Below, one piece after another: positions 1 through 64,000 of a DNA stretch of 64,000 nucleotides. The stretch covers positions 365,552,001 to 365,616,000 of the forward strand of contig OZ024742.1 in NCBI GenBank assembly GCA_964016885.1, in the 5' to 3' direction. This DNA comes from Eledone cirrhosa (lineage: Eukaryota). Both the position numbers and the translations under genes were made by a program. The notes below the pieces were generated by a model, which was given only the letters and a program-made list of their open reading frames with translations, was not told where the DNA came from and ran no database searches. Position 1 is the first letter of the stretch. Each line of letters begins with the position of its first letter.

Positions 1-670
1 AGGTTCTCAACGGGGGGCATATGCACCCCCGAGGGGCGTTTCGGAACTCCATGGGGCGTTTGGGAGCAAGGTCGCGTAGGGGGCGTTTAGAGCTGGGGGA
101 GGAGTGTTAGGGGGCGCTAGAAGGCTCTTTATTTTGGTAAGTTTTATAAGCCATATTTGTATGTCTTTAAGACAGCCAGTGTGAATGCATTTGAATGAGC
201 TTGCAGACAGCATAACTATAGTCTGACCGCAGGTGTGCAGGCATGTCCGGTAATTGAGACGTTAACCGGTAATTGAGATCCTAAAAATGGAAAAACCCAC
301 AGTCAACTGGGTCAAAGACACTTTGAGCGCAGCCAGTTAGAATCTTATTTTTCCTTCACCGATAACAATGTATTTCATATCTGAAATTATTGACTCAACC
401 GCAACGAGTTAACACTATGTAGATCTATTTTATTCCCTATTGTATAAATAATATTACAAATAAAAAAAAAGAAAAAAAAAATAGGACCCACATACAACAC
501 ATAATCAGATAATACACACATCTTTGGAATATTGTTAATCAATTTTTTAGTAATCTACGGATATAAAAATCAGTAGTGTATTGAAAAATGGAAAAATAGG
601 GGGGGGGGGGCGTTTCGTGATTTCGTGGGACAAAAGGGGGCGTTTGGCCTAAATGGGTTGAGAACCTGTG
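1..670. mobile_element. hAT (Charlie/Buster-like) non-autonomous element, left end clipped by window
   Basis: AGGTTCTCAAC at 1-11 is the inverse of GTTGAGAACCT(GTG) at 657-670; followed by GTGTAAAC, an NNNTANNN-type 8-bp candidate target duplication; no ORF. Confidence 0.65.
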
Positions 671-954
671 GTGTAAACCATTGTTCACTAAACCATAATT
701 TTGTCGTTGTTGATCCATAACTACTTATTAGTCATCAGCCTCTGTATATTGAGCTTATTACAGTACAGCTCTATGGTAATACACATATATCATACATATA
801 TCATACATAAGGCTAAATAGTAACTAACACAGAGTGGTATGGGCACCGGTATGTCATGGACCTGTATATAGCTGTATACAGATCAAACCATAACCAATAT
901 CTTACAGAGAAGGGCAGAAAGAACGCTAGATTAGAGATATAGAGAAATTGGAGA

Positions 955-1025
955 AGAATAGACACCAGTACTGGACAGTTACTCTATTTATTGACCTCGA
1001 AAGGATGAAATGTAAAGTTTCTTTG
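955..1025 (-). mobile_element. Degenerate tRNA-SINE core fragment
   Basis: TTTATTGACCTCGAAAGGATGAAATGTAAAGT matches the core of the SINE copies at 40038 and 49284. Confidence 0.5.
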
Positions 1026-1100
1026 AAAGAGCACGGTGACCTGGAGCAAATACAGAGGTATTTCTAATTCGACACCCTATCGACTCCCCGATCTCTCTCC

Positions 1101-1219
<119 letters not shown>

Positions 1220-1263
1220 GATAAATCTACCAAAATATACGGTAGTGTCCAATCCGTATAATT

Positions 1264-1295
<32 letters not shown>

Positions 1296-1370
1296 CCCAC
1301 TCTACTACTCTAAGTATTGAGTACTCTGGTGCGTTATGGTCCATCTGGTTCCTTACCACATTTCCTTTGT

Positions 1371-1373
<3 letters not shown>
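1296..1373 (+). mobile_element. Family A 3' tail in (TA)n
   Basis: CCCACTCTACTACTCTAAGTATTGAGTACTCTGGTGCGTTATGGTCCATCTGGTTCCTTACCAC recurs near 33281, 47060, 52107 and 61311. Confidence 0.75.
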
Positions 1374-1404
<31 letters not shown>

Positions 1405-2529
1405 AAAATGAGTTTTTTTTTAATGAAAATAAACGAGATGTCCTACACGAGTGAAACTATAAGGAAAAAAGATGAAATCGAAAATGCATCTGGAGTCTTT
1501 TCAAGAATATTTATTTGTTTCCTTTACCGGTTTCATAGTTCTCATGCTTTTCAAAAGTAGAGTTGAGAAGGAGGGTTTGTTAGGCTCTTAACTCCCCATG
1601 AAGTGGTAGGGGCACTCTTGGTGTATACTGGTACATGTTGTGTTTAGGTCATTTTCAATACAGTGAAGTCCATCCCGGGCTAATCCGATTTCTTTCAGAG
1701 AGACGTGCATTATATTAGTACAGCAAATCTACATGTTTCTTTATTAATGGTGGGTACGTACATATATTTGTAAACGTATCTACAAACATACTGGCCCTCG
1801 GTTTTCTTTAGTCCTCTCTCGATGAAGAGTGTCCCAGTTGTTTGAGCAATGGACTGTCCAGTTTGTGAAGTTAAAATGCAACGGGTTTTGCATTCACAGA
1901 CACTTGTATCCTGAATGTAATTTTCGAGTTGATTCAGTGTGGCAGTGTGTGTGACAACGTTGGGTCTTTCAGTTACAGATACGACTAATATTTACTGTCT
2001 GAGTGGACTGGAGAGATGTAAAGTACCATACAACGTACCACCGCCTAGAATCAAACTCTTGCCATTATAATCAAGAACCATATTCACTAACTACTTAGCC
2101 ACATACATACACTCATGCGTTGTAATAAATATATTTACTGCAATTTTATAACATCCATCACTGTGAACGTTAGAAAAGCAGACATCCGTGAAGAATACCC
2201 AAAATATCTGTTTTAATAACAGTTGCTACTCATATCTTTTTGAATATATAAAGAAAAGTAGAATTTAAATTGAGAATGGCAACAACAGGAAGTAGAATTC
2301 TTTAAAAACAGCCAAGCCATCATAAATTTAGAGAAAACAACCCCATCACCACCACCAAGGATTTTTAACTAAATTATTTGTTAAATATAATTTTCTATTT
2401 TAGATGTACTTGTAAAGGAAATGATTTGATCCAACATTGAAACTAAAACTCCTACTGCCTGCTACAGTGATTTTAGTCAAAAGACACAAAAACCGTGAAA
2501 TGCTTATAATATTTATTATGTAATTTCTC

Positions 2530-3007
2530 GTGTCAAAAGTTTAGACTTTCTAGAACCTGGTCACTAACAGAGGTTCAAGTCACGGGAGAGTGTTGACGGT
2601 GTCAAAAGTTTAGACTTTCTAGGACCTGGTCACTAACAGAGGTTCAAGTCACGGGAGAGTGTTGACGGTGTCAAAAGTTTAGACTTTCTAGAACCTGGCC
2701 ACTAACAGAGGTTCAAGTCACGGGAGAGTGTTGACGGTGTCAAAAGTTTAGACTTTCTAGAACCGGCCACTAACAGAGGTTCAAGTCACGGGAGAGTGTT
2801 GACGGTGTCAAAAGTTTAGACTTTCTAGAACCGGCCACTAACAGAGGTTCAAGTCACGGGAGAGTGTTGACGGTGTCAAAAGTTTAGACTTTCTAGAACC
2901 GGCCACTAACAGAGGTTCAAGTCACGGGAGAGTGTTGACGGTGTCAAAAGTTTAGACTTTCTAGAACCGGCCACTAACAGAGGTTCAAGTCACGGGAGAG
3001 TGTTGAC
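2530..3007. repeat. Minisatellite, 68-69 bp x7
   Basis: Unit GTGTCAAAAGTTTAGACTTTCTAGAAC...GAGAGTGTTGACG starts at 2530, 2599, 2668, 2737, 2805, 2873, 2941. Confidence 0.95.
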
Positions 3008-3093
3008 CATTTCATAACAAAATACCAAAAATATATTTAGGAAATTTAAACGATTTTTGTTGTGTTTTAAATGGCTCAAATAACACTTCCACA

Positions 3094-4020
3094 TTCTTCT
3101 TCTTCTTCTTCTTCTTCTTCTTCTTCTTCTTCTTCTTCTTCTTCTTCTTCTTCTTCTTCTTCTTCTTCTTCACGTGCGATGGTCGTGAGAAGACAGAGTC
3201 CTCAAACACACTTCCCAGCGAGTGGTGGTGATGGTGATGGTGGTTGTGGTGGTGATGGTGGTGGTGGTGGTGGTGATGGTGGTGGTGGTGATCGTGATGG
3301 TGGTGGTGGTGATGGTGATGGTGGGGGTGGGGTGGTGATGATGGTAATGGTGGTGTTGGTGGTGGTGATGGTGATGGTGATGGTGATTGTGGTGGTGGTG
3401 AGGGTGAGGGTGTGTTTGTGTTGGTGATGGTGGTGGTGGTATTGTTGGTGGTGGTGGAGTTGTGATGTAATATTTGATGTTGGGTTAGAGTGGTGACGTG
3501 CTGCTGCTGGTGGTGGTTGTGTTGGTGGTGATGGTGGTGGTTGTGTTGGTGGTGGTGGTGATGGTGGTGATGGTGGTGGTAGTGATGGTGATGATGGTGG
3601 TGGTGGTGATGGTGGTGATGGTGGTGATGGTGGTGGTGGTGATGTTGGTGATGGTGGTGGTCGTGATGGTGATGGTGGTGGTGGTGGTGATGGTGGTGAT
3701 GGTGGTGGTGGTGATGGTGATGGTGGTAATGGTGGTGATGGTGGTTGTGTTGGTGGTGGTGGTGATGATGGTGGTGGCGATGGTGGTGGTGGTTATGGTG
3801 ATGGTGGTGACGGTGGTGGTGGTGGTTGTAGTGGTGATGATGACGGTGGTAAAGTGGTGGTAGTGGTGGAAGTGGTGTTGGTGGTGGTGGTGTTGGTGAT
3901 GGTGGTGGTGATGGTGGTAGTGTTGGAGGGAGGTAGTGGTAGTGGTAGTGTTGGAGGTAGTGTGAGTAGTGATGGTTGTGAGTGTGACAGCTCTGGTGTT
4001 GCTGCTGTTGTTGTTGCAAT
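3094..4020. repeat. (TCT)n plus degenerate (GGT/GAT)n trinucleotide tract
   Basis: Direct reading; source of the poly-His/poly-Val ORFs. Confidence 0.95.
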
Positions 4021-4246
4021 TGCTGTTATTGTTTACGTGGATGGCTTCTAAATATTCGATTTATCGATTAGTTCCAATAGATCGTCTCTGACTTCCATGT
4101 CTGACGTCTTCTACTCAGCCTATCATATTGATGGCCGACAATATGGAGAACTTTGGCAGTTCGCCCAATACTTCGCCATTGATATCATACACACACACAC
4201 ACATATATATATGTATACATGTATATATATATATATATATACGCTC

Positions 4247-4287
<41 letters not shown>

Positions 4288-4291
4288 GCTC

Positions 4292-4347
<56 letters not shown>

Positions 4348-4392
4348 TACGGATCTTTATTTTGATATATAGATATATATATATAGATATAG

Positions 4393-4431
<39 letters not shown>

Positions 4432-4436
<5 letters not shown>

Positions 4437-4938
4437 TTGCGAGGTTTTTTATATGAAATCGTGTCGAAACAAATATTGTTATACTTGGGGAGGGTCATAT
4501 TTGTGTAATATTGCCAGAATTAATAACAGAACACACTCACTGTTTGGTCGGTTTTCGCTTCTGTGTCTTTTATATCAGTTAATTTAATTTATTCGGTCCT
4601 CAATGTTGTCATTGACTGACCAACGGTCAAAAATACAGATACAATATAGACACGAACACATATATATAGTCTATCAAAGTTCTTTCGTTGCACATCTGCA
4701 ACATCGTCAGTGTTGCTATTATGTTTCCTCCCGTTGCATTGTATGCCTACGCCATCTTTATTTAGTCTGTTTATTTATTTGTTTACATTTTTGTCTTCTC
4801 TGCGCATGCGTTTGCGTGTGTGTATAGTGTTTTGTTTGATGTGTGTTCGTGTTTGGGTGACTGTGTATTGGTTAATGTATTCTATCTTAGTTCACTAGTG
4901 TGTGTTTACATGTTTTTGTTGTTATTGTGTATATGTAT

Positions 4939-4973
<35 letters not shown>

Positions 4974-5346
4974 TACTTCTCTTAGGTCAGTGTTGTTTGC
5001 TTGGGTGTTGTTGTTAATCCATTCATTTTTTCTGTATTTTTGACCGTTGGTCAGTGGATGGTACCATTGAGGATCGAATAAATTAAATTAACCGATATAA
5101 AAGACACATAAGCGAAAACCGACCAAACAGTGACTGTGTTCTGTTATTAATTCTGGCAATATTATTACACAAATATGACCCTCCCCATATATATATATAT
5201 AATATATAGACAGACTGAATAAAAATGGCGTAGACATACAATACAACAGGAGGAAAAGATAGCACCACTGACGATGTTGCAGATGTGCAACGAAAGATTT
5301 ATGATAAACTATATATATGTGTTTGTGTCTATATTTATCTGTATTA

Positions 5347-5350
<4 letters not shown>
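4432..5350. mobile_element. Family C non-coding fold-back element with HHR-like cores
   Basis: About 4483-4770 reappears inverted in two permuted blocks at about 5030-5190 and 5205-5350; flanked by (TA)n; second copy at 32018-32335. Confidence 0.8.
5263..5305 (+). ncRNA. Hammerhead-like core, family C (stem I degenerate)
   Basis: CTGACGA-T-GTTGCA(GATG)TGCAAC-GAAA; minus-strand copies at about 4674-4714 and 32219-32259. Confidence 0.6.
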
Positions 5351-5401
<51 letters not shown>

Positions 5402-5402
<1 letters not shown>

Positions 5403-5582
5403 AGTAGAAGGGATATTTAACTTGTTGGAAATCTAACAGATATAAATGTTTATAACTGATTCACAGAACTTGACAGATTTCAATGATACTAAATAAATAG
5501 AAACTATATTTATAAAACCATATTTATTCTTAATAAATATGCTTTTATAAATATGGTTCCATTTATTTTATATCATTTTATA
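5402..5582. mobile_element. Family D short (TA)n insert ending in an AT-rich hairpin
   Basis: Homologous to 51322-51500 (GTAGAAG..ATATTTAA..TGTTGG..TTTATAACTGAT); both end in a roughly 30-40 bp inverted repeat. Confidence 0.6.
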
Positions 5583-5922
5583 TTTATATATATATATAAC
5601 AAAAGGAGATTTCACGTTAAGGTCTTTACTGAATATTTTGGGTCAACTCCCACCGTGTGGCTATAAGGCTTGTGTTTTCTAATATAGCCTCGCCGTGATC
5701 AATGGTAATCGCTGGTGAGTGCATATATGTATATGTCCTGCATTAAGCGCCGAAACATCTTGATCTCGATTTTACAGCTGATGAAGGATTTCTTTTCTTC
5801 TCTTGTTTCGTCCATACAACCATCTTAAACTGTTTTTAAGTAACTACACAGCTACTTTCGTTTTTTATAATTTTATATATATATACATATATATATATAG
5901 AATGTATATATATATTTATAAA

Positions 5923-5992
<70 letters not shown>

Positions 5993-5995
<3 letters not shown>

Positions 5996-6730
5996 TATGT
6001 ACACGTACATACATATATGTATACAGACGTACAGTAGTATGTATATATATATACATACATGCACACATATATATATATGCACGTATGGATTCACCGAACA
6101 TTTATTATAAAGCTCGGTGTGCTTGTAAACAAACAAACATCCCGTATTAAGCCGTAGTGTCCAGCAACCATCGTTGCTCGTTTGTTCAACATTGACAAAG
6201 GGACGCTGTACTAGTTTCAAGCTTATTAGCTATCGTCAGCAACGTATACCTTCCTGCCAGATTGTTGAACGTATATACTTACTTTATGCATATTAACGGC
6301 TGAGTAGCCCAATTTGCATATCGAGTGGGTTAATCGGCCGGGTGCACCGAAAACGATAAACAGGAAAGATGAAACGAAATTTCATTTCCCACTCTTAGTA
6401 CGGCTGTTACTGGCAGGAAGGTATACGTTGCTGACGATAGCTAATAAGTTTGAAACTAGTACAGCGTTCCTTTGTCAGTGTTGAACAAACGAGCAACGAC
6501 GGTTGCTGGACACTACGGCTTAATACGGGATGTTTGTTTACAAGCACACCGAGCATTATAATAAATGTTCGGTGAATCTATACGTGCATATATATATGTG
6601 TGCATGTATGTATATATATATACACACTACTGTACGTCTGTATACATATATGTATGTACGTGTACATACTTATATTTAAGTAACAGCCGTACTAAGAGTG
6701 GGAAATGAAATTTCGTTTCATTTTTTCCGT
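5993..6730. mobile_element. Family E fold-back element with HHR in both arms
   Basis: 5993-6260 inverted at about 6410-6672; 6364-6410 inverted at about 6679-6722; (TA)n flanks; remnant at about 61535-61700. Confidence 0.85.
6425..6467 (+). ncRNA. Minimal type I hammerhead ribozyme (family E)
   Basis: ACGTTG-CTGACGA-T-AGCT(AATA)AGYT-T-GAAA-CTAG-TA-CAGCGT: 6-bp stem I, palindromic stem III, GUA site; mirror copy 6203-6245 (-). Confidence 0.85.
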
Positions 6731-6859
6731 TTATATATATATATAGAATATATATATATATATATATATATAAATATATGTTATATATATATATATATAA
6801 AAATATATAATATATATATATTATATAATTGTGTGTATATTCTTTTTATATATATTTTT

Positions 6860-7528
6860 TTATGCGTGCGTGGGTGTGTATATAAATATTCGCATATTTG
6901 TAAGAGTGTATATGCGCCAGTGTGTGTGTATGGGTGGAGGGTCTCTATGTATATGTCTGTATGTGTTTGTGTGTACGGGTATATATACGCGTGTGCATGT
7001 GTATGCGCATGTATGTGTGTGTGTATGTTGATGTATATAGGCATGTGGGTAATTGTCTGTGTGCGTATGTGCCTCTCTGGATGCATGTATGCGTATATTT
7101 ATATGTTCTCCTTAAATGTGTGTGGATAGCGAGAGACTATGCGTATGACTGTCATTAACTGTGTGTGTGTGTGTTTGTGTGTGGATGTGTGAACAACCAA
7201 ACACAGCAGTAATTTATTGAAGTGTAGCAGACATGGGACAGCTAACGCCCTGATGGTCAGCCGACTGGTACCTGTGGTCAAATTATGGTGACGTCGATAA
7301 CCAGCGGCCAATCACAGGACGCGCGAAGAGGATGAAGTTTTTGACGGTACTGGCCCAGAGGGTCAGATACCCCAGCGAGAGAATATGCTCCCAAATCATT
7401 AGGCGTGTACGTCGAACCTGCGGGTTCAGAATCAGACAGATCCACACAATGATCGCGTCTCTAGCTGTCCGCCGGGGAAACAATTGTAACACACAATAGA
7501 GTTCAGATGCCTCACTGATTTTTCGTTT

Positions 7529-7530
<2 letters not shown>
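6860..7530 (+). mobile_element. Family F 3' segment with decayed HHR
   Basis: Ends GAAACAATTGTAACACAC...GATGCCTCACTGATTTTTCGTTTT; reverse-oriented homolog at 23546-24240. Confidence 0.65.
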
Positions 7531-7580
<50 letters not shown>

Positions 7581-7678
7581 CATGTAAGCATAAATGTGTT
7601 TATGTATGTAAACTTGTTTATAAACAGACGGGGAAGTCTGATGGATTTTATAGAGATCACAGTATATAAATCATAATA

Positions 7679-7741
<63 letters not shown>

Positions 7742-7895
7742 TGTTTGTGTGTGTGTGTGCGCGCGCGCGGTAGTGTGAAATGTGTGAGTGTGCATGTATA
7801 TCGTGGTGAGTAAGCAGTTTTTCTAAAGTGAATTATATAGCTGAAATTGATGTAATTATGTTTCTAGTAATTTCTGCTCGGAGGAGATGAAAGTC

Positions 7896-7932
<37 letters not shown>

Positions 7933-8013
7933 GGCTGAGATTAAAGTAAAAGTTATAGGAAGACACCACTTTACATCCACTCTACCAAATGTGTTAACTG
8001 ATTACACATACAT

Positions 8014-8668
8014 GATAGATAGATAGATAGATAGATGGATTTCTTTATTTGCCACAGGGGCGTACAAAAATGGGACATTACAAGACGTGACGGCGGGGGT
8101 TTTACATAAAAATAACTTTAACATTAATAAATAACAATAAACTATATATAATAAAATAACAATTGAAATCCCCAATAGGGGTGAACGTTGCTGCGGGGTT
8201 GTTTTACACCCTGTGGATACAACAACCCTCAACACCAGGAACAAGTTGTGTAGGTGTTCCTGTTTTCCCTCTGTTTATCTTCCTCAACCTACAGGTTTAT
8301 ATACTGAGAAGGCCCATTTACTCGGGCAATTTTTGCCCCAGTCACCCACCTTTCAGCGAATTTACTGGGATATAGCACCTCTCTCTCCACTCTCACCTTC
8401 CTTCTGAAGTGATACTTAAAGAAGGGGATAAGTTGTTGTCCGGAGAGAAAGGTGTTTTCCCTCAGTCCTTTTAACCTCGTCCACCATATTACCTCTTTCG
8501 CCATAGCCACCAGACAGAGGAAGACCGCCTCTCCCTCGTTCTTAAATGAAGGCGGCGGGGTGATCCTCACGATGGACTCAGCTGACAACTGGATGCGTCC
8601 CACACGTGACAGCGCCTGTCAACGTTTCGTATTCCTGTAATAGGTTGCCGATTACCCTGATTTCCGGT
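8014..8668 (-). mobile_element. 5'-truncated L1/Tx1-like LINE 3' end with (TCTA)n tail
   Basis: C-terminal ORF2-like peptide AMAKEVIWWTRLKG...FFKYHFRRKVRVER; AATAAA then (TCTA)n; paralogs at 10577 and 11276. Confidence 0.6.
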
Positions 8669-8751
8669 AGATAGATAGATAGATAGATACAGAGGGAAAT
8701 AGAGTTAATGAGAAATTATGTCCTCTGAAACACGCAGTCGCAATGATAACT

Positions 8752-9178
8752 TTAACCCTTTTCATAACAAAACGCTTCTGGTTCTACGAAAAAAATGTGT
8801 TTGGATTTTATTTTAAAGTGAATATATTTATCTAAAAAGTAAAAGATTTCCCATCAAATTTTCATGTAAGTGTTTAGGTTATGTTCCAAATGTCAGCTTA
8901 AAAATGAAAGGGCAGGTTAGTGTTATTAAATCTTCGAATTTTCGAATATTTTCTAAATCATTAGAAATATGGTGATGAAAATGTTAAAGTGTTTGTACTT
9001 ATTTAAAAGATTATCATATATTTATGTAACCTTTGTTAAGTAATGTTCCAAACACCGGAGTTATAATCGAATTCTTGTAGCATAGGTGAAAGGATAGACC
9101 AACACTTGATTAGTTTGAAAATCATTAAAAAATGATTGGCAGAGTGTTTTCTTAGAAATATGGTGTTGAAGAGTTAAT
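8752..9178. mobile_element. Degenerate piggyBac-like MITE
   Basis: TTAA-CCCTTTT...GAAGAG-TTAA ends; internal TTATGTTCCAAA motif also at about 49020 and 49745. Confidence 0.45.
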
Positions 9179-9202
9179 AGATTATATAATCAAATGATAT
9201 TG

Positions 9203-9430
9203 GTAGGGCAGAGTATTGGTAGTATCGCTAGAATGTCGGACAACATGCTTTATGGCATAGGGTTACACCCCTTTACGATCTGAGTTCAACTTCTGCCGAG
9301 GTTACCTTTGCCTTTCATCCTTATCGGATTAATAAATAAAGTACCAGTAATGCACTGGGGTTGATTTAATCGACTTCCCCCCCCCCCCTCCCAATAAATT
9401 GATGGTAGTGTGCCTAAATCAGAAACCAAT
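9203..9430 (+). mobile_element. tRNA-derived SINE
   Basis: A-box-like TGGTAGTATCG, B-box GAGTTCAACTTC, core GCCTTTCATCCTT...AAAGTACCAGTAATGCACTGGG. Confidence 0.8.
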
Positions 9431-9717
9431 ATTTATCCGTATATGTCTGAATATTTCTATCACGTAATTTACCGATTGAAATAAAGACATCGATAGAATA
9501 ATAAGTAAAAATGAATATAATCAATAGTGGAGTCGACATGATCAATAAATTGAAGGCCGCGCTCCAGCTGGTCACGAAGTGATCACTGAACACAATAAAA
9601 GGGGAAAAGAAAATGATATCATTAGTTTTTGTTGTGTTCACTTTTTCGCTATATTTCCCCTGTGATACGTTGATGAAATATGTGTTTCTTCTTAGCTGTA
9701 TAATCTGTGTAAAGCTG

Positions 9718-9858
9718 AACTGTGATAAATATGATATCTACTGGAGAGGATAGCACGAATGTAAACTGTGATAAATATGATATCTACTGGAGAGGATAGC
9801 ACGAATGTAAACTGTGATAAATATGATATCTACTGGAGAGGATAGCACGAATGTAAAC
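9718..9858. repeat. Tandem repeat 46 bp x3
   Basis: AACTGTGATAAATATGATATCTACTGGAGAGGATAGCACGAATGTA. Confidence 0.95.
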
Positions 9859-9950
9859 ACTAAACTGATGAGAAAATATTTTCAGACAATGGAGGAAGAT
9901 ATTAAGTTAAGATAAGAAATAATATAGCACCTATTGTTCATGCATGGCAA

Positions 9951-10015
<65 letters not shown>

Positions 10016-10037
10016 TGTATGTATTTGTGTGTCTGTG

Positions 10038-10086
<49 letters not shown>

Positions 10087-10104
10087 ATATATATATTTAC
10101 GTAA

Positions 10105-10164
<60 letters not shown>

Positions 10165-10576
10165 AGATATATGTACATGTATATTGATCACCCCTTTAAA
10201 AGGTAAAAACAGAAGAGAGCATAAGAAAATTATATAGCAATGTTTATAACATACTTTTTATATATTGTGAAAGCTCTGTGAATGAATCAAATTATGGAAG
10301 GAAATTGGAATATTTCTTTAGATAAACTTTCAATACAATCTCCAGAACCTTTGCATGTCATCACGCGAAATAGAATGGAAATACTTTGATTTTAATGATT
10401 GGAGTAGCTATCGATATATCCCTAGTTCAATATCGAGAGATCTTCGGTTGGTGTCTTTTTCTGATTGCAGAATCAATGACGAACGATAAATATTTACATT
10501 GCTAAACAATTCTCTGTGTGTGTGTATATATATAATGTGTGTGTGTACATACGTACATGCATCTATCGATCTATAG

Positions 10577-11199
10577 GCGGTTTTCCTGTGTTATGGCTAT
10601 GGCGAAAGAAGTTATATGGTGGACGAGGGTAAAAGGGCTGAGGTCAGAGACCTTTCTCTCCGGCGAGCAACTGATTCGTTTTTTCAAATATCATTTTGGA
10701 AGAATAATCAGGATGGAGAGAGAGGTGCTGTACCCCAGGATGGAGAGAGAGGTGCTGTACCCCAGGATGGAGAGAGAGGTGCTGTGCCCCAGGATGGAGA
10801 GAGAGGTGCTGTGCCCCAGGATGGAGAGAGAGGTGCTGTGCCCCAGGATGGAGAGAGAGGTGCTGTGCCCCAGCAAATTTTATAAAAGGTCGGTGAATAT
10901 GGCAAAGATGGCCCGAGTGGTTGGGCCTTCACTCTATATAAGCCTGGAGGTTGAGGAAAAAGAGGAAGAGAGGAAGGGAGTACTCACTCTTGGTGCTCCT
11001 GGAGATGAGGATTGTACATTTTTTCGGGGTGTGTACAACCCCTGTGTAACGCCTCTCCTCTATTGGGGATTTCAATTGTTATTTGTTATTTTATTAATAG
11101 TTTTATTTTCATATACCTGTATGTAAACTCCCCATTTGTATTTGTCCCCTTCTTTTGTGCTCTTGTGGCTAATAAAGAAATCTATCTATCTATCTATCT

Positions 11200-11200
<1 letters not shown>
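10577..11200 (+). mobile_element. L1/Tx1-like LINE 3' end with in-frame 27-bp x6 expansion
   Basis: AMAKEVIWWTRVKG peptide; (RMEREVLY/CP)x6 at 10709-10873; AATAAA and (TCTA)n tail. Confidence 0.65.
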
Positions 11201-11275
<75 letters not shown>

Positions 11276-11565
11276 AGGTGAGGAAGATGAAAGACCAAGG
11301 GAGCACCCCTTCTCTGTGCTCCTGAGGAGAAGGGTTGCACACTTTTTTCGGGGGTGTGTGCGACCCCCCAAGGCGCCTCCTCTCTATTGAGAATTTTGTT
11401 AAAAATTTTATTTTTTGTTATATCTTATTTTATTTTTATATTTTGTTATTGCCTCCTCCTTATTGAGGACGCCTTTTTGTGTAAACTCCCCCCTTTGTAC
11501 TTGTCCCACTTTTGATGCCCTAGTGGCAAATAAAAGAAATATATCTATCTATCTATCTATCTATC
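11276..11565 (+). mobile_element. 3' UTR-only copy of the same L1/Tx1-like family
   Basis: TTTTTCGGGGGTGTG...GTAAACTCCCC...GTGGCAAATAAAAGAAA then (TCTA)n; begins directly after (TCTA)n. Confidence 0.6.
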
Positions 11566-11798
11566 TCTATCTCGCTCTCTCTCTCCCTCTCTCTCTCTAT
11601 ATATATATGTATATATATATATATATTACATATAGAAATACCTTTAAACACACATTATATATATATATATTTATATATGTGTGCGTGTGTGTTTATATAC
11701 ACATATATATATTATTGTTTTATTGTTCTCTCAACAGGGCTGATAACAGGATTCGTGCACTTTACCTGTGTTGATTCACAATTGGTAAAGATCCAACT

Positions 11799-11868
<70 letters not shown>

Positions 11869-11871
<3 letters not shown>

Positions 11872-12951
11872 AGACGTAAGATAAGAAAATTATAAAATTA
11901 ACTTACTTACTAAAATATCACTTCCAACTAATTAGTTTCTGGAATGGAGTAGATACATCTTCCGAAGAAGGTGTAGAGAAACATCCCGTCATCAGGAAAG
12001 TCAATTCTCATATAAGTTCCAGGCAAAGCGAGGACACTGGAAGCTTATTAAAAATAAATCAGTGAATAGGAAATAGCAAAGCGTGGACTTACTTCCTAGC
12101 CATTGAGAAAATCACTGCCTCTGTGTCTGTGGCAAATTCAAAAATAATCGAACACGTGACAACGAGGTCAATCAGTGGAAAGTGGTTTGTTAATAAGACA
12201 GCGGCCTGCCTGCTACCATAGCAGCAGTCTTGGCCAATATTGCTCGACAAATAATTTGGAGATAATTATAAAGAATTAATATCTAGTAACATATATATAC
12301 ATACAGATGTATATCGATGCCAGCAAATATATATAGGTTTTGTCTTAATAACATTGTGGTTCAATGCATGGGGTTGCAAAACAATAATATAAGAGACGTA
12401 TGTATATATATGTTACTAGATATAAATTCTTTATTATTATCTCCAAAATATTTGTCGAGCAATACTGGCCATGACTGCTGCTACGGTAGCAGGCTAGCCG
12501 TTGTCTTATTAACAAACCACTTTCCACCGATTGACCTCGTTGTCACGTGTTCGATTCTTTTTGAATTTGCCACAGACACAGAGGCAGTGATTTTCTCAAT
12601 GGCTAGGAAGTAAGTCCACGCTTTGCTATTTCCTATTCACTGATTTATTTTTAATAAGCTTCCAGTGTCCTCGCTTTGCCTGGAACTTATATGAGAATTG
12701 ACTTTCCTGATGACGGGATGTTTCTCTACACCTTCTTCGGAAGATGTATCTACTCCATTCCAGAAACTAATTAGTTGGAAGTGATATTTTAGTAAGTAAG
12801 TTAATTTTATAATTTTCTTATCTTACGTCTCTTATATTATTGTTCTGCAACCCCATGCATTGAACCACAATGTTATTAAGACAAAACCTATATATTTGCT
12901 GGCATCGATATGCATTTGTATGTATATATATGTTACTAGATATAAATTCTT

Positions 12952-12955
<4 letters not shown>
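11869..12955. mobile_element. Family G retrozyme-like element (520-nt unit) with inverted arm
   Basis: Left arm 11869-12400 inverted; right body 12401-12955 has a terminal direct repeat (GTTACTAGATATAAATTC at 12412 and 12932); (TA)n on both sides. Confidence 0.9.
12701..12782 (+). ncRNA. Type I hammerhead with extended UUCG-capped stem II (family G)
   Basis: ACTTTC-CTGATGA-C-GGGATG..TACACCTTC(TTCG)GAAGATGTA..CATTCC-A-GAAA-CTAATTAG-TT-GGAAGT; mirror 11920-12001 (-). Confidence 0.85.
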
Positions 12956-13006
<51 letters not shown>

Positions 13007-13867
13007 TACATATAAAACTTAACTTTGATAGGTTTCAGCCAGTATTGGCCCAGACCATGTCTAATATAATAGGACCACCTGACGAAGTCTTTCAAATTTG
13101 TCCAAAGACGTCTTGAACTTTATGGGGTCTGTTTCTGTTTTAATTGTGTCGCTATGTTGACTTTTGTGCCTGTGCCTCTCTGTCACGTATCTTAACGGTT
13201 CGACAAACAACATCGATAAAATAATAACCAGACATGAAAACAATAACACCTGAGATACATGTGGTTGAGTAAAGCAAGGCAGTGTTCTAGAGATACAACA
13301 ACAACGACGACAAAGACGACGACGACGACGACGACCACCACCACCAGCACAACAACAACAATAACGACAACATTTTGTATCATTAATAACAATCCTGTAA
13401 TCACTCAACATCTCGTCTCTCTAAAACCTGTCTGGGAGGTATGATACCTGGAGAGAGAAATCCCGAACGCCGTGATAGTGAATGGTAGGACCAGATACTG
13501 AGCGGGAAGAAACACAGGTGGAAGCCAATGCACTGATAAAATGAATAAGAATATGGAGAAAATATATTCATGAAGTTTCATTATCTGCTGTATACAGAAA
13601 CATGGATTAAAATAAGTCTTACCATACACCGTTAATATCATGGTGTAACAATAACATTAATTCATTTAAAAGAGAAACAGTTTGAAATATGGTGAACAAG
13701 AGAACAACAAGACTAGCTGTATCCAGTCATGTCAACAAATAACGAAATACCACAAAGAGAAATATAATTTAGAGGAGCCAGTTATACAAATTTCCCTGAC
13801 ATTATATCAAACATACTCTATAACATAAGGTATATAATAACGGTTCTTTTCTTTTTTCATAGGTGGA

Positions 13868-15376
13868 TGTTGTCTTACAAAGTGACTTGATTCGAGGACG
13901 GCTATTATCTTACAAAGTGACTTGATCCGAGGATGAGTGTTGTCTTACAAAGTGACTTCATCCGAGGACGGCTGTTGTCTTACAAAGTGACTTGATCCGT
14001 GGACGGCTGTTGTCTTACAAAGTGACTTGATCCGTGGACGGCTATTATCTTACAAAGTGACTTGATCCGAGTATGAGTGTTGTCTTACAAAGTGACTTGA
14101 TCCGAGGACGGCTGCTGTCTTACAAAGTGACTTAATCCGAGGTCGGCTGCTGTCTTACAAAGTGACTTGCTCCGAGGACGGCTGTTGTCTTACAAAGTGA
14201 CTTGCTCCGAGGATGGCTGCTGTCTTACAAAGTGACTTGATCCGTGGACGGTTGTTGTCTTACAAAGTGACTTGATCCGTGGACGGCTGTTTTCTTACAA
14301 AGTGACTTGATCTGAGGATGGGTGTTGTCTTACAAAGTGACTTGATCCGAGGCCGGCTGCTGTCTTACAAAGTGACTTGATCCGAGGACGGCTGCTGTCT
14401 TACAAAGTGACTTGATCCGAGGACGGCTGTTGTCTTACAAAGTGACTTGATCCGTGGACGGCTGTTGTCTTACAAAGTGACTTGAACCGTGGACGGCTGT
14501 TGTCTTACAAAGTGACTTGACACGAGGACGGCTGCTGTCTTACAAAGTGACTTGATCCGAGGATGGGTGTTGTCTTACGAAGTTACTTGATCCGTGGACG
14601 GTTGTTGTCTTACAAAGTGACTTGATCCGAGGACGGCTGTTTTCTTACAAAGTGACTTGATCCGAGGATGGGTGTTGTCTTACAAAGTGACTTGATCCGT
14701 GGACGGCTATTATCTTACAAAGTGACTTGATCCGAGTATGAGTGTTGTCTTACAAAGTGACTTGATCCAAGGACGGCTGCTGTCTTACAAAGTGACTTAA
14801 TCCGAGGTCGGCTGCTGTCTTACAAGGTGACTTGATCCGAGGACGGCTGTTGTCTTACAAAGTGACTTGATCCGTGGATGGCTGTTGTCTTACAAAGTTA
14901 CTTGATCCGTGGACGGCTGTTGTCTTACAAAGTGACTTGATCCGTGGACGGCTGTTGTCTTACAAAGTGACTTGATCCGAGGACGGCTGTTTTCTTACAA
15001 AGTGACTTGATCCGAGGACGGCTGTTGTCTTACAAAGTGACTTGATCCGTGGATGGCTGTTGTCTTACAAAGTTACTTGATCCGTGGACGGCTGTTGTTT
15101 TACAAAGTGACTTGATCCGTGGACGGCTGTTGTCTTACAAAGTGACTTGATCCGAGGACGGCTGTTTTCTTACAAAGTGACTTGATCCGAGGATGGGTGT
15201 TGTCTTACAAACTGACTTGATCCGAGGACGGCTGTTGGCTTACAAAGTGACTTGATCCGAGGATGGCTGCTGTCTTACAAAGTGACTTGATCCGAGGATG
15301 GCTGTTGGCTTACAAAGTGACTTGATCCGAGGACGGCTGTTGTCTTACAAAGTGACTTGATCCGAGGATGGCTGTT
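13868..15376. repeat. Minisatellite 35 bp, about 43 copies
   Basis: Unit GTTGTCTTACAAAGTGACTTGATCCGAGGACGGCT; variation confined to a few positions. Confidence 0.95.
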
Positions 15377-15639
15377 GAAAATACAACAATTATGCTGTGG
15401 AAACTTCATCTCCGCCAGTCAATAAAATTTCCCAAAATTATTACAATTAGAGTTCGAGAAAAGAATGTTAACTGCAGGAAATAAATGTTGAATATAAAGT
15501 CAAGGTAGCATTCCTTGTGTTAATTGATATCACGGTGGATATATATGGTCGACAGGTGAGACACTTGTGGTAAGACAATTGGGAAAAATAGAAAAAGAGG
15601 AAAATGAAAGAAAAACTTGAGAGTGAGGTTCATTAATGC

Positions 15640-16355
15640 ATATATATATAGAGAGAGATACATATGTGTGTATATATATAGAGAGAGATGCGTATGTGTG
15701 TATATATATAGAGAGAGATACGTATGTGTGTATATATATAGTGAGAGAGATACGTATGTGTGTGTATATATATAAAGAGAGATACGTATGTGTGTGTATA
15801 TATATAAAGAGAGATACGTATGTGTGTATATATATAAAGAGAGATACGTATGTGTGTATATATATAGAGAGAGATACGTATGTGTGTATATATATAGAGA
15901 GAGATACGTATGTGTGTATATATATAGAGAGAGATACATATGTGTGTATATATATAGAGAGAGATACGTATGTGTATATATATAGTGAGAGAGATACGTA
16001 TGTGTGTGTATATATGGAGAGAGATACGTATGTGTGTATATACATAGAGAGAGATACGTATGTGTGTATATATATAGAGAGAGATACGTATGTGTATATA
16101 TATATAGAGAGATACGTATGCGTGTGTATATATATAAAGAGATACGTATGTGTGTATATATATAGAGAGAGATACGTATGCGTGTGTATATATATAAAGA
16201 GAGATACGTATGTGTATATATAGAGAGAGAGAGATACGTATGTGTGTATATATATAGAGAGAGATACGTATGCGTGTGTATATATATAAAGAGAGATACG
16301 TATGTGTGTATATACATAGAGAGAGATACGTATGTGTGTATATACATAGAGAGAT
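15640..16355. repeat. Compound minisatellite of about 26-30 bp
   Basis: GAGAGAGATACGTATGTGTGTATATATATA repeats. Confidence 0.9.
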
Positions 16356-16851
16356 CAGCGTTTGAGTATATATATCATTCAAAATATACATATCTACACA
16401 TACAATGACATTTCTACACACACGACTTTACATAAACACTTTACAGAATGGCAGATCATTCTTTATACTGACAACATTCTTACGTTTCCAAAAACAGTGG
16501 ACGGTTCTCTCCTCATTATATTTCCATTTACTGTTTATTATTATTTTTGTTGTTGTTGTTGTTAATATTATTATTTTTATTTGTTGTTATTATTATTGTG
16601 GTTGTTGTAGTTGTTGTTATCATTATGTCAAAATAATGCGATTATTTATTTTCATTTCAGAAATAAGAAAAAGAAAAAGGAACTTTCGTCTTAAACTGTT
16701 TCATAATTTAATCATCTCTTCAAGACATCAGCATCTTCAACGGAACATCCCCTGGTGGTGGATAATCACGGTGATATATATTGAAACCTAGAAAAAGACG
16801 GTGGTATACTGAATGTGCGTATGCAGGTTTATATATATATAACTCATACAT

Positions 16852-16970
<119 letters not shown>

Positions 16971-17956
16971 CATAATTATGTAAACATTTTTATTACATGC
17001 ATGTATGTATGTGTTCCTATTCTACACGTACCAATTTTCCTCCTTTCATCTCCATATTGTTTTCCTCCTCTATCATAACCACTTAATTTAATCTCCTTCT
17101 ATATTTTGGATATATTTTCTGTTTTATTTCGTTTTAGCTCGGTTATAACGCCATCACTATTAACACATAAAATTGGCATGTCTACTTAAATATTGAGTGA
17201 ATAGCTACAATCTCTATATATCTACCTATATATCTCACCCTATCATTCTGTCTTTCTTTAGTATCAAAATTAAAGGGAGGTAACACCATTTATGTTTACG
17301 CACATCTTCAATTACGTTAAACTAGCTTAACGCTAAAATGAAAATCAAAAGTATTGTGGTTCCCTTGGATTTTTATTCGCTTGATTTCTTCATATATTTA
17401 TTCAACAAGATTAATAACAATTGTCTGTAAATGACAATATGAGGAGAGAGCTTAAATCTAAAAGGAAATAAATTATGTTCTCAAGAACATTTTGTAGATT
17501 ACTTCTATTCAATACACTTTAATATAATTGCAATATTTTAATAAAATACCTAAATTCAGCTTTTCCCGTACAAACTATTTAACAAAGGCTATAAAAATAT
17601 AAAAATACCGAAAAATTAAAATCAAACGTATATATTTCTAGTTAGTGCCTTTTCGATGTAGAAATGTATTTACGTCTAAATGTTTTGTATTCAGAAAGGT
17701 AAAAAAAAGGAATATGTCCTATGATATTTCTGAGATTGCAGCTGCTCTTACTGGAGTATGCATACCTCTAATCGTTTAGTGAGCGATCATTTCGTTCTAG
17801 TTTATATCTACTATTGGAGGTGGACTGGTCAAGTCGTTTGAACATCATATACAACCCTCTGCTGTATCCGTTCAATCTCTCCGCGCTCACAATTCAGATA
17901 CCGCCAAGTTTAAGTTTCTCTTTAATTATTTCGTGACTGATAAAATACCAATCCAG

Positions 17957-18204
17957 TTCGTCCCTTCTATCGCCTACTGTGAAAGAAATAGGTAGCGTTC
18001 ACACATAAATAAGGATGGCTCTTTCAGGTTGAAATGACCAATTCGTCGGGGTCTACGTACACCCTACATCCGCCATACAAGCTCCGGCCACCCGGAGCCT
18101 TTATAATTTTAAACCGATAAAGTTTAATGTTAACAATAATTAATTATAGATCTAAAACATTTATTCAAATATTGAGACATTTATATATTTTTGCAGTATA
18201 ATTT

Positions 18205-18207
<3 letters not shown>
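17957..18207. repeat. Unclassified dispersed repeat (family I)
   Basis: Reverse-complement copy at 28228-28472; contains hairpin GCTCCGG-CCAC-CCGGAGC; abuts (TA)n. Confidence 0.7.
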
Positions 18208-18246
<39 letters not shown>

Positions 18247-18958
18247 AATACATTATCGGAGAAAGCTTTTAGCAATACTCCGGCCAAATTCCAACTCACT
18301 CAAGAAACATTAGGAAATAAGTGAGTATATTCCTAATTAAACGTTCGGGGTGCTAACTAAATGTATTGTGTGGAAAATTGGCTGTATTATTTCATATGAG
18401 ACATATCGAATATATCTATATATTTCAAGTTGTCAATGATGTAGTGATAATATATCGTCACGTTAGAGATGAACAGTGTACGTATAGGTTTGCTCAACGA
18501 GTATGAATTATATTCCGGAGAAAATGTAGAAAAGATGGATATAAAATGAAAGTGCTTTTATAAAGGAATTTATTAGGTATTGACATATGTTTCTGTAACA
18601 GACGGAATACCTATGTATCGCTGCTTGCGTAATCATATAATCTTAGCAAGTATTCGATAGCAAATATATAATCAGTTGTCACTTCTTCAGAGATATTGGA
18701 TAAATTGGAAAAAATCAGAAAAATTAAAGTATTTATATTAGTTGTAAGAAAGGAAGAAGAGAAGGGATAGTATATGACAGATGGCAATTCAATTTGCTGG
18801 TAAACAAGTATATAGAAGGTTTTTAATGAGAATACAATGAGTATATGGCTTATTTTATCTAAATAAGAATTTTTGGGAGTGCCTATTTTAATTTATAATT
18901 TGTGTTATAGATTAAAATAGGCACTATTTTAATCTATAATTTTTGGGAGTCCCTATGC

Positions 18959-20429
18959 TTTGATATAACTATGGGTTCCAATGATTCGGCGGAAGTAACT
19001 GATCTTGTGGGAATTTATAACACCCACAGACTACAAGGAAAATTCAAGGATCTCCACGGTGGACTCTACCGTGACGATGCGCTCCTATTAGTTAAGCATA
19101 TGAATAACCAAAATTTAGAAAGGATGCGTAAAAATATTAGAAAGCTTTTTAAGGAATTAGGATTAAATATTACGTTTGAATATAACCTCAAAGAGTGTTA
19201 CTTTGAATCTCAATAAAGAAACGAGTAAATCGTTCCATAAACTAAATGAGAACCTTAAATATGTAAATACGGGTTCTAACCATCCACCCTCTATAATTAA
19301 ATCCATCCCTAGAAATATTTCCCTTAGAATCTCCCGCCTGTCGTTCAACCAGAAAACCTTCAAAGAACATGCCGAATATTATGATGATGCACTTAGGAAG
19401 GCTGGACACCTAGATAATATAGAGTATATAGTCGACGATCACCAAAACACCCAAAATAAATCTCATAGAGGTAGAAATAGCATAGAATCACCGCCATACA
19501 TACACTACCGCAATACACACACTAATAGTCGCACACCACCAAATAGAAGGCGATGTAAAGAGTATATATTGTACAACCCGGTCTATAACAACTCTATTAA
19601 AACCAATCTACCCTCACAATTCTTTCGCTAATAGTCGCACGTCACCAAACAGAAGGCGATGTAAAGAGTATATATGGTACAACCCGGTCTATAACAACTC
19701 TATTAAAACCAATCTACCCTCACAATTCTTTAGATTAGTTACAAAACATTTTCCAACATCACATAAATATAATAAAACCTTAAACCCTAACACTATTCGA
19801 CTTTCATATTCAACCGCCCCTAATATTGAACAACATATAAAAAAGCTTAACGCAAAACGGTTGTATAAACGCCTTCCAACACATAACAATACACGTAAAA
19901 CATCGGCTATAACATCACAAAACAACAAACAACATCCCGTCCTGCCTAAGCAACCTCATCAATCCATCCATGGTAATACAACAACGCATAATTATAACTG
20001 TAACTGTGTCCAACCAGGAATGTGTCCGTGGAACAATCAGTGTCTTGAACGTAACATCATATACAAATGTACTATCGAATCGGGTAGCCAGAAGTGGTAC
20101 TATGTGGGGTCTACAGCTACCTTCTTCAAATCTCGCCTTTATAGACATCGTTACTCGATAAAACATGAAAACCAGCGTTATGTAACAACACTCGCAGACA
20201 AGGTTTGGCAGCTGCGCGAAAATAACCAACAATTTAACCTAAAATGGGTTATAATAGCGGTGCCCCTGCATATTTCCAAGGACAGGAATTTTGTAAATTG
20301 TGTAATATGGAAATATTTTGTATTATGAAATCCAAATTTTTTTTATTAAATAACAGAATAGAGCGATCGTTATACTGTAACCATCGCTTGAAATCTACAT
20401 TTTCATATTACAAACGCTACCAGGATTGA
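18959..20429 (+). pseudogene. Frameshifted RT plus GIY-YIG ORF of Naiad-like PLE 1
   Basis: ORF pieces 18971-19216, 19176-19631, 19861-20328, 20244-20429; internal duplication of about 107 bp at 19522-19733. Confidence 0.85.
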
Positions 20430-20898
20430 ACGCCTGTCTCCATCTCCGTTTGATTGTCAAAATACATATTAACATTCTCTATTAGTCTTAATTCTATCAA
20501 CTCTTCTATTCTTTACCATTTAATATAAACTGCTATAGATAAAATGAGATTTCTTAATTCAATTCCCTAATGCATATACCAGCAGGCTACCAACATTGTT
20601 GTTATACAGTAACAGTGAAAATCTCTCTCTTCCTTACTTGACACATTATATCTGTATTAATACTACTACACCAAACGACCAGCCCTGTCCATTGATCAAT
20701 TGGTCAAATATAGATTAAAATAGGCACTCCCAAAAATTATTATTTAGATAAAATAAGCCATATACTCATTGTAACCTTCTATATACTTGTTTACCAGCAA
20801 ATTGAATTGCCATCTGTCATATACTATCCCTTCTCTTCTTCCTTTCTTACAACTAATATAAATACTTAAATTTTTCTGATTTTTTCCAATTTATCCAA

Positions 20899-21016
20899 TA
20901 TCTCTGAAGAAGTGACAACTGATTATACATTTGCTAACGAATACTTGCTAACATTATATGATTACGCAAGCAGCGATACATAGGTATTCCGTCTGTTACA
21001 GAAACATATGTCAATA
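20899..21016 (+). ncRNA. Hammerhead with long stem II insert (Naiad 1 pLTR)
   Basis: CTGAAGA-A-GTGACA...TGTTAC-A-GAAA-CATATG-TC; weak stem I; mirror 18578-18695 (-). Confidence 0.65.
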
Positions 21017-21083
21017 CCTAATAAATTCCTTTATAAAAGCACTTTCATTTTATATTCATATTTTCTATATATATATATATATG

Positions 21084-21595
21084 GAGGAAGTTATAGTTCA
21101 CTTGAAGCATTGTGTAATGAGGTATAAGCGTTTGTATATGTATAATAAAGCCAAACCAATGCAGGTATGGACATAGAATAAAGAATGCAAATGCAAAAGA
21201 TATTGTTGACAATTAGTCTTTACCTTAGATTTATTTAAATGTCCTTAATTTTCGAGATAATATCTCTTCTTCGGAGGGAAGTAAAGCGGTTAAACCAGTG
21301 TTCTAAATAGCTTGCCAAGTCATGCAGACAGGGAATGGTATAGAGTATCTGTTCTATCTCTAATGTCAAAGAGTTAGGTTAGGTGGATAAAGAGTAGTCT
21401 CCCTTTAAAGGGTTTTTTTGTACATGCCTGTTTAAGTGTGTGGGAGAATGCAGGAAGGTGTAAGTATGTGAGTGTGTGTGTGTGAGTATGAGAAGATATG
21501 TCTATACGTAAATGTGGGGGATAGATGTTATCTCGTGTTAGAACTGGTCTTTGTGTGTGTATGTGTGTGTGTGAGAGAGAATAAGTGGAGGTGTA

Positions 21596-21644
<49 letters not shown>

Positions 21645-23340
21645 GTGTAAATATGGGGCTAGAAGCTCTATCAAGTTATTAATTGGGTGTTGAGTTCTAG
21701 TCTATTATTGATTGGTGGTTGTGTTTTATCTATAATTAGTGCTTCCTTAATTCTAAGATTGCCGAGGTTTCTTTCCTAACTGTTATGGTTTTGTCGGTGT
21801 TGTCGGTGTTTTGCATTTAACTAGGTGTTAAATGCAAACACACCGACAAAACCATAACAGTTAGGATAGAAACTAAGGAAAGAAACCTCGGCAATCTTAG
21901 AATTAAGGAAGCACTAATTATAGACAAAACACAACCACCAATCAATAATAGACTAGAACTCAACACCCAATTTATAACTTGCAGGTAACAGAGGAAGGGT
22001 AACAGAGGAAGGCAACATCCACGCCTGCTTCTATAAAAAAGCCGCCAGCAGAGACCTGTTCGTACATTTCAGATCGGCCCTCCCAGCCGGCGCTAACTTC
22101 GGATACATAAAGAACGAACTAACACGTATCCGGAACAAATGCACCGACGCTAGAGACCGAGACACACACACCACATATTTCCTGGAAGTACTCAAACTGA
22201 ACAGATACACGACATCCACCACAAACCGTGCCAGAAAGAACAGAGGACACCACACCCGAGGCACTAACACTTGCTTCCTGAAGCTCCCACACTTCAGTGA
22301 CGAAACAACAATAGCCATCCGCAGAGCTGTCAGACGAGAGGGACTAGATATCCAACTGGCCCACTCAGGTCCTTCTCTACGCGGACAGCTAACCAAAAGA
22401 CACTCCACCAGACATGAAAACTGCTGCAGGCTAGCCAACTGACCCACCAACAACACAGACCTATGCCACCAGGCTTACGTCGTATACAGACTAGAGTGTG
22501 ACAAATGCAGCAACTTCTACGTAGGTAGCACCACCAGACCACTCCACATAAGAATAAAAGAACACCTCAATACTAACGCTTCCTCATTTAAGAAACACCT
22601 AGTTAAATGCAAAAACACCGAAAAAACCATAACAGTTAGGATAGAAACTAAGGAAAGAAACCTCGGCAATCTTAGAATAAGGAAGCACTAATTATAGACA
22701 AAACACAACCACCAATCAATAATAGACTAGAACTCAACACCCAATTTATAACTGGATAGAGCTTCTAGTCCCATATTTACACACACACCCCACATACACA
22801 CGCACACACACACACACACACACGCACACACACACACACACACATACACACACATACACACACACGCTTACACCTCCACTTATTCTCTCTCACACACATA
22901 CATACACACACAAAGACCAGTTCTAACACGAGATAACATCTATCCCCCACATTTACGTATAGACATATCTTCTCACACTCACACACACACACTCACATAC
23001 TTACACCTTCATGCATTCTCCCACACACTTAAACAGGCATGTATAAAAAGAAACCCTTTTAAAGGGAGACTACTCTATCCACCTAACCAAACTCTTTGAC
23101 ATTAGAGATAGAACAGATACTCTATACCATTCCCTGTCAGCATGACTTGGCAAGCTATTTAGAACACTGGTTTAACCGCTTTACTTCCCTCCGAAGAAGA
23201 GATATTATCTCGAAAATTAAGGACATTTAAATAAATCCAAGGTAAAAGACTAATTGCCAACAATATCTTTTGCATTTGCATTCTTTATTCTATGTCTATA
23301 CCTGCATTGTTTTGGCTTTATTATACATATACAAACGTTT
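21084..23340 (+). mobile_element. Penelope-like element (Nematis-like, tentative) with inverted pLTR
   Basis: Frame from about 22020 reads FYKKAASRDLFVHFRSALP...VVYRLECDKCSNFYVGSTTRPLHIRIKEH...EALII; about 21125-21830 is inverted versus about 22595-23340. Confidence 0.82.
23188..23222 (+). ncRNA. Minimal hammerhead-like motif with CCGAAGA core
   Basis: CCT-CCGAAGA-A-GAGAT(ATT)ATCTC-GAAA-AT-TA-AGG; same core variant in mirror 21243-21277 (-). Confidence 0.55.
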
Positions 23341-23399
23341 GTATATATATATATATATGTATATACATATATATGCATATATATACATATGTACATATA

Positions 23400-23461
<62 letters not shown>

Positions 23462-23496
23462 ATATATATATACATATATATGTATATATATACATA

Positions 23497-23539
<43 letters not shown>

Positions 23540-23591
23540 GCATAGTATGAAAAAACGAAAAATCAGTGATGCATCTGGACTCAATTTATTG

Positions 23592-23682
23592 CGTGTTACA
23601 ATTGTTTCGCCTGGAGGTAGCTCGATACATGATCACTGTATGGAACTGGGTGATTCTACGGCTGCAGGTTCATTCAGACACG
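23592..23682 (-). ncRNA. Hammerhead-like motif with long stem II (family F)
   Basis: Minus strand CGTGT-CTGAATGA-ACCTG...CAGGC-GAAA-CAATTG-TA-ACACG; one extra nt in the core. Confidence 0.6.
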
Positions 23683-24249
23683 GGTAGTTCGTACGGAGCA
23701 AATTTTATCACTGGGCTGTTATCATAACCAAAACACCTTCAAAAAACCTCTTCCACTTTTGTCATGCCATTGGCTGTTGTTACTCCACGTCAACTTAAGT
23801 TCTGGTCACTATTTACTGCTACACGGGTCATCAGCCATTTTCCGTTCGACACACTTCAATGGAGTCATGTTGGGTTCAGTACCTCCCACGTCTGTTCACA
23901 CATCAGAGTATGTACCCACACATACACATACACTCACATATATACACACGCAGGCAGACACAGACACATGCGTGCATACACATATGTACGCATACATGCG
24001 TAGATACATACACCCCCACACATATATATATATACACACGCACACACTCTCCCTCTCTTCCACAGACCCAGGTACACCCACTTCTAGATACCGACCGCTA
24101 CAAGCCTATTAGCGCTGCTTAAGCCGCGCCATATATCCGGTCCGACAGGCACGTCCCACGCAAACATACACATATACACACACATACGCGCGCACACATA
24201 CCTACGCACAACCTTATATACATATATATACACACATACACACACATAT

Positions 24250-24285
<36 letters not shown>

Positions 24286-24572
24286 ATAGAAGTGGATGGA
24301 TACTTCAACAGGTACAATGTACTTGTAGAAATATTCAAGTTGTTTATAATACATGTGGTTCAATGGCACTAATTCGAGATACCAGAACAATATAAAAGTA
24401 GCGAAACAAACGGTTATTAAACAATTTTCTAAATAAATTAAAAAATGATTAAATAATCACCTGTTCAGATGCTGTTACCGACGGTTTCATCATTCCGAAA
24501 GATTGGAAATCCAACGAATTTCCAATAGGGAGCATAATATTTACTTGCTATACCTTATAGCGTGGAAATAGG

Positions 24573-24653
24573 GCTGTCTGAAGATTCATTTCTTTCCATT
24601 GGAAATTCGTTGGATTTCCAATCTTTCGGAATGATGAAACCGTCGGTAACAGC
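24573..24653 (+). ncRNA. Type I hammerhead (family J, copy 1)
   Basis: GCTGT-CTGAAGA-T-TCATTTC..ATTGGAAATTC(GTT)GGATTTCCAAT..GGAATGA-T-GAAA-CCGTCGG-TA-ACAGC. Confidence 0.88.
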
Positions 24654-25029
24654 ATCTGAACAGGTGACTATTTAATCATTTTTTAATTTATTTAGAAAAT
24701 TGTTTAATAACCGTTTGTTTCGCTACTTTTATATTGTTCTGGTATCTCGAATTAGTGCCATTGAACCACATGTATTATAAACAACTTGAATATTTCTACA
24801 AGTACATTGTACCTGTTGAAGTATCCATCCACTTCTATAATTTATTCTCCTTACGTAGAGAACAAAACGTTGAATAATGCCGCTAATTTTAGTGACAATT
24901 CGACATGTTTATAATATCCAGCTTTTATCAGCGACCTGATTTGCGTGTGTGTCACTTTAACGGCTTGACCGCATGCGTTGGGCAGGGAGCATAATATTTA
25001 CTTGCTATACCTTATAGCGTGGAAATAGG

Positions 25030-25110
25030 GCTGTCTGAAGATTCATTTCTTTCCATTGGAAATTCGTTGGATTTCCAATCTTTCGGAATGATGAAACCGT
25101 CGGTAACAGC
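25030..25110 (+). ncRNA. Type I hammerhead (family J, copy 2)
   Basis: Identical motif 457 nt downstream of copy 1. Confidence 0.88.
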
Positions 25111-25182
25111 ATCTGAACAGGTGATTATTTAATCATTTTTTAATTTATTTAGAAAATTGTTTAATAACCGTTTGTTTCGCTA

Positions 25183-25237
<55 letters not shown>

Positions 25238-25422
25238 TACATGAATGAAAGTTCTGTTCAAATCATTTATTAGCTTACAATTGTAATACTATATATATAT
25301 ATATATATATATATACATGCACACACATACATACAAAATACACATGCGTACACAAAATTACATACACACATATATACACTCACATATATATATATATACA
25401 AATGTACATATATATATATACA

Positions 25423-26161
25423 AGTTAGCTAGATTGAAAAATACTAATTAGATTAATACAGTTTGCCTGTCTCGATTTAAAATAATAAATCAATAAAAAC
25501 AAACCCATATTGGCAATAGCCGTGATACCTGGACAAATTTAAATTTCAAAATCCAAACCTGTTCCGAAGACAAATTTAAATTTCAAAACCCAAATAAGTT
25601 TCGCAACGATAATTTAAAAAAGTGAAAAATGCCAATTCCTGTGGTCATCAACAGGTATCCAGAAATTAGCATGTTTCACCTCGAAATATTTTTGAAGGAC
25701 TGGTAATCAAATGCTAACGCACGTGGTTTCCCAGCTCCTAGCTAGCCCCATACTCATGCTGCTAGAAATAACAGCCTTCTATATGGGATTAAAATTTAGC
25801 TCAACAACAGGAGCCGTTAAATATTATATTTAGAGTTATAAACTCAAACAGTCTTTTACAATTAATTAGCTCAAAGAAAGAAGCATTTCTGAGCCGTGAA
25901 ATACAAGTTAATATAAATTAATATATGATAAACACCAATATGAACATATAAGTGTTTGCATTGTAAACGACCAAATTAGCTAGATTGAAAAATACTAACT
26001 AGATTAATACAGTTTGCCTGTCTCGATTTAAAATAATAAATCAATAAAAACAAACCCATATTGGCAATAGCTGTGATACCTAGACAAATTTAAATTTCAA
26101 AATCCAAACCTGTTCCGCAGACAAATTTAAATTTCAAAACCCAAATAAGTTTCGTAACGAT
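25423..26161 (-). mobile_element. Family L element, unit of about 550 nt (1.3 copies)
   Basis: About 25426-25610 repeated at about 25976-26160; diverged homolog at 32415-33165. Confidence 0.85.
25524..25659 (-). ncRNA. Atypical hammerhead with 30-bp stem III (family L1)
   Basis: GATACCTG-TTGATGA-...-GAAA-long G-U-rich hairpin capped by C(TTCG)G-TC-CAGGTATC. Confidence 0.7.
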
Positions 26162-26479
26162 CTGACCTCTAATATTTGTAATGTAACCTATATAAACCTT
26201 ATCAATTTATTTATTTATATTTTTTTAGCCGTTATTCACAGTTGTTTTTCATTTTTGACAGCGTTTCCCGATCAAAAATCTCTCTCTCTCCTTTCTTTTT
26301 CTCTCTCCTCCTTCCTTCTTAATTTTTTCCTCCGTTATTTTTTCTTTCTCTTTTATGTTTTTTCCTTTTCCCTCTTCCTTCTTTTTTTCCAATCTTCTCT
26401 CTCCTTTTATATTTTTTGTATGTTGACTGGATACTTTCTTGTTCACAAGTGTTTTAAGGCATCATATCACGTCACTTTA

Positions 26480-26547
26480 TTTTATCTGATGAGAACGCAA
26501 TTATCGTCCCAGGATGATATTTTATATTTGAAATGCGCATAATAAAA
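26480..26547 (+). ncRNA. Type I hammerhead (family M-related)
   Basis: TTTTAT-CTGATGA-...TATCGTC..GATGATA...-GAAA-TGCGCA-TA-ATAAAA. Confidence 0.7.
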
Positions 26548-26579
26548 CTTATGGAACTTTTTTAACCATGTTTGAATTT

Positions 26580-26623
<44 letters not shown>

Positions 26624-26628
<5 letters not shown>

Positions 26629-28167
26629 AGGGTAAACATTGATGCAATTCAATTCAAGCACTCAACGTACTTTTTCCACATAGGAGTGACGGAGTAAATA
26701 TCGAATAAGGAAAAGCTAAGTAGTTTCAGATGTTCAAGTTCTTTAATAATAATGCTGTGATATATATTTCAATGGCGACACTGGCCACACTGTTCTGTGC
26801 GCGAGTGTCGTGACATCATCAGACAGCTTATTACATAAAGTACTTGAACATCTGAAACTACTTCGCTTTTCCTTATTCGATATTTACTCCGTCACTCCTA
26901 TGTGGAAAAAGTACGTTGAGTGCTTGAATTGAATTGCATCAATGTTTACCCTAATAATTTAGCTCCAATTAGTTGAGCGCTCTATGATGTAACCGATATG
27001 GTGGAGAAGAGAGGAACAAACAATGAGCTGCCCCGGAAATTCCCTCTACCATGGGGATGGAAACCCCTGAAACTGGACGGACATAATAGTAACTTTCGGC
27101 AGGATAAATACGCGGAAACAAAAAATAAGATAAACCCCTATTTCCCTGCACCAAATCGCATTTGAACAGAAGCCCCCTCAATTCAATCTATACATTGACA
27201 GATTGACAATCGTATGGATCATTTTGCATATATGTACTCTGTGTTTTTGCATTTATTCATTATTGGTTCTTTTCTTTTATGTCTGTTTTTCTTTGGTATT
27301 GTTCCATGTGATGGAAATTATGACTGTGTACCAGATTGACTAATGCCTTGAATACTGTAGTTTACCCTCCGTTCTAATGTACGGCACTGTCGTTCAATAT
27401 GTGGATAGAGTAACTGTGACACTAGAACCCCTCTCAGAACTTCTTACTTAAACATCTCTCTCCATATTATTTACTCACTTCAATCTATATTTTTTAACTC
27501 ACCTCAATCCGAATTCTCACTTTAAAAAATTTTTAACTTTTAATTTCTAATTGTTAATTTTTTAATTGTTTAATTTATAATTTCTGATACTTGATTTAGG
27601 ACTTTAATTTTTGTTTCCAACTCTCACTCTTAACTTACAATGTAAAACCATGATACCTAGAATTAAGTTTATTTTCCCTTTGAGTTGATGGTCAGTCGTA
27701 CTGTCCACGTTAGGTGAGAGGTAGTATTATGACCTGTAAAAACCAACACTCTCCCATCCCCTCTGGATTTCGGCTGACTGCCACAGTCGGGATGGGTAGC
27801 AGTAAACTATGGTACGAGCCATTGTGTGGCTGAGAGGGTGAACTGACTAACCGAATTTCGTTGAAATCTGCGGTAGCTAATGGTCAACTTCCTTCGGACA
27901 TGCGCATGCGCAGACCGGTGGGGGTGAATTGGTACTCACAGGGGAACGGGTGAGAAACCCAAAAGCACGCATTTCATCCGTTCCCATGTCGACTCAATTT
28001 GGATTGCCTCGGAAACATAACCTTATTATGTAACAAGCTGTCTGATGATGTCACGACACTCGCGCACAGAACAGTGTGGCCAGTGTCGTCACTGAAATAT
28101 ATATCACAGCATTATTATTAAAGGACTTGAACATCTGAAACTACTTCGCTTTTCCTTATTCTATATA
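26624..28167 (+). mobile_element. Family K non-coding element, unit of about 1.28 kb plus inverted arm
   Basis: 26624-26740 inverted versus 26842-26958; 26740-26838 inverted versus about 28026-28125; ACTTGAACATCTGAAAC at 26842 and 28125. Confidence 0.85.
28037..28110 (+). ncRNA. Type I hammerhead (family K)
   Basis: GCTGT-CTGATGA-TGT-C-ACGACACT...AGTGTCGT-C-ACT-GAAA-TATATA-TC-ACAGC; mirror 26754-26827 (-). Confidence 0.85.
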
Positions 28168-28469
28168 TAGCATGGCCTCAGCCGGATGGCTGAAACAGGT
28201 AAAAGAGTAAAAGAGTATATATATAGGAAAATTATACTGCAAAAATATATAAAAGTGTCAATATTTGAATAAATGTTTTATATCTATAATTATTGTTAAC
28301 ATTAAACTTTATCGGTTTAAAATTATAAAGGGTCCGGGTGGCCGGAGCTTGTATGGCGGATGTAGGGTGTACGTAGACCCCGACGAATTGGTCATTTCAA
28401 CCTGAAAGAGCCATCCTTATTCATGTGTGAACGGTACCGATTTCTTTCACAGTAGGCGATAGAAGGGAC

Positions 28470-28532
<63 letters not shown>

Positions 28533-28539
<7 letters not shown>

Positions 28540-29341
28540 AGATCAAAAGATGGTTAAAGGAGTTCCATGTATTTTATTATGCGCATTTCAAAAACAAACA
28601 TCATCATGCAATAATATTTGTGTTTTCATCAGATAAAACAGGAGAACATGATATGAAGGCTAAAAAACACTTGTGGATAGTGCAGTTTTAAATCAACATA
28701 TGAAAAGTGGTTTTAGATTGATGTGTGATATTGGGAAAAATATTTTATTTAGAGAGGGGGGGGGGGGATGAAAAAGGGGAGGAGATGAGAGGGAGAGATG
28801 GGTGATAGAGATAGTTTTTATAACTGAGAGAAGATATATTGTTTTACATAGAGAGGTTGAAAACCGTTGGAAGGTAATGTATAAATTAAAAGAATTTGAA
28901 AATTAACGAAGGGAAGATATGTACGAGGAAAAAATATTTTATTTAGGGAGGGAGGGGGTGGAAAGGATGAAAAAAGGGGGAGGAGATGAGAGTGAAGGTG
29001 GAGAGGGAGAGATGGGTGATAGAGAGAAAGAGATAGTTTTTATAACTGAGAAAAGATATATTGTTTTACATAGAGAGGTTGAGAACCGTTGGAAGATAAT
29101 GTATAAATTAAAAGAATTTGAAAATTAACGAAGGGAATTTATGTATGAAGATAGAGAGAAAAAATAATAATTGTGGATGAATATTCTAACGTCAAAAAAA
29201 GTGTATGTTGATAAGTATTGTGGCAATTTCAAAATTAACGAAGAGAAAAAATTATTAAGGTTTGTGTGTAGAAGGATTTGAGAAAAATAATGTGAAGTTA
29301 AAGTTTGTATATTGAAGGAATTGATAATATGTGCGAATAAA

Positions 29342-29345
<4 letters not shown>
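28533..29345 (-). mobile_element. Family M copy with HHR (28572-28638) and an internal duplication of about 200 bp
   Basis: 28533-28700 near-identical to 52311-52465; GA-rich block about 28735-28915 repeated at about 28930-29135. Confidence 0.75.
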
Positions 29346-29421
<76 letters not shown>

Positions 29422-29560
29422 TTAGGTTTGTTGGTTCACCACTGGATAGAACTGGTCATTCCGTATTGTCAATCCTGGTGTAGTATTGTGAAGAGTACTC
29501 AACGCAGTACAGTTCACCCGCCTTCGTTTGTGTAGTTGGTGGTGCGAATACGGAGTTAAT

Positions 29561-29894
29561 TATAAATGAAATAACAGGAGGCTGAACTGGTGTAAATCCT
29601 TGAAAGGTTTATTATACTATGATCATTTCAATGACCGGGTTCCATATGAATCCGGTGATATCATCAGGTATTTTAATATAACAAAGGAATATGTAAAAAG
29701 CCATGGGTCCGAAAATTCAGCCGCCCTCTCTGTCTCTGATTTTTCGGACCCATGGCTTTTTACATATTCCTTTTTTATATTCCAATACCTGATGATATCA
29801 CCGGATTCATATGGAACCCGGTCATTGAAATGATCATAGTATAATAAACCTTTCAAGGATTTAAACCAGTCTAGCCTCCTGTTATTTCATTTAT
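29561..29894. mobile_element. Family N near-perfect palindrome (arms of about 155 bp)
   Basis: The two strands give nearly the same ORF (29600+ and 29623-); short central spacer. Confidence 0.9.
29785..29842 (+). ncRNA. Type I hammerhead (family N)
   Basis: ATAC-CTGATGA-TAT-C-ACCGG...CCGGT-C-ATT-GAAA-TGATCA-TA-GTAT; mirror 29614-29671 (-). Confidence 0.85.
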
Positions 29895-29965
29895 ATATAT
29901 ATATATGTGTGTGTTTGTGTGTGTATGTACATATATGTATATGTATATATATATTTATATATATG

Positions 29966-30052
<87 letters not shown>

Positions 30053-30060
<8 letters not shown>

Positions 30061-30829
30061 CGTAAAATAAGAAAATTATAAAATTAACTTACTTACTAAA
30101 ATATCACTTCCAACTAATTAGTTTCTGGAATGGAGTAAATATATTTTCCGAAGAAGATATAGAGAATATAATTTTCTTGTTTTACGTCTCTCATATTATT
30201 GTTCTGCAACCCCATGCATTGAACCACAATGTTACTAAGACAAAACCTATATATTTGATAGCATTGATATGCATCTGTATGTATATATATGTTACTAGAT
30301 ATTAATTCTTTATAATTATCTCCAAATTATTTGTCGAGCAATATTGGCCATGACTGCTGCTATGGTAGCAGGCAGGCCGCTGTCTTATTAGCAAACCACT
30401 TTCCACTGATTGACCTCGATGTTACGTGATTGATTCTTTTTGAATTCGCCACCGACGCAGAGGCAGTGATTTTCTCAATGGCTAGGAATTCAGTCCACGC
30501 TTTGCTATTTCCTATCCACTGAATTATTTTTTAATAAGTTTCCAGAGTCCTCGCTTTGCCTGGAAACTTAGCTGAGAATAGACTTCCCTGACGACGGAAT
30601 GTTTCTCTATATCTTCTTCGGAAAATATATTTACTCCATTCCAGAAACTAATTAGTTGGAAGTGATATTTTAGTAAGTAAGTTAATTTTATAATTTTCTT
30701 ATTTTACGTCTCTCATATTATTGTTCTGCAACCCCATGCATTGAACCACAATGTTACTAAGACAAAACCTATATATTTGCTAGCATTGATATGCATCTGT
30801 ATGTATATATATGTTACTAGATATTAATT

Positions 30830-30833
<4 letters not shown>
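30053..30833 (+). mobile_element. Family G second copy (522-nt unit, HHR 30582-30663)
   Basis: Inverted arm 30053-30166; TACGTCTCTCATATT at 30183 and 30705; ACTTCC-CTGACGA...GAAA-CTAATTAG-TT-GGAAGT. Confidence 0.9.
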
Positions 30834-30885
<52 letters not shown>

Positions 30886-30889
<4 letters not shown>

Positions 30890-31453
30890 ATTAGAATTGG
30901 CGCTCTGAAATAGCTATATATATATATGAATGTATATATAGTGTACTTTGCAATACACTGTATGCTTAATTAAAAGCATTTCGAAGACCTAATGCTATTG
31001 TTTTAGAATAGTGACAGTCCAACTTACTTTAAATTTTCAGCAAACTGAAAATTTAAAGTAAGTGAGACTGTCACTACTCTAAAACAATAGCATAAGGTCT
31101 TCGAAATGCACTATATATAGACTATATATACATTCATATATATATAGCTATTTCAGAGCACAACTTCTAATTTTCAATTTCTGCTTGACCGGCAACCACT
31201 CTGTATAATCAGTCCCTGATTATTACTAGAAATTCTATAAGAATCAAACATTCATGATTTTCAGCAAACAGGTGGAGTACTTGGCTTTGAGAAGTACCAA
31301 TCAGTACGAAACAGAGCTTTGTCAGCTTTATCTTCCCTGTTTGCTGAAAATGTAAAATAAGTGAGTCTGTCACTACTCTAAAACAATAGCATAAGGTCTT
31401 CGAAATGCTTTTAATTAAGCGTACAGTGTATTGCAAAATACACTATATATACA

Positions 31454-31460
<7 letters not shown>
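30886..31460 (+). mobile_element. Family O retrozyme-like element (unit of about 300-320 nt) with fold-back
   Basis: Hairpin centred near 31042; direct repeat about 31045-31110 and 31345-31410; homolog 47958-48378 (-). Confidence 0.85.
31283..31327 (+). ncRNA. Hammerhead, U3-A8 core variant (family O)
   Basis: GGCT-TTGAGAA-GTAC(CAATCA)GTAC-GAAA-CAGAGCTTTG-TC-AGCT. Confidence 0.75.
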
Positions 31461-31529
<69 letters not shown>

Positions 31530-31602
31530 TATAAATATATCCGGATTACATTGAGTTCTTCATACGGATTGGACACTACCGTAAACTCTTGGTAGATTTA
31601 TC

Positions 31603-31725
<123 letters not shown>

Positions 31726-31763
31726 TCATATATATATACATATATATGTATATATATACATTC

Positions 31764-31834
<71 letters not shown>

Positions 31835-31879
31835 CATTCATATATATATATATACATATATATGTATATATATACATTC

Positions 31880-31930
<51 letters not shown>

Positions 31931-31942
31931 TATATATATATA

Positions 31943-32006
<64 letters not shown>

Positions 32007-32017
32007 CATATATATAT

Positions 32018-32331
32018 ACTTGGGGAGGGTCATATTTGTGTAATATTGCCAGAATTAATAACAGAACACACTCACCGTTTGGTTGGTTTTCGCTTCTCGC
32101 TTCTGTGTCTTTTATATCGGTAATCTAACTTACTCGGTCCTCAATGTTGCCATTGACTGACCGACGGTTAAAAATAATACAGATACTATATAGACACAAA
32201 CACATATATATAGTTTATCTTAAATCTTTCGTTGCACATCTGCAACATCGTCAGTGGTGCTATCTTTTCCTCCTGTTGTATTGTATGTCTACGCCATTTT
32301 ATACTGTATATTTTATACTACGCCATATATA

Positions 32332-32335
<4 letters not shown>
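32018..32335 (-). mobile_element. Family C second copy
   Basis: High identity to 4483-4760; embedded in (TA)n. Confidence 0.85.
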
Positions 32336-32414
<79 letters not shown>

Positions 32415-32417
<3 letters not shown>

Positions 32418-33165
32418 TAAAATATATGATAAACACAAAACATGTTTGCATTGCAACAGACAAAGTTAGCTATTAATGAAATAAACTAATTAAAGTGAAT
32501 ACAATTTGTCTGTCTCGATATAAGTCAATAAAGACAAGCTTATATTGGCAACGGCCATGATTCCTGGACAGATTTAAATTTCAAAATCCAAACCTGTTCC
32601 GTAGACAAATTTGAACCTCGAAACCTAAATCCGTTTCGGTGGTATGTGAATTGAAAAATAAAGAGAATCGAAATGGAATTGAAATAAAAAGTGAAATATC
32701 CAAATCTACTGTGCTTATCAACAGGAATCCAGTAAAATTAGTACATCTCACATCAAAAATTCTGCAGGTCTGACTACACGTGTGTAGCCAGGCCAAACTA
32801 GCCGTTCCGCATTCCCGGTGCTAGAAATAACAGCCGTTTATGCGGGATTAAAGATCAGCTCTACAGTTAAGGAGCAATATACTATATTATATTTTGAGAA
32901 TAAACCCTCAGTCGTTTACAATAATAAAGCTCCAAGAAAAGGGGCATTTCCGAGCAGTTAAATACATTAAAATATATGATAAACACAAAACGTGTTTGCA
33001 TTGCAACAGACAAAGTTAGCAATTAATGAAATAAACTAATTAAAGTGAATACAATTTGTCTGTCTCGATATATTTTAATGTATTTAACTGCTCGGAAATG
33101 CCCCTTTTCTTGGAGCTTTATTATTGTAAACGACTGAGAGTTTATTCTCAAAATATAATATAGTA
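32415..33165 (-). mobile_element. Family L second copy (550-nt unit plus inverted arm; HHR 32559-32729)
   Basis: ACATTAAAATATATG at about 32415 and 32964; 33070-33165 inverted versus about 32878-32975; GATTCCTG-TTGATAA...GAAA-30-bp stem C(TACG)G-TC-CAGGAATC. Confidence 0.85.
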
Positions 33166-33189
33166 TATATATATATATGTATATATATA

Positions 33190-33267
<78 letters not shown>

Positions 33268-33280
33268 ACATATATATATA

Positions 33281-33450
33281 ACAAAGGTGTGGTAAGATAC
33301 CAGGTGGATCATAACGCACCTGAGTAATCGATACTTAGGGTAGTAGAGTGGGTAATAGAGAAAAGAGTCAGGACCCCAACCGCTGAGCTCTGGCTTAATT
33401 CAGAACTAGCTGTCGAAAGGGCCGGAGCTCAGTGGTCGGGGTCCTGGCAT
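33281..33450 (-). mobile_element. Family A fold-back copy
   Basis: Family A tail reversed, plus hairpin CAGGACCCC...GGGGTCCTG. Confidence 0.75.
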
Positions 33451-33584
33451 GTTAGTTTAACGATCAGGATATTCCGTTGTTTTACAAACTGGAACCCTCA
33501 TCAATGCAACTGACGGAGGACCATATGATTTCATTTAGAATCTTAAATCTTTGGCTTCATATATCATTATAATTAATGGTTTAT

Positions 33585-33995
33585 AATTTAGGCACAAGGC
33601 CAACAATTTTTGGAGTAGAGGAAAGTTTATTAAAACGACCCAGTGCATTACTGTTACTTTATTCTATCGACCCTCTAATGATGAAAGGCAAAGCTAACCT
33701 CTGTGAGATTTGAAATAAGAACACAAACGGCTGTAACTAAGCTGCGAAGCTCGGTGTCCGACGCTTTACAGATACTGCCAATCCAATACCGTTATAATTA
33801 ATTGTTTCTACTTTAGGCACAAGGCCAGCAATTACCCAGTGCATTACTGGTACTTTTATTTTATCGACCCCGTAAGGATGAAAGGCAAAGTCAACCACGG
33901 CGGGATTTGAACTCAGATCGTAAAGGGACGTAACTATGCTGGAAAGCATGGCGTCCGAACCTCTACCGATACTGCCAATCCAATACCGTTATAAT
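33585..33995 (-). mobile_element. Two tandem tRNA-SINE copies
   Basis: GGATGAAAGGCAAAGTCAACCACGGCGGGATTTGAACTCAG and a diverged upstream partner. Confidence 0.8.
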
Positions 33996-34637
33996 TAATG
34001 GAACCTGAACAGCTTTCCTGTTTTACTGGTTCCAGCCACTTCACAATTAATATTACATTTTAATATTTATTATTTTAGTGATGTCTGCTTTTGTTGATCT
34101 GAGACCTTGCCGGGGCAAGATATTCAAGGGTTTTGTGTTGATCACATCGACCGCAGTACGTGTTTCTTTTTAAATATATATTTACCATTTACTATTTCTG
34201 ATTTATAATAGTTCAAGTGGTTAAAATTATCTTTTCAAGACATAATCTGTTGTTTGAACTGGTAGTGTTTTGTCCAACATATAAGATGAAAATCAGAAAC
34301 ATAAATAAATCAAAAATACACTCATTGGTGTCGTACTAAATCCATTAGTATTTCAAAACCTTCATCATCATATCTACCGAATAAAAGGTTAGCAGTCACA
34401 TGTTGTATTGTTGTTTTTTTGTTGTAACAACGAACCAAGGAAATGGAGAAAACGAAGAGTTCTTAAAATGATAATGAACTTAGGACGTCAATTGTTCTAA
34501 AGTAAACAAAGGATGTATTGGGAAATATAGAAAAATGGAGAAAATCTTTAGAAGGAAAGATTAAAGTGGAACAACACATCAATGTCTTCGATACAACGTG
34601 TGAAAATAAATGTTGTTCTCATTTACACACCTCTCTC

Positions 34638-35031
<394 letters not shown>

Positions 35032-35533
35032 TACACGGGTGTGCATGAGTGTGTATAGAAGATTATATTAATAAGAGGAATTCCAACTTTGTCTGATTTA
35101 ATCGTTTTATTTACAATCCTTTAAAATTTATAATGGTATTAGAATGAAATAGTATGATAGAATATTAAATTCTAAGTGTTAATTGAACAAGTACTTTCAT
35201 GCTTTCGCAATCTTCAGGTTCATAATATGTGGTGACAGTCAAGTTTGCAATTTTCAACTGTAATGAGATGGGTAAATTTTGTACATTATATACAGTGAAA
35301 AGTGGTTCTAGAATGCTAAATCTTGCAAACTGTATTTCGACCAATCGGTGTGTAGTTTCACTGAATTACTAAAGCTGATTGGTTTAAGCGTCACGGCTGG
35401 TTGAGCATGTCTAACGACCAATAATTAATCCTATCCAAAGCATCAATTGTTTTGCTATTTTTAGAAATGATGAAAATAGCATTTTCTAGTAATCATCACC
35501 ATCAACATCACTTTTATTATTATTATTATTATT

Positions 35534-35567
<34 letters not shown>

Positions 35568-35648
35568 TGTTGTTGTTGTTAGTGGTTGTAGTCGACATGG
35601 ATATAGTCATAGACATAGTCATATTAGAAGTAATACCCCTAAGCGTTA

Positions 35649-37124
35649 TTATTGTTCATTTAGCTTGGGTTTGAATTTATCAATAACATTCTTTTCTTTG
35701 ATTTTTCTCTTGATTTCACTTGGGCTGTGTAATTTGTAGAATGGGAATATTATAAATATTCCCTGACCACATGTTGCTAGATGGTTACTTAGGGGTATCT
35801 GACGGATATTTGGGTCTCTGATTTGCTTACGGTGTACCCGTGCACGTTCCGATATTGCATTTCCAGTTTGACCGACATATAGTTCTTCACAATTCGGACA
35901 TTTAATGCAGTAAATTAGATTTCTGCTTTTGCAGTTCATATTTGCATTTGGGAATAATTTTCCAGTTTTTGTTTTCATATATTGACCGGTGTTTATGGAT
36001 TGACATGTGCCACATCGACTATCATTGCATTTAGATACAGTGAATGATTGGTCTTTGTTGTTAAGGTCAAACTTTGCTTTTGTTAGTAATTGCTTCACAT
36101 TTTTTGGCTGTCTTTTACTAAGAGTCAAAGATCGATCTGTGATTAAGCCTTTTAATTCATTACTTTGAGCAATGATCGGTTGGTTTGATTTGGCAGTGTT
36201 GAAGATATTCTGGTGACATGGGTTGTGTGTCATTATAAATGGTATGACCAGTTCTTGGTTTCTTCTTCCTTGGGTTGTCCTAAGTTGTTGTATAGGTATT
36301 TTTATAGCCCGCTGTATGCCATTTTCTATAAGTAGAGATGGGTATTTTTGTTTCAGCAAAAATTCTCTTAGTTCTGTTAGGCGTTTGTACCTGGTATTCG
36401 TATCTTCTACAATGGTACACGTTCTTCTGGCCAGGCAGTATGGGATGTTGCGTTTTGTATGAGGTGGATGGTACGACTTAAAATTCAGATATTGATGGGT
36501 GTCTGTGTGTTTATAATATATATCCGTGGTAATGGTGGCGTCGCTTTTGATTATCATTATATCTAGGAATGGTAATTTGGTCCTACTCATCTCTTTTGTG
36601 AATTGGAGAGATGGGTGTAGGTTATTCAGGAGGATATTGAACTCATCCAGAGTATCTAGAGATCCTGTCCAGATGATGAAACAGTCGTCAAGGTATCTCT
36701 TCCAAGATTTTTCAATGTACTTTCTAAATTCAGTACTATATTTTTCCTCTATTTCTTGGTAGAGTTGTTGTTCTAAGTATCCCATTACAGAGTTCGCGTA
36801 AACGGGAGCAAACTTCGTTCCCATCGCTGTGCCTCTAATTTGGATGTAATTCTTTTCATTGAAGAAGAAAGTGTTGTTTTGCAGAATAAGTTTAACTGCG
36901 TCTAATATAAATGGCGCTGTGAATCTGATGGGAATCACTTCTCTATGTTTTTCCACCCAGTATTTAACCGCCTTTATTCCTAAATCATGTGTAATGTTGG
37001 TGTGAAGGCCTACCACATCAAAACTAAGTAGAAGTGAATTCGTTTCCGTGGTTTTGGGAAGATGGGACAGGAAGTCGATATCATCCCGGATGAAACTGGG
37101 TATGTGAATACATAGTGGTTTCAA
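35649..37124 (-). CDS. Open RT plus GIY-YIG portion of the Neptune-like PLE (upstream part to about 38287 disrupted)
   Basis: SFDVVGLHTNI, GTAMGTKFAP, RYLDD, YYKHTDTHQYL, CNDSRCGTC linker, LIYCIKC..YVGQTG..R; upstream QADKGGAVV at 37356-37559. Confidence 0.9.
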   Translation of the reverse strand: MKPLCIHIPSFIRDDIDFLSHLPKTTETNSLLLSFDVVGLHTNITHDLGIKAVKYWVEKHREVIPIRFTAPFILDAVKLILQNNTFFFNEKNYIQIRGTAMGTKFAPVYANSVMGYLEQQLYQEIEEKYSTEFRKYIEKSWKRYLDDCFIIWTGSLDTLDEFNILLNNLHPSLQFTKEMSRTKLPFLDIMIIKSDATITTDIYYKHTDTHQYLNFKSYHPPHTKRNIPYCLARRTCTIVEDTNTRYKRLTELREFLLKQKYPSLLIENGIQRAIKIPIQQLRTTQGRRNQELVIPFIMTHNPCHQNIFNTAKSNQPIIAQSNELKGLITDRSLTLSKRQPKNVKQLLTKAKFDLNNKDQSFTVSKCNDSRCGTCQSINTGQYMKTKTGKLFPNANMNCKSRNLIYCIKCPNCEELYVGQTGNAISERARVHRKQIRDPNIRQIPLSNHLATCGQGIFIIFPFYKLHSPSEIKRKIKEKNVIDKFKPKLNEQ

Positions 37125-38941
37125 AATAATGTCAACAAAATTGCTTAGATGGTGGGTGGGGCATGTTGGACCAGCTATAATAGGTCTAAGTTTTAAGTCT
37201 TTTGGGTGTAGTAATTTAATGTACTCACTGTTTTGTTCTCTTACTGCCAGTTGTATTTCTTTTGACTTATGAACTTTCGGTAGGCCATACAGGTTGCTGG
37301 GTTTTGGCTCAAAATTGGTGATGTAGTCTCTTTCCTTATCAGTAAGTGAGTTGTGTTATTTTGAAGCCAGGTTGTTGATCTTCTTCATGATGTTGTGGTC
37401 TATATTTGACGGTATTTCATGATAGAATGTTGTGTCTTTCAGTTGTTCCTCAACCAAATCCTTGTAGTATTCAGTATTCATTATAACAACTGCACCCCCT
37501 TTATCTGCTTGTTGAATTATTATTGTTTTATCATTTTGTATACGTTTAAGTGCAGACATTTCTGATTTGTTAATGTTTGGCCTAACATTAGTATTATGTC
37601 TAAGAGGAAATTTAGACAGGATGTCAATGTATTGGTCGAGATAGATATTTCTTCCTTTTGGCGGAGTGAAATTTGATTTATTCTTTACTAGTGATTCATC
37701 ACTCTCATTACTTTTATCAGCGAAGAATTCTACAAGTTGTTATTTTCGACAGAATTCTTGGGTATCCTCCTTCAGTTCTTGGTGGTTGACTGTTGGAGTC
37801 GGTGTGAATTTCAATCCTGTTGACAGAATTTACATTTCATCATTGTCAACATCTCTTTTAGATAAATTAATTATTTTAGGATCTACGTGTACAGTTGTTT
37901 TGGGTATGTTTCCTCCTGGAGTTTTTCTTTTTCCGATTTTTTTGTCCTGACGTTAAAAAATGGATTTTTCTCTGTCAGGATTTATATTCCTGTTGGTGTT
38001 CGCTTTATGAACTTTTGGTCGTGATATTATATTTGGTTTCGTTATGTATTTTGTTCTATTTTTGGTATTATGTATATTATTTTTCCTGTTAGCATTATTT
38101 TTAACAATCTGGGGAAATGACCTATGTTTGCTTTCAGGTTTAGATCGTCTTTTCGCCCAGCTTCTTGTGGGCAATCTCTGTTGAGATCTTGAGAGTGATC
38201 TGGTTATTCTACGTTTTGTTTCCACATTCCTTGTTGGTAGTCTCTGTTGAGATCTTGAGAATGATCTCCTGGTTTTACTACTTCTCAAAAGCAGAAATCT
38301 AATTTACTGCATTAAATGCCCGAATTGTGAAGAACTATATGTCGGTCAAACTGGAAATGCACTATCGGAACGTGCACGGGTACACCGTCAGCAAATCAGA
38401 GACCCAAATGTCCGTCAGATACCCCTAAGTAACCATCTAGCAACATGTGGTCAGGGAATATTTATAATATTCCCATTCTACAAATTACACAGCCCAAGTG
38501 AAATCAAGAGAAAAATGAAAGAAAAGAATTTTATTGATAAATTCAAACCCAAGCTAAATGAAGAATAATAACGCTTAGGGGTATTATTTCTACTATGACT
38601 ATGACTACAACCACTAACAACAACAACAACAATAATAATAATAATAATAAAAGTGATGTTGATGGTGATGATTACTAGAAAATGTTATTTTCATCATTTC
38701 TAAAAATAGCAAAACAATTGATGCTTTGGATAGGATTATTTATTGGTCGTTAGACATGCTCAACCAGCCGTGACGCTTAAACCAATCAGCTTTAGTAATT
38801 CAGTGAAACTACACACCGATTGGTCGAAATACAGTTTGCAAGATTTAGCATTCTGGAGCCACTTTTCACTGTATATAAGGTACAAAATTTACCCTTCTCA
38901 TTACAGTTGAAAATTGCAAACTTGACTGTCACCACATATTA

Positions 38942-38980
38942 TGAACCTGAAGATTGCGAAAGCATGAAAGTACTTGTTCA
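38942..38980 (+). ncRNA. Minimal type I hammerhead (Neptune pLTR)
   Basis: TGAAC-CTGAAGA-T-TGC(GAAA)GCA-T-GAAA-GTAC-TT-GTTCA; mirror 35184-35222 (-). Confidence 0.85.
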
Positions 38981-39092
38981 ATTAACACTTAGAATTTAAT
39001 ATTCTATCATACTATTTCATTCTAATACCATTGTAAATTTTAAAGGATTGTAAATAAAACGAGTAAATCAGACAAAGTTGGAATTCCTCTTA

Positions 39093-39143
<51 letters not shown>

Positions 39144-39148
39144 GTATA

Positions 39149-39250
<102 letters not shown>

Positions 39251-39549
39251 CACCAATTGTTGAAACTTGAAAATAATGTGATCTACACGAAAGGTATACT
39301 ATCCATGAACTGAAGCAAAAGGAACCCATCACCCAATAATCAACTACACTCAGGAGACATACCACACAAAAATCTAAAACATCCTTGAAAATCATACCAC
39401 AACCCTTCCAGAAAATTAGCAACAAACCTGTAACAATTACTGGTATGGAGGCGACGGATGACATCACGACACACACGTCGTAATACATATTTTCAATACA
39501 AGTTTGCATACATGGAAACTGAGAATATTTATAGATTTACCTTCACATA

Positions 39550-39595
39550 GCAAGACTGTTTCGTGGCCGAAAATACGGTCATCATTTTCAATCGC
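39550..39595 (-). ncRNA. Degenerate hammerhead-like motif (U3-A8 core)
   Basis: GCGA-TTGAAAA-..TGACCG(TATTTT)CGGCCA-C-GAAA-CAG-TC-TTGC. Confidence 0.4.
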
Positions 39596-40037
39596 GATAA
39601 AAAGGGGGAAATTATATAAATCTTGTGAACTAACCTTTTAAGAACACATGGATTGAGCTGCTCTTTAGTGATACGAGGGTTTGAAAGCAACCAGTCAAAT
39701 TAGACGACACGATTGATTGGTAATGGCGCTACTTCATCTACCCTGACGGATTTCAGAAGATATTAGTTGTTTGTAAGCAGTGTTTTTGATATTTGATGTC
39801 GCTAGAGGTTCAGTGATGATCCTAATATAATAGGCATCATTATACTGAGCTGAGAGATTCTACTACCTGCGTTGTATCTCCGTGTGATTGTACAACTTTG
39901 GTATCTATCAAGACGATAACTGGCTGTCATCGGAGAAACTCCTTGTATTTTAACATGTTGTAAAGTGTACCCCCAGGAAATTAAATTTGTAAAGAGTAAT
40001 GACTAGACTAAATTTACTGAAATTAAGCAGTCAAAAT

Positions 40038-40225
40038 AATTGTTTCTACTTTAGGCACAAGGCCAGCAATTACCCAGTGCATTACTGGTACTTTATTTTA
40101 TCGACCCCGTAAGGATGAAAGGCAAAGTCAACCTCGGCGGGATTTGAACTCAGATCGTAAAGGGACGTAACTATGCTGGAAAGCATGGCGCCCAGCCCTC
40201 TACTGATACTGCCAATCCACCGCCA
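40038..40225 (-). mobile_element. tRNA-derived SINE
   Basis: Near-identical to 33800-33985. Confidence 0.85.
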
Positions 40226-40559
40226 GTCAAAATAATACATCTTGTGAAATTAACGTATTTGGTGAATATATATTGTAAAATTGGTGAACATATATTGTAA
40301 AATGTCAAGTCACTCTTGAGTGCTACTGGTGACATGTAAACCAGTACAATCTGTCGCATGGACGGGTCGTCGGCGACTAAACTGGCAACCCCACCAAGTT
40401 TACTTGGTGAGGAGGGTGATTTTGGACACCCTGCAGGACAAAAAACAAAACCTGACAAAGGGCGGAAGAACTGATAAGAATCAACGGCCATCCAAAAATG
40501 TGTAAATATGTATATACACATGTACATATGTATATACGTGTATATATATTTAAAAAAAA

Positions 40560-40666
40560 AACTGATAAAAAGATTGTAAAAACTGATTAAAAGATTGTAA
40601 AAACTTATAAAAAGATTGTAAAAACTGATTAAAGGATTGTAAAAACTGATAAAAAGATTGTAAAAT
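40560..40666. repeat. Tandem repeat of about 20-21 bp x5
   Basis: AAAACTGATAAAAAGATTGT. Confidence 0.9.
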
Positions 40667-41366
40667 TAATGTGATTGATAACTGATAATAAAAACAAGTC
40701 CTTCTCATAAGCATTTGGTTGTATTTCATCAGTGTACAACTGGAGGCAGTGGTGAAGGTCCTTAATATTATTGGAAGAGAAGGATTGCTACTAATGTCAG
40801 CTAATATTACAACATTAGATCAGAATATCAGGTTTCCAAGTTGGTTATTGCTACTAAAAGAAAATCAGATAACAACAGTTTCATACAAAGAAGTCAAAGT
40901 AAGAAGGAGTAAAACAGGGAGAAGGGGGGGGGGAAGCAAACCAGGACAACAATTTATGGTATTTGTTAAATATAGAACATTAAACTATGTGATTGATCCC
41001 ACCTAATAAAACAAATCAATTTACTTCCTTCTTCGAAAGATAGGGTTTGTTTGTCATCAGTTTACAACTGGAAGAAATGGCAAAGGTCCTTAATGCTATT
41101 AGAGGTAAATGTCTGCTAATAATCTTACTGTAGGCCAGATCAATAGATTTGGAAACTCTTCTTACTACTAACACTAGATCAAACAGCAACAGATATTTCA
41201 TTGAGAGAAGCCAGTAACACGGACAACGTGTAGAATGGTGAGAGAATTGGCAGTGAGAAGAATTGGAATGTAACGAAGATGATGTATTTGTTAAATATAG
41301 GATGTAACCTGGTAATAATACATTCACAACTACATAGAACAGAACACAGACAACCCTGCATAAATA

Positions 41367-41583
41367 CGAGGGTGGGCTGAAAAGTTAAAAGGCTGACCAA
41401 GATAATCTCATGGAATTATTAAATGAAGATTAGTTTAAACATAGTCCCAGCAAAAATACAATGAAATAATCAATAAGAAGAAATCAATAAGTTATCAATA
41501 AGAAGAAATTAATTCATGCAATATTTCGCAGCCCTAGCATCACGCCTTCATAATCAGCGAATGAACCTTTCAGCCGACACTCG
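41367..41583. mobile_element. Mariner-type MITE
   Basis: TA-CGAGGGTGGGCTGAAAAGTT ... AACCTTTCAGCCGACACTCG-TA. Confidence 0.75.
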
Positions 41584-41609
41584 TATAATCATATGAAAGA
41601 CAATAATAA

Positions 41610-41800
41610 TTGTATCTACATTTGGCACAAGGCCAGCAATTACCCAGTACATTACTAGTACTTTATTTTATCGACCCTGTAAGGATGAAAGGCAAAGTTA
41701 ACCTCGGCGGGATTTGAACTCAGAATGGCAAGGGCCGTAACTCTATGCGTCAAATCATGGCGTTCGGCCCTCTACCGATACTGCAAACTCATTGCCCGCA
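41610..41800 (-). mobile_element. tRNA-derived SINE
   Basis: GGATGAAAGGCAAAGTTAACCTCGGCGGGATTTGAACTCAG. Confidence 0.85.
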
Positions 41801-42074
41801 AGACAATACTAATATTCTTTGAATAGATTCACAAGGTTCAGTGTCGTGTATGTAACGTATTAAAACTAATATAAACAATGTAGCAGTTATTCCCCAGACA
41901 GATTAACATCAGTTGTGAAACCTTCGTGTAAACCTATGTCACTACACACACATACACACAGAGACACAAACACACACACACACACATACAGAACACACAC
42001 ACATAAACACACACACACACACACACAACACATACACATACACACATACACACATACACACACACACACACCCA

Positions 42075-42132
<58 letters not shown>

Positions 42133-42313
42133 TATGTGATTGATCACACGTAATGAAAAATCGTTTATTTAATTCCTCACCCGCCAATGTTATGATTGTC
42201 ATAAGTCTAAAATTGGAAGCAATGGCTGTTAGTGCCAATGGAAATAGTTGCTGCTAATATCTGTTAATATTTATAACTGTAGACCTGAACATCAGGTTTT
42301 GAATATGTATTTG

Positions 42314-44028
42314 CTGTAGTAATGTTGAATGAGAAACTGTTTGATACAGAGACGCCATTTTAACTGACAAGGTGTAGAGAAGTGAGACAGAGTGTAGTAA
42401 TGTTGAATGAGAAACTGTTTGATACAGAGACGCCATTATAACAGACAAGGTGTAGAGAAGTGAAACAGAGTCTAGTAATGTTGAATGAGAAACTGTTTCA
42501 TACAGAGACGCCATTTTAACTGACAAGGTGTAGAGAAGTGAGACAGAGTGTAGTAATGTTGAATGAGAAACTGTTTGATACAGAGACGCCATTTTAACTG
42601 ACAAGGTGTAGAGTAGTGGGACAGAGTGTAGTAATGTTGAATGAGCAACTGTTTGATACAGAGACGCCATTTTAACTGACAAGGTGTAGAGTAGTGAGAC
42701 AGAGTGTAGTAATGTTGAATGAGAAACTGTTTGATACAGAGACGCCATTTTAACTGACAAGGTGTAGAGTAGTGGGACAGAGTCTAGTAATGTTGAATGA
42801 GAAACTGTTTGATACAGAGACGCCATTTTAACTGACAAGGTGTAGAGTAGTGGGACAGAGTGTAGTAATGTTGAATGAGCAACTGTTTGATACAGAGACG
42901 CCATTTTAACTGACAAGGTGGAGAGTAGTGACACAGAGTGTAGTAATGTTGATTGAGCAACTGTTTGATACAGAGACGCCATTTTAACTGACAAGGTGTA
43001 GAGTAGTGAGACAGACTGTAGTAATGCAGAATGAGAAACTGTTTGATACAGAGACGCCATTTTAACTGACAAGGTGTAGAATAGTGGGATAGACTGTAGT
43101 AATGTTGAATGAGCAACTGTTTGATACAGAGACGCCATTTTAACTGACAAGGTATAGAGTAGTGGGACAGAGTGTAGTAATGTTGAATGAGCAACTGTTT
43201 GATACAGAGACGCCATTTTAACTGACAAGGTATAGAGTAGTGAGACAGAGTGTAGTAATGTTGAATGAGAAACTGTTTGATACAGAGACGCCATTTTAAC
43301 TGACAAGGTGTAGAGTAGTGAGACAGAGTGTAGTAATGTTGAATGAGCAACTGTTTGATACAGAGACGCCATTTTAACTGACAAAGTATAGAGTAGAGAG
43401 ACAGAGTGTAGTAATGTTGAATGAGCAACTGTTTGATACAGAGACGCCATTTTAACTGACAAGGTGTAGAGTAGTGGGACAGAGTGTAGTAATGTTGAAT
43501 GAGCAACTGTTTGATACAGAGACGCCATTTTAACTGACAAGGTGTAGAGTAGTGAGACAGAGTGTAGTAATGTTGAATGAGCAACTGTTTGATACAGAGA
43601 CGCCATTTTAACTGACAAAGTATAGAGTAGAGAGACAGAGTGTAGTAATGTTGAATGAGCAACTGTTTGATACAGAGACGCCATTTTAACTGACAAGGTG
43701 TAGAGTAGTGGGACAGAGTGTAGTAATGTTGAATGAGCAACTGTTTGATACAGAGACGCCATTTTAACTGACAAGGTGTAGAGTAGTGGGACAGAGTGTA
43801 GTAATGTTGAATGCGCAACTGTTTGATACAGAGACGCCATTTTAACTGACAAGGTGTAGAGTAGTGAGACAGAGTGTAGTAATGTTGAATGAGCAACTGT
43901 TTGATACAGAGACGCCATTTTAACTGACAAGGTTTAGAGTAGTGGGACAGAGTGTAGTAATGTTGAATGAGCAACTGTTTGATACAGAGACGCCATTTTA
44001 ACTGACAAGGTTTAGAGTAGTGAGGCAG
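42314..44028. repeat. Minisatellite 78 bp, about 22 copies
   Basis: GTAATGTTGAATGAG at 42319, 42397 and onward; the period is a multiple of 3, which explains the 558-aa and 396-aa ORFs. Confidence 0.95.
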
Positions 44029-44331
44029 AAAACGGGGATAAAAACGAGAAGAACTTTAAAGAAACAGAAGAGAAAACAAAAGATCAGTTAATTTATCACT
44101 TAAACATTAAGTGATTCCTTATCTGGCGTATTGCTACCACTTACCTGTTCAATCAATCATCTTCTCCATCAATCATTTTAAATCAATTGATAAGACTGAA
44201 TGAGCAGAAGCAAAATAGAAAACAAAACTGAGAACATAGTGACAAAGACAAATATAGACGTGTACATATGTATATATATACACTTATACAAGAACATATA
44301 TACATATATATATATATACAAGTATACAAGT

Positions 44332-44395
<64 letters not shown>

Positions 44396-44406
44396 TAGTA
44401 TACAAG

Positions 44407-44437
<31 letters not shown>

Positions 44438-45953
44438 ACTTGTATACGTGTATATATATATATACGTGTACAGCTACATGTATATATACACTAATACAGG
44501 TACACAAACACACGTATACAAACATACACAACACTTATACAGACGTAAACACAACACACAAACACTCACACACGCACCATACACACAAGCACACACACAC
44601 ACACACACCATACACACAAGCACACAAACACACACACACAAGCACGCACACCATACACACATCACACTCACACACCATACACTCAAAAACACACACGCAC
44701 CATATACACATCACATACACACCATACACTCAAGCACACAAACTCACACACACAAGCACACACACGCACACCATACACACATCACACACACACATAAACG
44801 AACACTCATGTATACAATGGCAGAGACATATATACAGACACACTACCAGCAGACACACACACAGGAGCATACACATGTAAAGCACGTACACACACTGACA
44901 GACACACACAGACACACACATCATACAGACACACACAGCCACACAGTCACACAGCCACACAGTCACACAGCCACATACACTGTACTACATTATTATTTAT
45001 CACCGACATAAATCTCTTTGACACATTTTTTCCCTCATTCAGAAAATTTAAAGACATCTTTTCAAAGAATGACGGATGGTTCCTCTCCAGATTCCATCGA
45101 TTCCAAACTTCCCTCATCTTTAATATCGGAGAAAATTATCCTTCATTTATTTGCTTTATACACCTTTTCGGGGGAATGAGGAGGGGGGGGGGGCTTTGCA
45201 CATCCTTTTCTTTTCATATTTTATGTTGCTTAGATTGCTGTTTTGTGTTGTTTTGTTTTTCGTGCTCGCATTATTAGAATGAATATGGTTGTACTATTGT
45301 GTTACTTGTTGTTGTTGCTGTTGTTGTTGTTGTTGTTTTACTGTCTACCTGTGAAGTCGTTTGCTGAACTAAACGAAAGAAATTCCAGCGCACCCCACAC
45401 TACCACCCAAGTCAATTCTAACTAGACTACAACACTTACTATTACCATCACAACAGATACTACAGTCAATATATTGATAGAATGTTCTTGTGGACCAGTG
45501 TCGTTACAAATGATGGAAATAGCGTTAAACATATTGTCTTGGGTCGACGATGTTATGAACGTTATAAGATGTATGAACAAACATAGAAACTGGGAAAGAT
45601 TCGTTTTGATAAATTGGTTTGTATTAGAGAAACCTTATAGTTTGTGTTAATTACTGACACGTGGACGTGATTAAAGAATTATATTTTAAAATTCCATAAA
45701 TGTTTAGAATATTTCTATACATGATATACGTGTTTGAATGTATGAAGAACTTCGGAAAAGTATTTAGAGGGAGAAGTATGGGGCGAAAACCAAGAACCTA
45801 GCGATTGTAAAAACAAACGTACTGTAGCACCATGTTATGACTTAAATAGAAAATATATTGCGTATATGTGGGCATAGTTGTGCGTATACATTTAAAGAAT
45901 TTCATACATTCATATATATATATATCTGTGTGTGTGTGTATGTGTGTGTGTGA

Positions 45954-46948
<995 letters not shown>

Positions 46949-46957
46949 TATATATGT

Positions 46958-47137
46958 ATAGGAAAAGAAGCAGCGTTTCGACAGCTAGATCCGAACGGTT
47001 CGGATCTAGCTGTCGAAAGGGCTGGAGCTCAGCCGTCGGGATCCTGAATATGTTCCTACTAGCCATTATACTACCCTCAGTATTGAGTACTCTGGTACGT
47101 TAGAGTCCACCTGATATCTTACCACAGCCTCTTTGTA
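46958..47137 (+). mobile_element. Family A fold-back copy
   Basis: Hairpin TTTCGACAGCTAGATCCGAA...TTCGGATCTAGCTGTCGAAA then family A tail. Confidence 0.75.
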
Positions 47138-47250
47138 TTATATATATATATATGTGTGTGTATGCAAAAGGTAAACAGAAATAACAACACAATCGATACA
47201 GTATATGGAAGGTATATATTAGGTCAACGATTGGTATAGCGGGAAGAGGG

Positions 47251-47286
47251 TCTTATCGTTTCGGACGCTAGTCCTTCATCAGAAGA
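47251..47286 (-). ncRNA. Minimal hammerhead, cleavage triplet mutated (family P)
   Basis: TCTT-CTGATGA-A-GGAC(TAGC)GTCC-GAAA-CG-AT-AAGA. Confidence 0.65.
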
Positions 47287-47390
47287 AAGAATGAGAAATA
47301 AAATAGATTGAGGGGACGGGTGGGATGGAATTGGAAAATTGTCTTTAGATAAAAATAACAGGTCTATTCATGTTGACATCTCTTGCAAAA

Positions 47391-47443
<53 letters not shown>

Positions 47444-47504
47444 GGTATTTTTGGAAATAGGATATATTTTCACTAGCTCTGAGAGTTTTGCAGGTCAACA
47501 GTGT

Positions 47505-47550
47505 GCTGTACTGATGAAGGGTGATACCCAGAAACATTAGTGTCTGTAGT
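47505..47550 (+). ncRNA. Minimal type I hammerhead (family Q)
   Basis: GCTGTA-CTGATGA-A-GGGT(GAT)ACCC-A-GAAA-CATTAGTG-TC-TGTAGT. Confidence 0.75.
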
Positions 47551-47705
47551 TCTGTTCACAAGCCAACACAAGAGCAAAAATGAAGGGTTCCTTCTCCTGA
47601 CATAGCTATAAAATTGAGGGTTGTTTGCAAAATTTCAAACGAATCGAATGTTGTTATTAATATTCGAAAAATTGAGATTACACATATATATATATATCTA
47701 TCTAT

Positions 47706-47955
47706 CTAAGGCGGGTAAAATTCCCGAGATCCATGGACGAGTTCTCTCCAGCGGTCTCTGTCCCTCATTATCGCTGCCATGTCCTGCATCTCCAACAGAC
47801 CAGTGTCTGTCCTTAAGGCATCAACATACGTTAACCTTGGTCTTCCTCTTCTAGTGTGTCCATGTAGGGGCTCCCAAACGAGTACTGAGTGCAATGTCAA
47901 CTCTGGATGTCGGTGAGCATGTCCAGCTAACCTCAGTCTCCTCTGTGTCACTTTT
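47706..47955 (-). mobile_element. RTE-clade LINE 3' end
   Basis: RRLRLAGHAHR...RGRPRLTYVD...DRDRWR C-terminal motif, stop, then (TAGA)n. Confidence 0.8.
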
Positions 47956-47957
47956 GT

Positions 47958-48378
47958 ATGTATATATAGTGTATTTTGCATTACACTGTATGCTTAATTA
48001 AAATCATTTCGAAGACCTTATGCTTTTGTTTTAGAGTAGTGACAGACACACTTACTTTAATTTTCAGCAAACAGGGGAGATAAAGCTGACAGGGTCCTGT
48101 TTCGCATTTATTGATGCTTATCAAAGCCAACTACTCCTCCTGTTTGCTGAAATCATGGATGTTTGGTTCTTATAGAATTCTAGTAAATAATCAGGAACTG
48201 ATTATACAGAGCGGTTGCCGGTTAAGCAGAAATTGAAAATTAGAAATGGTGCTCTGAAATAGCTATATATATATGAATGTATATATGGTGTATTTTGCAA
48301 TACACTGTATGCTTAATTAAAAGCATCTTCGAAATGCAGTGTATTGCAAAATACACTATATATACATTCATATATATG
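47958..48378 (-). mobile_element. Family O second copy (unit of about 319 nt; HHR 48084-48128)
   Basis: GTGTATTTTGCA at 47969 and 48288; GGCT-TTGATAA-GCAT(CAATAA)ATGC-GAAA-CAGGACCCTG-TC-AGCT. Confidence 0.85.
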
Positions 48379-48519
48379 GTATTTCACTGAGGAACTGGAA
48401 TCATATGATTCCCGTTCCTCAGTGAAATAACAACCCAACCAGGAACTGGGCATATCAGAGTATTGACAATATTATACACCTCAACAACATATGTACTTGT
48501 CTATACCATACTAATTCAA

Positions 48520-48574
48520 ACTGCCTGAAGAGGTCACAGCCAAAGATGGCTGTCACTGAAATATATATAGCAGT
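48520..48574 (+). ncRNA. Type I hammerhead
   Basis: ACTGC-CTGAAGA-GGT-C-ACAGCCA(AAGA)TGGCTGT-C-ACT-GAAA-TATATA-TA-GCAGT. Confidence 0.85.
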
Positions 48575-48717
48575 AATAAACGAAGCTAAATTTTAATCAT
48601 TTGACTTTTTATTTAACTTTATTTTACACTACTCCGGAGTAACCAAACCAACCTGCGCACCTCGTCAAGTGCTCCAGTCTGCATACTGAGGTGTTGGTAT
48701 ACAACCAACATAAACTC

Positions 48718-48815
<98 letters not shown>

Positions 48816-49283
48816 GTACATATGGCATTATTATGTTCACCTACTATCTGTGATTTCGTGTGCTGAAACTAAATCCACCGTGTATCGTCCTGCGACACCC
48901 GACCAATTCTAGCTAGATACCAAATCACCTGATATTTCTCCTTCTTCTACGATACAAAACTCTTTCATATTTATCTAAAACGTTCAATCATAATTTTTTT
49001 TATTAAAGCCTTGTTAAGTTATGTTCCAAACAGTAGCATAATAATGTAACAGTCAGTTACAGGCGTTAATCCCTCCACATTCTTGATTATTTTTAAATTA
49101 TTTCAAAATGGTGCACTGTCTTTCATTCCAAGTATGGTATTGTCGGGATTAAATGATTTATATTTATGTAACAACTTTTTATTTAAGTTATTGATAATTT
49201 CCAAAATTATTTGTAAACCATAGTCAGTGTCTTTCTTTAGAAACATGCTTATATTTATTAAAGCATTATCTATAATTATTTTA

Positions 49284-49722
49284 TAGGGTGGTGGATTGGC
49301 AGTATCGGTAGAGGGTCGGACGCCATGCTTTGCAGCATAGAGTTACGGCTCTTTATGATTTGAACTCAAATCCCGCCGAGGTTAACTTTGCCTTTCATCC
49401 TTAAGGGGTCGATAAAATAAAGTACCAGTCACGCACTGGGGTCGATTTAATCGACTTTCTCCTCCCCCCCCAAAAAAAATTACTGGCCTTGTGCCTATAT
49501 AAGAAACCATTATCTATAATTATTTTATAGGGCGGTGGATTGGCAGTATCGGTAGAGGGTCTGACGCCATGCTTTACAGCATAGAGTTACGGCCCTTTAT
49601 GGTCTGAGTTCAAATCTCGCCGAGGTTAACTTTGCCTTTCATCCTTACGGGGTCGATAAAATAAAGTACCAGTAATGCACTGGGATAATTACTGACCTTT
49701 TGCAAAAAGTAGAAACAATTAT
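49284..49722 (+). mobile_element. Two tandem tRNA-SINE copies
   Basis: Two A-box/B-box heads (49284, 49527), each with a GCCTTTCATCCTT..GGGGTCGATAAAATAAAGTACCAGT core resembling the Meta/MESC-type SINE domain (tentative). Confidence 0.85.
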
Positions 49723-50427
49723 TTTATATATCATTTATTAAGTTGCGTTCCAAACGTTGGATAATTAATTATAGGGCTAATGACATTAATAAATTCCAGC
49801 AATAATTTAAAATCATAGACTGTATCTTTCAGTAGAAATAACATAACGAAAGGTTAACATGGCTGTGTTGATATAATGAATATCATTGCTGATTTTATTG
49901 TTGTATTTTAGCGATTGTATGGGAACTTTTGTGCTGATCTAAACGAAAAAAAAAGAAACATACCTGCACATCTTAAGTTACTCCTCCTACACCACTAATC
50001 AATACCAACTAGACCATATTACCATTACTATTACCATCAATACTTAATAATAACATAAAATCTCGTAGTTACTGCAGAAACCAACGCGAGAACGGAGCGA
50101 TCAACAATAATGACAACAACAGCTACAAACATCACCAAACACTACTTCCTATCTAGACAGTCTATCGCTTTCTTTATCATGATTTTTGTCTGTTATGATG
50201 TCAATAGACAGAACATCAGCAACATAATAACAACAACAACAGCAATAACAATAAAGATGATGATACCTGACATTTATATAGAAATAAGTTACATTGTGAA
50301 AACGTTTTATATTATTTGAGTTGTTCCTGTCATACAAGTACACACAGCACAATTTGCTCATATCAATATATACATATACAAAGGAAAATATACACACATA
50401 TCTACATACAAATATGCAAACATATGC

Positions 50428-50850
50428 ATATCTACATACACATAAATACACAAACACTCACATATCTACATACACATAAATACACAAACACTCACATATC
50501 TACATACACATAAATACACAAACACTCACATATCTACATACACATAAATACACAAACAGTCACATATCTACATACACATAAATACACAAACACTCACATA
50601 TCTACATACACATAAATACACAAACACTCACATATCTACATACACATAAATACACAAACACTCACATATCTACATACACATAAATACACAAACACTCACA
50701 TATCTACATACACATAAATACACAAACACTCACATATCTACATACACATAAATACACAAACACTCACATATCTACATACACATAAATACACAAACACTCA
50801 CATATCTACATAAACATAGATACACAAACACTCACATATCTATATACACA
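50428..50850. repeat. Minisatellite 34 bp, about 12 copies
   Basis: CACATATCTACATACACATAAATACACAAACACT. Confidence 0.9.
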
Positions 50851-51221
50851 TAGACAGCCATACAAAAATATATACACACATATATAGATTCAGAGATATG
50901 CACAACCATGCATATACAAATAGATACACGTGTATGCACGCGCATGTGTGTGTGCCTGTGTGTGTGTCTGTGTGTGTGTCTGTGTGTGTGTCTGTGTCTG
51001 TGTGTGTCTGTGTGTGTATGTGTTACTCTGTGTGTTTCTGTAGTTTCCATGAAGGTTTAAAAGCTGACATTAACCGGTATGAGGAGGAACTGGGGAAAAA
51101 CTTACTTCAGTTTTGAAACTTTGTACAAAGGCCACTGAACAGTCTGTATTTGTTACCATCAATATAATCGCTACTTTTCGATTTTTGCAGAATTGTCATT
51201 GTTTCTCGTTGAAGTCGAGTC

Positions 51222-51324
<103 letters not shown>

Positions 51325-51722
51325 GAAGTTATATTTAATTTGTTGGGATACAACAAGCAAATATTTTTATAACTGATCTAAAGCACTCAACAAATTATTG
51401 GAGTAAAAATACAATATATTAACAAATGGAAACTTTATTTATAAAACCATTTATGATTTTATAAATATAGTTTCCATTTGTTAATATATTGTATATTTAT
51501 ATATATATATAGACGTTTCAGTAAGTCCGAAGAAAACTGGTGAGTGAACCAAAGTCAGCACTCTATTCAGAGTAGAGTGTATACAATAAGAAATAAGTGA
51601 AGGTGTTATATCAGAAATTTATTGCTCAACCCTGGTTACAAATGTTTATAAAACAGCTGGCTCGTGAACCGAATTTACGCTCCAGACCAGATTCCAGATT
51701 ATGTAACACCATTATTTTCTTT

Positions 51723-51801
<79 letters not shown>

Positions 51802-51992
51802 TATGTATATGTATATATATTAAAATAACAGATTAAAGTTTAAGCAAAGAATTTCTGCTTTCTCCCTTAATGGGATCTTCTGAATCTCTATGGTTTTATA
51901 TATTTATATATATATATTATCCTTATCGAGCCCTCTTCGGATTTTAGTTTCCACATTTATTATTATTACTATATATATATATATATATATAT

Positions 51993-52180
51993 GAAAACGT
52001 ATGACCCCGACGGCAGAGCTCAAGCCGTTTCGACGGCTATTTCTGGACTGAAATAGCCGTCGAAACGGCTTGAGCTCTGCCGTCGGGGTCATACTTTTTC
52101 CTATTTCCCACTCTACTGCTCTAAGTATTGAGTACTCTGGTGCGTTATGGTCCATCTGGTTCCTTACCACAATTCCTTTG

Positions 52181-52182
<2 letters not shown>
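51993..52182 (+). mobile_element. Family A fold-back copy with a perfect hairpin of about 44 bp
   Basis: GTATGACCCCGACGGCAGAGCTCAAGCCGTTTCGACGGCTATTTC and its exact inverse; 3' half of an HHR (GAAA-CGGC..GCCG-TC-GGGGTC). Confidence 0.85.
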
Positions 52183-52221
<39 letters not shown>

Positions 52222-52225
<4 letters not shown>

Positions 52226-52626
52226 GGAGGTGAGTTTTATTGTAGTACAATAAAGCAATGCAGATATCGGATAAGAAGCACTCTACAGTTTGTGGGACTG
52301 GAGTATGCATAATATAAGATCAAAAGATGGTTAAAGGAGTTCCATATATTTTATTATGCGCATTTCAAAAACAAACATCATCAAACAATAATATTTGTGT
52401 TTTCATCAGATAAAACAGGAGAACATGATATGAAGGCTAAAAAACACTTGTTGATAGTGCAGTTATATGTTGATTTAAAACTGCACTATCAACAAGTGTT
52501 TTTTAGCCTTCATATCATGTTCTCCTGTTTTATCTGATGAAAACACAAATATTATTGTTTGATGATGTTTGTTTTTGAAATGCGCATAATAAAATATATG
52601 GAACTCCTTTAACCATCTTTTGATCT

Positions 52627-52633
<7 letters not shown>
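52222..52633. mobile_element. Family M palindrome with HHR in both arms (52349-52415 -, 52528-52594 +)
   Basis: 52311-52464 exact inverse of 52479-52633; TTTTAT-CTGATGA...GAAA-TGCGCA-TA-ATAAAA. Confidence 0.9.
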
Positions 52634-52674
<41 letters not shown>

Positions 52675-53545
52675 GATCGACTTTGGTCGAATCGGACCGA
52701 GGAAACAATGTTTCTATTGGTCTTTCCAGTTGCTAGTACTATCTATCGGTCGCAACTCCAGGTAGAAGGAGTAACGTGAAATAAAGTGTCTTGCTGAAGG
52801 ATATAACGCATCACCCTGTCCGGGAATTCACCTATATATATATATCCCTGTCTCTATAAAATATTTTGCGATGTTCCTTCCGGTTTTCTGCGCTCTTAGT
52901 TCAAATTCTACCAAGGTCAACATTGCCATTCTTTCCAGCTCGGGACATATGGACCAATTCAGTACTGGTGTAGGTTCTTCCTCTATATCTCTCTCCCCCT
53001 TCTTCTCTGGGTGATGTTAGCTGTGTTCAGAACCGGAGAGGCATGAGATCCAGCAGGTTTTAAACGCCCAAGGAACGTATGTCATTAGAGCATTAGAACA
53101 CTCTACAAGTTCATACATACATATCAAGGCATTAGCCATATGTTGAGTAGATGTAGGATCATATCATAGTTCTTTACCTAATCCCACCAACAGTCAGAAG
53201 TTTCATGTTGAGGGCGATGGCTTAATGGTTATAGCATTTTGTTCTTGAACAAAACAGATTTGAGCATTTCATTCCAATAGAGCGTTTAGACACATGTTGT
53301 GTCATGGTGAATCTTCCTGAGAATTACAATAAAAATCCACGTGTCTCATAATTGCGCAGTGAATTTGAATAGCAAGTTGTTCTGTTGATCGAAAAGTTGA
53401 AACACATTTCGTCGAAACCGATGGAAGTCCACCACACATCTTAGTCTGATCACGCTAGTAATCAGCCATTTTATATATATATATATGACTGCCATGACTG
53501 AATTTTAACCATCTACTTAGTCAAGGTATGTCATGCATCATCTTA

Positions 53546-53608
53546 TTTTATTTGATGAGGACGTACTGTTGAAGATAGCTCAGTACCTCTGAAATATGTA
53601 TAATAAAA
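53546..53608 (+). ncRNA. Hammerhead with TTGATGA core
   Basis: TTTTAT-TTGATGA-GGA-C-GTACTG...CAGTAC-C-TCT-GAAA-TATGTA-TA-ATAAAA, in a (TA)n-flanked insert. Confidence 0.7.
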
Positions 53609-53651
53609 TATACTTGATCACACGAATGTCTATATTTGTTAATATTTTGAA

Positions 53652-53722
<71 letters not shown>

Positions 53723-55205
53723 TACATGTTAGCTCTTAGTCTAATCACACCAAAAATCAGCCATTTTATGTTGGGTGTATATAGGTGTCTATCTATGTAT
53801 ATGTGTGTGTGTGTGTGTGTATTACATGTTAGCTCTTATTCTAATCATGGCAACAATCAGCTATTTCATGCAGAGTTTATGTACCATCATATGTAGGAAT
53901 GTTTAGATGCTTCTAGTCTGCTTCCGGCTTCGTTTCTTTTTTATATTGGAACATTTCCCTGAACGTTGATTGGATTAAAACAATTTTAATGTATTTTTGT
54001 TTAAAGAACAAAACGTCTCTGGTGCCATATATTCCAGTCTGCTGATAACTGTGAAACATTTCCTACCAACAATTCAATTAAATGCAGTAAATTTAAACAG
54101 TGCGTGAATGTTAGATGAAAGAAGTTGTCAAATTTCATTTCAATGTCTCAGATTCTTTCTTTGTTTGTTTGTTCTTGTTGCAGTTGTCATTATTCCTTCT
54201 ATTGTTCTTTATTTTGTTGCTGTTGGTTAACCTCACATCTGTTCTTAGTGTGTAGGGTAAATTTTGAAGGAGGGAGAATTGGCTGTGCCCTGTGTTAGGT
54301 ACGATAGTTTAAAAACAAATAACCGACTCGTTAGGTCATGATTTCCAGTAATTCACAAAGTGTTTACATTGGTGAACTGGTGTACCGCAAGATGTCAGTA
54401 ACTGTGTCATGAGATGTAATAAGGAGTGCAGTGAAAGAGAAATATTATATTTAAAATGTGAAGAGTATAAATAGAAATCCGTAATAAGGATCATATCTAC
54501 CTGTCAAAGTGAGAAACAACTAAATTAACAATGAAACCATTGCCAACATAACCCAAGTACAGATTTCTCATTCATAACTTTCTTCTATTTAGTGACTAAA
54601 GAAGGAACGCAAATATTGCTTTCTGTATTTTAAATTATCTATATTTCTACTTTATGCTATGCTAATATGTATAAATAATTCTATCGATTAATGCTTCAAA
54701 TTTAGATTTTAAAAATGCGCCAAAATAGTTGGGCTTGTTTTCCAGGGTGCCGTGACTACAATTTTAGGAACTATTGACATAGGCGCTGGATTGTGACCAT
54801 CGCGTATACATATTAGGCACCCAAGTAGCTCAATCCATCTAATAATAATTAATACGATAGGTTAAATACAGAGTGTACAGAGTCAGAACATTTACCGCAA
54901 ATCATTCTAGCCATCTCAGACATTTCCACAAAAGTTTCGCTTTTAATATCAACTAGTCGATGTGATATATTGTCGCAGCAAAGGAATCGAACTCGAGTCG
55001 TTAACTCAATTGCCTGGGAGCTTAACTCTCTCTTCGTAGTAATGGTTTCAGAAAATTAGCATTCGCTCTCGTAATAATAAAAAAATTACGAGAAATCAAT
55101 GTTTGGTAATATAAAATCTGCAACATTAACTATTGTGGAGATAAAAAAGATAGGCTTCTGGCAGTGACACACATGTATTCGCACACAAACATATACACAC
55201 ACATG

Positions 55206-55245
<40 letters not shown>

Positions 55246-56421
55246 TATACATGCGCATATGCATTCACACATGCACATATTTATATATACATACAGGCAT
55301 ATACCATGACACAGTTTTACTACTACACATACATACACATATGGAGAGAGAAGAGAAACTTATGCACACATGTGGATGTACATGTACATACACATGTACT
55401 TGTGCAGTCATGCATACACACATACACATTCACATTTACACACACAGACATACAGAAACAAAATTAATTTCTCTATTTTCCTCCAACAATAGTATTTTAA
55501 CTGTCAGGAGAAAAAAAAAGGAAAATGAGAAAAAAAAGGAGAAAAAGAAAGAAAGAAACATATTCGATCTTGTGTGATGTTGTATCGATCTGTAATCATA
55601 GCTGAAATATAGGACAGCTGTGACACGTGGTAAAATGGCGGAAAAAGAGAAAAGAATTATTAAATTTAACATCTGGTAAGTTGTCTAATGAAATTTAATA
55701 CGTTGCCGCTTAGTCGTATAGGTGTCGCTCGAGTCGGCTAATGAAACTGGAGTATCACACCACCAATATTACCACCACTATCAACATTACTAACAACAAC
55801 AACGTAATTACTACTACCAGAATACTACAACAAACTCCACCACCACCACGACCACCATAATATAACTAACACCACCAGCTCCACCAACACCAAAACGTTG
55901 AACACTAACACCATCTCCACCCCTACCGATATATCCACACATTCCACCAACACTCTCACTTCATCACAATTAGCAACACCAAACCACACCCTTTACATTG
56001 ACCAACACTATCGCTGTATGACAATGAAATGGAGATGGATATTATGGTATATGAAGATATATTCCCTGATGAAGCATTGTCTTAAATAGCGTAGGTATGT
56101 CTGTATCGTTAAGGAGTTCGTTTCTTGACAACCACGTGATTCTGGGTACACTTACACCTCAAGTATGTTCTACTATAGCCCCAAGTTATCCAATTACTTT
56201 TAAGTAGAATGTGAGAGATGGAAACTAGAGAAGTCAGTATTTATATATATTGATAGCCGATCAACATGATCCCAGACCTCATTCGCTTAACGAGTCAAAT
56301 TGGTCTTTCCAATTGCTAATAGTATCCGTCGGTTGCAGCTCCAGGCAGAAGGAGCAACATAAAATAACGTGTCTTGCTCAAGGACATAACGCATCCCCCG
56401 GTCTGGGAATCGAAATGTCAA

Positions 56422-56468
<47 letters not shown>

Positions 56469-56747
56469 AATCATGTCCTTAGAATCATTAGATAAAATAT
56501 TTACCATTTCCTCTCCCAATTAGCATAATTAACCATATCAAAAAATCAATTAGACCAAGCTATAAGAAGAAAGGCTCTTATGAAGAAATCTCCGACAAAA
56601 AACCGAAAGTGGCCTTTTCGCGGTGGCCCCAATAGAGTATTTATCCAACATTTCGACAGCATGTAGAAACTGACTAAATATACCATCAACCATACACAAT
56701 TAGGTGTAAAATCAAACTTAGAAGAAATGTGTACATACCGTAATTAT

Positions 56748-56824
56748 ATCTCTACCATGGTTTCATCCGTATTTTTAGACATCCAATTAATAGGAATGTC
56801 TTGAGTTAGGATTCATCAGGAGAC
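56748..56824 (-). ncRNA. Type I hammerhead with extended stem II (family R, insert about 56465-57070)
   Basis: GTCTC-CTGATGA-ATCC..AGACATTC..GGATGTCT..GGAT-GAAA-CCATGG-TA-GAGAT. Confidence 0.8.
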
Positions 56825-57066
56825 AAACTCAAAATTAGACATTTAGTTTTCCAACGTGATCGCGCCAAAATTAGATTTAAAAATGGCTAAGAATCGCAAT
56901 GTGGCTGTGGTCAAGCTAGAAAGAATGTGATTGGTTGCTTACGGCAGGTAGGTTTGTTGCTAGAAAGCGCAGCCAAATGTCGCTAAGTTGTATCTCAACC
57001 TAACGGGAGATTATTAAATATAAAGGTTTACATATACATAAAGTTATAGATATATATGTTGCAACC

Positions 57067-57126
<60 letters not shown>

Positions 57127-57184
57127 CGAACGAGTAGGACCCCGACGGCTGAGCTCAAGCCGTTTCGACGGCTAATTCTGGACT

Positions 57185-60089
<2,905 letters not shown>

Positions 60090-60203
60090 TGCAAATTTAG
60101 ACGGGAACAAAATAGACAGGCAGACAAATAAAGTTTTATTAGGTTCACGCTCTTGAGAGAGTGTGTGTGTGGGGGGGGGGGGCGTTTCGGGCATAAGCCC
60201 TTA

Positions 60204-60842
60204 TCTATATATATAAAACTGTGGTTGTCTGTCTGTCTATCGATTTTTGGCACACATCTCCTCTTAGAATCTCTCACGGAATTGCACCCAAATTGCTATA
60301 CTTGTACATTGAGCCCTAGCGAAGACATCGGAAAAACAATATTTCAAATTGACCCACCCTATGTGACGAAATCGAATATAATGTATCGATTTTTGAGCGT
60401 AAGTTATCAGTTATTTCCCTTTGTTCTGTTTACATTGAGCGTCTGCGTGCAAAAATTAAAAAAATTACGCTGGCTTTCTCAGCGTTTAAAATGACATTAA
60501 CACAATACACGAACAGTTGTCGAGCCAGCAAAATTTTGACCTGCAAAATTCATCAGTTCGAACACTAAGCTTCCTTTTTGCTTCATTTCCATTTAAAAGC
60601 CTTTTAAAACAATATTTTTACTTGAAAACAAGTCTATTTAATGACTACGTAAAACAAGCAAATATTTCGTAAAAAAAAGCAAAATTTATATAAGTTTATT
60701 TAAAATATATGTATCTGTAAATTTCGTTAGGCGTGCAGACAGACAGTCGTGCAGACAGACTTTAAGCCAAAAAAGAAACTTAACATTGTAACTTTAACAC
60801 AGCTACTGAGCGACCCCGAGCAACGCCGGGCTTTACTGCTAG
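60204..60842 (+). mobile_element. Non-autonomous Helitron
   Basis: 5' A|TCTATATATATAAAA; 3' hairpin CCCGAGCAACGCCGGG then CTAG|T. Confidence 0.8.
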
Positions 60843-61172
60843 TTCAGGATAAAGAGGTTAGGAAGAGAGTTCCGAGGGTGTGTGGAAATATATATATATA
60901 TATATATTGTTATCTAACCTGATCGTATGTTCGTTGTGGTGGCTTCTGTGGATATGCCCCCTTAACCAGAGTTTTCAATCTGTCACACTATTTAACGTAT
61001 GTTTATTTCTCTAAGATGTAACTTATCGATTTATCGATATCTTCTTATTGAGTGCTTCGTGCAAAGCTCCGCATATTGTTTTTTTTTTTTTTTTTCGAGG
61101 AATGCTGGCCGATCGCTGCAATTTCGATTTTACTCACTTTCATTCCTCTCTCTCTCTCTATATATATATATT

Positions 61173-61465
<293 letters not shown>

Positions 61466-61701
61466 ATATATATATAAAGAAATATATATATATATATGTG
61501 TATATATATATATATGTATATATATATGTATGTATACGTACATACATATATGTATACAGACGTACAGTAGTATGTATATATATACATACTACTGTACGTC
61601 TCTATACATATATGTATGTACGTATACATACATACATACATACTGATATTTAAGTAAGTGCCGTACTAAGAGTGAGAAATGAAATTTTGTTTCATTCTAT
61701 T

Positions 61702-61799
<98 letters not shown>

Positions 61800-62429
61800 T
61801 GAGATCCCATTTACATTACTAGCAATGTTCTCAAACCATTTGTATCATCAAATACTGAAAAATGTAGTAATTATATCTATGTATGGAGTAACTAATATAG
61901 TTTCAACTTGAGATCCGCCAGTATTTACATAATACTTTCAATATATATCATTTTACAGTGTCACTTTCTATTGACTACATTGCCAAATAACTTAACTTGT
62001 GCTATAAACGATCACATATATCTCCATAAAATTAATTTAATAAAATGTCTTTCTCCCGTCACCGCTATTTTAGGTATCGTAAATATACTTATCCCACAGA
62101 CTCCGCATGATATCGTATAACTTATTACTGTTGATAAATATAACGGCTTTTATCGGAAGTCTTATATCCACATGAAATAAATGTTTTGCAATGTTTAGTT
62201 TAGCGCATGCTTCGAGTCAATGATTCCAAATTTTCCTTAAAAACAGTTTTATCTGAGAATCCCAAAACTTTGCAATATAAGAAATACATTTTCCCAATAA
62301 ATACATCCCCTTTCAAGAAACTTCAACCGTTTTAAATTTTCTGTACATTATTGAAAGAGAGAACCAACGTTTATTCAATCATTTGGGGAAATTGCAGTTT
62401 CACAATAGTTTGGGGTCTTTTCATACCAC

Positions 62430-62660
62430 TGTGGTCTGTCTCTAAAACATCGAATGTCTGTTTTGTGACCGGAGGTTCATTAGGCCAGTACTTATCCTCC
62501 TTCCGTGGCGTGAAACGCTTTAGAGTACAACACTTTTCCCTGGACAGAACGCCAGTCCATCACAGGATTAAATCCCCAACTATGGATGGTATCTATTTTC
62601 AGCTGTGTATACTGGAGCAAAATGAAATGAAGTGTTTTGCTCAAGAATGCAACATGGCCT
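62430..62660 (-). mobile_element. Second SINE family, degenerate
   Basis: GGAGCAA..GAAATGAAGTGTTTTGCTCAAGAA; similar pieces at about 52770 and 56350. Confidence 0.55.
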
Positions 62661-63493
62661 CAACATTGTAGGTCAGTCTCCATTATCGATAAATGCTGAG
62701 GAATAGTAATTGACATTTCTTTGCTGAATTTTAAGCTCTACTTACATTTTCAGAATTCGTTATTATAACATTATTGCCCGAATCTTCTACAACAACGTAA
62801 ATATGATCATATATTGATTCATTCATGCCATCGTTCAATTCCACGAAGCCTAAACCATCTTCAATAGCTTTGACTTCACAAACAACAAATTCAGAGATCT
62901 TGCAGGAATTGCAGTTTCAACTTTTTCCATTCAAGCTCACTATTTTAATACAATTTTCACACACTAAATATATTTCCGAATATCGCATATGTTGACGTTA
63001 TTTCCCTAGCTTTTCAGATTATATTTTACTGACAATATTAGGTTATTTAACAGCTAAAATACACAGATACAACTGACTTCTGTCTTTTCTATCACATCTG
63101 AAGATAGCAAAATAACTTGAACAGCTAGATAAGTAGTTTAACATCGTAAAAATTATTAAATAATTTACATTTCTGAAGAGGAGGTGATGCTGCCAAGCCT
63201 ACGCAGTCTCTGGTCTTAAATCCTGACAAATGATGAGATGTTTTATCTAATTAACACGATATTTGCCCCACTAATTTATTATAATTCAGTCCATCTTCAC
63301 CCGTTTTATTTATACAGTTAAATTTAATGACTCCATTACTGCTTTACGAGCAAACTGAGCGGAGAGGGACTTATAAATAACTCTCAACCATTGAAAATAA
63401 ATTATAGCATCTACTTCTTGAAGAGAATTTATTTTTAAAGTTAACGTTTATTGCTCCATATGTTAAACACACACACATACACACACACACACT

Positions 63494-63672
<179 letters not shown>

Positions 63673-64000
63673 ATAAATGTAAGTCTCCGATGCTGTAAAA
63701 CACGGTGACATTGTATCAGTTTTGTTTGGCAAGAAACACAAAGAAAATGCTAAAATAAGAATGGCCCTCACAGCTATGGTTTTCACATCCTGTTTGGTAC
63801 CAACTAGTTTCACAATTCACAAACTTTAATGTTTACTGATCATGACTTATCTGTTCAATACATGACTCATGATCAAAGATGCCGTTTCTTTTTATATTTC
63901 TTTAAACTTCACCATGAAATGTACTTTCAAGCATTTGAGGTTCCTGCCTTAAACAAGAAACAGTCAACTCGTTCAGATGAAGCAAAGATATTACCAAGTA

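Follow-up and report, generated by a model that had tools for sequence, protein, structure and literature searches.

What kind of insertion leaves two copies of a permuted 520-nt repeat unit with the same two ends, each lying inside the unit and each abutting a (TA)n tract? The question is raised by a repeat family (family G) found in a 64,000-nt stretch of Eledone cirrhosa DNA (GenBank assembly GCA_964016885.1, contig OZ024742.1, positions 365,552,001 to 365,616,000 of the forward strand), which is the whole sequence analysed here and is referred to as the window; all coordinates below are window positions. A preliminary description of these copies proposed that reverse transcription is primed internally by pairing of the cut (TA)n target with UA-rich sites in the RNA, and that this pairing both fixes the termini and directs the element to microsatellites. 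The analysis presented below leaves us highly confident that family G is a hammerhead element mobilised by a Penelope-like element (PLE), and it assigns TA pairing a narrower part in the process than had been proposed.

The window contains two copies of family G, A (11869-12955) and B (30054-30833), and no third, so that n=2 for this family. The direct repeat has a period of 520 nt in copy A and of 522 nt in B; units are numbered such that position 1 is window position 12436 and position 520 is 12955. In both copies an inverted, 5'-truncated arm stands next to a sense body:

11801-11868: pure (TA)n tract left of copy A
11869-12400, minus strand: copy A inverted arm, 532 nt or 1.02 units (unit 389-520, then 1-402), ending at the short terminus
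12398-12955, plus strand: copy A sense body, 558 nt or 1.07 units (unit 483-520, then 1-520)
12833-12837, plus strand: internal copy of the short terminus in copy A, with 5-nt TA microhomology
12838-12955, plus strand: copy A tail between the two termini, 118 nt, predicted double hairpin
12956-13002: pure (TA)n tract right of copy A
29892-30053: TA/TG tract left of copy B, compound and partly degenerate, pure TA beside the element, adjoining a PLE-type insertion at 29420-29891
30054-30166, minus strand: copy B inverted arm, 113 nt (unit 287-402), containing just the 3' part of the hammerhead described below
30167-30833, plus strand: copy B sense body, 667 nt or 1.28 units (unit 373-520, then 1-520), period 522
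30718-30833, plus strand: copy B tail, 116 nt
30834-30885: pure (TA)n tract right of copy B, adjoining a PLE-type insertion at 30885-31456

Both inverted arms end at about unit 398-402 (the short terminus) and both sense bodies at about unit 515-519 (the long terminus, around 518). The permuted 520/522-nt unit, the inverted arm and the two common ends in (TA)n that had been described are therefore confirmed in both copies, as is the claim that both termini are internal positions, since the sequence runs on past each of them elsewhere in the same locus. In copy A an extra T separates the motif quoted for the long end from the TA run, so that this end is fixed only to within about 3 nt. The body forms a partial tandem, or pLTR-like direct repeat, of 38 nt in copy A and 145 nt in copy B, and a tail extension of 116-118 nt is present at a single end of both copies. 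All four junctions lie in (TA)n. Counting bodies and inverted arms together, three of the four arms are longer than one unit, and each of the four crosses the predicted hammerhead cleavage site once and none twice. The inversion junction of copy A (12398-12400) has 3 nt of microhomology, while that of copy B has none.

The two loci represent independent insertions. Their unique flanks gave no BLAST match in any of the four pairings, and their arm lengths and inversion junctions differ. Repeats within each locus are nearly identical (0/113 differences between the arms and 2/145 between the direct copies of B; 0/263 between the arms of A over unit 136-402), whereas A and B differ from each other at 21 of 267 sites over unit 136-402. 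The same evidence speaks against one insertion having been duplicated together with its flanks, an outcome that the preliminary description had named as fatal to its proposal.

A feature that escaped the preliminary description is a type I hammerhead motif in the family G unit, 60 nt upstream of the first end, which is present at three places in the two copies:

12701-12782, plus strand: type I hammerhead motif in the copy A body, predicted cleavage after 12776
11920-12001, minus strand: type I hammerhead motif in the copy A inverted arm, predicted cleavage after 11926
30582-30663, plus strand: type I hammerhead motif in the copy B body, predicted cleavage after 30657

The motif fits a descriptor of our own (core CUGANGA / GAAA / NUH with helices I-III), which has 17 matches in the window, 3 of them in family G, compared with a mean of 0.2 and a maximum of 2 in 30 simulated windows. 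It combines a 6-bp stem I, a stem II, also of 6 bp, whose base carries a 1x1 mismatch, a palindromic stem III and a GUU cleavage triplet, and it has an unpaired base after A9 and a long helix II; for helix III a self-duplex of 12 pairs (-13 kcal/mol) is predicted. Helix II does not close directly on G12, as an extra base precedes GAAA in all three family G copies, a feature shared with the hammerhead of an autonomous PLE at 38942. Equivalently, helix II is closed by the 1x1 mismatch, and we file the motif as a variant; an axolotl retrozyme hammerhead has a U.U mismatch at the helix II closing position (PMC7229834). A comparison of copies A and B finds 44 of 46 pair cells intact and a single double-sided change, and the difference in the core lies at N7, a free position; the pair-count control gave 234 of 500 shuffles, a comparison of only two sequences and so of no statistical power. 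Searches of Rfam with the unit alone returned four matches, none of them a hammerhead and all of chance miRNA type, and no hammerhead family was among the 150 of 215 whole-window matches listed. Likewise, a 29-nt hammerhead pattern had no match in a prokaryotic genome collection. The hammerhead is the minimum-energy fold in one of the three family G copies and is no stabler than shuffled sequences (z-scores -0.03 to -0.78). The unit folded as a circle is predicted to be well paired (z -3.7 and -4.3). Self-cleavage is predicted from the motif.

The unit is non-coding, with a GC content of 36% and one type I hammerhead per unit. It has no conserved ORF (the longest from a Met are 87 aa in A and 27 aa in B), and tblastn of family G against 7 ORFs of the window and 120 homologues gave no convincing match (best E 0.037). 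We therefore reject the idea that family G is an autonomous EN+ PLE, which would have an ORF with RT and GIY-YIG domains. We also reject an active retrozyme array, since the arms hold one motif at most and not two tandem complete units.

The surroundings of the two copies bear on their identity. The window is AT-rich, contains numerous palindromic repeats and satellites as well as 68 (TA)n tracts, and includes a decayed autonomous element:

34969-39095, minus strand: decayed autonomous PLE with RT and GIY-YIG domains and a CX4CxxC linker, its ORF interrupted by a stop

Pfam recognises RVT_1 (E 5e-5) and GIY-YIG (E 7e-6) in this element, the linker is of the Neptune/Nematis type (PMC8557442), and the best homologues of the protein are 62-63% identical, the named ones coming from bivalve molluscs or their symbiont assemblies. 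The inverted arm of this element measures about 810 nt and its tail about 35-40 nt; it has hammerheads at 35184 and 38942, and the helix II base mismatch of family G recurs in the one at 38942. No autonomous partner that shares sequence with family G, pLTR included, was found in the 64-kb window, and this PLE serves as supporting context, not as an established partner. About a dozen other families of the window also have an arm and an extra end segment between TA tracts. The fact that many families, including a PLE with RT and GIY-YIG, have the same anatomy as family G supports its PLE identity, a point that had likewise been overlooked.

Several of these neighbours deserve mention in their own right. 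Three more regions contain broken PLE-like ORFs (57176-59054, plus strand; 18529-21065; 21083-23341); the Pfam GIY-YIG match is confined to the first, inverted arms occur in the second and third, and the first and second are about 67% identical in DNA. A family with a 550/551-nt unit (32415-33163 and 25421-26161, the latter on the minus strand) may carry a variant hammerhead core, with U3-A8 in one copy and U3-G8 in the other, which resembles the U3-A8 variant described in PMC4209133. Five copies of a short family (1287-1373, 33264-33446, 46974-47138, 51993-52181 and 61312-61464) have the same long end in (TA)n and are apparently truncated inside a hammerhead-like stem, and three copies of a hammerhead family with an AUA triplet (26413-26581, 28535-28706 and 52223-52631) share a short end that lies 45 nt beyond the predicted site of cleavage. 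Another hammerhead family (5994-6731 and 61516-61703) has a unit of about 420 nt, an inverted arm, a 58-nt tail and TA microhomology of 5 and 3 nt. Single hammerhead-like motifs lie at 47505-47550, 48520-48574, 56747-56825 and 59568-59679 and have no partner copy in the window, while in a related repeat at 4434-5350 and 32003-32334 inverted pieces are rearranged around a short TA run. Copy B itself is the middle one of three PLE-type insertions placed end to end at 29420-31456 (29420-29891, copy B and 30885-31456) with TA tracts alone between them, which suggests that each insertion leaves targets for the next.

The remaining repeats are of other kinds. A dispersed family of about 200 nt, 70-95% identical and SINE-like (9106-9436, 33559-33999, 34709-34925, 40033-40238, 41605-41809 and 49191-49725), may resemble an octopus SINE. 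At 46045-46960, 115-nt inverted terminal repeats surround an HTH transposase fragment in a mariner-like arrangement. Homogeneous minisatellites occupy 2530-3007 (period 68), 13868-15377 (35), 15641-16354 (30), 42315-44029 (78) and 50427-50852 (34).

One neighbouring family is of direct relevance to the tail of family G:

24283-25186, plus strand: family H, period 457, hammerheads at 24573 and 25030, inverted arm with a 110-nt tail

The tail of family H is homologous to that of family G (p 0.002, the floor of 500 shuffles), while the bodies show no similarity (p 0.47) and are not alignable. Both ends of family H fall at places that match the ends of family G, with the long end shifted by a few nt, and the tail lies in the inverted arm in family H and in the body in family G. 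When folded as single sequences and read by eye, the G and H tails each show two predicted hairpins with the termini at both flanks, and the first hairpin has the same GUUC/GAAC closing stem in both with a changed upper stem; an alignment-based fold of the two tails gave no pairs, and the MAFFT alignment of G with H was out of register. Among nine other families whose tails were compared with that of family G, only H matched.

Taken together, the anatomy of family G is that of a known class. Standard PLE insertions combine partial tandems with an inverted 5' copy and, at one end, a tail of 30-40 bp, and they favour (TA)n; non-autonomous PLEs are also known (PMC8557442). The purified Poseidon protein of Anolis, PAc, cuts both strands of AT-rich DNA and starts reverse transcription at two internal sites downstream of the hammerhead, the spacing of which equals the tail, with uncleaved RNA as the template (Frangieh et al. 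2024, PMC11167929). Since a pair of fixed internal ends with a tail between them has been published as the signature of PLEs, and internal starts have been observed in vitro, family G is a non-autonomous PLE passenger close to non-LTR retrozymes, and neither an autonomous PLE nor an active tandem array. Its ends are likely to be start sites of reverse transcription, and the element as a whole is best described as a non-coding, non-autonomous, hammerhead-bearing retroelement that very probably relied on a (TA)n-targeting PLE, whose RT-GIY-YIG protein would have copied it in trans.

To what extent does TA pairing account for these ends? The four junctions of family G have TA microhomologies of 5, 4, 3 and 4 nt (p about 0.02 for family G alone, two sites). 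Across the window, 11 of 19 family end-sites have at least 3 nt, compared with 2.8 expected from the local sequence within 110 nt (p 2e-5), and without families G and H the figures are 8 of 15 and 2.2 (p 4e-4). These counts are based on hand-picked junctions: 21 junctions were condensed to 17 sites, each represented by its lowest value, and the total of 19 includes two further sites from the 30885 family, whose values were read off by eye, with sums capped at 6. The count leaves out the family at 4434-5350 and 32003-32334 (orientation unclear), long ends lacking an internal continuation (7 families), the diverged copy 5396-5584, and extra copies at 46950, 57123, 61516 and 28026. We found no report of microhomology at PLE ends in the open-access literature.

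While the homology is real, it does not select the ends. The longest TA runs of the unit, at 454-460 (7 nt) and 488-496 (9 nt), both lie inside the tail and are not used as ends, so that a simple rule by which the best TA site wins is rejected. In the RNA, these two runs are predicted to be mostly paired (unpaired probability 0.23-0.43, compared with 0.44-0.87 at the sites that are used). However, accessibility is not a sufficient cause either, as the TA-like sites at unit 373-376 and 13-16 are predicted to be open and are nevertheless unused. In addition, 8 of the 19 end-sites have only 0-2 nt of TA homology. Ends are common to five copies of one other family and to three of another, while the two copies of the 550/551-nt family (25421 and 32415) end about 50 nt apart. 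The original proposal of priming by pairing therefore stands in part: both the anatomy and the in vitro work (PMC11167929) favour internal initiation at a fixed pair of sites, and a short homology to (TA)n exists. Because the longest runs and other accessible sites are unused and 8 of 19 sites have less than 3 nt, TA pairing cannot account for the fixed ends or for the choice of microsatellite targets; the target bias has been attributed to the endonuclease and linker (PMC8557442), and PAc primes without homology. The reading we prefer is one in which the two sites are chosen by protein and RNA structure and their register is set by short pairing, and we lean slightly towards the microhomology acting at the priming step.

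Alternative origins of TA-like ends were weighed against the reading of the ends as reverse transcription start sites. The ends could be made in DNA, if the GIY-YIG endonuclease cut a multimeric cDNA at TA-like sites and the products joined the cut (TA)n, so that the microhomology would reflect nuclease specificity and not RNA priming. This process would likewise yield TA-like ends, and a source of the tail in endonuclease-mediated resolution of an intermediate has been suggested (PMC8557442). We regard it as unlikely, given that the 9-nt and 7-nt TA runs should be the best sites in double-stranded DNA and are unused, that their predicted pairing is a property of the RNA, and that tail ends in vitro are start sites of reverse transcription (PMC11167929).

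Much the same homology would arise if the element made or lengthened its own flanking (TA)n, through stuttering of a telomerase-related RT on a UAU/UAUA start site before elongation. PLE RTs are indeed sister to telomerase (PMC8557442), and the tracts at all four family G junctions are pure TA and in phase with the internal motif; yet the degenerate compound tract beside copy B seems to predate the insertion, and end-sites with 0-2 nt of homology also have TA tracts, which makes this explanation very unlikely. Somewhat less probable again is trimming after insertion by deletion or slippage between (TA)n and the nearest internal TA-like site. Trimming would produce microhomology with no homology at priming, and the few-nt shift of the long end between families G and H would fit it, but the copies are young, as the differences within copy B (0/113 and 2/145) indicate, the two ends are found again in independent insertions as well as in family H, and the longer TA runs, which lie nearer the long end, were not reached. 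Finally, long palindromes like those of family G, for which centre deletion and conversion are known, could in principle come from one duplicated insertion with a partly lost centre and arm-to-arm conversion, or from a DNA fold-back or MITE-type element, but we give these the least credence of all, as the flanks are unrelated, identity within loci is far above that between loci (direct repeats included), the ends are different unit positions (402 and about 518) rather than terminal inverted repeats, and an RNA template is indicated by the hammerhead motif together with permuted arms longer than the unit.

If the ends are start sites, it may be asked whether the two arms of an insertion were copied from one template. 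Copy A is informative in this respect, as its inverted arm is a mosaic:

12174-12306, minus strand: patch of the copy A inverted arm (unit 481-93) that matches copy B and not A's own body

Within the patch the arm agrees with copy B at 9 of 10 informative sites, while all 29 informative sites outside it agree with A's body (circular runs test, p 3e-5). The two copies of unit 483-520 in the body of A are identical (0/38 differences), and because the body variants are present in both, they predate the insertion. Given the mosaic and the age of these variants, the two arms of copy A were not copied from one stretch of RNA; at this one locus, they derive from different template variants. Three sources can be considered: two RNAs, successive units in a multimer of mixed composition, or a patch converted at a later time by a B-like donor. 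The successive-unit option is raised by the position of the arm end, 80 nt upstream of the body start, which is the geometry of twin priming. In L1 twin priming, an inverted 5' segment results from a second priming event, whose site varies in L1 and is fixed in family G. For the two-RNA option, it is of note that the anole PLE protein is predicted to be a dimer (PMC11167929). The arm of copy B overlaps the start of its body by 30 nt and gives no information on template number.

These observations lend themselves to a stepwise model. The template would be a longer-than-unit RNA, either a tandem multimer or a circle, as three of four arms exceed the unit and all four cross the cleavage site. A PLE protein would bind the structured region just 3' of the hammerhead, a role suggested by the predicted double hairpin that family G shares with family H, and, by analogy with PLE biochemistry, its endonuclease would nick both strands of a (TA)n tract. 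Reverse transcription would then start internally at one or other of two fixed sites, some 60 and 178 nt beyond the cleavage site, between which the hairpins lie, with 3-5 nt of UA pairing to the nicked primer possibly setting the register; the sites and the homology are seen in the DNA. One nick would give rise to the sense body and the other to the inverted arm, in an order that the anatomy alone does not dictate, and the two 5'-truncated cDNAs would be joined head to head. In copy A, the mosaic suggests that the two cDNAs came from different template variants. More tentatively, and with less than even confidence in the combination, we propose that (TA)n-targeting PLEs prime in a manner different from PAc, with a conserved double-hairpin tail placing the RT at two sites, 3-5 nt of UA pairing, and arms drawn from different template units, which might be two RNAs bound by a dimeric protein or consecutive units within a single multimer.

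The origin of the inverted arms and tails of PLEs and the reason for their preference for microsatellites are recognised as open questions (PMC8557442). Only one PLE has been reconstituted so far, and family G makes such questions testable by genome data and a 520-nt RNA: it is short, young and ORF-less, has two fixed ends and a measurable microhomology, and carries variants that mark the template of each arm. The two fixed internal ends themselves are already published as the PLE tail signature (PMC8557442, PMC11167929). What goes beyond the published descriptions found in open-access text is the 116-118-nt tail with its predicted structure, the TA microhomology and the two-template arm, and the family may already be catalogued. 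Neither twin priming or template switching in PLEs nor cephalopod retrozymes were the subject of any report found in that literature.

Comparison with known systems places family G between two groups of elements. It resembles the EN+ PLEs (Penelope/Poseidon, Neptune and Naiad; PMC8557442, PMC4209133) in its partial tandem, inverted 5'-truncated arm, one-end tail and (TA)n bias, and their hammerheads (PMC4209133) in the long helix II, the unpaired base after A9 and the palindromic helix III. In contrast to these elements, family G has no RT or GIY-YIG ORF, its tail measures 116-118 nt instead of 30-40, and an extra unpaired base precedes G12. The PAc start site is an AC-rich stem-loop that has no homology to the cut DNA in the published account (PMC11167929), whereas the ends of family G have 3-5 nt of TA homology and lie in (TA)n. 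Chlamys MRC1 and Chlamys-N4 (PMC8557442, PMC9977147) are likewise non-autonomous passengers of PLEs that carry pLTRs, form head-to-tail copies and target microsatellites; unlike family G, they are algal, mostly described as lacking hammerheads, inserted in (CA)n or (C)n, and provided with recognised autonomous partners. The EN-minus Athena and Coprina elements share with family G a homology-assisted attachment beside a hammerhead, but Athena uses telomeric overhangs and has no nuclease (PMC8557442).

The second group is that of the animal non-LTR retrozymes, hammerhead-bearing non-coding repeats (Cervera and de la Pena 2020, PMC7229834). Like family G, they have a non-coding, low-GC unit of a few hundred nt, one type I hammerhead per unit, longer-than-unit copies, a circular form predicted to be well paired, and PLEs in the same genome. 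The 520-nt unit of family G is above the 150-450 bp given for them in PMC7229834 but within the 51-972 bp of a more recent survey (Li, Clavereau and Pollet 2026, bioRxiv 10.64898/2026.07.22.740005). While retrozymes form tandem arrays, family G consists of dispersed arms of 1.0-1.3 units with an inverted arm and a tail; that survey calls a retrozyme active if it has at least 2 consecutive tandem units with complete hammerheads, and family G resembles its monomer class. The same authors argue that retrozymes are PLE derivatives on the basis of co-occurrence and pLTR similarity and, in the text available, not of insertion ends. Family G links retrozyme-type RNAs to PLE proteins through insertion anatomy, and if the tentative combined reading given above is true, such loci would provide direct evidence, from their anatomy, for the insertion of retrozyme-type RNAs by PLE proteins.

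What the first reader, a model, noticed from the sequence alone, without database searches (positions are those of the whole stretch)
32559..32729. Unusual hammerhead with a 30-bp G-U-rich stem III capped by UNCG (family L)
Seen on the minus strand in two diverged copies (25524-25659 and 32559-32729). The 8-bp stem I covaries (GATACCTG/CAGGTATC versus GATTCCTG/CAGGAATC). Cores are UUGAUGA and UUGAUAA with a GUC site. Stem III is about 30 bp with C(UUCG)G in one copy and C(UACG)G in the other. PLE-type HHRs usually have a tiny palindromic stem III, so this one might cleave as a monomer. Stem II pairs poorly in both copies, so they may be inactive.
Basis: partly seen in the sequence, partly recalled or inferred. 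Interest (0 to 1): 0.75.

Follow-up and report, generated by a model that had tools for sequence, protein, structure and literature searches.

The report
Hammerhead with doubled stem and pseudoknot
About two thousand copies of a short non-coding repeat, likely a passenger of Penelope-type jumping genes, carry a hammerhead self-cutting RNA motif whose normally tiny third stem is a long rod, likely made by doubling a palindrome, plus an extra conserved helix predicted to brace or gate cutting, which is untested.

Summary
The motif is real. Both copies lie in a ~550-base non-coding repeat with Penelope-type insertion anatomy; 1,931 exact genome matches to the stem III cap. Across nine subfamilies stems I and II covary, and the core is mostly canonical or U3-A8. 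Stem III is two direct repeats, 37 bases apart, of a G-U palindrome; the UNCG cap sits on the junction, and single-arm copies exist. Fixed changes keep its pairing (12 of 12; singleton changes 14 of 37). The weak stem II is a private deletion in one window copy and a subfamily trait in the other, so these two copies are probably inactive; 39 of 56 complete copies in a core-blind sample look intact. Best reading: a pseudoknotted, monomer-competent hammerhead of a Penelope-dependent retrozyme. Main rival: P blocks the monomer and forces pairing between tandem copies. No cleavage or expression data. The scan described the duplicated stem before on other DNA of this genome (e1-9547562); I reached it before reading that note.

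The parts
32415..32964 (-). Full unit of the non-coding repeat, subfamily A (555 bases in relatives, 550 here); its 3' end abuts a (TA)n run
   Evidence: longest ATG ORF in a sister unit 39 aa
32965..33072 (-). Upstream partial tandem copy (3' end of another unit)
33070..33164 (+). Inverted arm carrying the 83-base tail, ending in (TA)n
32559..32729 (-). Type I hammerhead, copy A: stem I 32729-32722 with 32566-32559; core 32721-32715 (U3-A8 variant); GAAA from 32637; C17 at 32567; stem II 3' strand damaged by a private 5-base deletion
32569..32634 (-). Stem III rod of copy A: two palindromic arms 37 bases apart, UACG loop at 32603-32600
32730..32754 (-). 5' strand of helix P (flank directly before stem I), copy A
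32688..32711 (-). 3' strand of helix P (start of loop II), copy A
25421..25971 (-). Unit of subfamily B, ending in (TA)n
25524..25659 (-). Type I hammerhead, copy B: core 25651-25645 (U3-G8), C-C at first stem II pair, GAAA from 25602, loop 25568-25565 (private UUCG), C17 at 25532
25660..25682 (-). 5' strand of helix P, copy B (partner 25641-25619)
25972..26161 (-). Upstream partial tandem copy with a 5'-truncated hammerhead (stem III and cut site only, about 26075-26161)

Best explanation
This is a type I hammerhead motif in a ~550-base non-coding repeat with Penelope-type insertion ends; its stem III consists of two direct repeats of a G-U palindrome and likely arose by tandem duplication, and a covarying helix P between the 5' flank and loop II is predicted to brace stems I and II so that intact copies would cut as single molecules. 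Steps. Shown: repeat anatomy, core, covarying stems I, II and P, the two-arm build of stem III, single-arm copies, pair-keeping fixed changes. Inferred: (1) an ancestor had one 26-base G-U palindrome as stem III, able to pair with itself or with a tandem neighbour; (2) duplication of the 37-base piece (last three bases of stem II, GAAAC, palindrome, GUC) put both partners into one molecule, and the junction became the C(UNCG)G cap; (3) P stacks on the 3-bp stem II and replaces the usual loop 1-loop 2 contact; (4) transcripts of tandem units are cut once per unit to ~550-base monomers, possibly circularised, and copied into (TA)n by a borrowed Penelope-type RT/endonuclease. The two window copies are probably dead passengers.
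For: Covariation on 15 representative copies: stem I 6 of 8 pairs, stem II 2 of 3, proximal P 4 of 4 changed on both sides; 0 of 500 shuffles reach the observed counts and slid registers fall to 21-55% paired (the structure was read from these sequences, so the controls are lenient). P scores -15.5 to -19.7 kcal/mol in all 9 subfamily majorities; 0-19 of 1000 flank shuffles as good. C3-G8 becomes U3-A8 in subfamily A, a change reported as active (PMC3088659 passages). Core-blind sample of 60 loci: 76 motifs, 56 complete, 39 with intact core and stems, 52 with P at -10 or better. Stem III: 12 of 12 between-subfamily pair states keep pairing against 22 of 47 within-subfamily changes (14 of 37 singletons), Fisher p 6e-4 without correction for relatedness; it folds as RNA (-18 to -31) but hardly as DNA (-2 to -8). 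Duplication: arms match as direct repeats at 20-32 of 34 positions, 1-168 of 20,000 pair-order shuffles reach this in the 6 subfamilies tested; a one-arm pattern gives 148 matches, 0 control; of 30 motifs read, 17 are single-arm and 6 have the junction restored to the stem II 3' strand plus GAAAC. Arm 1 gathers A-C mismatches against itself while pairing with arm 2 is kept, which favours the long hairpin over palindrome dimers. Penelope anatomy: partial tandems, inverted 5' arms, two 3' ends 83 bases apart both landing in TA runs; two of 60 loci are (TA)n-bounded chimeras of a PLE ORF piece joined in sense to a truncated element (L223, L218). A long helix III made Penelope hammerheads cleave as monomers in vitro (PMC4209133).
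Against: No cleavage or expression data. The strand returning from the far end of P to stem II is only about 8-10 bases in subfamilies C, D, F and the commonest old types against a P of about 21 bases (read); my rough length estimate puts the full pseudoknot at the limit there (16 bases in B, over 50 in A). Without the pseudoknot, the free fold beats the hammerhead fold by 4-16 kcal/mol in all 8 copies folded, and it is P plus stem III in 6 of them. Subfamilies B (C-C at stem II; CCGAUGA or UUGAUGA) and E (CAGAUGA/CAGAAGA) spread with damaged-looking cores. No single-arm ancestor with a canonical core survives: only 4 matches, and on the tree single-arm copies are mostly tips, so most are later deletions (subfamily D not in the tree). 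Stem III has few two-sided changes (3 of 31 pairs). No excess of 5' truncation at the cut site. No autonomous element carrying this hammerhead was found. Eight of nine Xenopus retrozyme dimers tested did not cleave (bioRxiv 10.64898/2026.07.22.740005), so intact-looking motifs can be silent.
Confidence: 0.55

Rival explanations
1. P is a gate, not a brace. It forms first during transcription, holds stem I 5' strand, core and stem II 5' strand in an 18-base loop, and tethers the rest too far away, so a monomer (or circle) stays uncut; cutting needs P to fray or needs the loop of one unit to pair with the GAAA-stem III-GUC half of a tandem neighbour. The self-closed long stem III would make that second half a stable module.
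For: Short return linkers (8-10 bases) in the oldest, canonical-core subfamilies; P plus stem III is the free fold in 6 of 8 copies and the enforced hammerhead is 4-16 kcal/mol less stable; units occur in tandems; dimer dependence is the rule for animal Penelope hammerheads (PMC4209133).
Against: P joins stems I and II with no linker and both stems keep fixed lengths (8 and 3), as expected for a stabilising pseudoknot; about 40% of hammerheads use one (PMC3088659). The linker is long in A and B. Fraying of the distal part of P would relieve the strain.
Confidence: 0.25
2. Catalysis is optional: the stems are kept as a handle for the borrowed reverse transcriptase or for RNA stability, and the core is decaying.
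For: B and E amplified with non-canonical cores or no first stem II pair while keeping stems I, III and P; no cut-site footprint among truncations; Naiad elements spread without canonical hammerheads (PMC8557442).
Against: Canonical core in most of a core-blind sample; compensatory U3-A8 in the young subfamily A, whose full units are 96-100% alike; stem II covaries.
Confidence: 0.15
3. The rod is kept as a small-RNA (Dicer-type) precursor and the hammerhead is incidental.
For: Length (about 30 pairs), strand-specific G-U pairing and conservation of arm 2.
Against: The rod is explained by duplication and is fixed in register on the catalytic core; single-arm lineages spread too; Rfam gives no precursor match here.
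Confidence: 0.05

Closest known systems
Metazoan non-LTR retrozymes (Cervera and de la Pena 2020, PMC7229834, passages; Li, Clavereau and Pollet 2026, bioRxiv 10.64898/2026.07.22.740005, parts 1-3 of 5)
   Same: Non-coding AT-rich unit with one type I hammerhead, monomers and short tandems, dependence on Penelope-like elements proposed; 550 bases is inside the reported 51-972 range.
   Different: Helix III there is 1-2 bp with a tetraloop and loops 1 and 2 make the canonical contact; here helix III is about 30 bp of doubled palindrome and a ~20-pair flank-loop II helix takes that place. Circular RNA is shown there, untested here.
[quoted passage not shown]
   Same: Type I wiring, U3-A8 variant, palindromic helix III ancestry, partial tandem and inverted insertions with a one-sided tail (PMC8557442 passages).
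   Different: Animal motifs have no or tiny helix III and work as dimers; a large helix III with monomer activity was reported for fungal and protist elements, without recognisable helix I-II contacts. No coding partner carrying this motif was found.
Pseudoknotted hammerheads (Perreault et al. 2011, PMC3088659, passages; PK hammerhead structure, Zhan et al. 2024, PMC11300833, passages)
   Same: Very short stem II combined with a base-paired contact between the stem I and stem II regions.
   Different: Reported pseudoknots are about 4-6 bp; P here is about 20 pairs with internal loops, formed by the 5' flank. The crystallised PK form has a different connectivity (6-bp PK from the loop of a 5-bp helix IV with an A-rich third strand); the return strand here is U-rich.

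Membership tests
Type I hammerhead ribozyme | Core boxes CUGANGA and GAAA with NUH site in type I order | tested here: met
   Canonical or U3 variants in most complete copies: 39 of 56 pass all core and stem checks. Not met in old B and E (position 4 changed).
Type I hammerhead ribozyme | Three helices around the core supported by covariation | tested here: met
   stem I 6 of 8, stem II 2 of 3, stem III 3 two-sided and 11 one-sided of 31. Stem II is broken in both window copies.
Type I hammerhead ribozyme | Site-specific self-cleavage | not testable with these tools
   Needs in vitro transcription; truncation proxy gave no excess.
Metazoan non-LTR retrozyme | Short non-coding tandem unit with one type I hammerhead per unit | tested here: met
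   Units of about 500-555 bases, up to three in tandem in the loci read; longest ATG ORF 39 aa.
Metazoan non-LTR retrozyme | Short helix III (1-2 bp plus small loop) typical of the described motifs | tested here: not met
   About 30-bp rod in 9 of 9 subfamily majorities; single-arm copies still give 13 bp.
Metazoan non-LTR retrozyme | Accumulation of linear and circular monomer RNA | not testable with these tools
   No RNA run listed.
Non-autonomous Penelope-like element | Partial tandem plus inverted 5' arm, one-sided tail, microsatellite target | tested here: met
   two 3' ends 83 bases apart, followed by TA runs in 11 and 16 subfamily-A junctions.
Non-autonomous Penelope-like element | Terminal sequence shared with an identified autonomous partner | tested here: inconclusive
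   No shared pLTR with the PLE families sampled; two chimeras point to ORFs with a CX4CxxC linker (Neptune/Nematis type by motif, no tree built).
Pseudoknotted hammerhead | Base-paired contact between stem I and stem II regions with covariation | tested here: met
Pseudoknotted hammerhead | The contact coexists with stems I and II and raises the cleavage rate | not testable with these tools
   No pseudoknot energy or RNA 3D model available; linker lengths are borderline in C, D, F.

The most novel reading that the evidence does not exclude
A natural hammerhead that has swallowed its own dimer partner at stem III and moved control to a 20-pair gate: helix P keeps single or circular units uncut and lets tandem units cut by swapping enzyme and substrate halves through stems I and II, with one-arm and two-arm, short-linker and long-linker versions alive in one genome as a ready-made series for testing why retroelement hammerheads need to pair.
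Probability: 0.2. Interest if true: 0.75.

Novelty: new variant of a known kind. Interest (0 to 1): 0.5.

Why it matters
Why animal Penelope and retrozyme hammerheads are built to cut only in pairs, and whether cutting matters for their spread, is open. This family shows a simple route from the paired to the self-contained form (duplicate the palindrome), an unusually long stem I-stem II contact, and natural variants (one or two arms, short or long linker, intact or broken core) that can be compared directly at the bench. Motifs with a 64-base stem III and a 30-80-base loop II also escape Rfam models, so such ribozymes may be undercounted.

Tried and rejected
Rfam scan: no hammerhead hit at either copy. 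Expression: no RNA holder listed; no evidence either way. ADAR editing as source of the G-U pairs: rare variants in stem III show A>G 2.5 and T>C 2.6 per 1000 site-copies, no excess; rejected for within-subfamily changes, not testable for the ancient ones. Cut-site footprint: among 10 and 12 pattern hits with a break near the cut site, at most one event (triplicated, L177-L179) lies at it; no enrichment, small sample. Autonomous partner: GIY-YIG search (150 of 10,597 candidates scored, 30 loci read), 9 fetched regions, 3' UTR comparisons found none; the best hit L224 was no better than shuffles. The window's own PLE at 35649-37739 has a different, minimal hammerhead. My idea that UACG versus UGCG tracks each subfamily's stem II strand failed: UACG occurs with several stem II strands; only the register of the junction holds. 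A surviving single-arm canonical ancestor: 4 hits only. An automatic annotation attempt mis-called cores and was replaced. The tree used 111 of 161 extracted copies, outside the hammerhead, midpoint-rooted, without subfamily D. Luense et al. 2017 (dimeric PLE hammerheads) is not held; I know it only through a review.

Full report
Observation. Both motifs are present as described on the minus strand, and a third truncated copy lies at about 26075-26161. The rod folds much better on the given strand than on the opposite one. Rfam finds no hammerhead here. The window is part of a 3.0-Gb assembly rich in (TA)n and Penelope-type ORFs, evidently an animal; earlier scan notes call it a cephalopod, which I did not check.

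The carrier. Each motif sits in a ~550-base unit. Searches with the two units returned 1,970 and 3,033 first-look candidates, 40 scored each; an exact 17-letter pattern on the loop and arm 2 gives 1,931 matches and 0 for the control. Insertions are partial tandems with an inverted 5' arm and two alternative 3' ends 83 bases apart, both landing in TA runs, the arrangement described for Penelope-like elements (PMC8557442, passages). The unit has no ATG ORF over 39 aa. Contigs of four other coded organisms hold pieces of the element; two show the arm 2 deletion of the older subfamilies and one holds a 147-base piece across the rod, so the two-arm form predates those splits.

The ribozyme across the family. 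From 134 two-arm copies I sorted nine subfamilies. Cores: CUGAUGA or CUGAGGA (C1, C2, D, F), UUGAUAA (A, A2), UUGAUGA (young B), CCGAUGA (old B), CAGAAGA (E). Stem I is always 8 bp, stem II 2-3 bp. On 15 real copies 6 of 8 stem I pairs and 2 of 3 stem II pairs change on both sides. In 60 loci taken in genome order from the list, 76 motifs were found; 20 were truncated or broken, and 39 of the 56 complete ones passed all core and stem checks. The window's A copy alone lacks five bases of the stem II 3' strand; B as a whole has C opposite C at the first stem II pair. U3-A8 and 1-2-bp stems II are known to be compatible with activity (PMC3088659, passages).

Origin of the rod. Each arm has the form GAAAC-like, 26-base G-U palindrome, GUC-like, and the arms align as direct repeats at offset 36-37 with 20-32 of 34 identities, most differences being transitions; shuffling pair order reaches this in 1-168 of 20,000 trials in six subfamilies. 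The repeat length equals three bases of stem II, GAAAC, the palindrome and GUC, so the C(UNCG)G cap is the junction. A one-arm pattern finds 148 places; of 30 motifs read, 17 are single-arm, 6 have the junction reading like the stem II strand plus GAAAC, and 7 are two-arm copies with a changed loop. On a tree of 111 copies built outside the ribozyme, two arms are the general state, single arms are mostly tip losses, and only E spread them; canonical-core single arms are rare (4, against 99 two-arm matches of which a few are unrelated). The single-arm ancestor is therefore inferred, not seen. The rod is under RNA-level constraint: all 12 extra pair states between subfamilies keep pairing, against 14 of 37 singleton changes; it is stable as RNA and not as DNA; arm 1 loses self-complementarity while keeping its pairing to arm 2. 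No editing signature was found.

Helix P. The 22-25 bases before stem I pair with the first 18-22 bases of loop II in all nine subfamilies (-15.5 to -19.7 kcal/mol; 0-19 of 1000 shuffles), with two-sided changes in all four pairs next to stem II and one of eight distal pairs (three rows are misaligned there). P crosses stems I and II, so it is a pseudoknot if all form together. Pseudoknots of 4-6 bp stabilise about 40% of hammerheads (PMC3088659); the crystallised PK hammerhead is wired differently (PMC11300833). The strand returning from P to stem II is 8-10 bases in the old subfamilies, 16 in B and over 50 in A; by a rough estimate of mine (about 2.8 A per pair, 6-7 A per extended base) the short ones are at the limit. 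Without pseudoknots the hammerhead fold is 4-16 kcal/mol above the free fold. P therefore either braces the active fold or gates it; this is the main open point.

Mobilisation. No coding element with this hammerhead was found. Two of the 60 loci are single (TA)n-bounded insertions in which an internal piece of a PLE ORF is joined in sense, over a few shared bases, to a 5'-truncated unit (L223, 96% like the window's own PLE; L218, another family). Template switching by a PLE enzyme is the simplest reading; deletion between nested elements is not excluded.

Comparison and novelty. It works like a non-LTR retrozyme or pLTR-only Penelope passenger (PMC7229834, passages; bioRxiv 2026, parts 1-3) but fails the short-helix-III trait. 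Large helix III with monomer activity is known from fungal and protist PLEs (PMC4209133). I found no paper describing a doubled-palindrome stem III or a 20-pair flank-loop II helix in an animal hammerhead in eight searches; the library lacks Luense et al. 2017 and I saw no supplements (Perreault S4/S8, Cervera figures), which may hold such cases. Verdict: a real, well-supported structural variant of a known kind, untested for activity; interest 0.5.

Noticed in passing
window 35185-37739, minus strand: Penelope-like element with RT and C-terminal GIY-YIG (Pfam), ORF broken by stops, and a minimal hammerhead with a 4-base palindromic stem III at about 35185-35221.
   Followed up: partly
window 56747-56825 minus; L152:327-406 minus; L116:3112-3199 plus: Unrelated hammerhead families with short palindromic stem III also seem to pair their 5' flank with loop II by eye; the shuffle test on single copies was not significant (23-48 of 200).
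   Followed up: partly
window 57176-59900, plus strand: Another Penelope-type ORF in pieces with a different cysteine linker; its 3' region holds a hammerhead-like motif with a very long stem II.
   Followed up: no
window 6425-6467, 26480-26547, 28570-28640, 30582-30663, 48520-48574, 52347-52417, 52526-52596, 53544-53610: At least four further hammerhead families with short palindromic stem III, several as inverted pairs.
   Followed up: no
L002, L003, L017, L020, L028 (subfamily A): Five loci have an arm whose 5' end falls at unit position 198-200, a few bases before helix P: possible transcript start or RT stop.
   Followed up: no
L186-L245: 19 of 76 motifs are 5'-truncated between stem I and the loop of stem III, suggesting RT stalls or jumps in the structured part.
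   Followed up: no
window 25421: The B copy ends about 70 bases short of the family's usual 3' end, at a second AACTTG followed by (TA)n.
   Followed up: no
subfamily A loop II (window 32690-32640): A ~40-base pyrimidine-rich insertion lengthens the linker between P and stem II only in subfamily A.
   Followed up: partly
L065, L090: A different repeat with CUGAUGA, a hairpin and a distant GAAAC that does not fit type I order; possibly the rearranged hammerheads of earlier scan notes.
   Followed up: no
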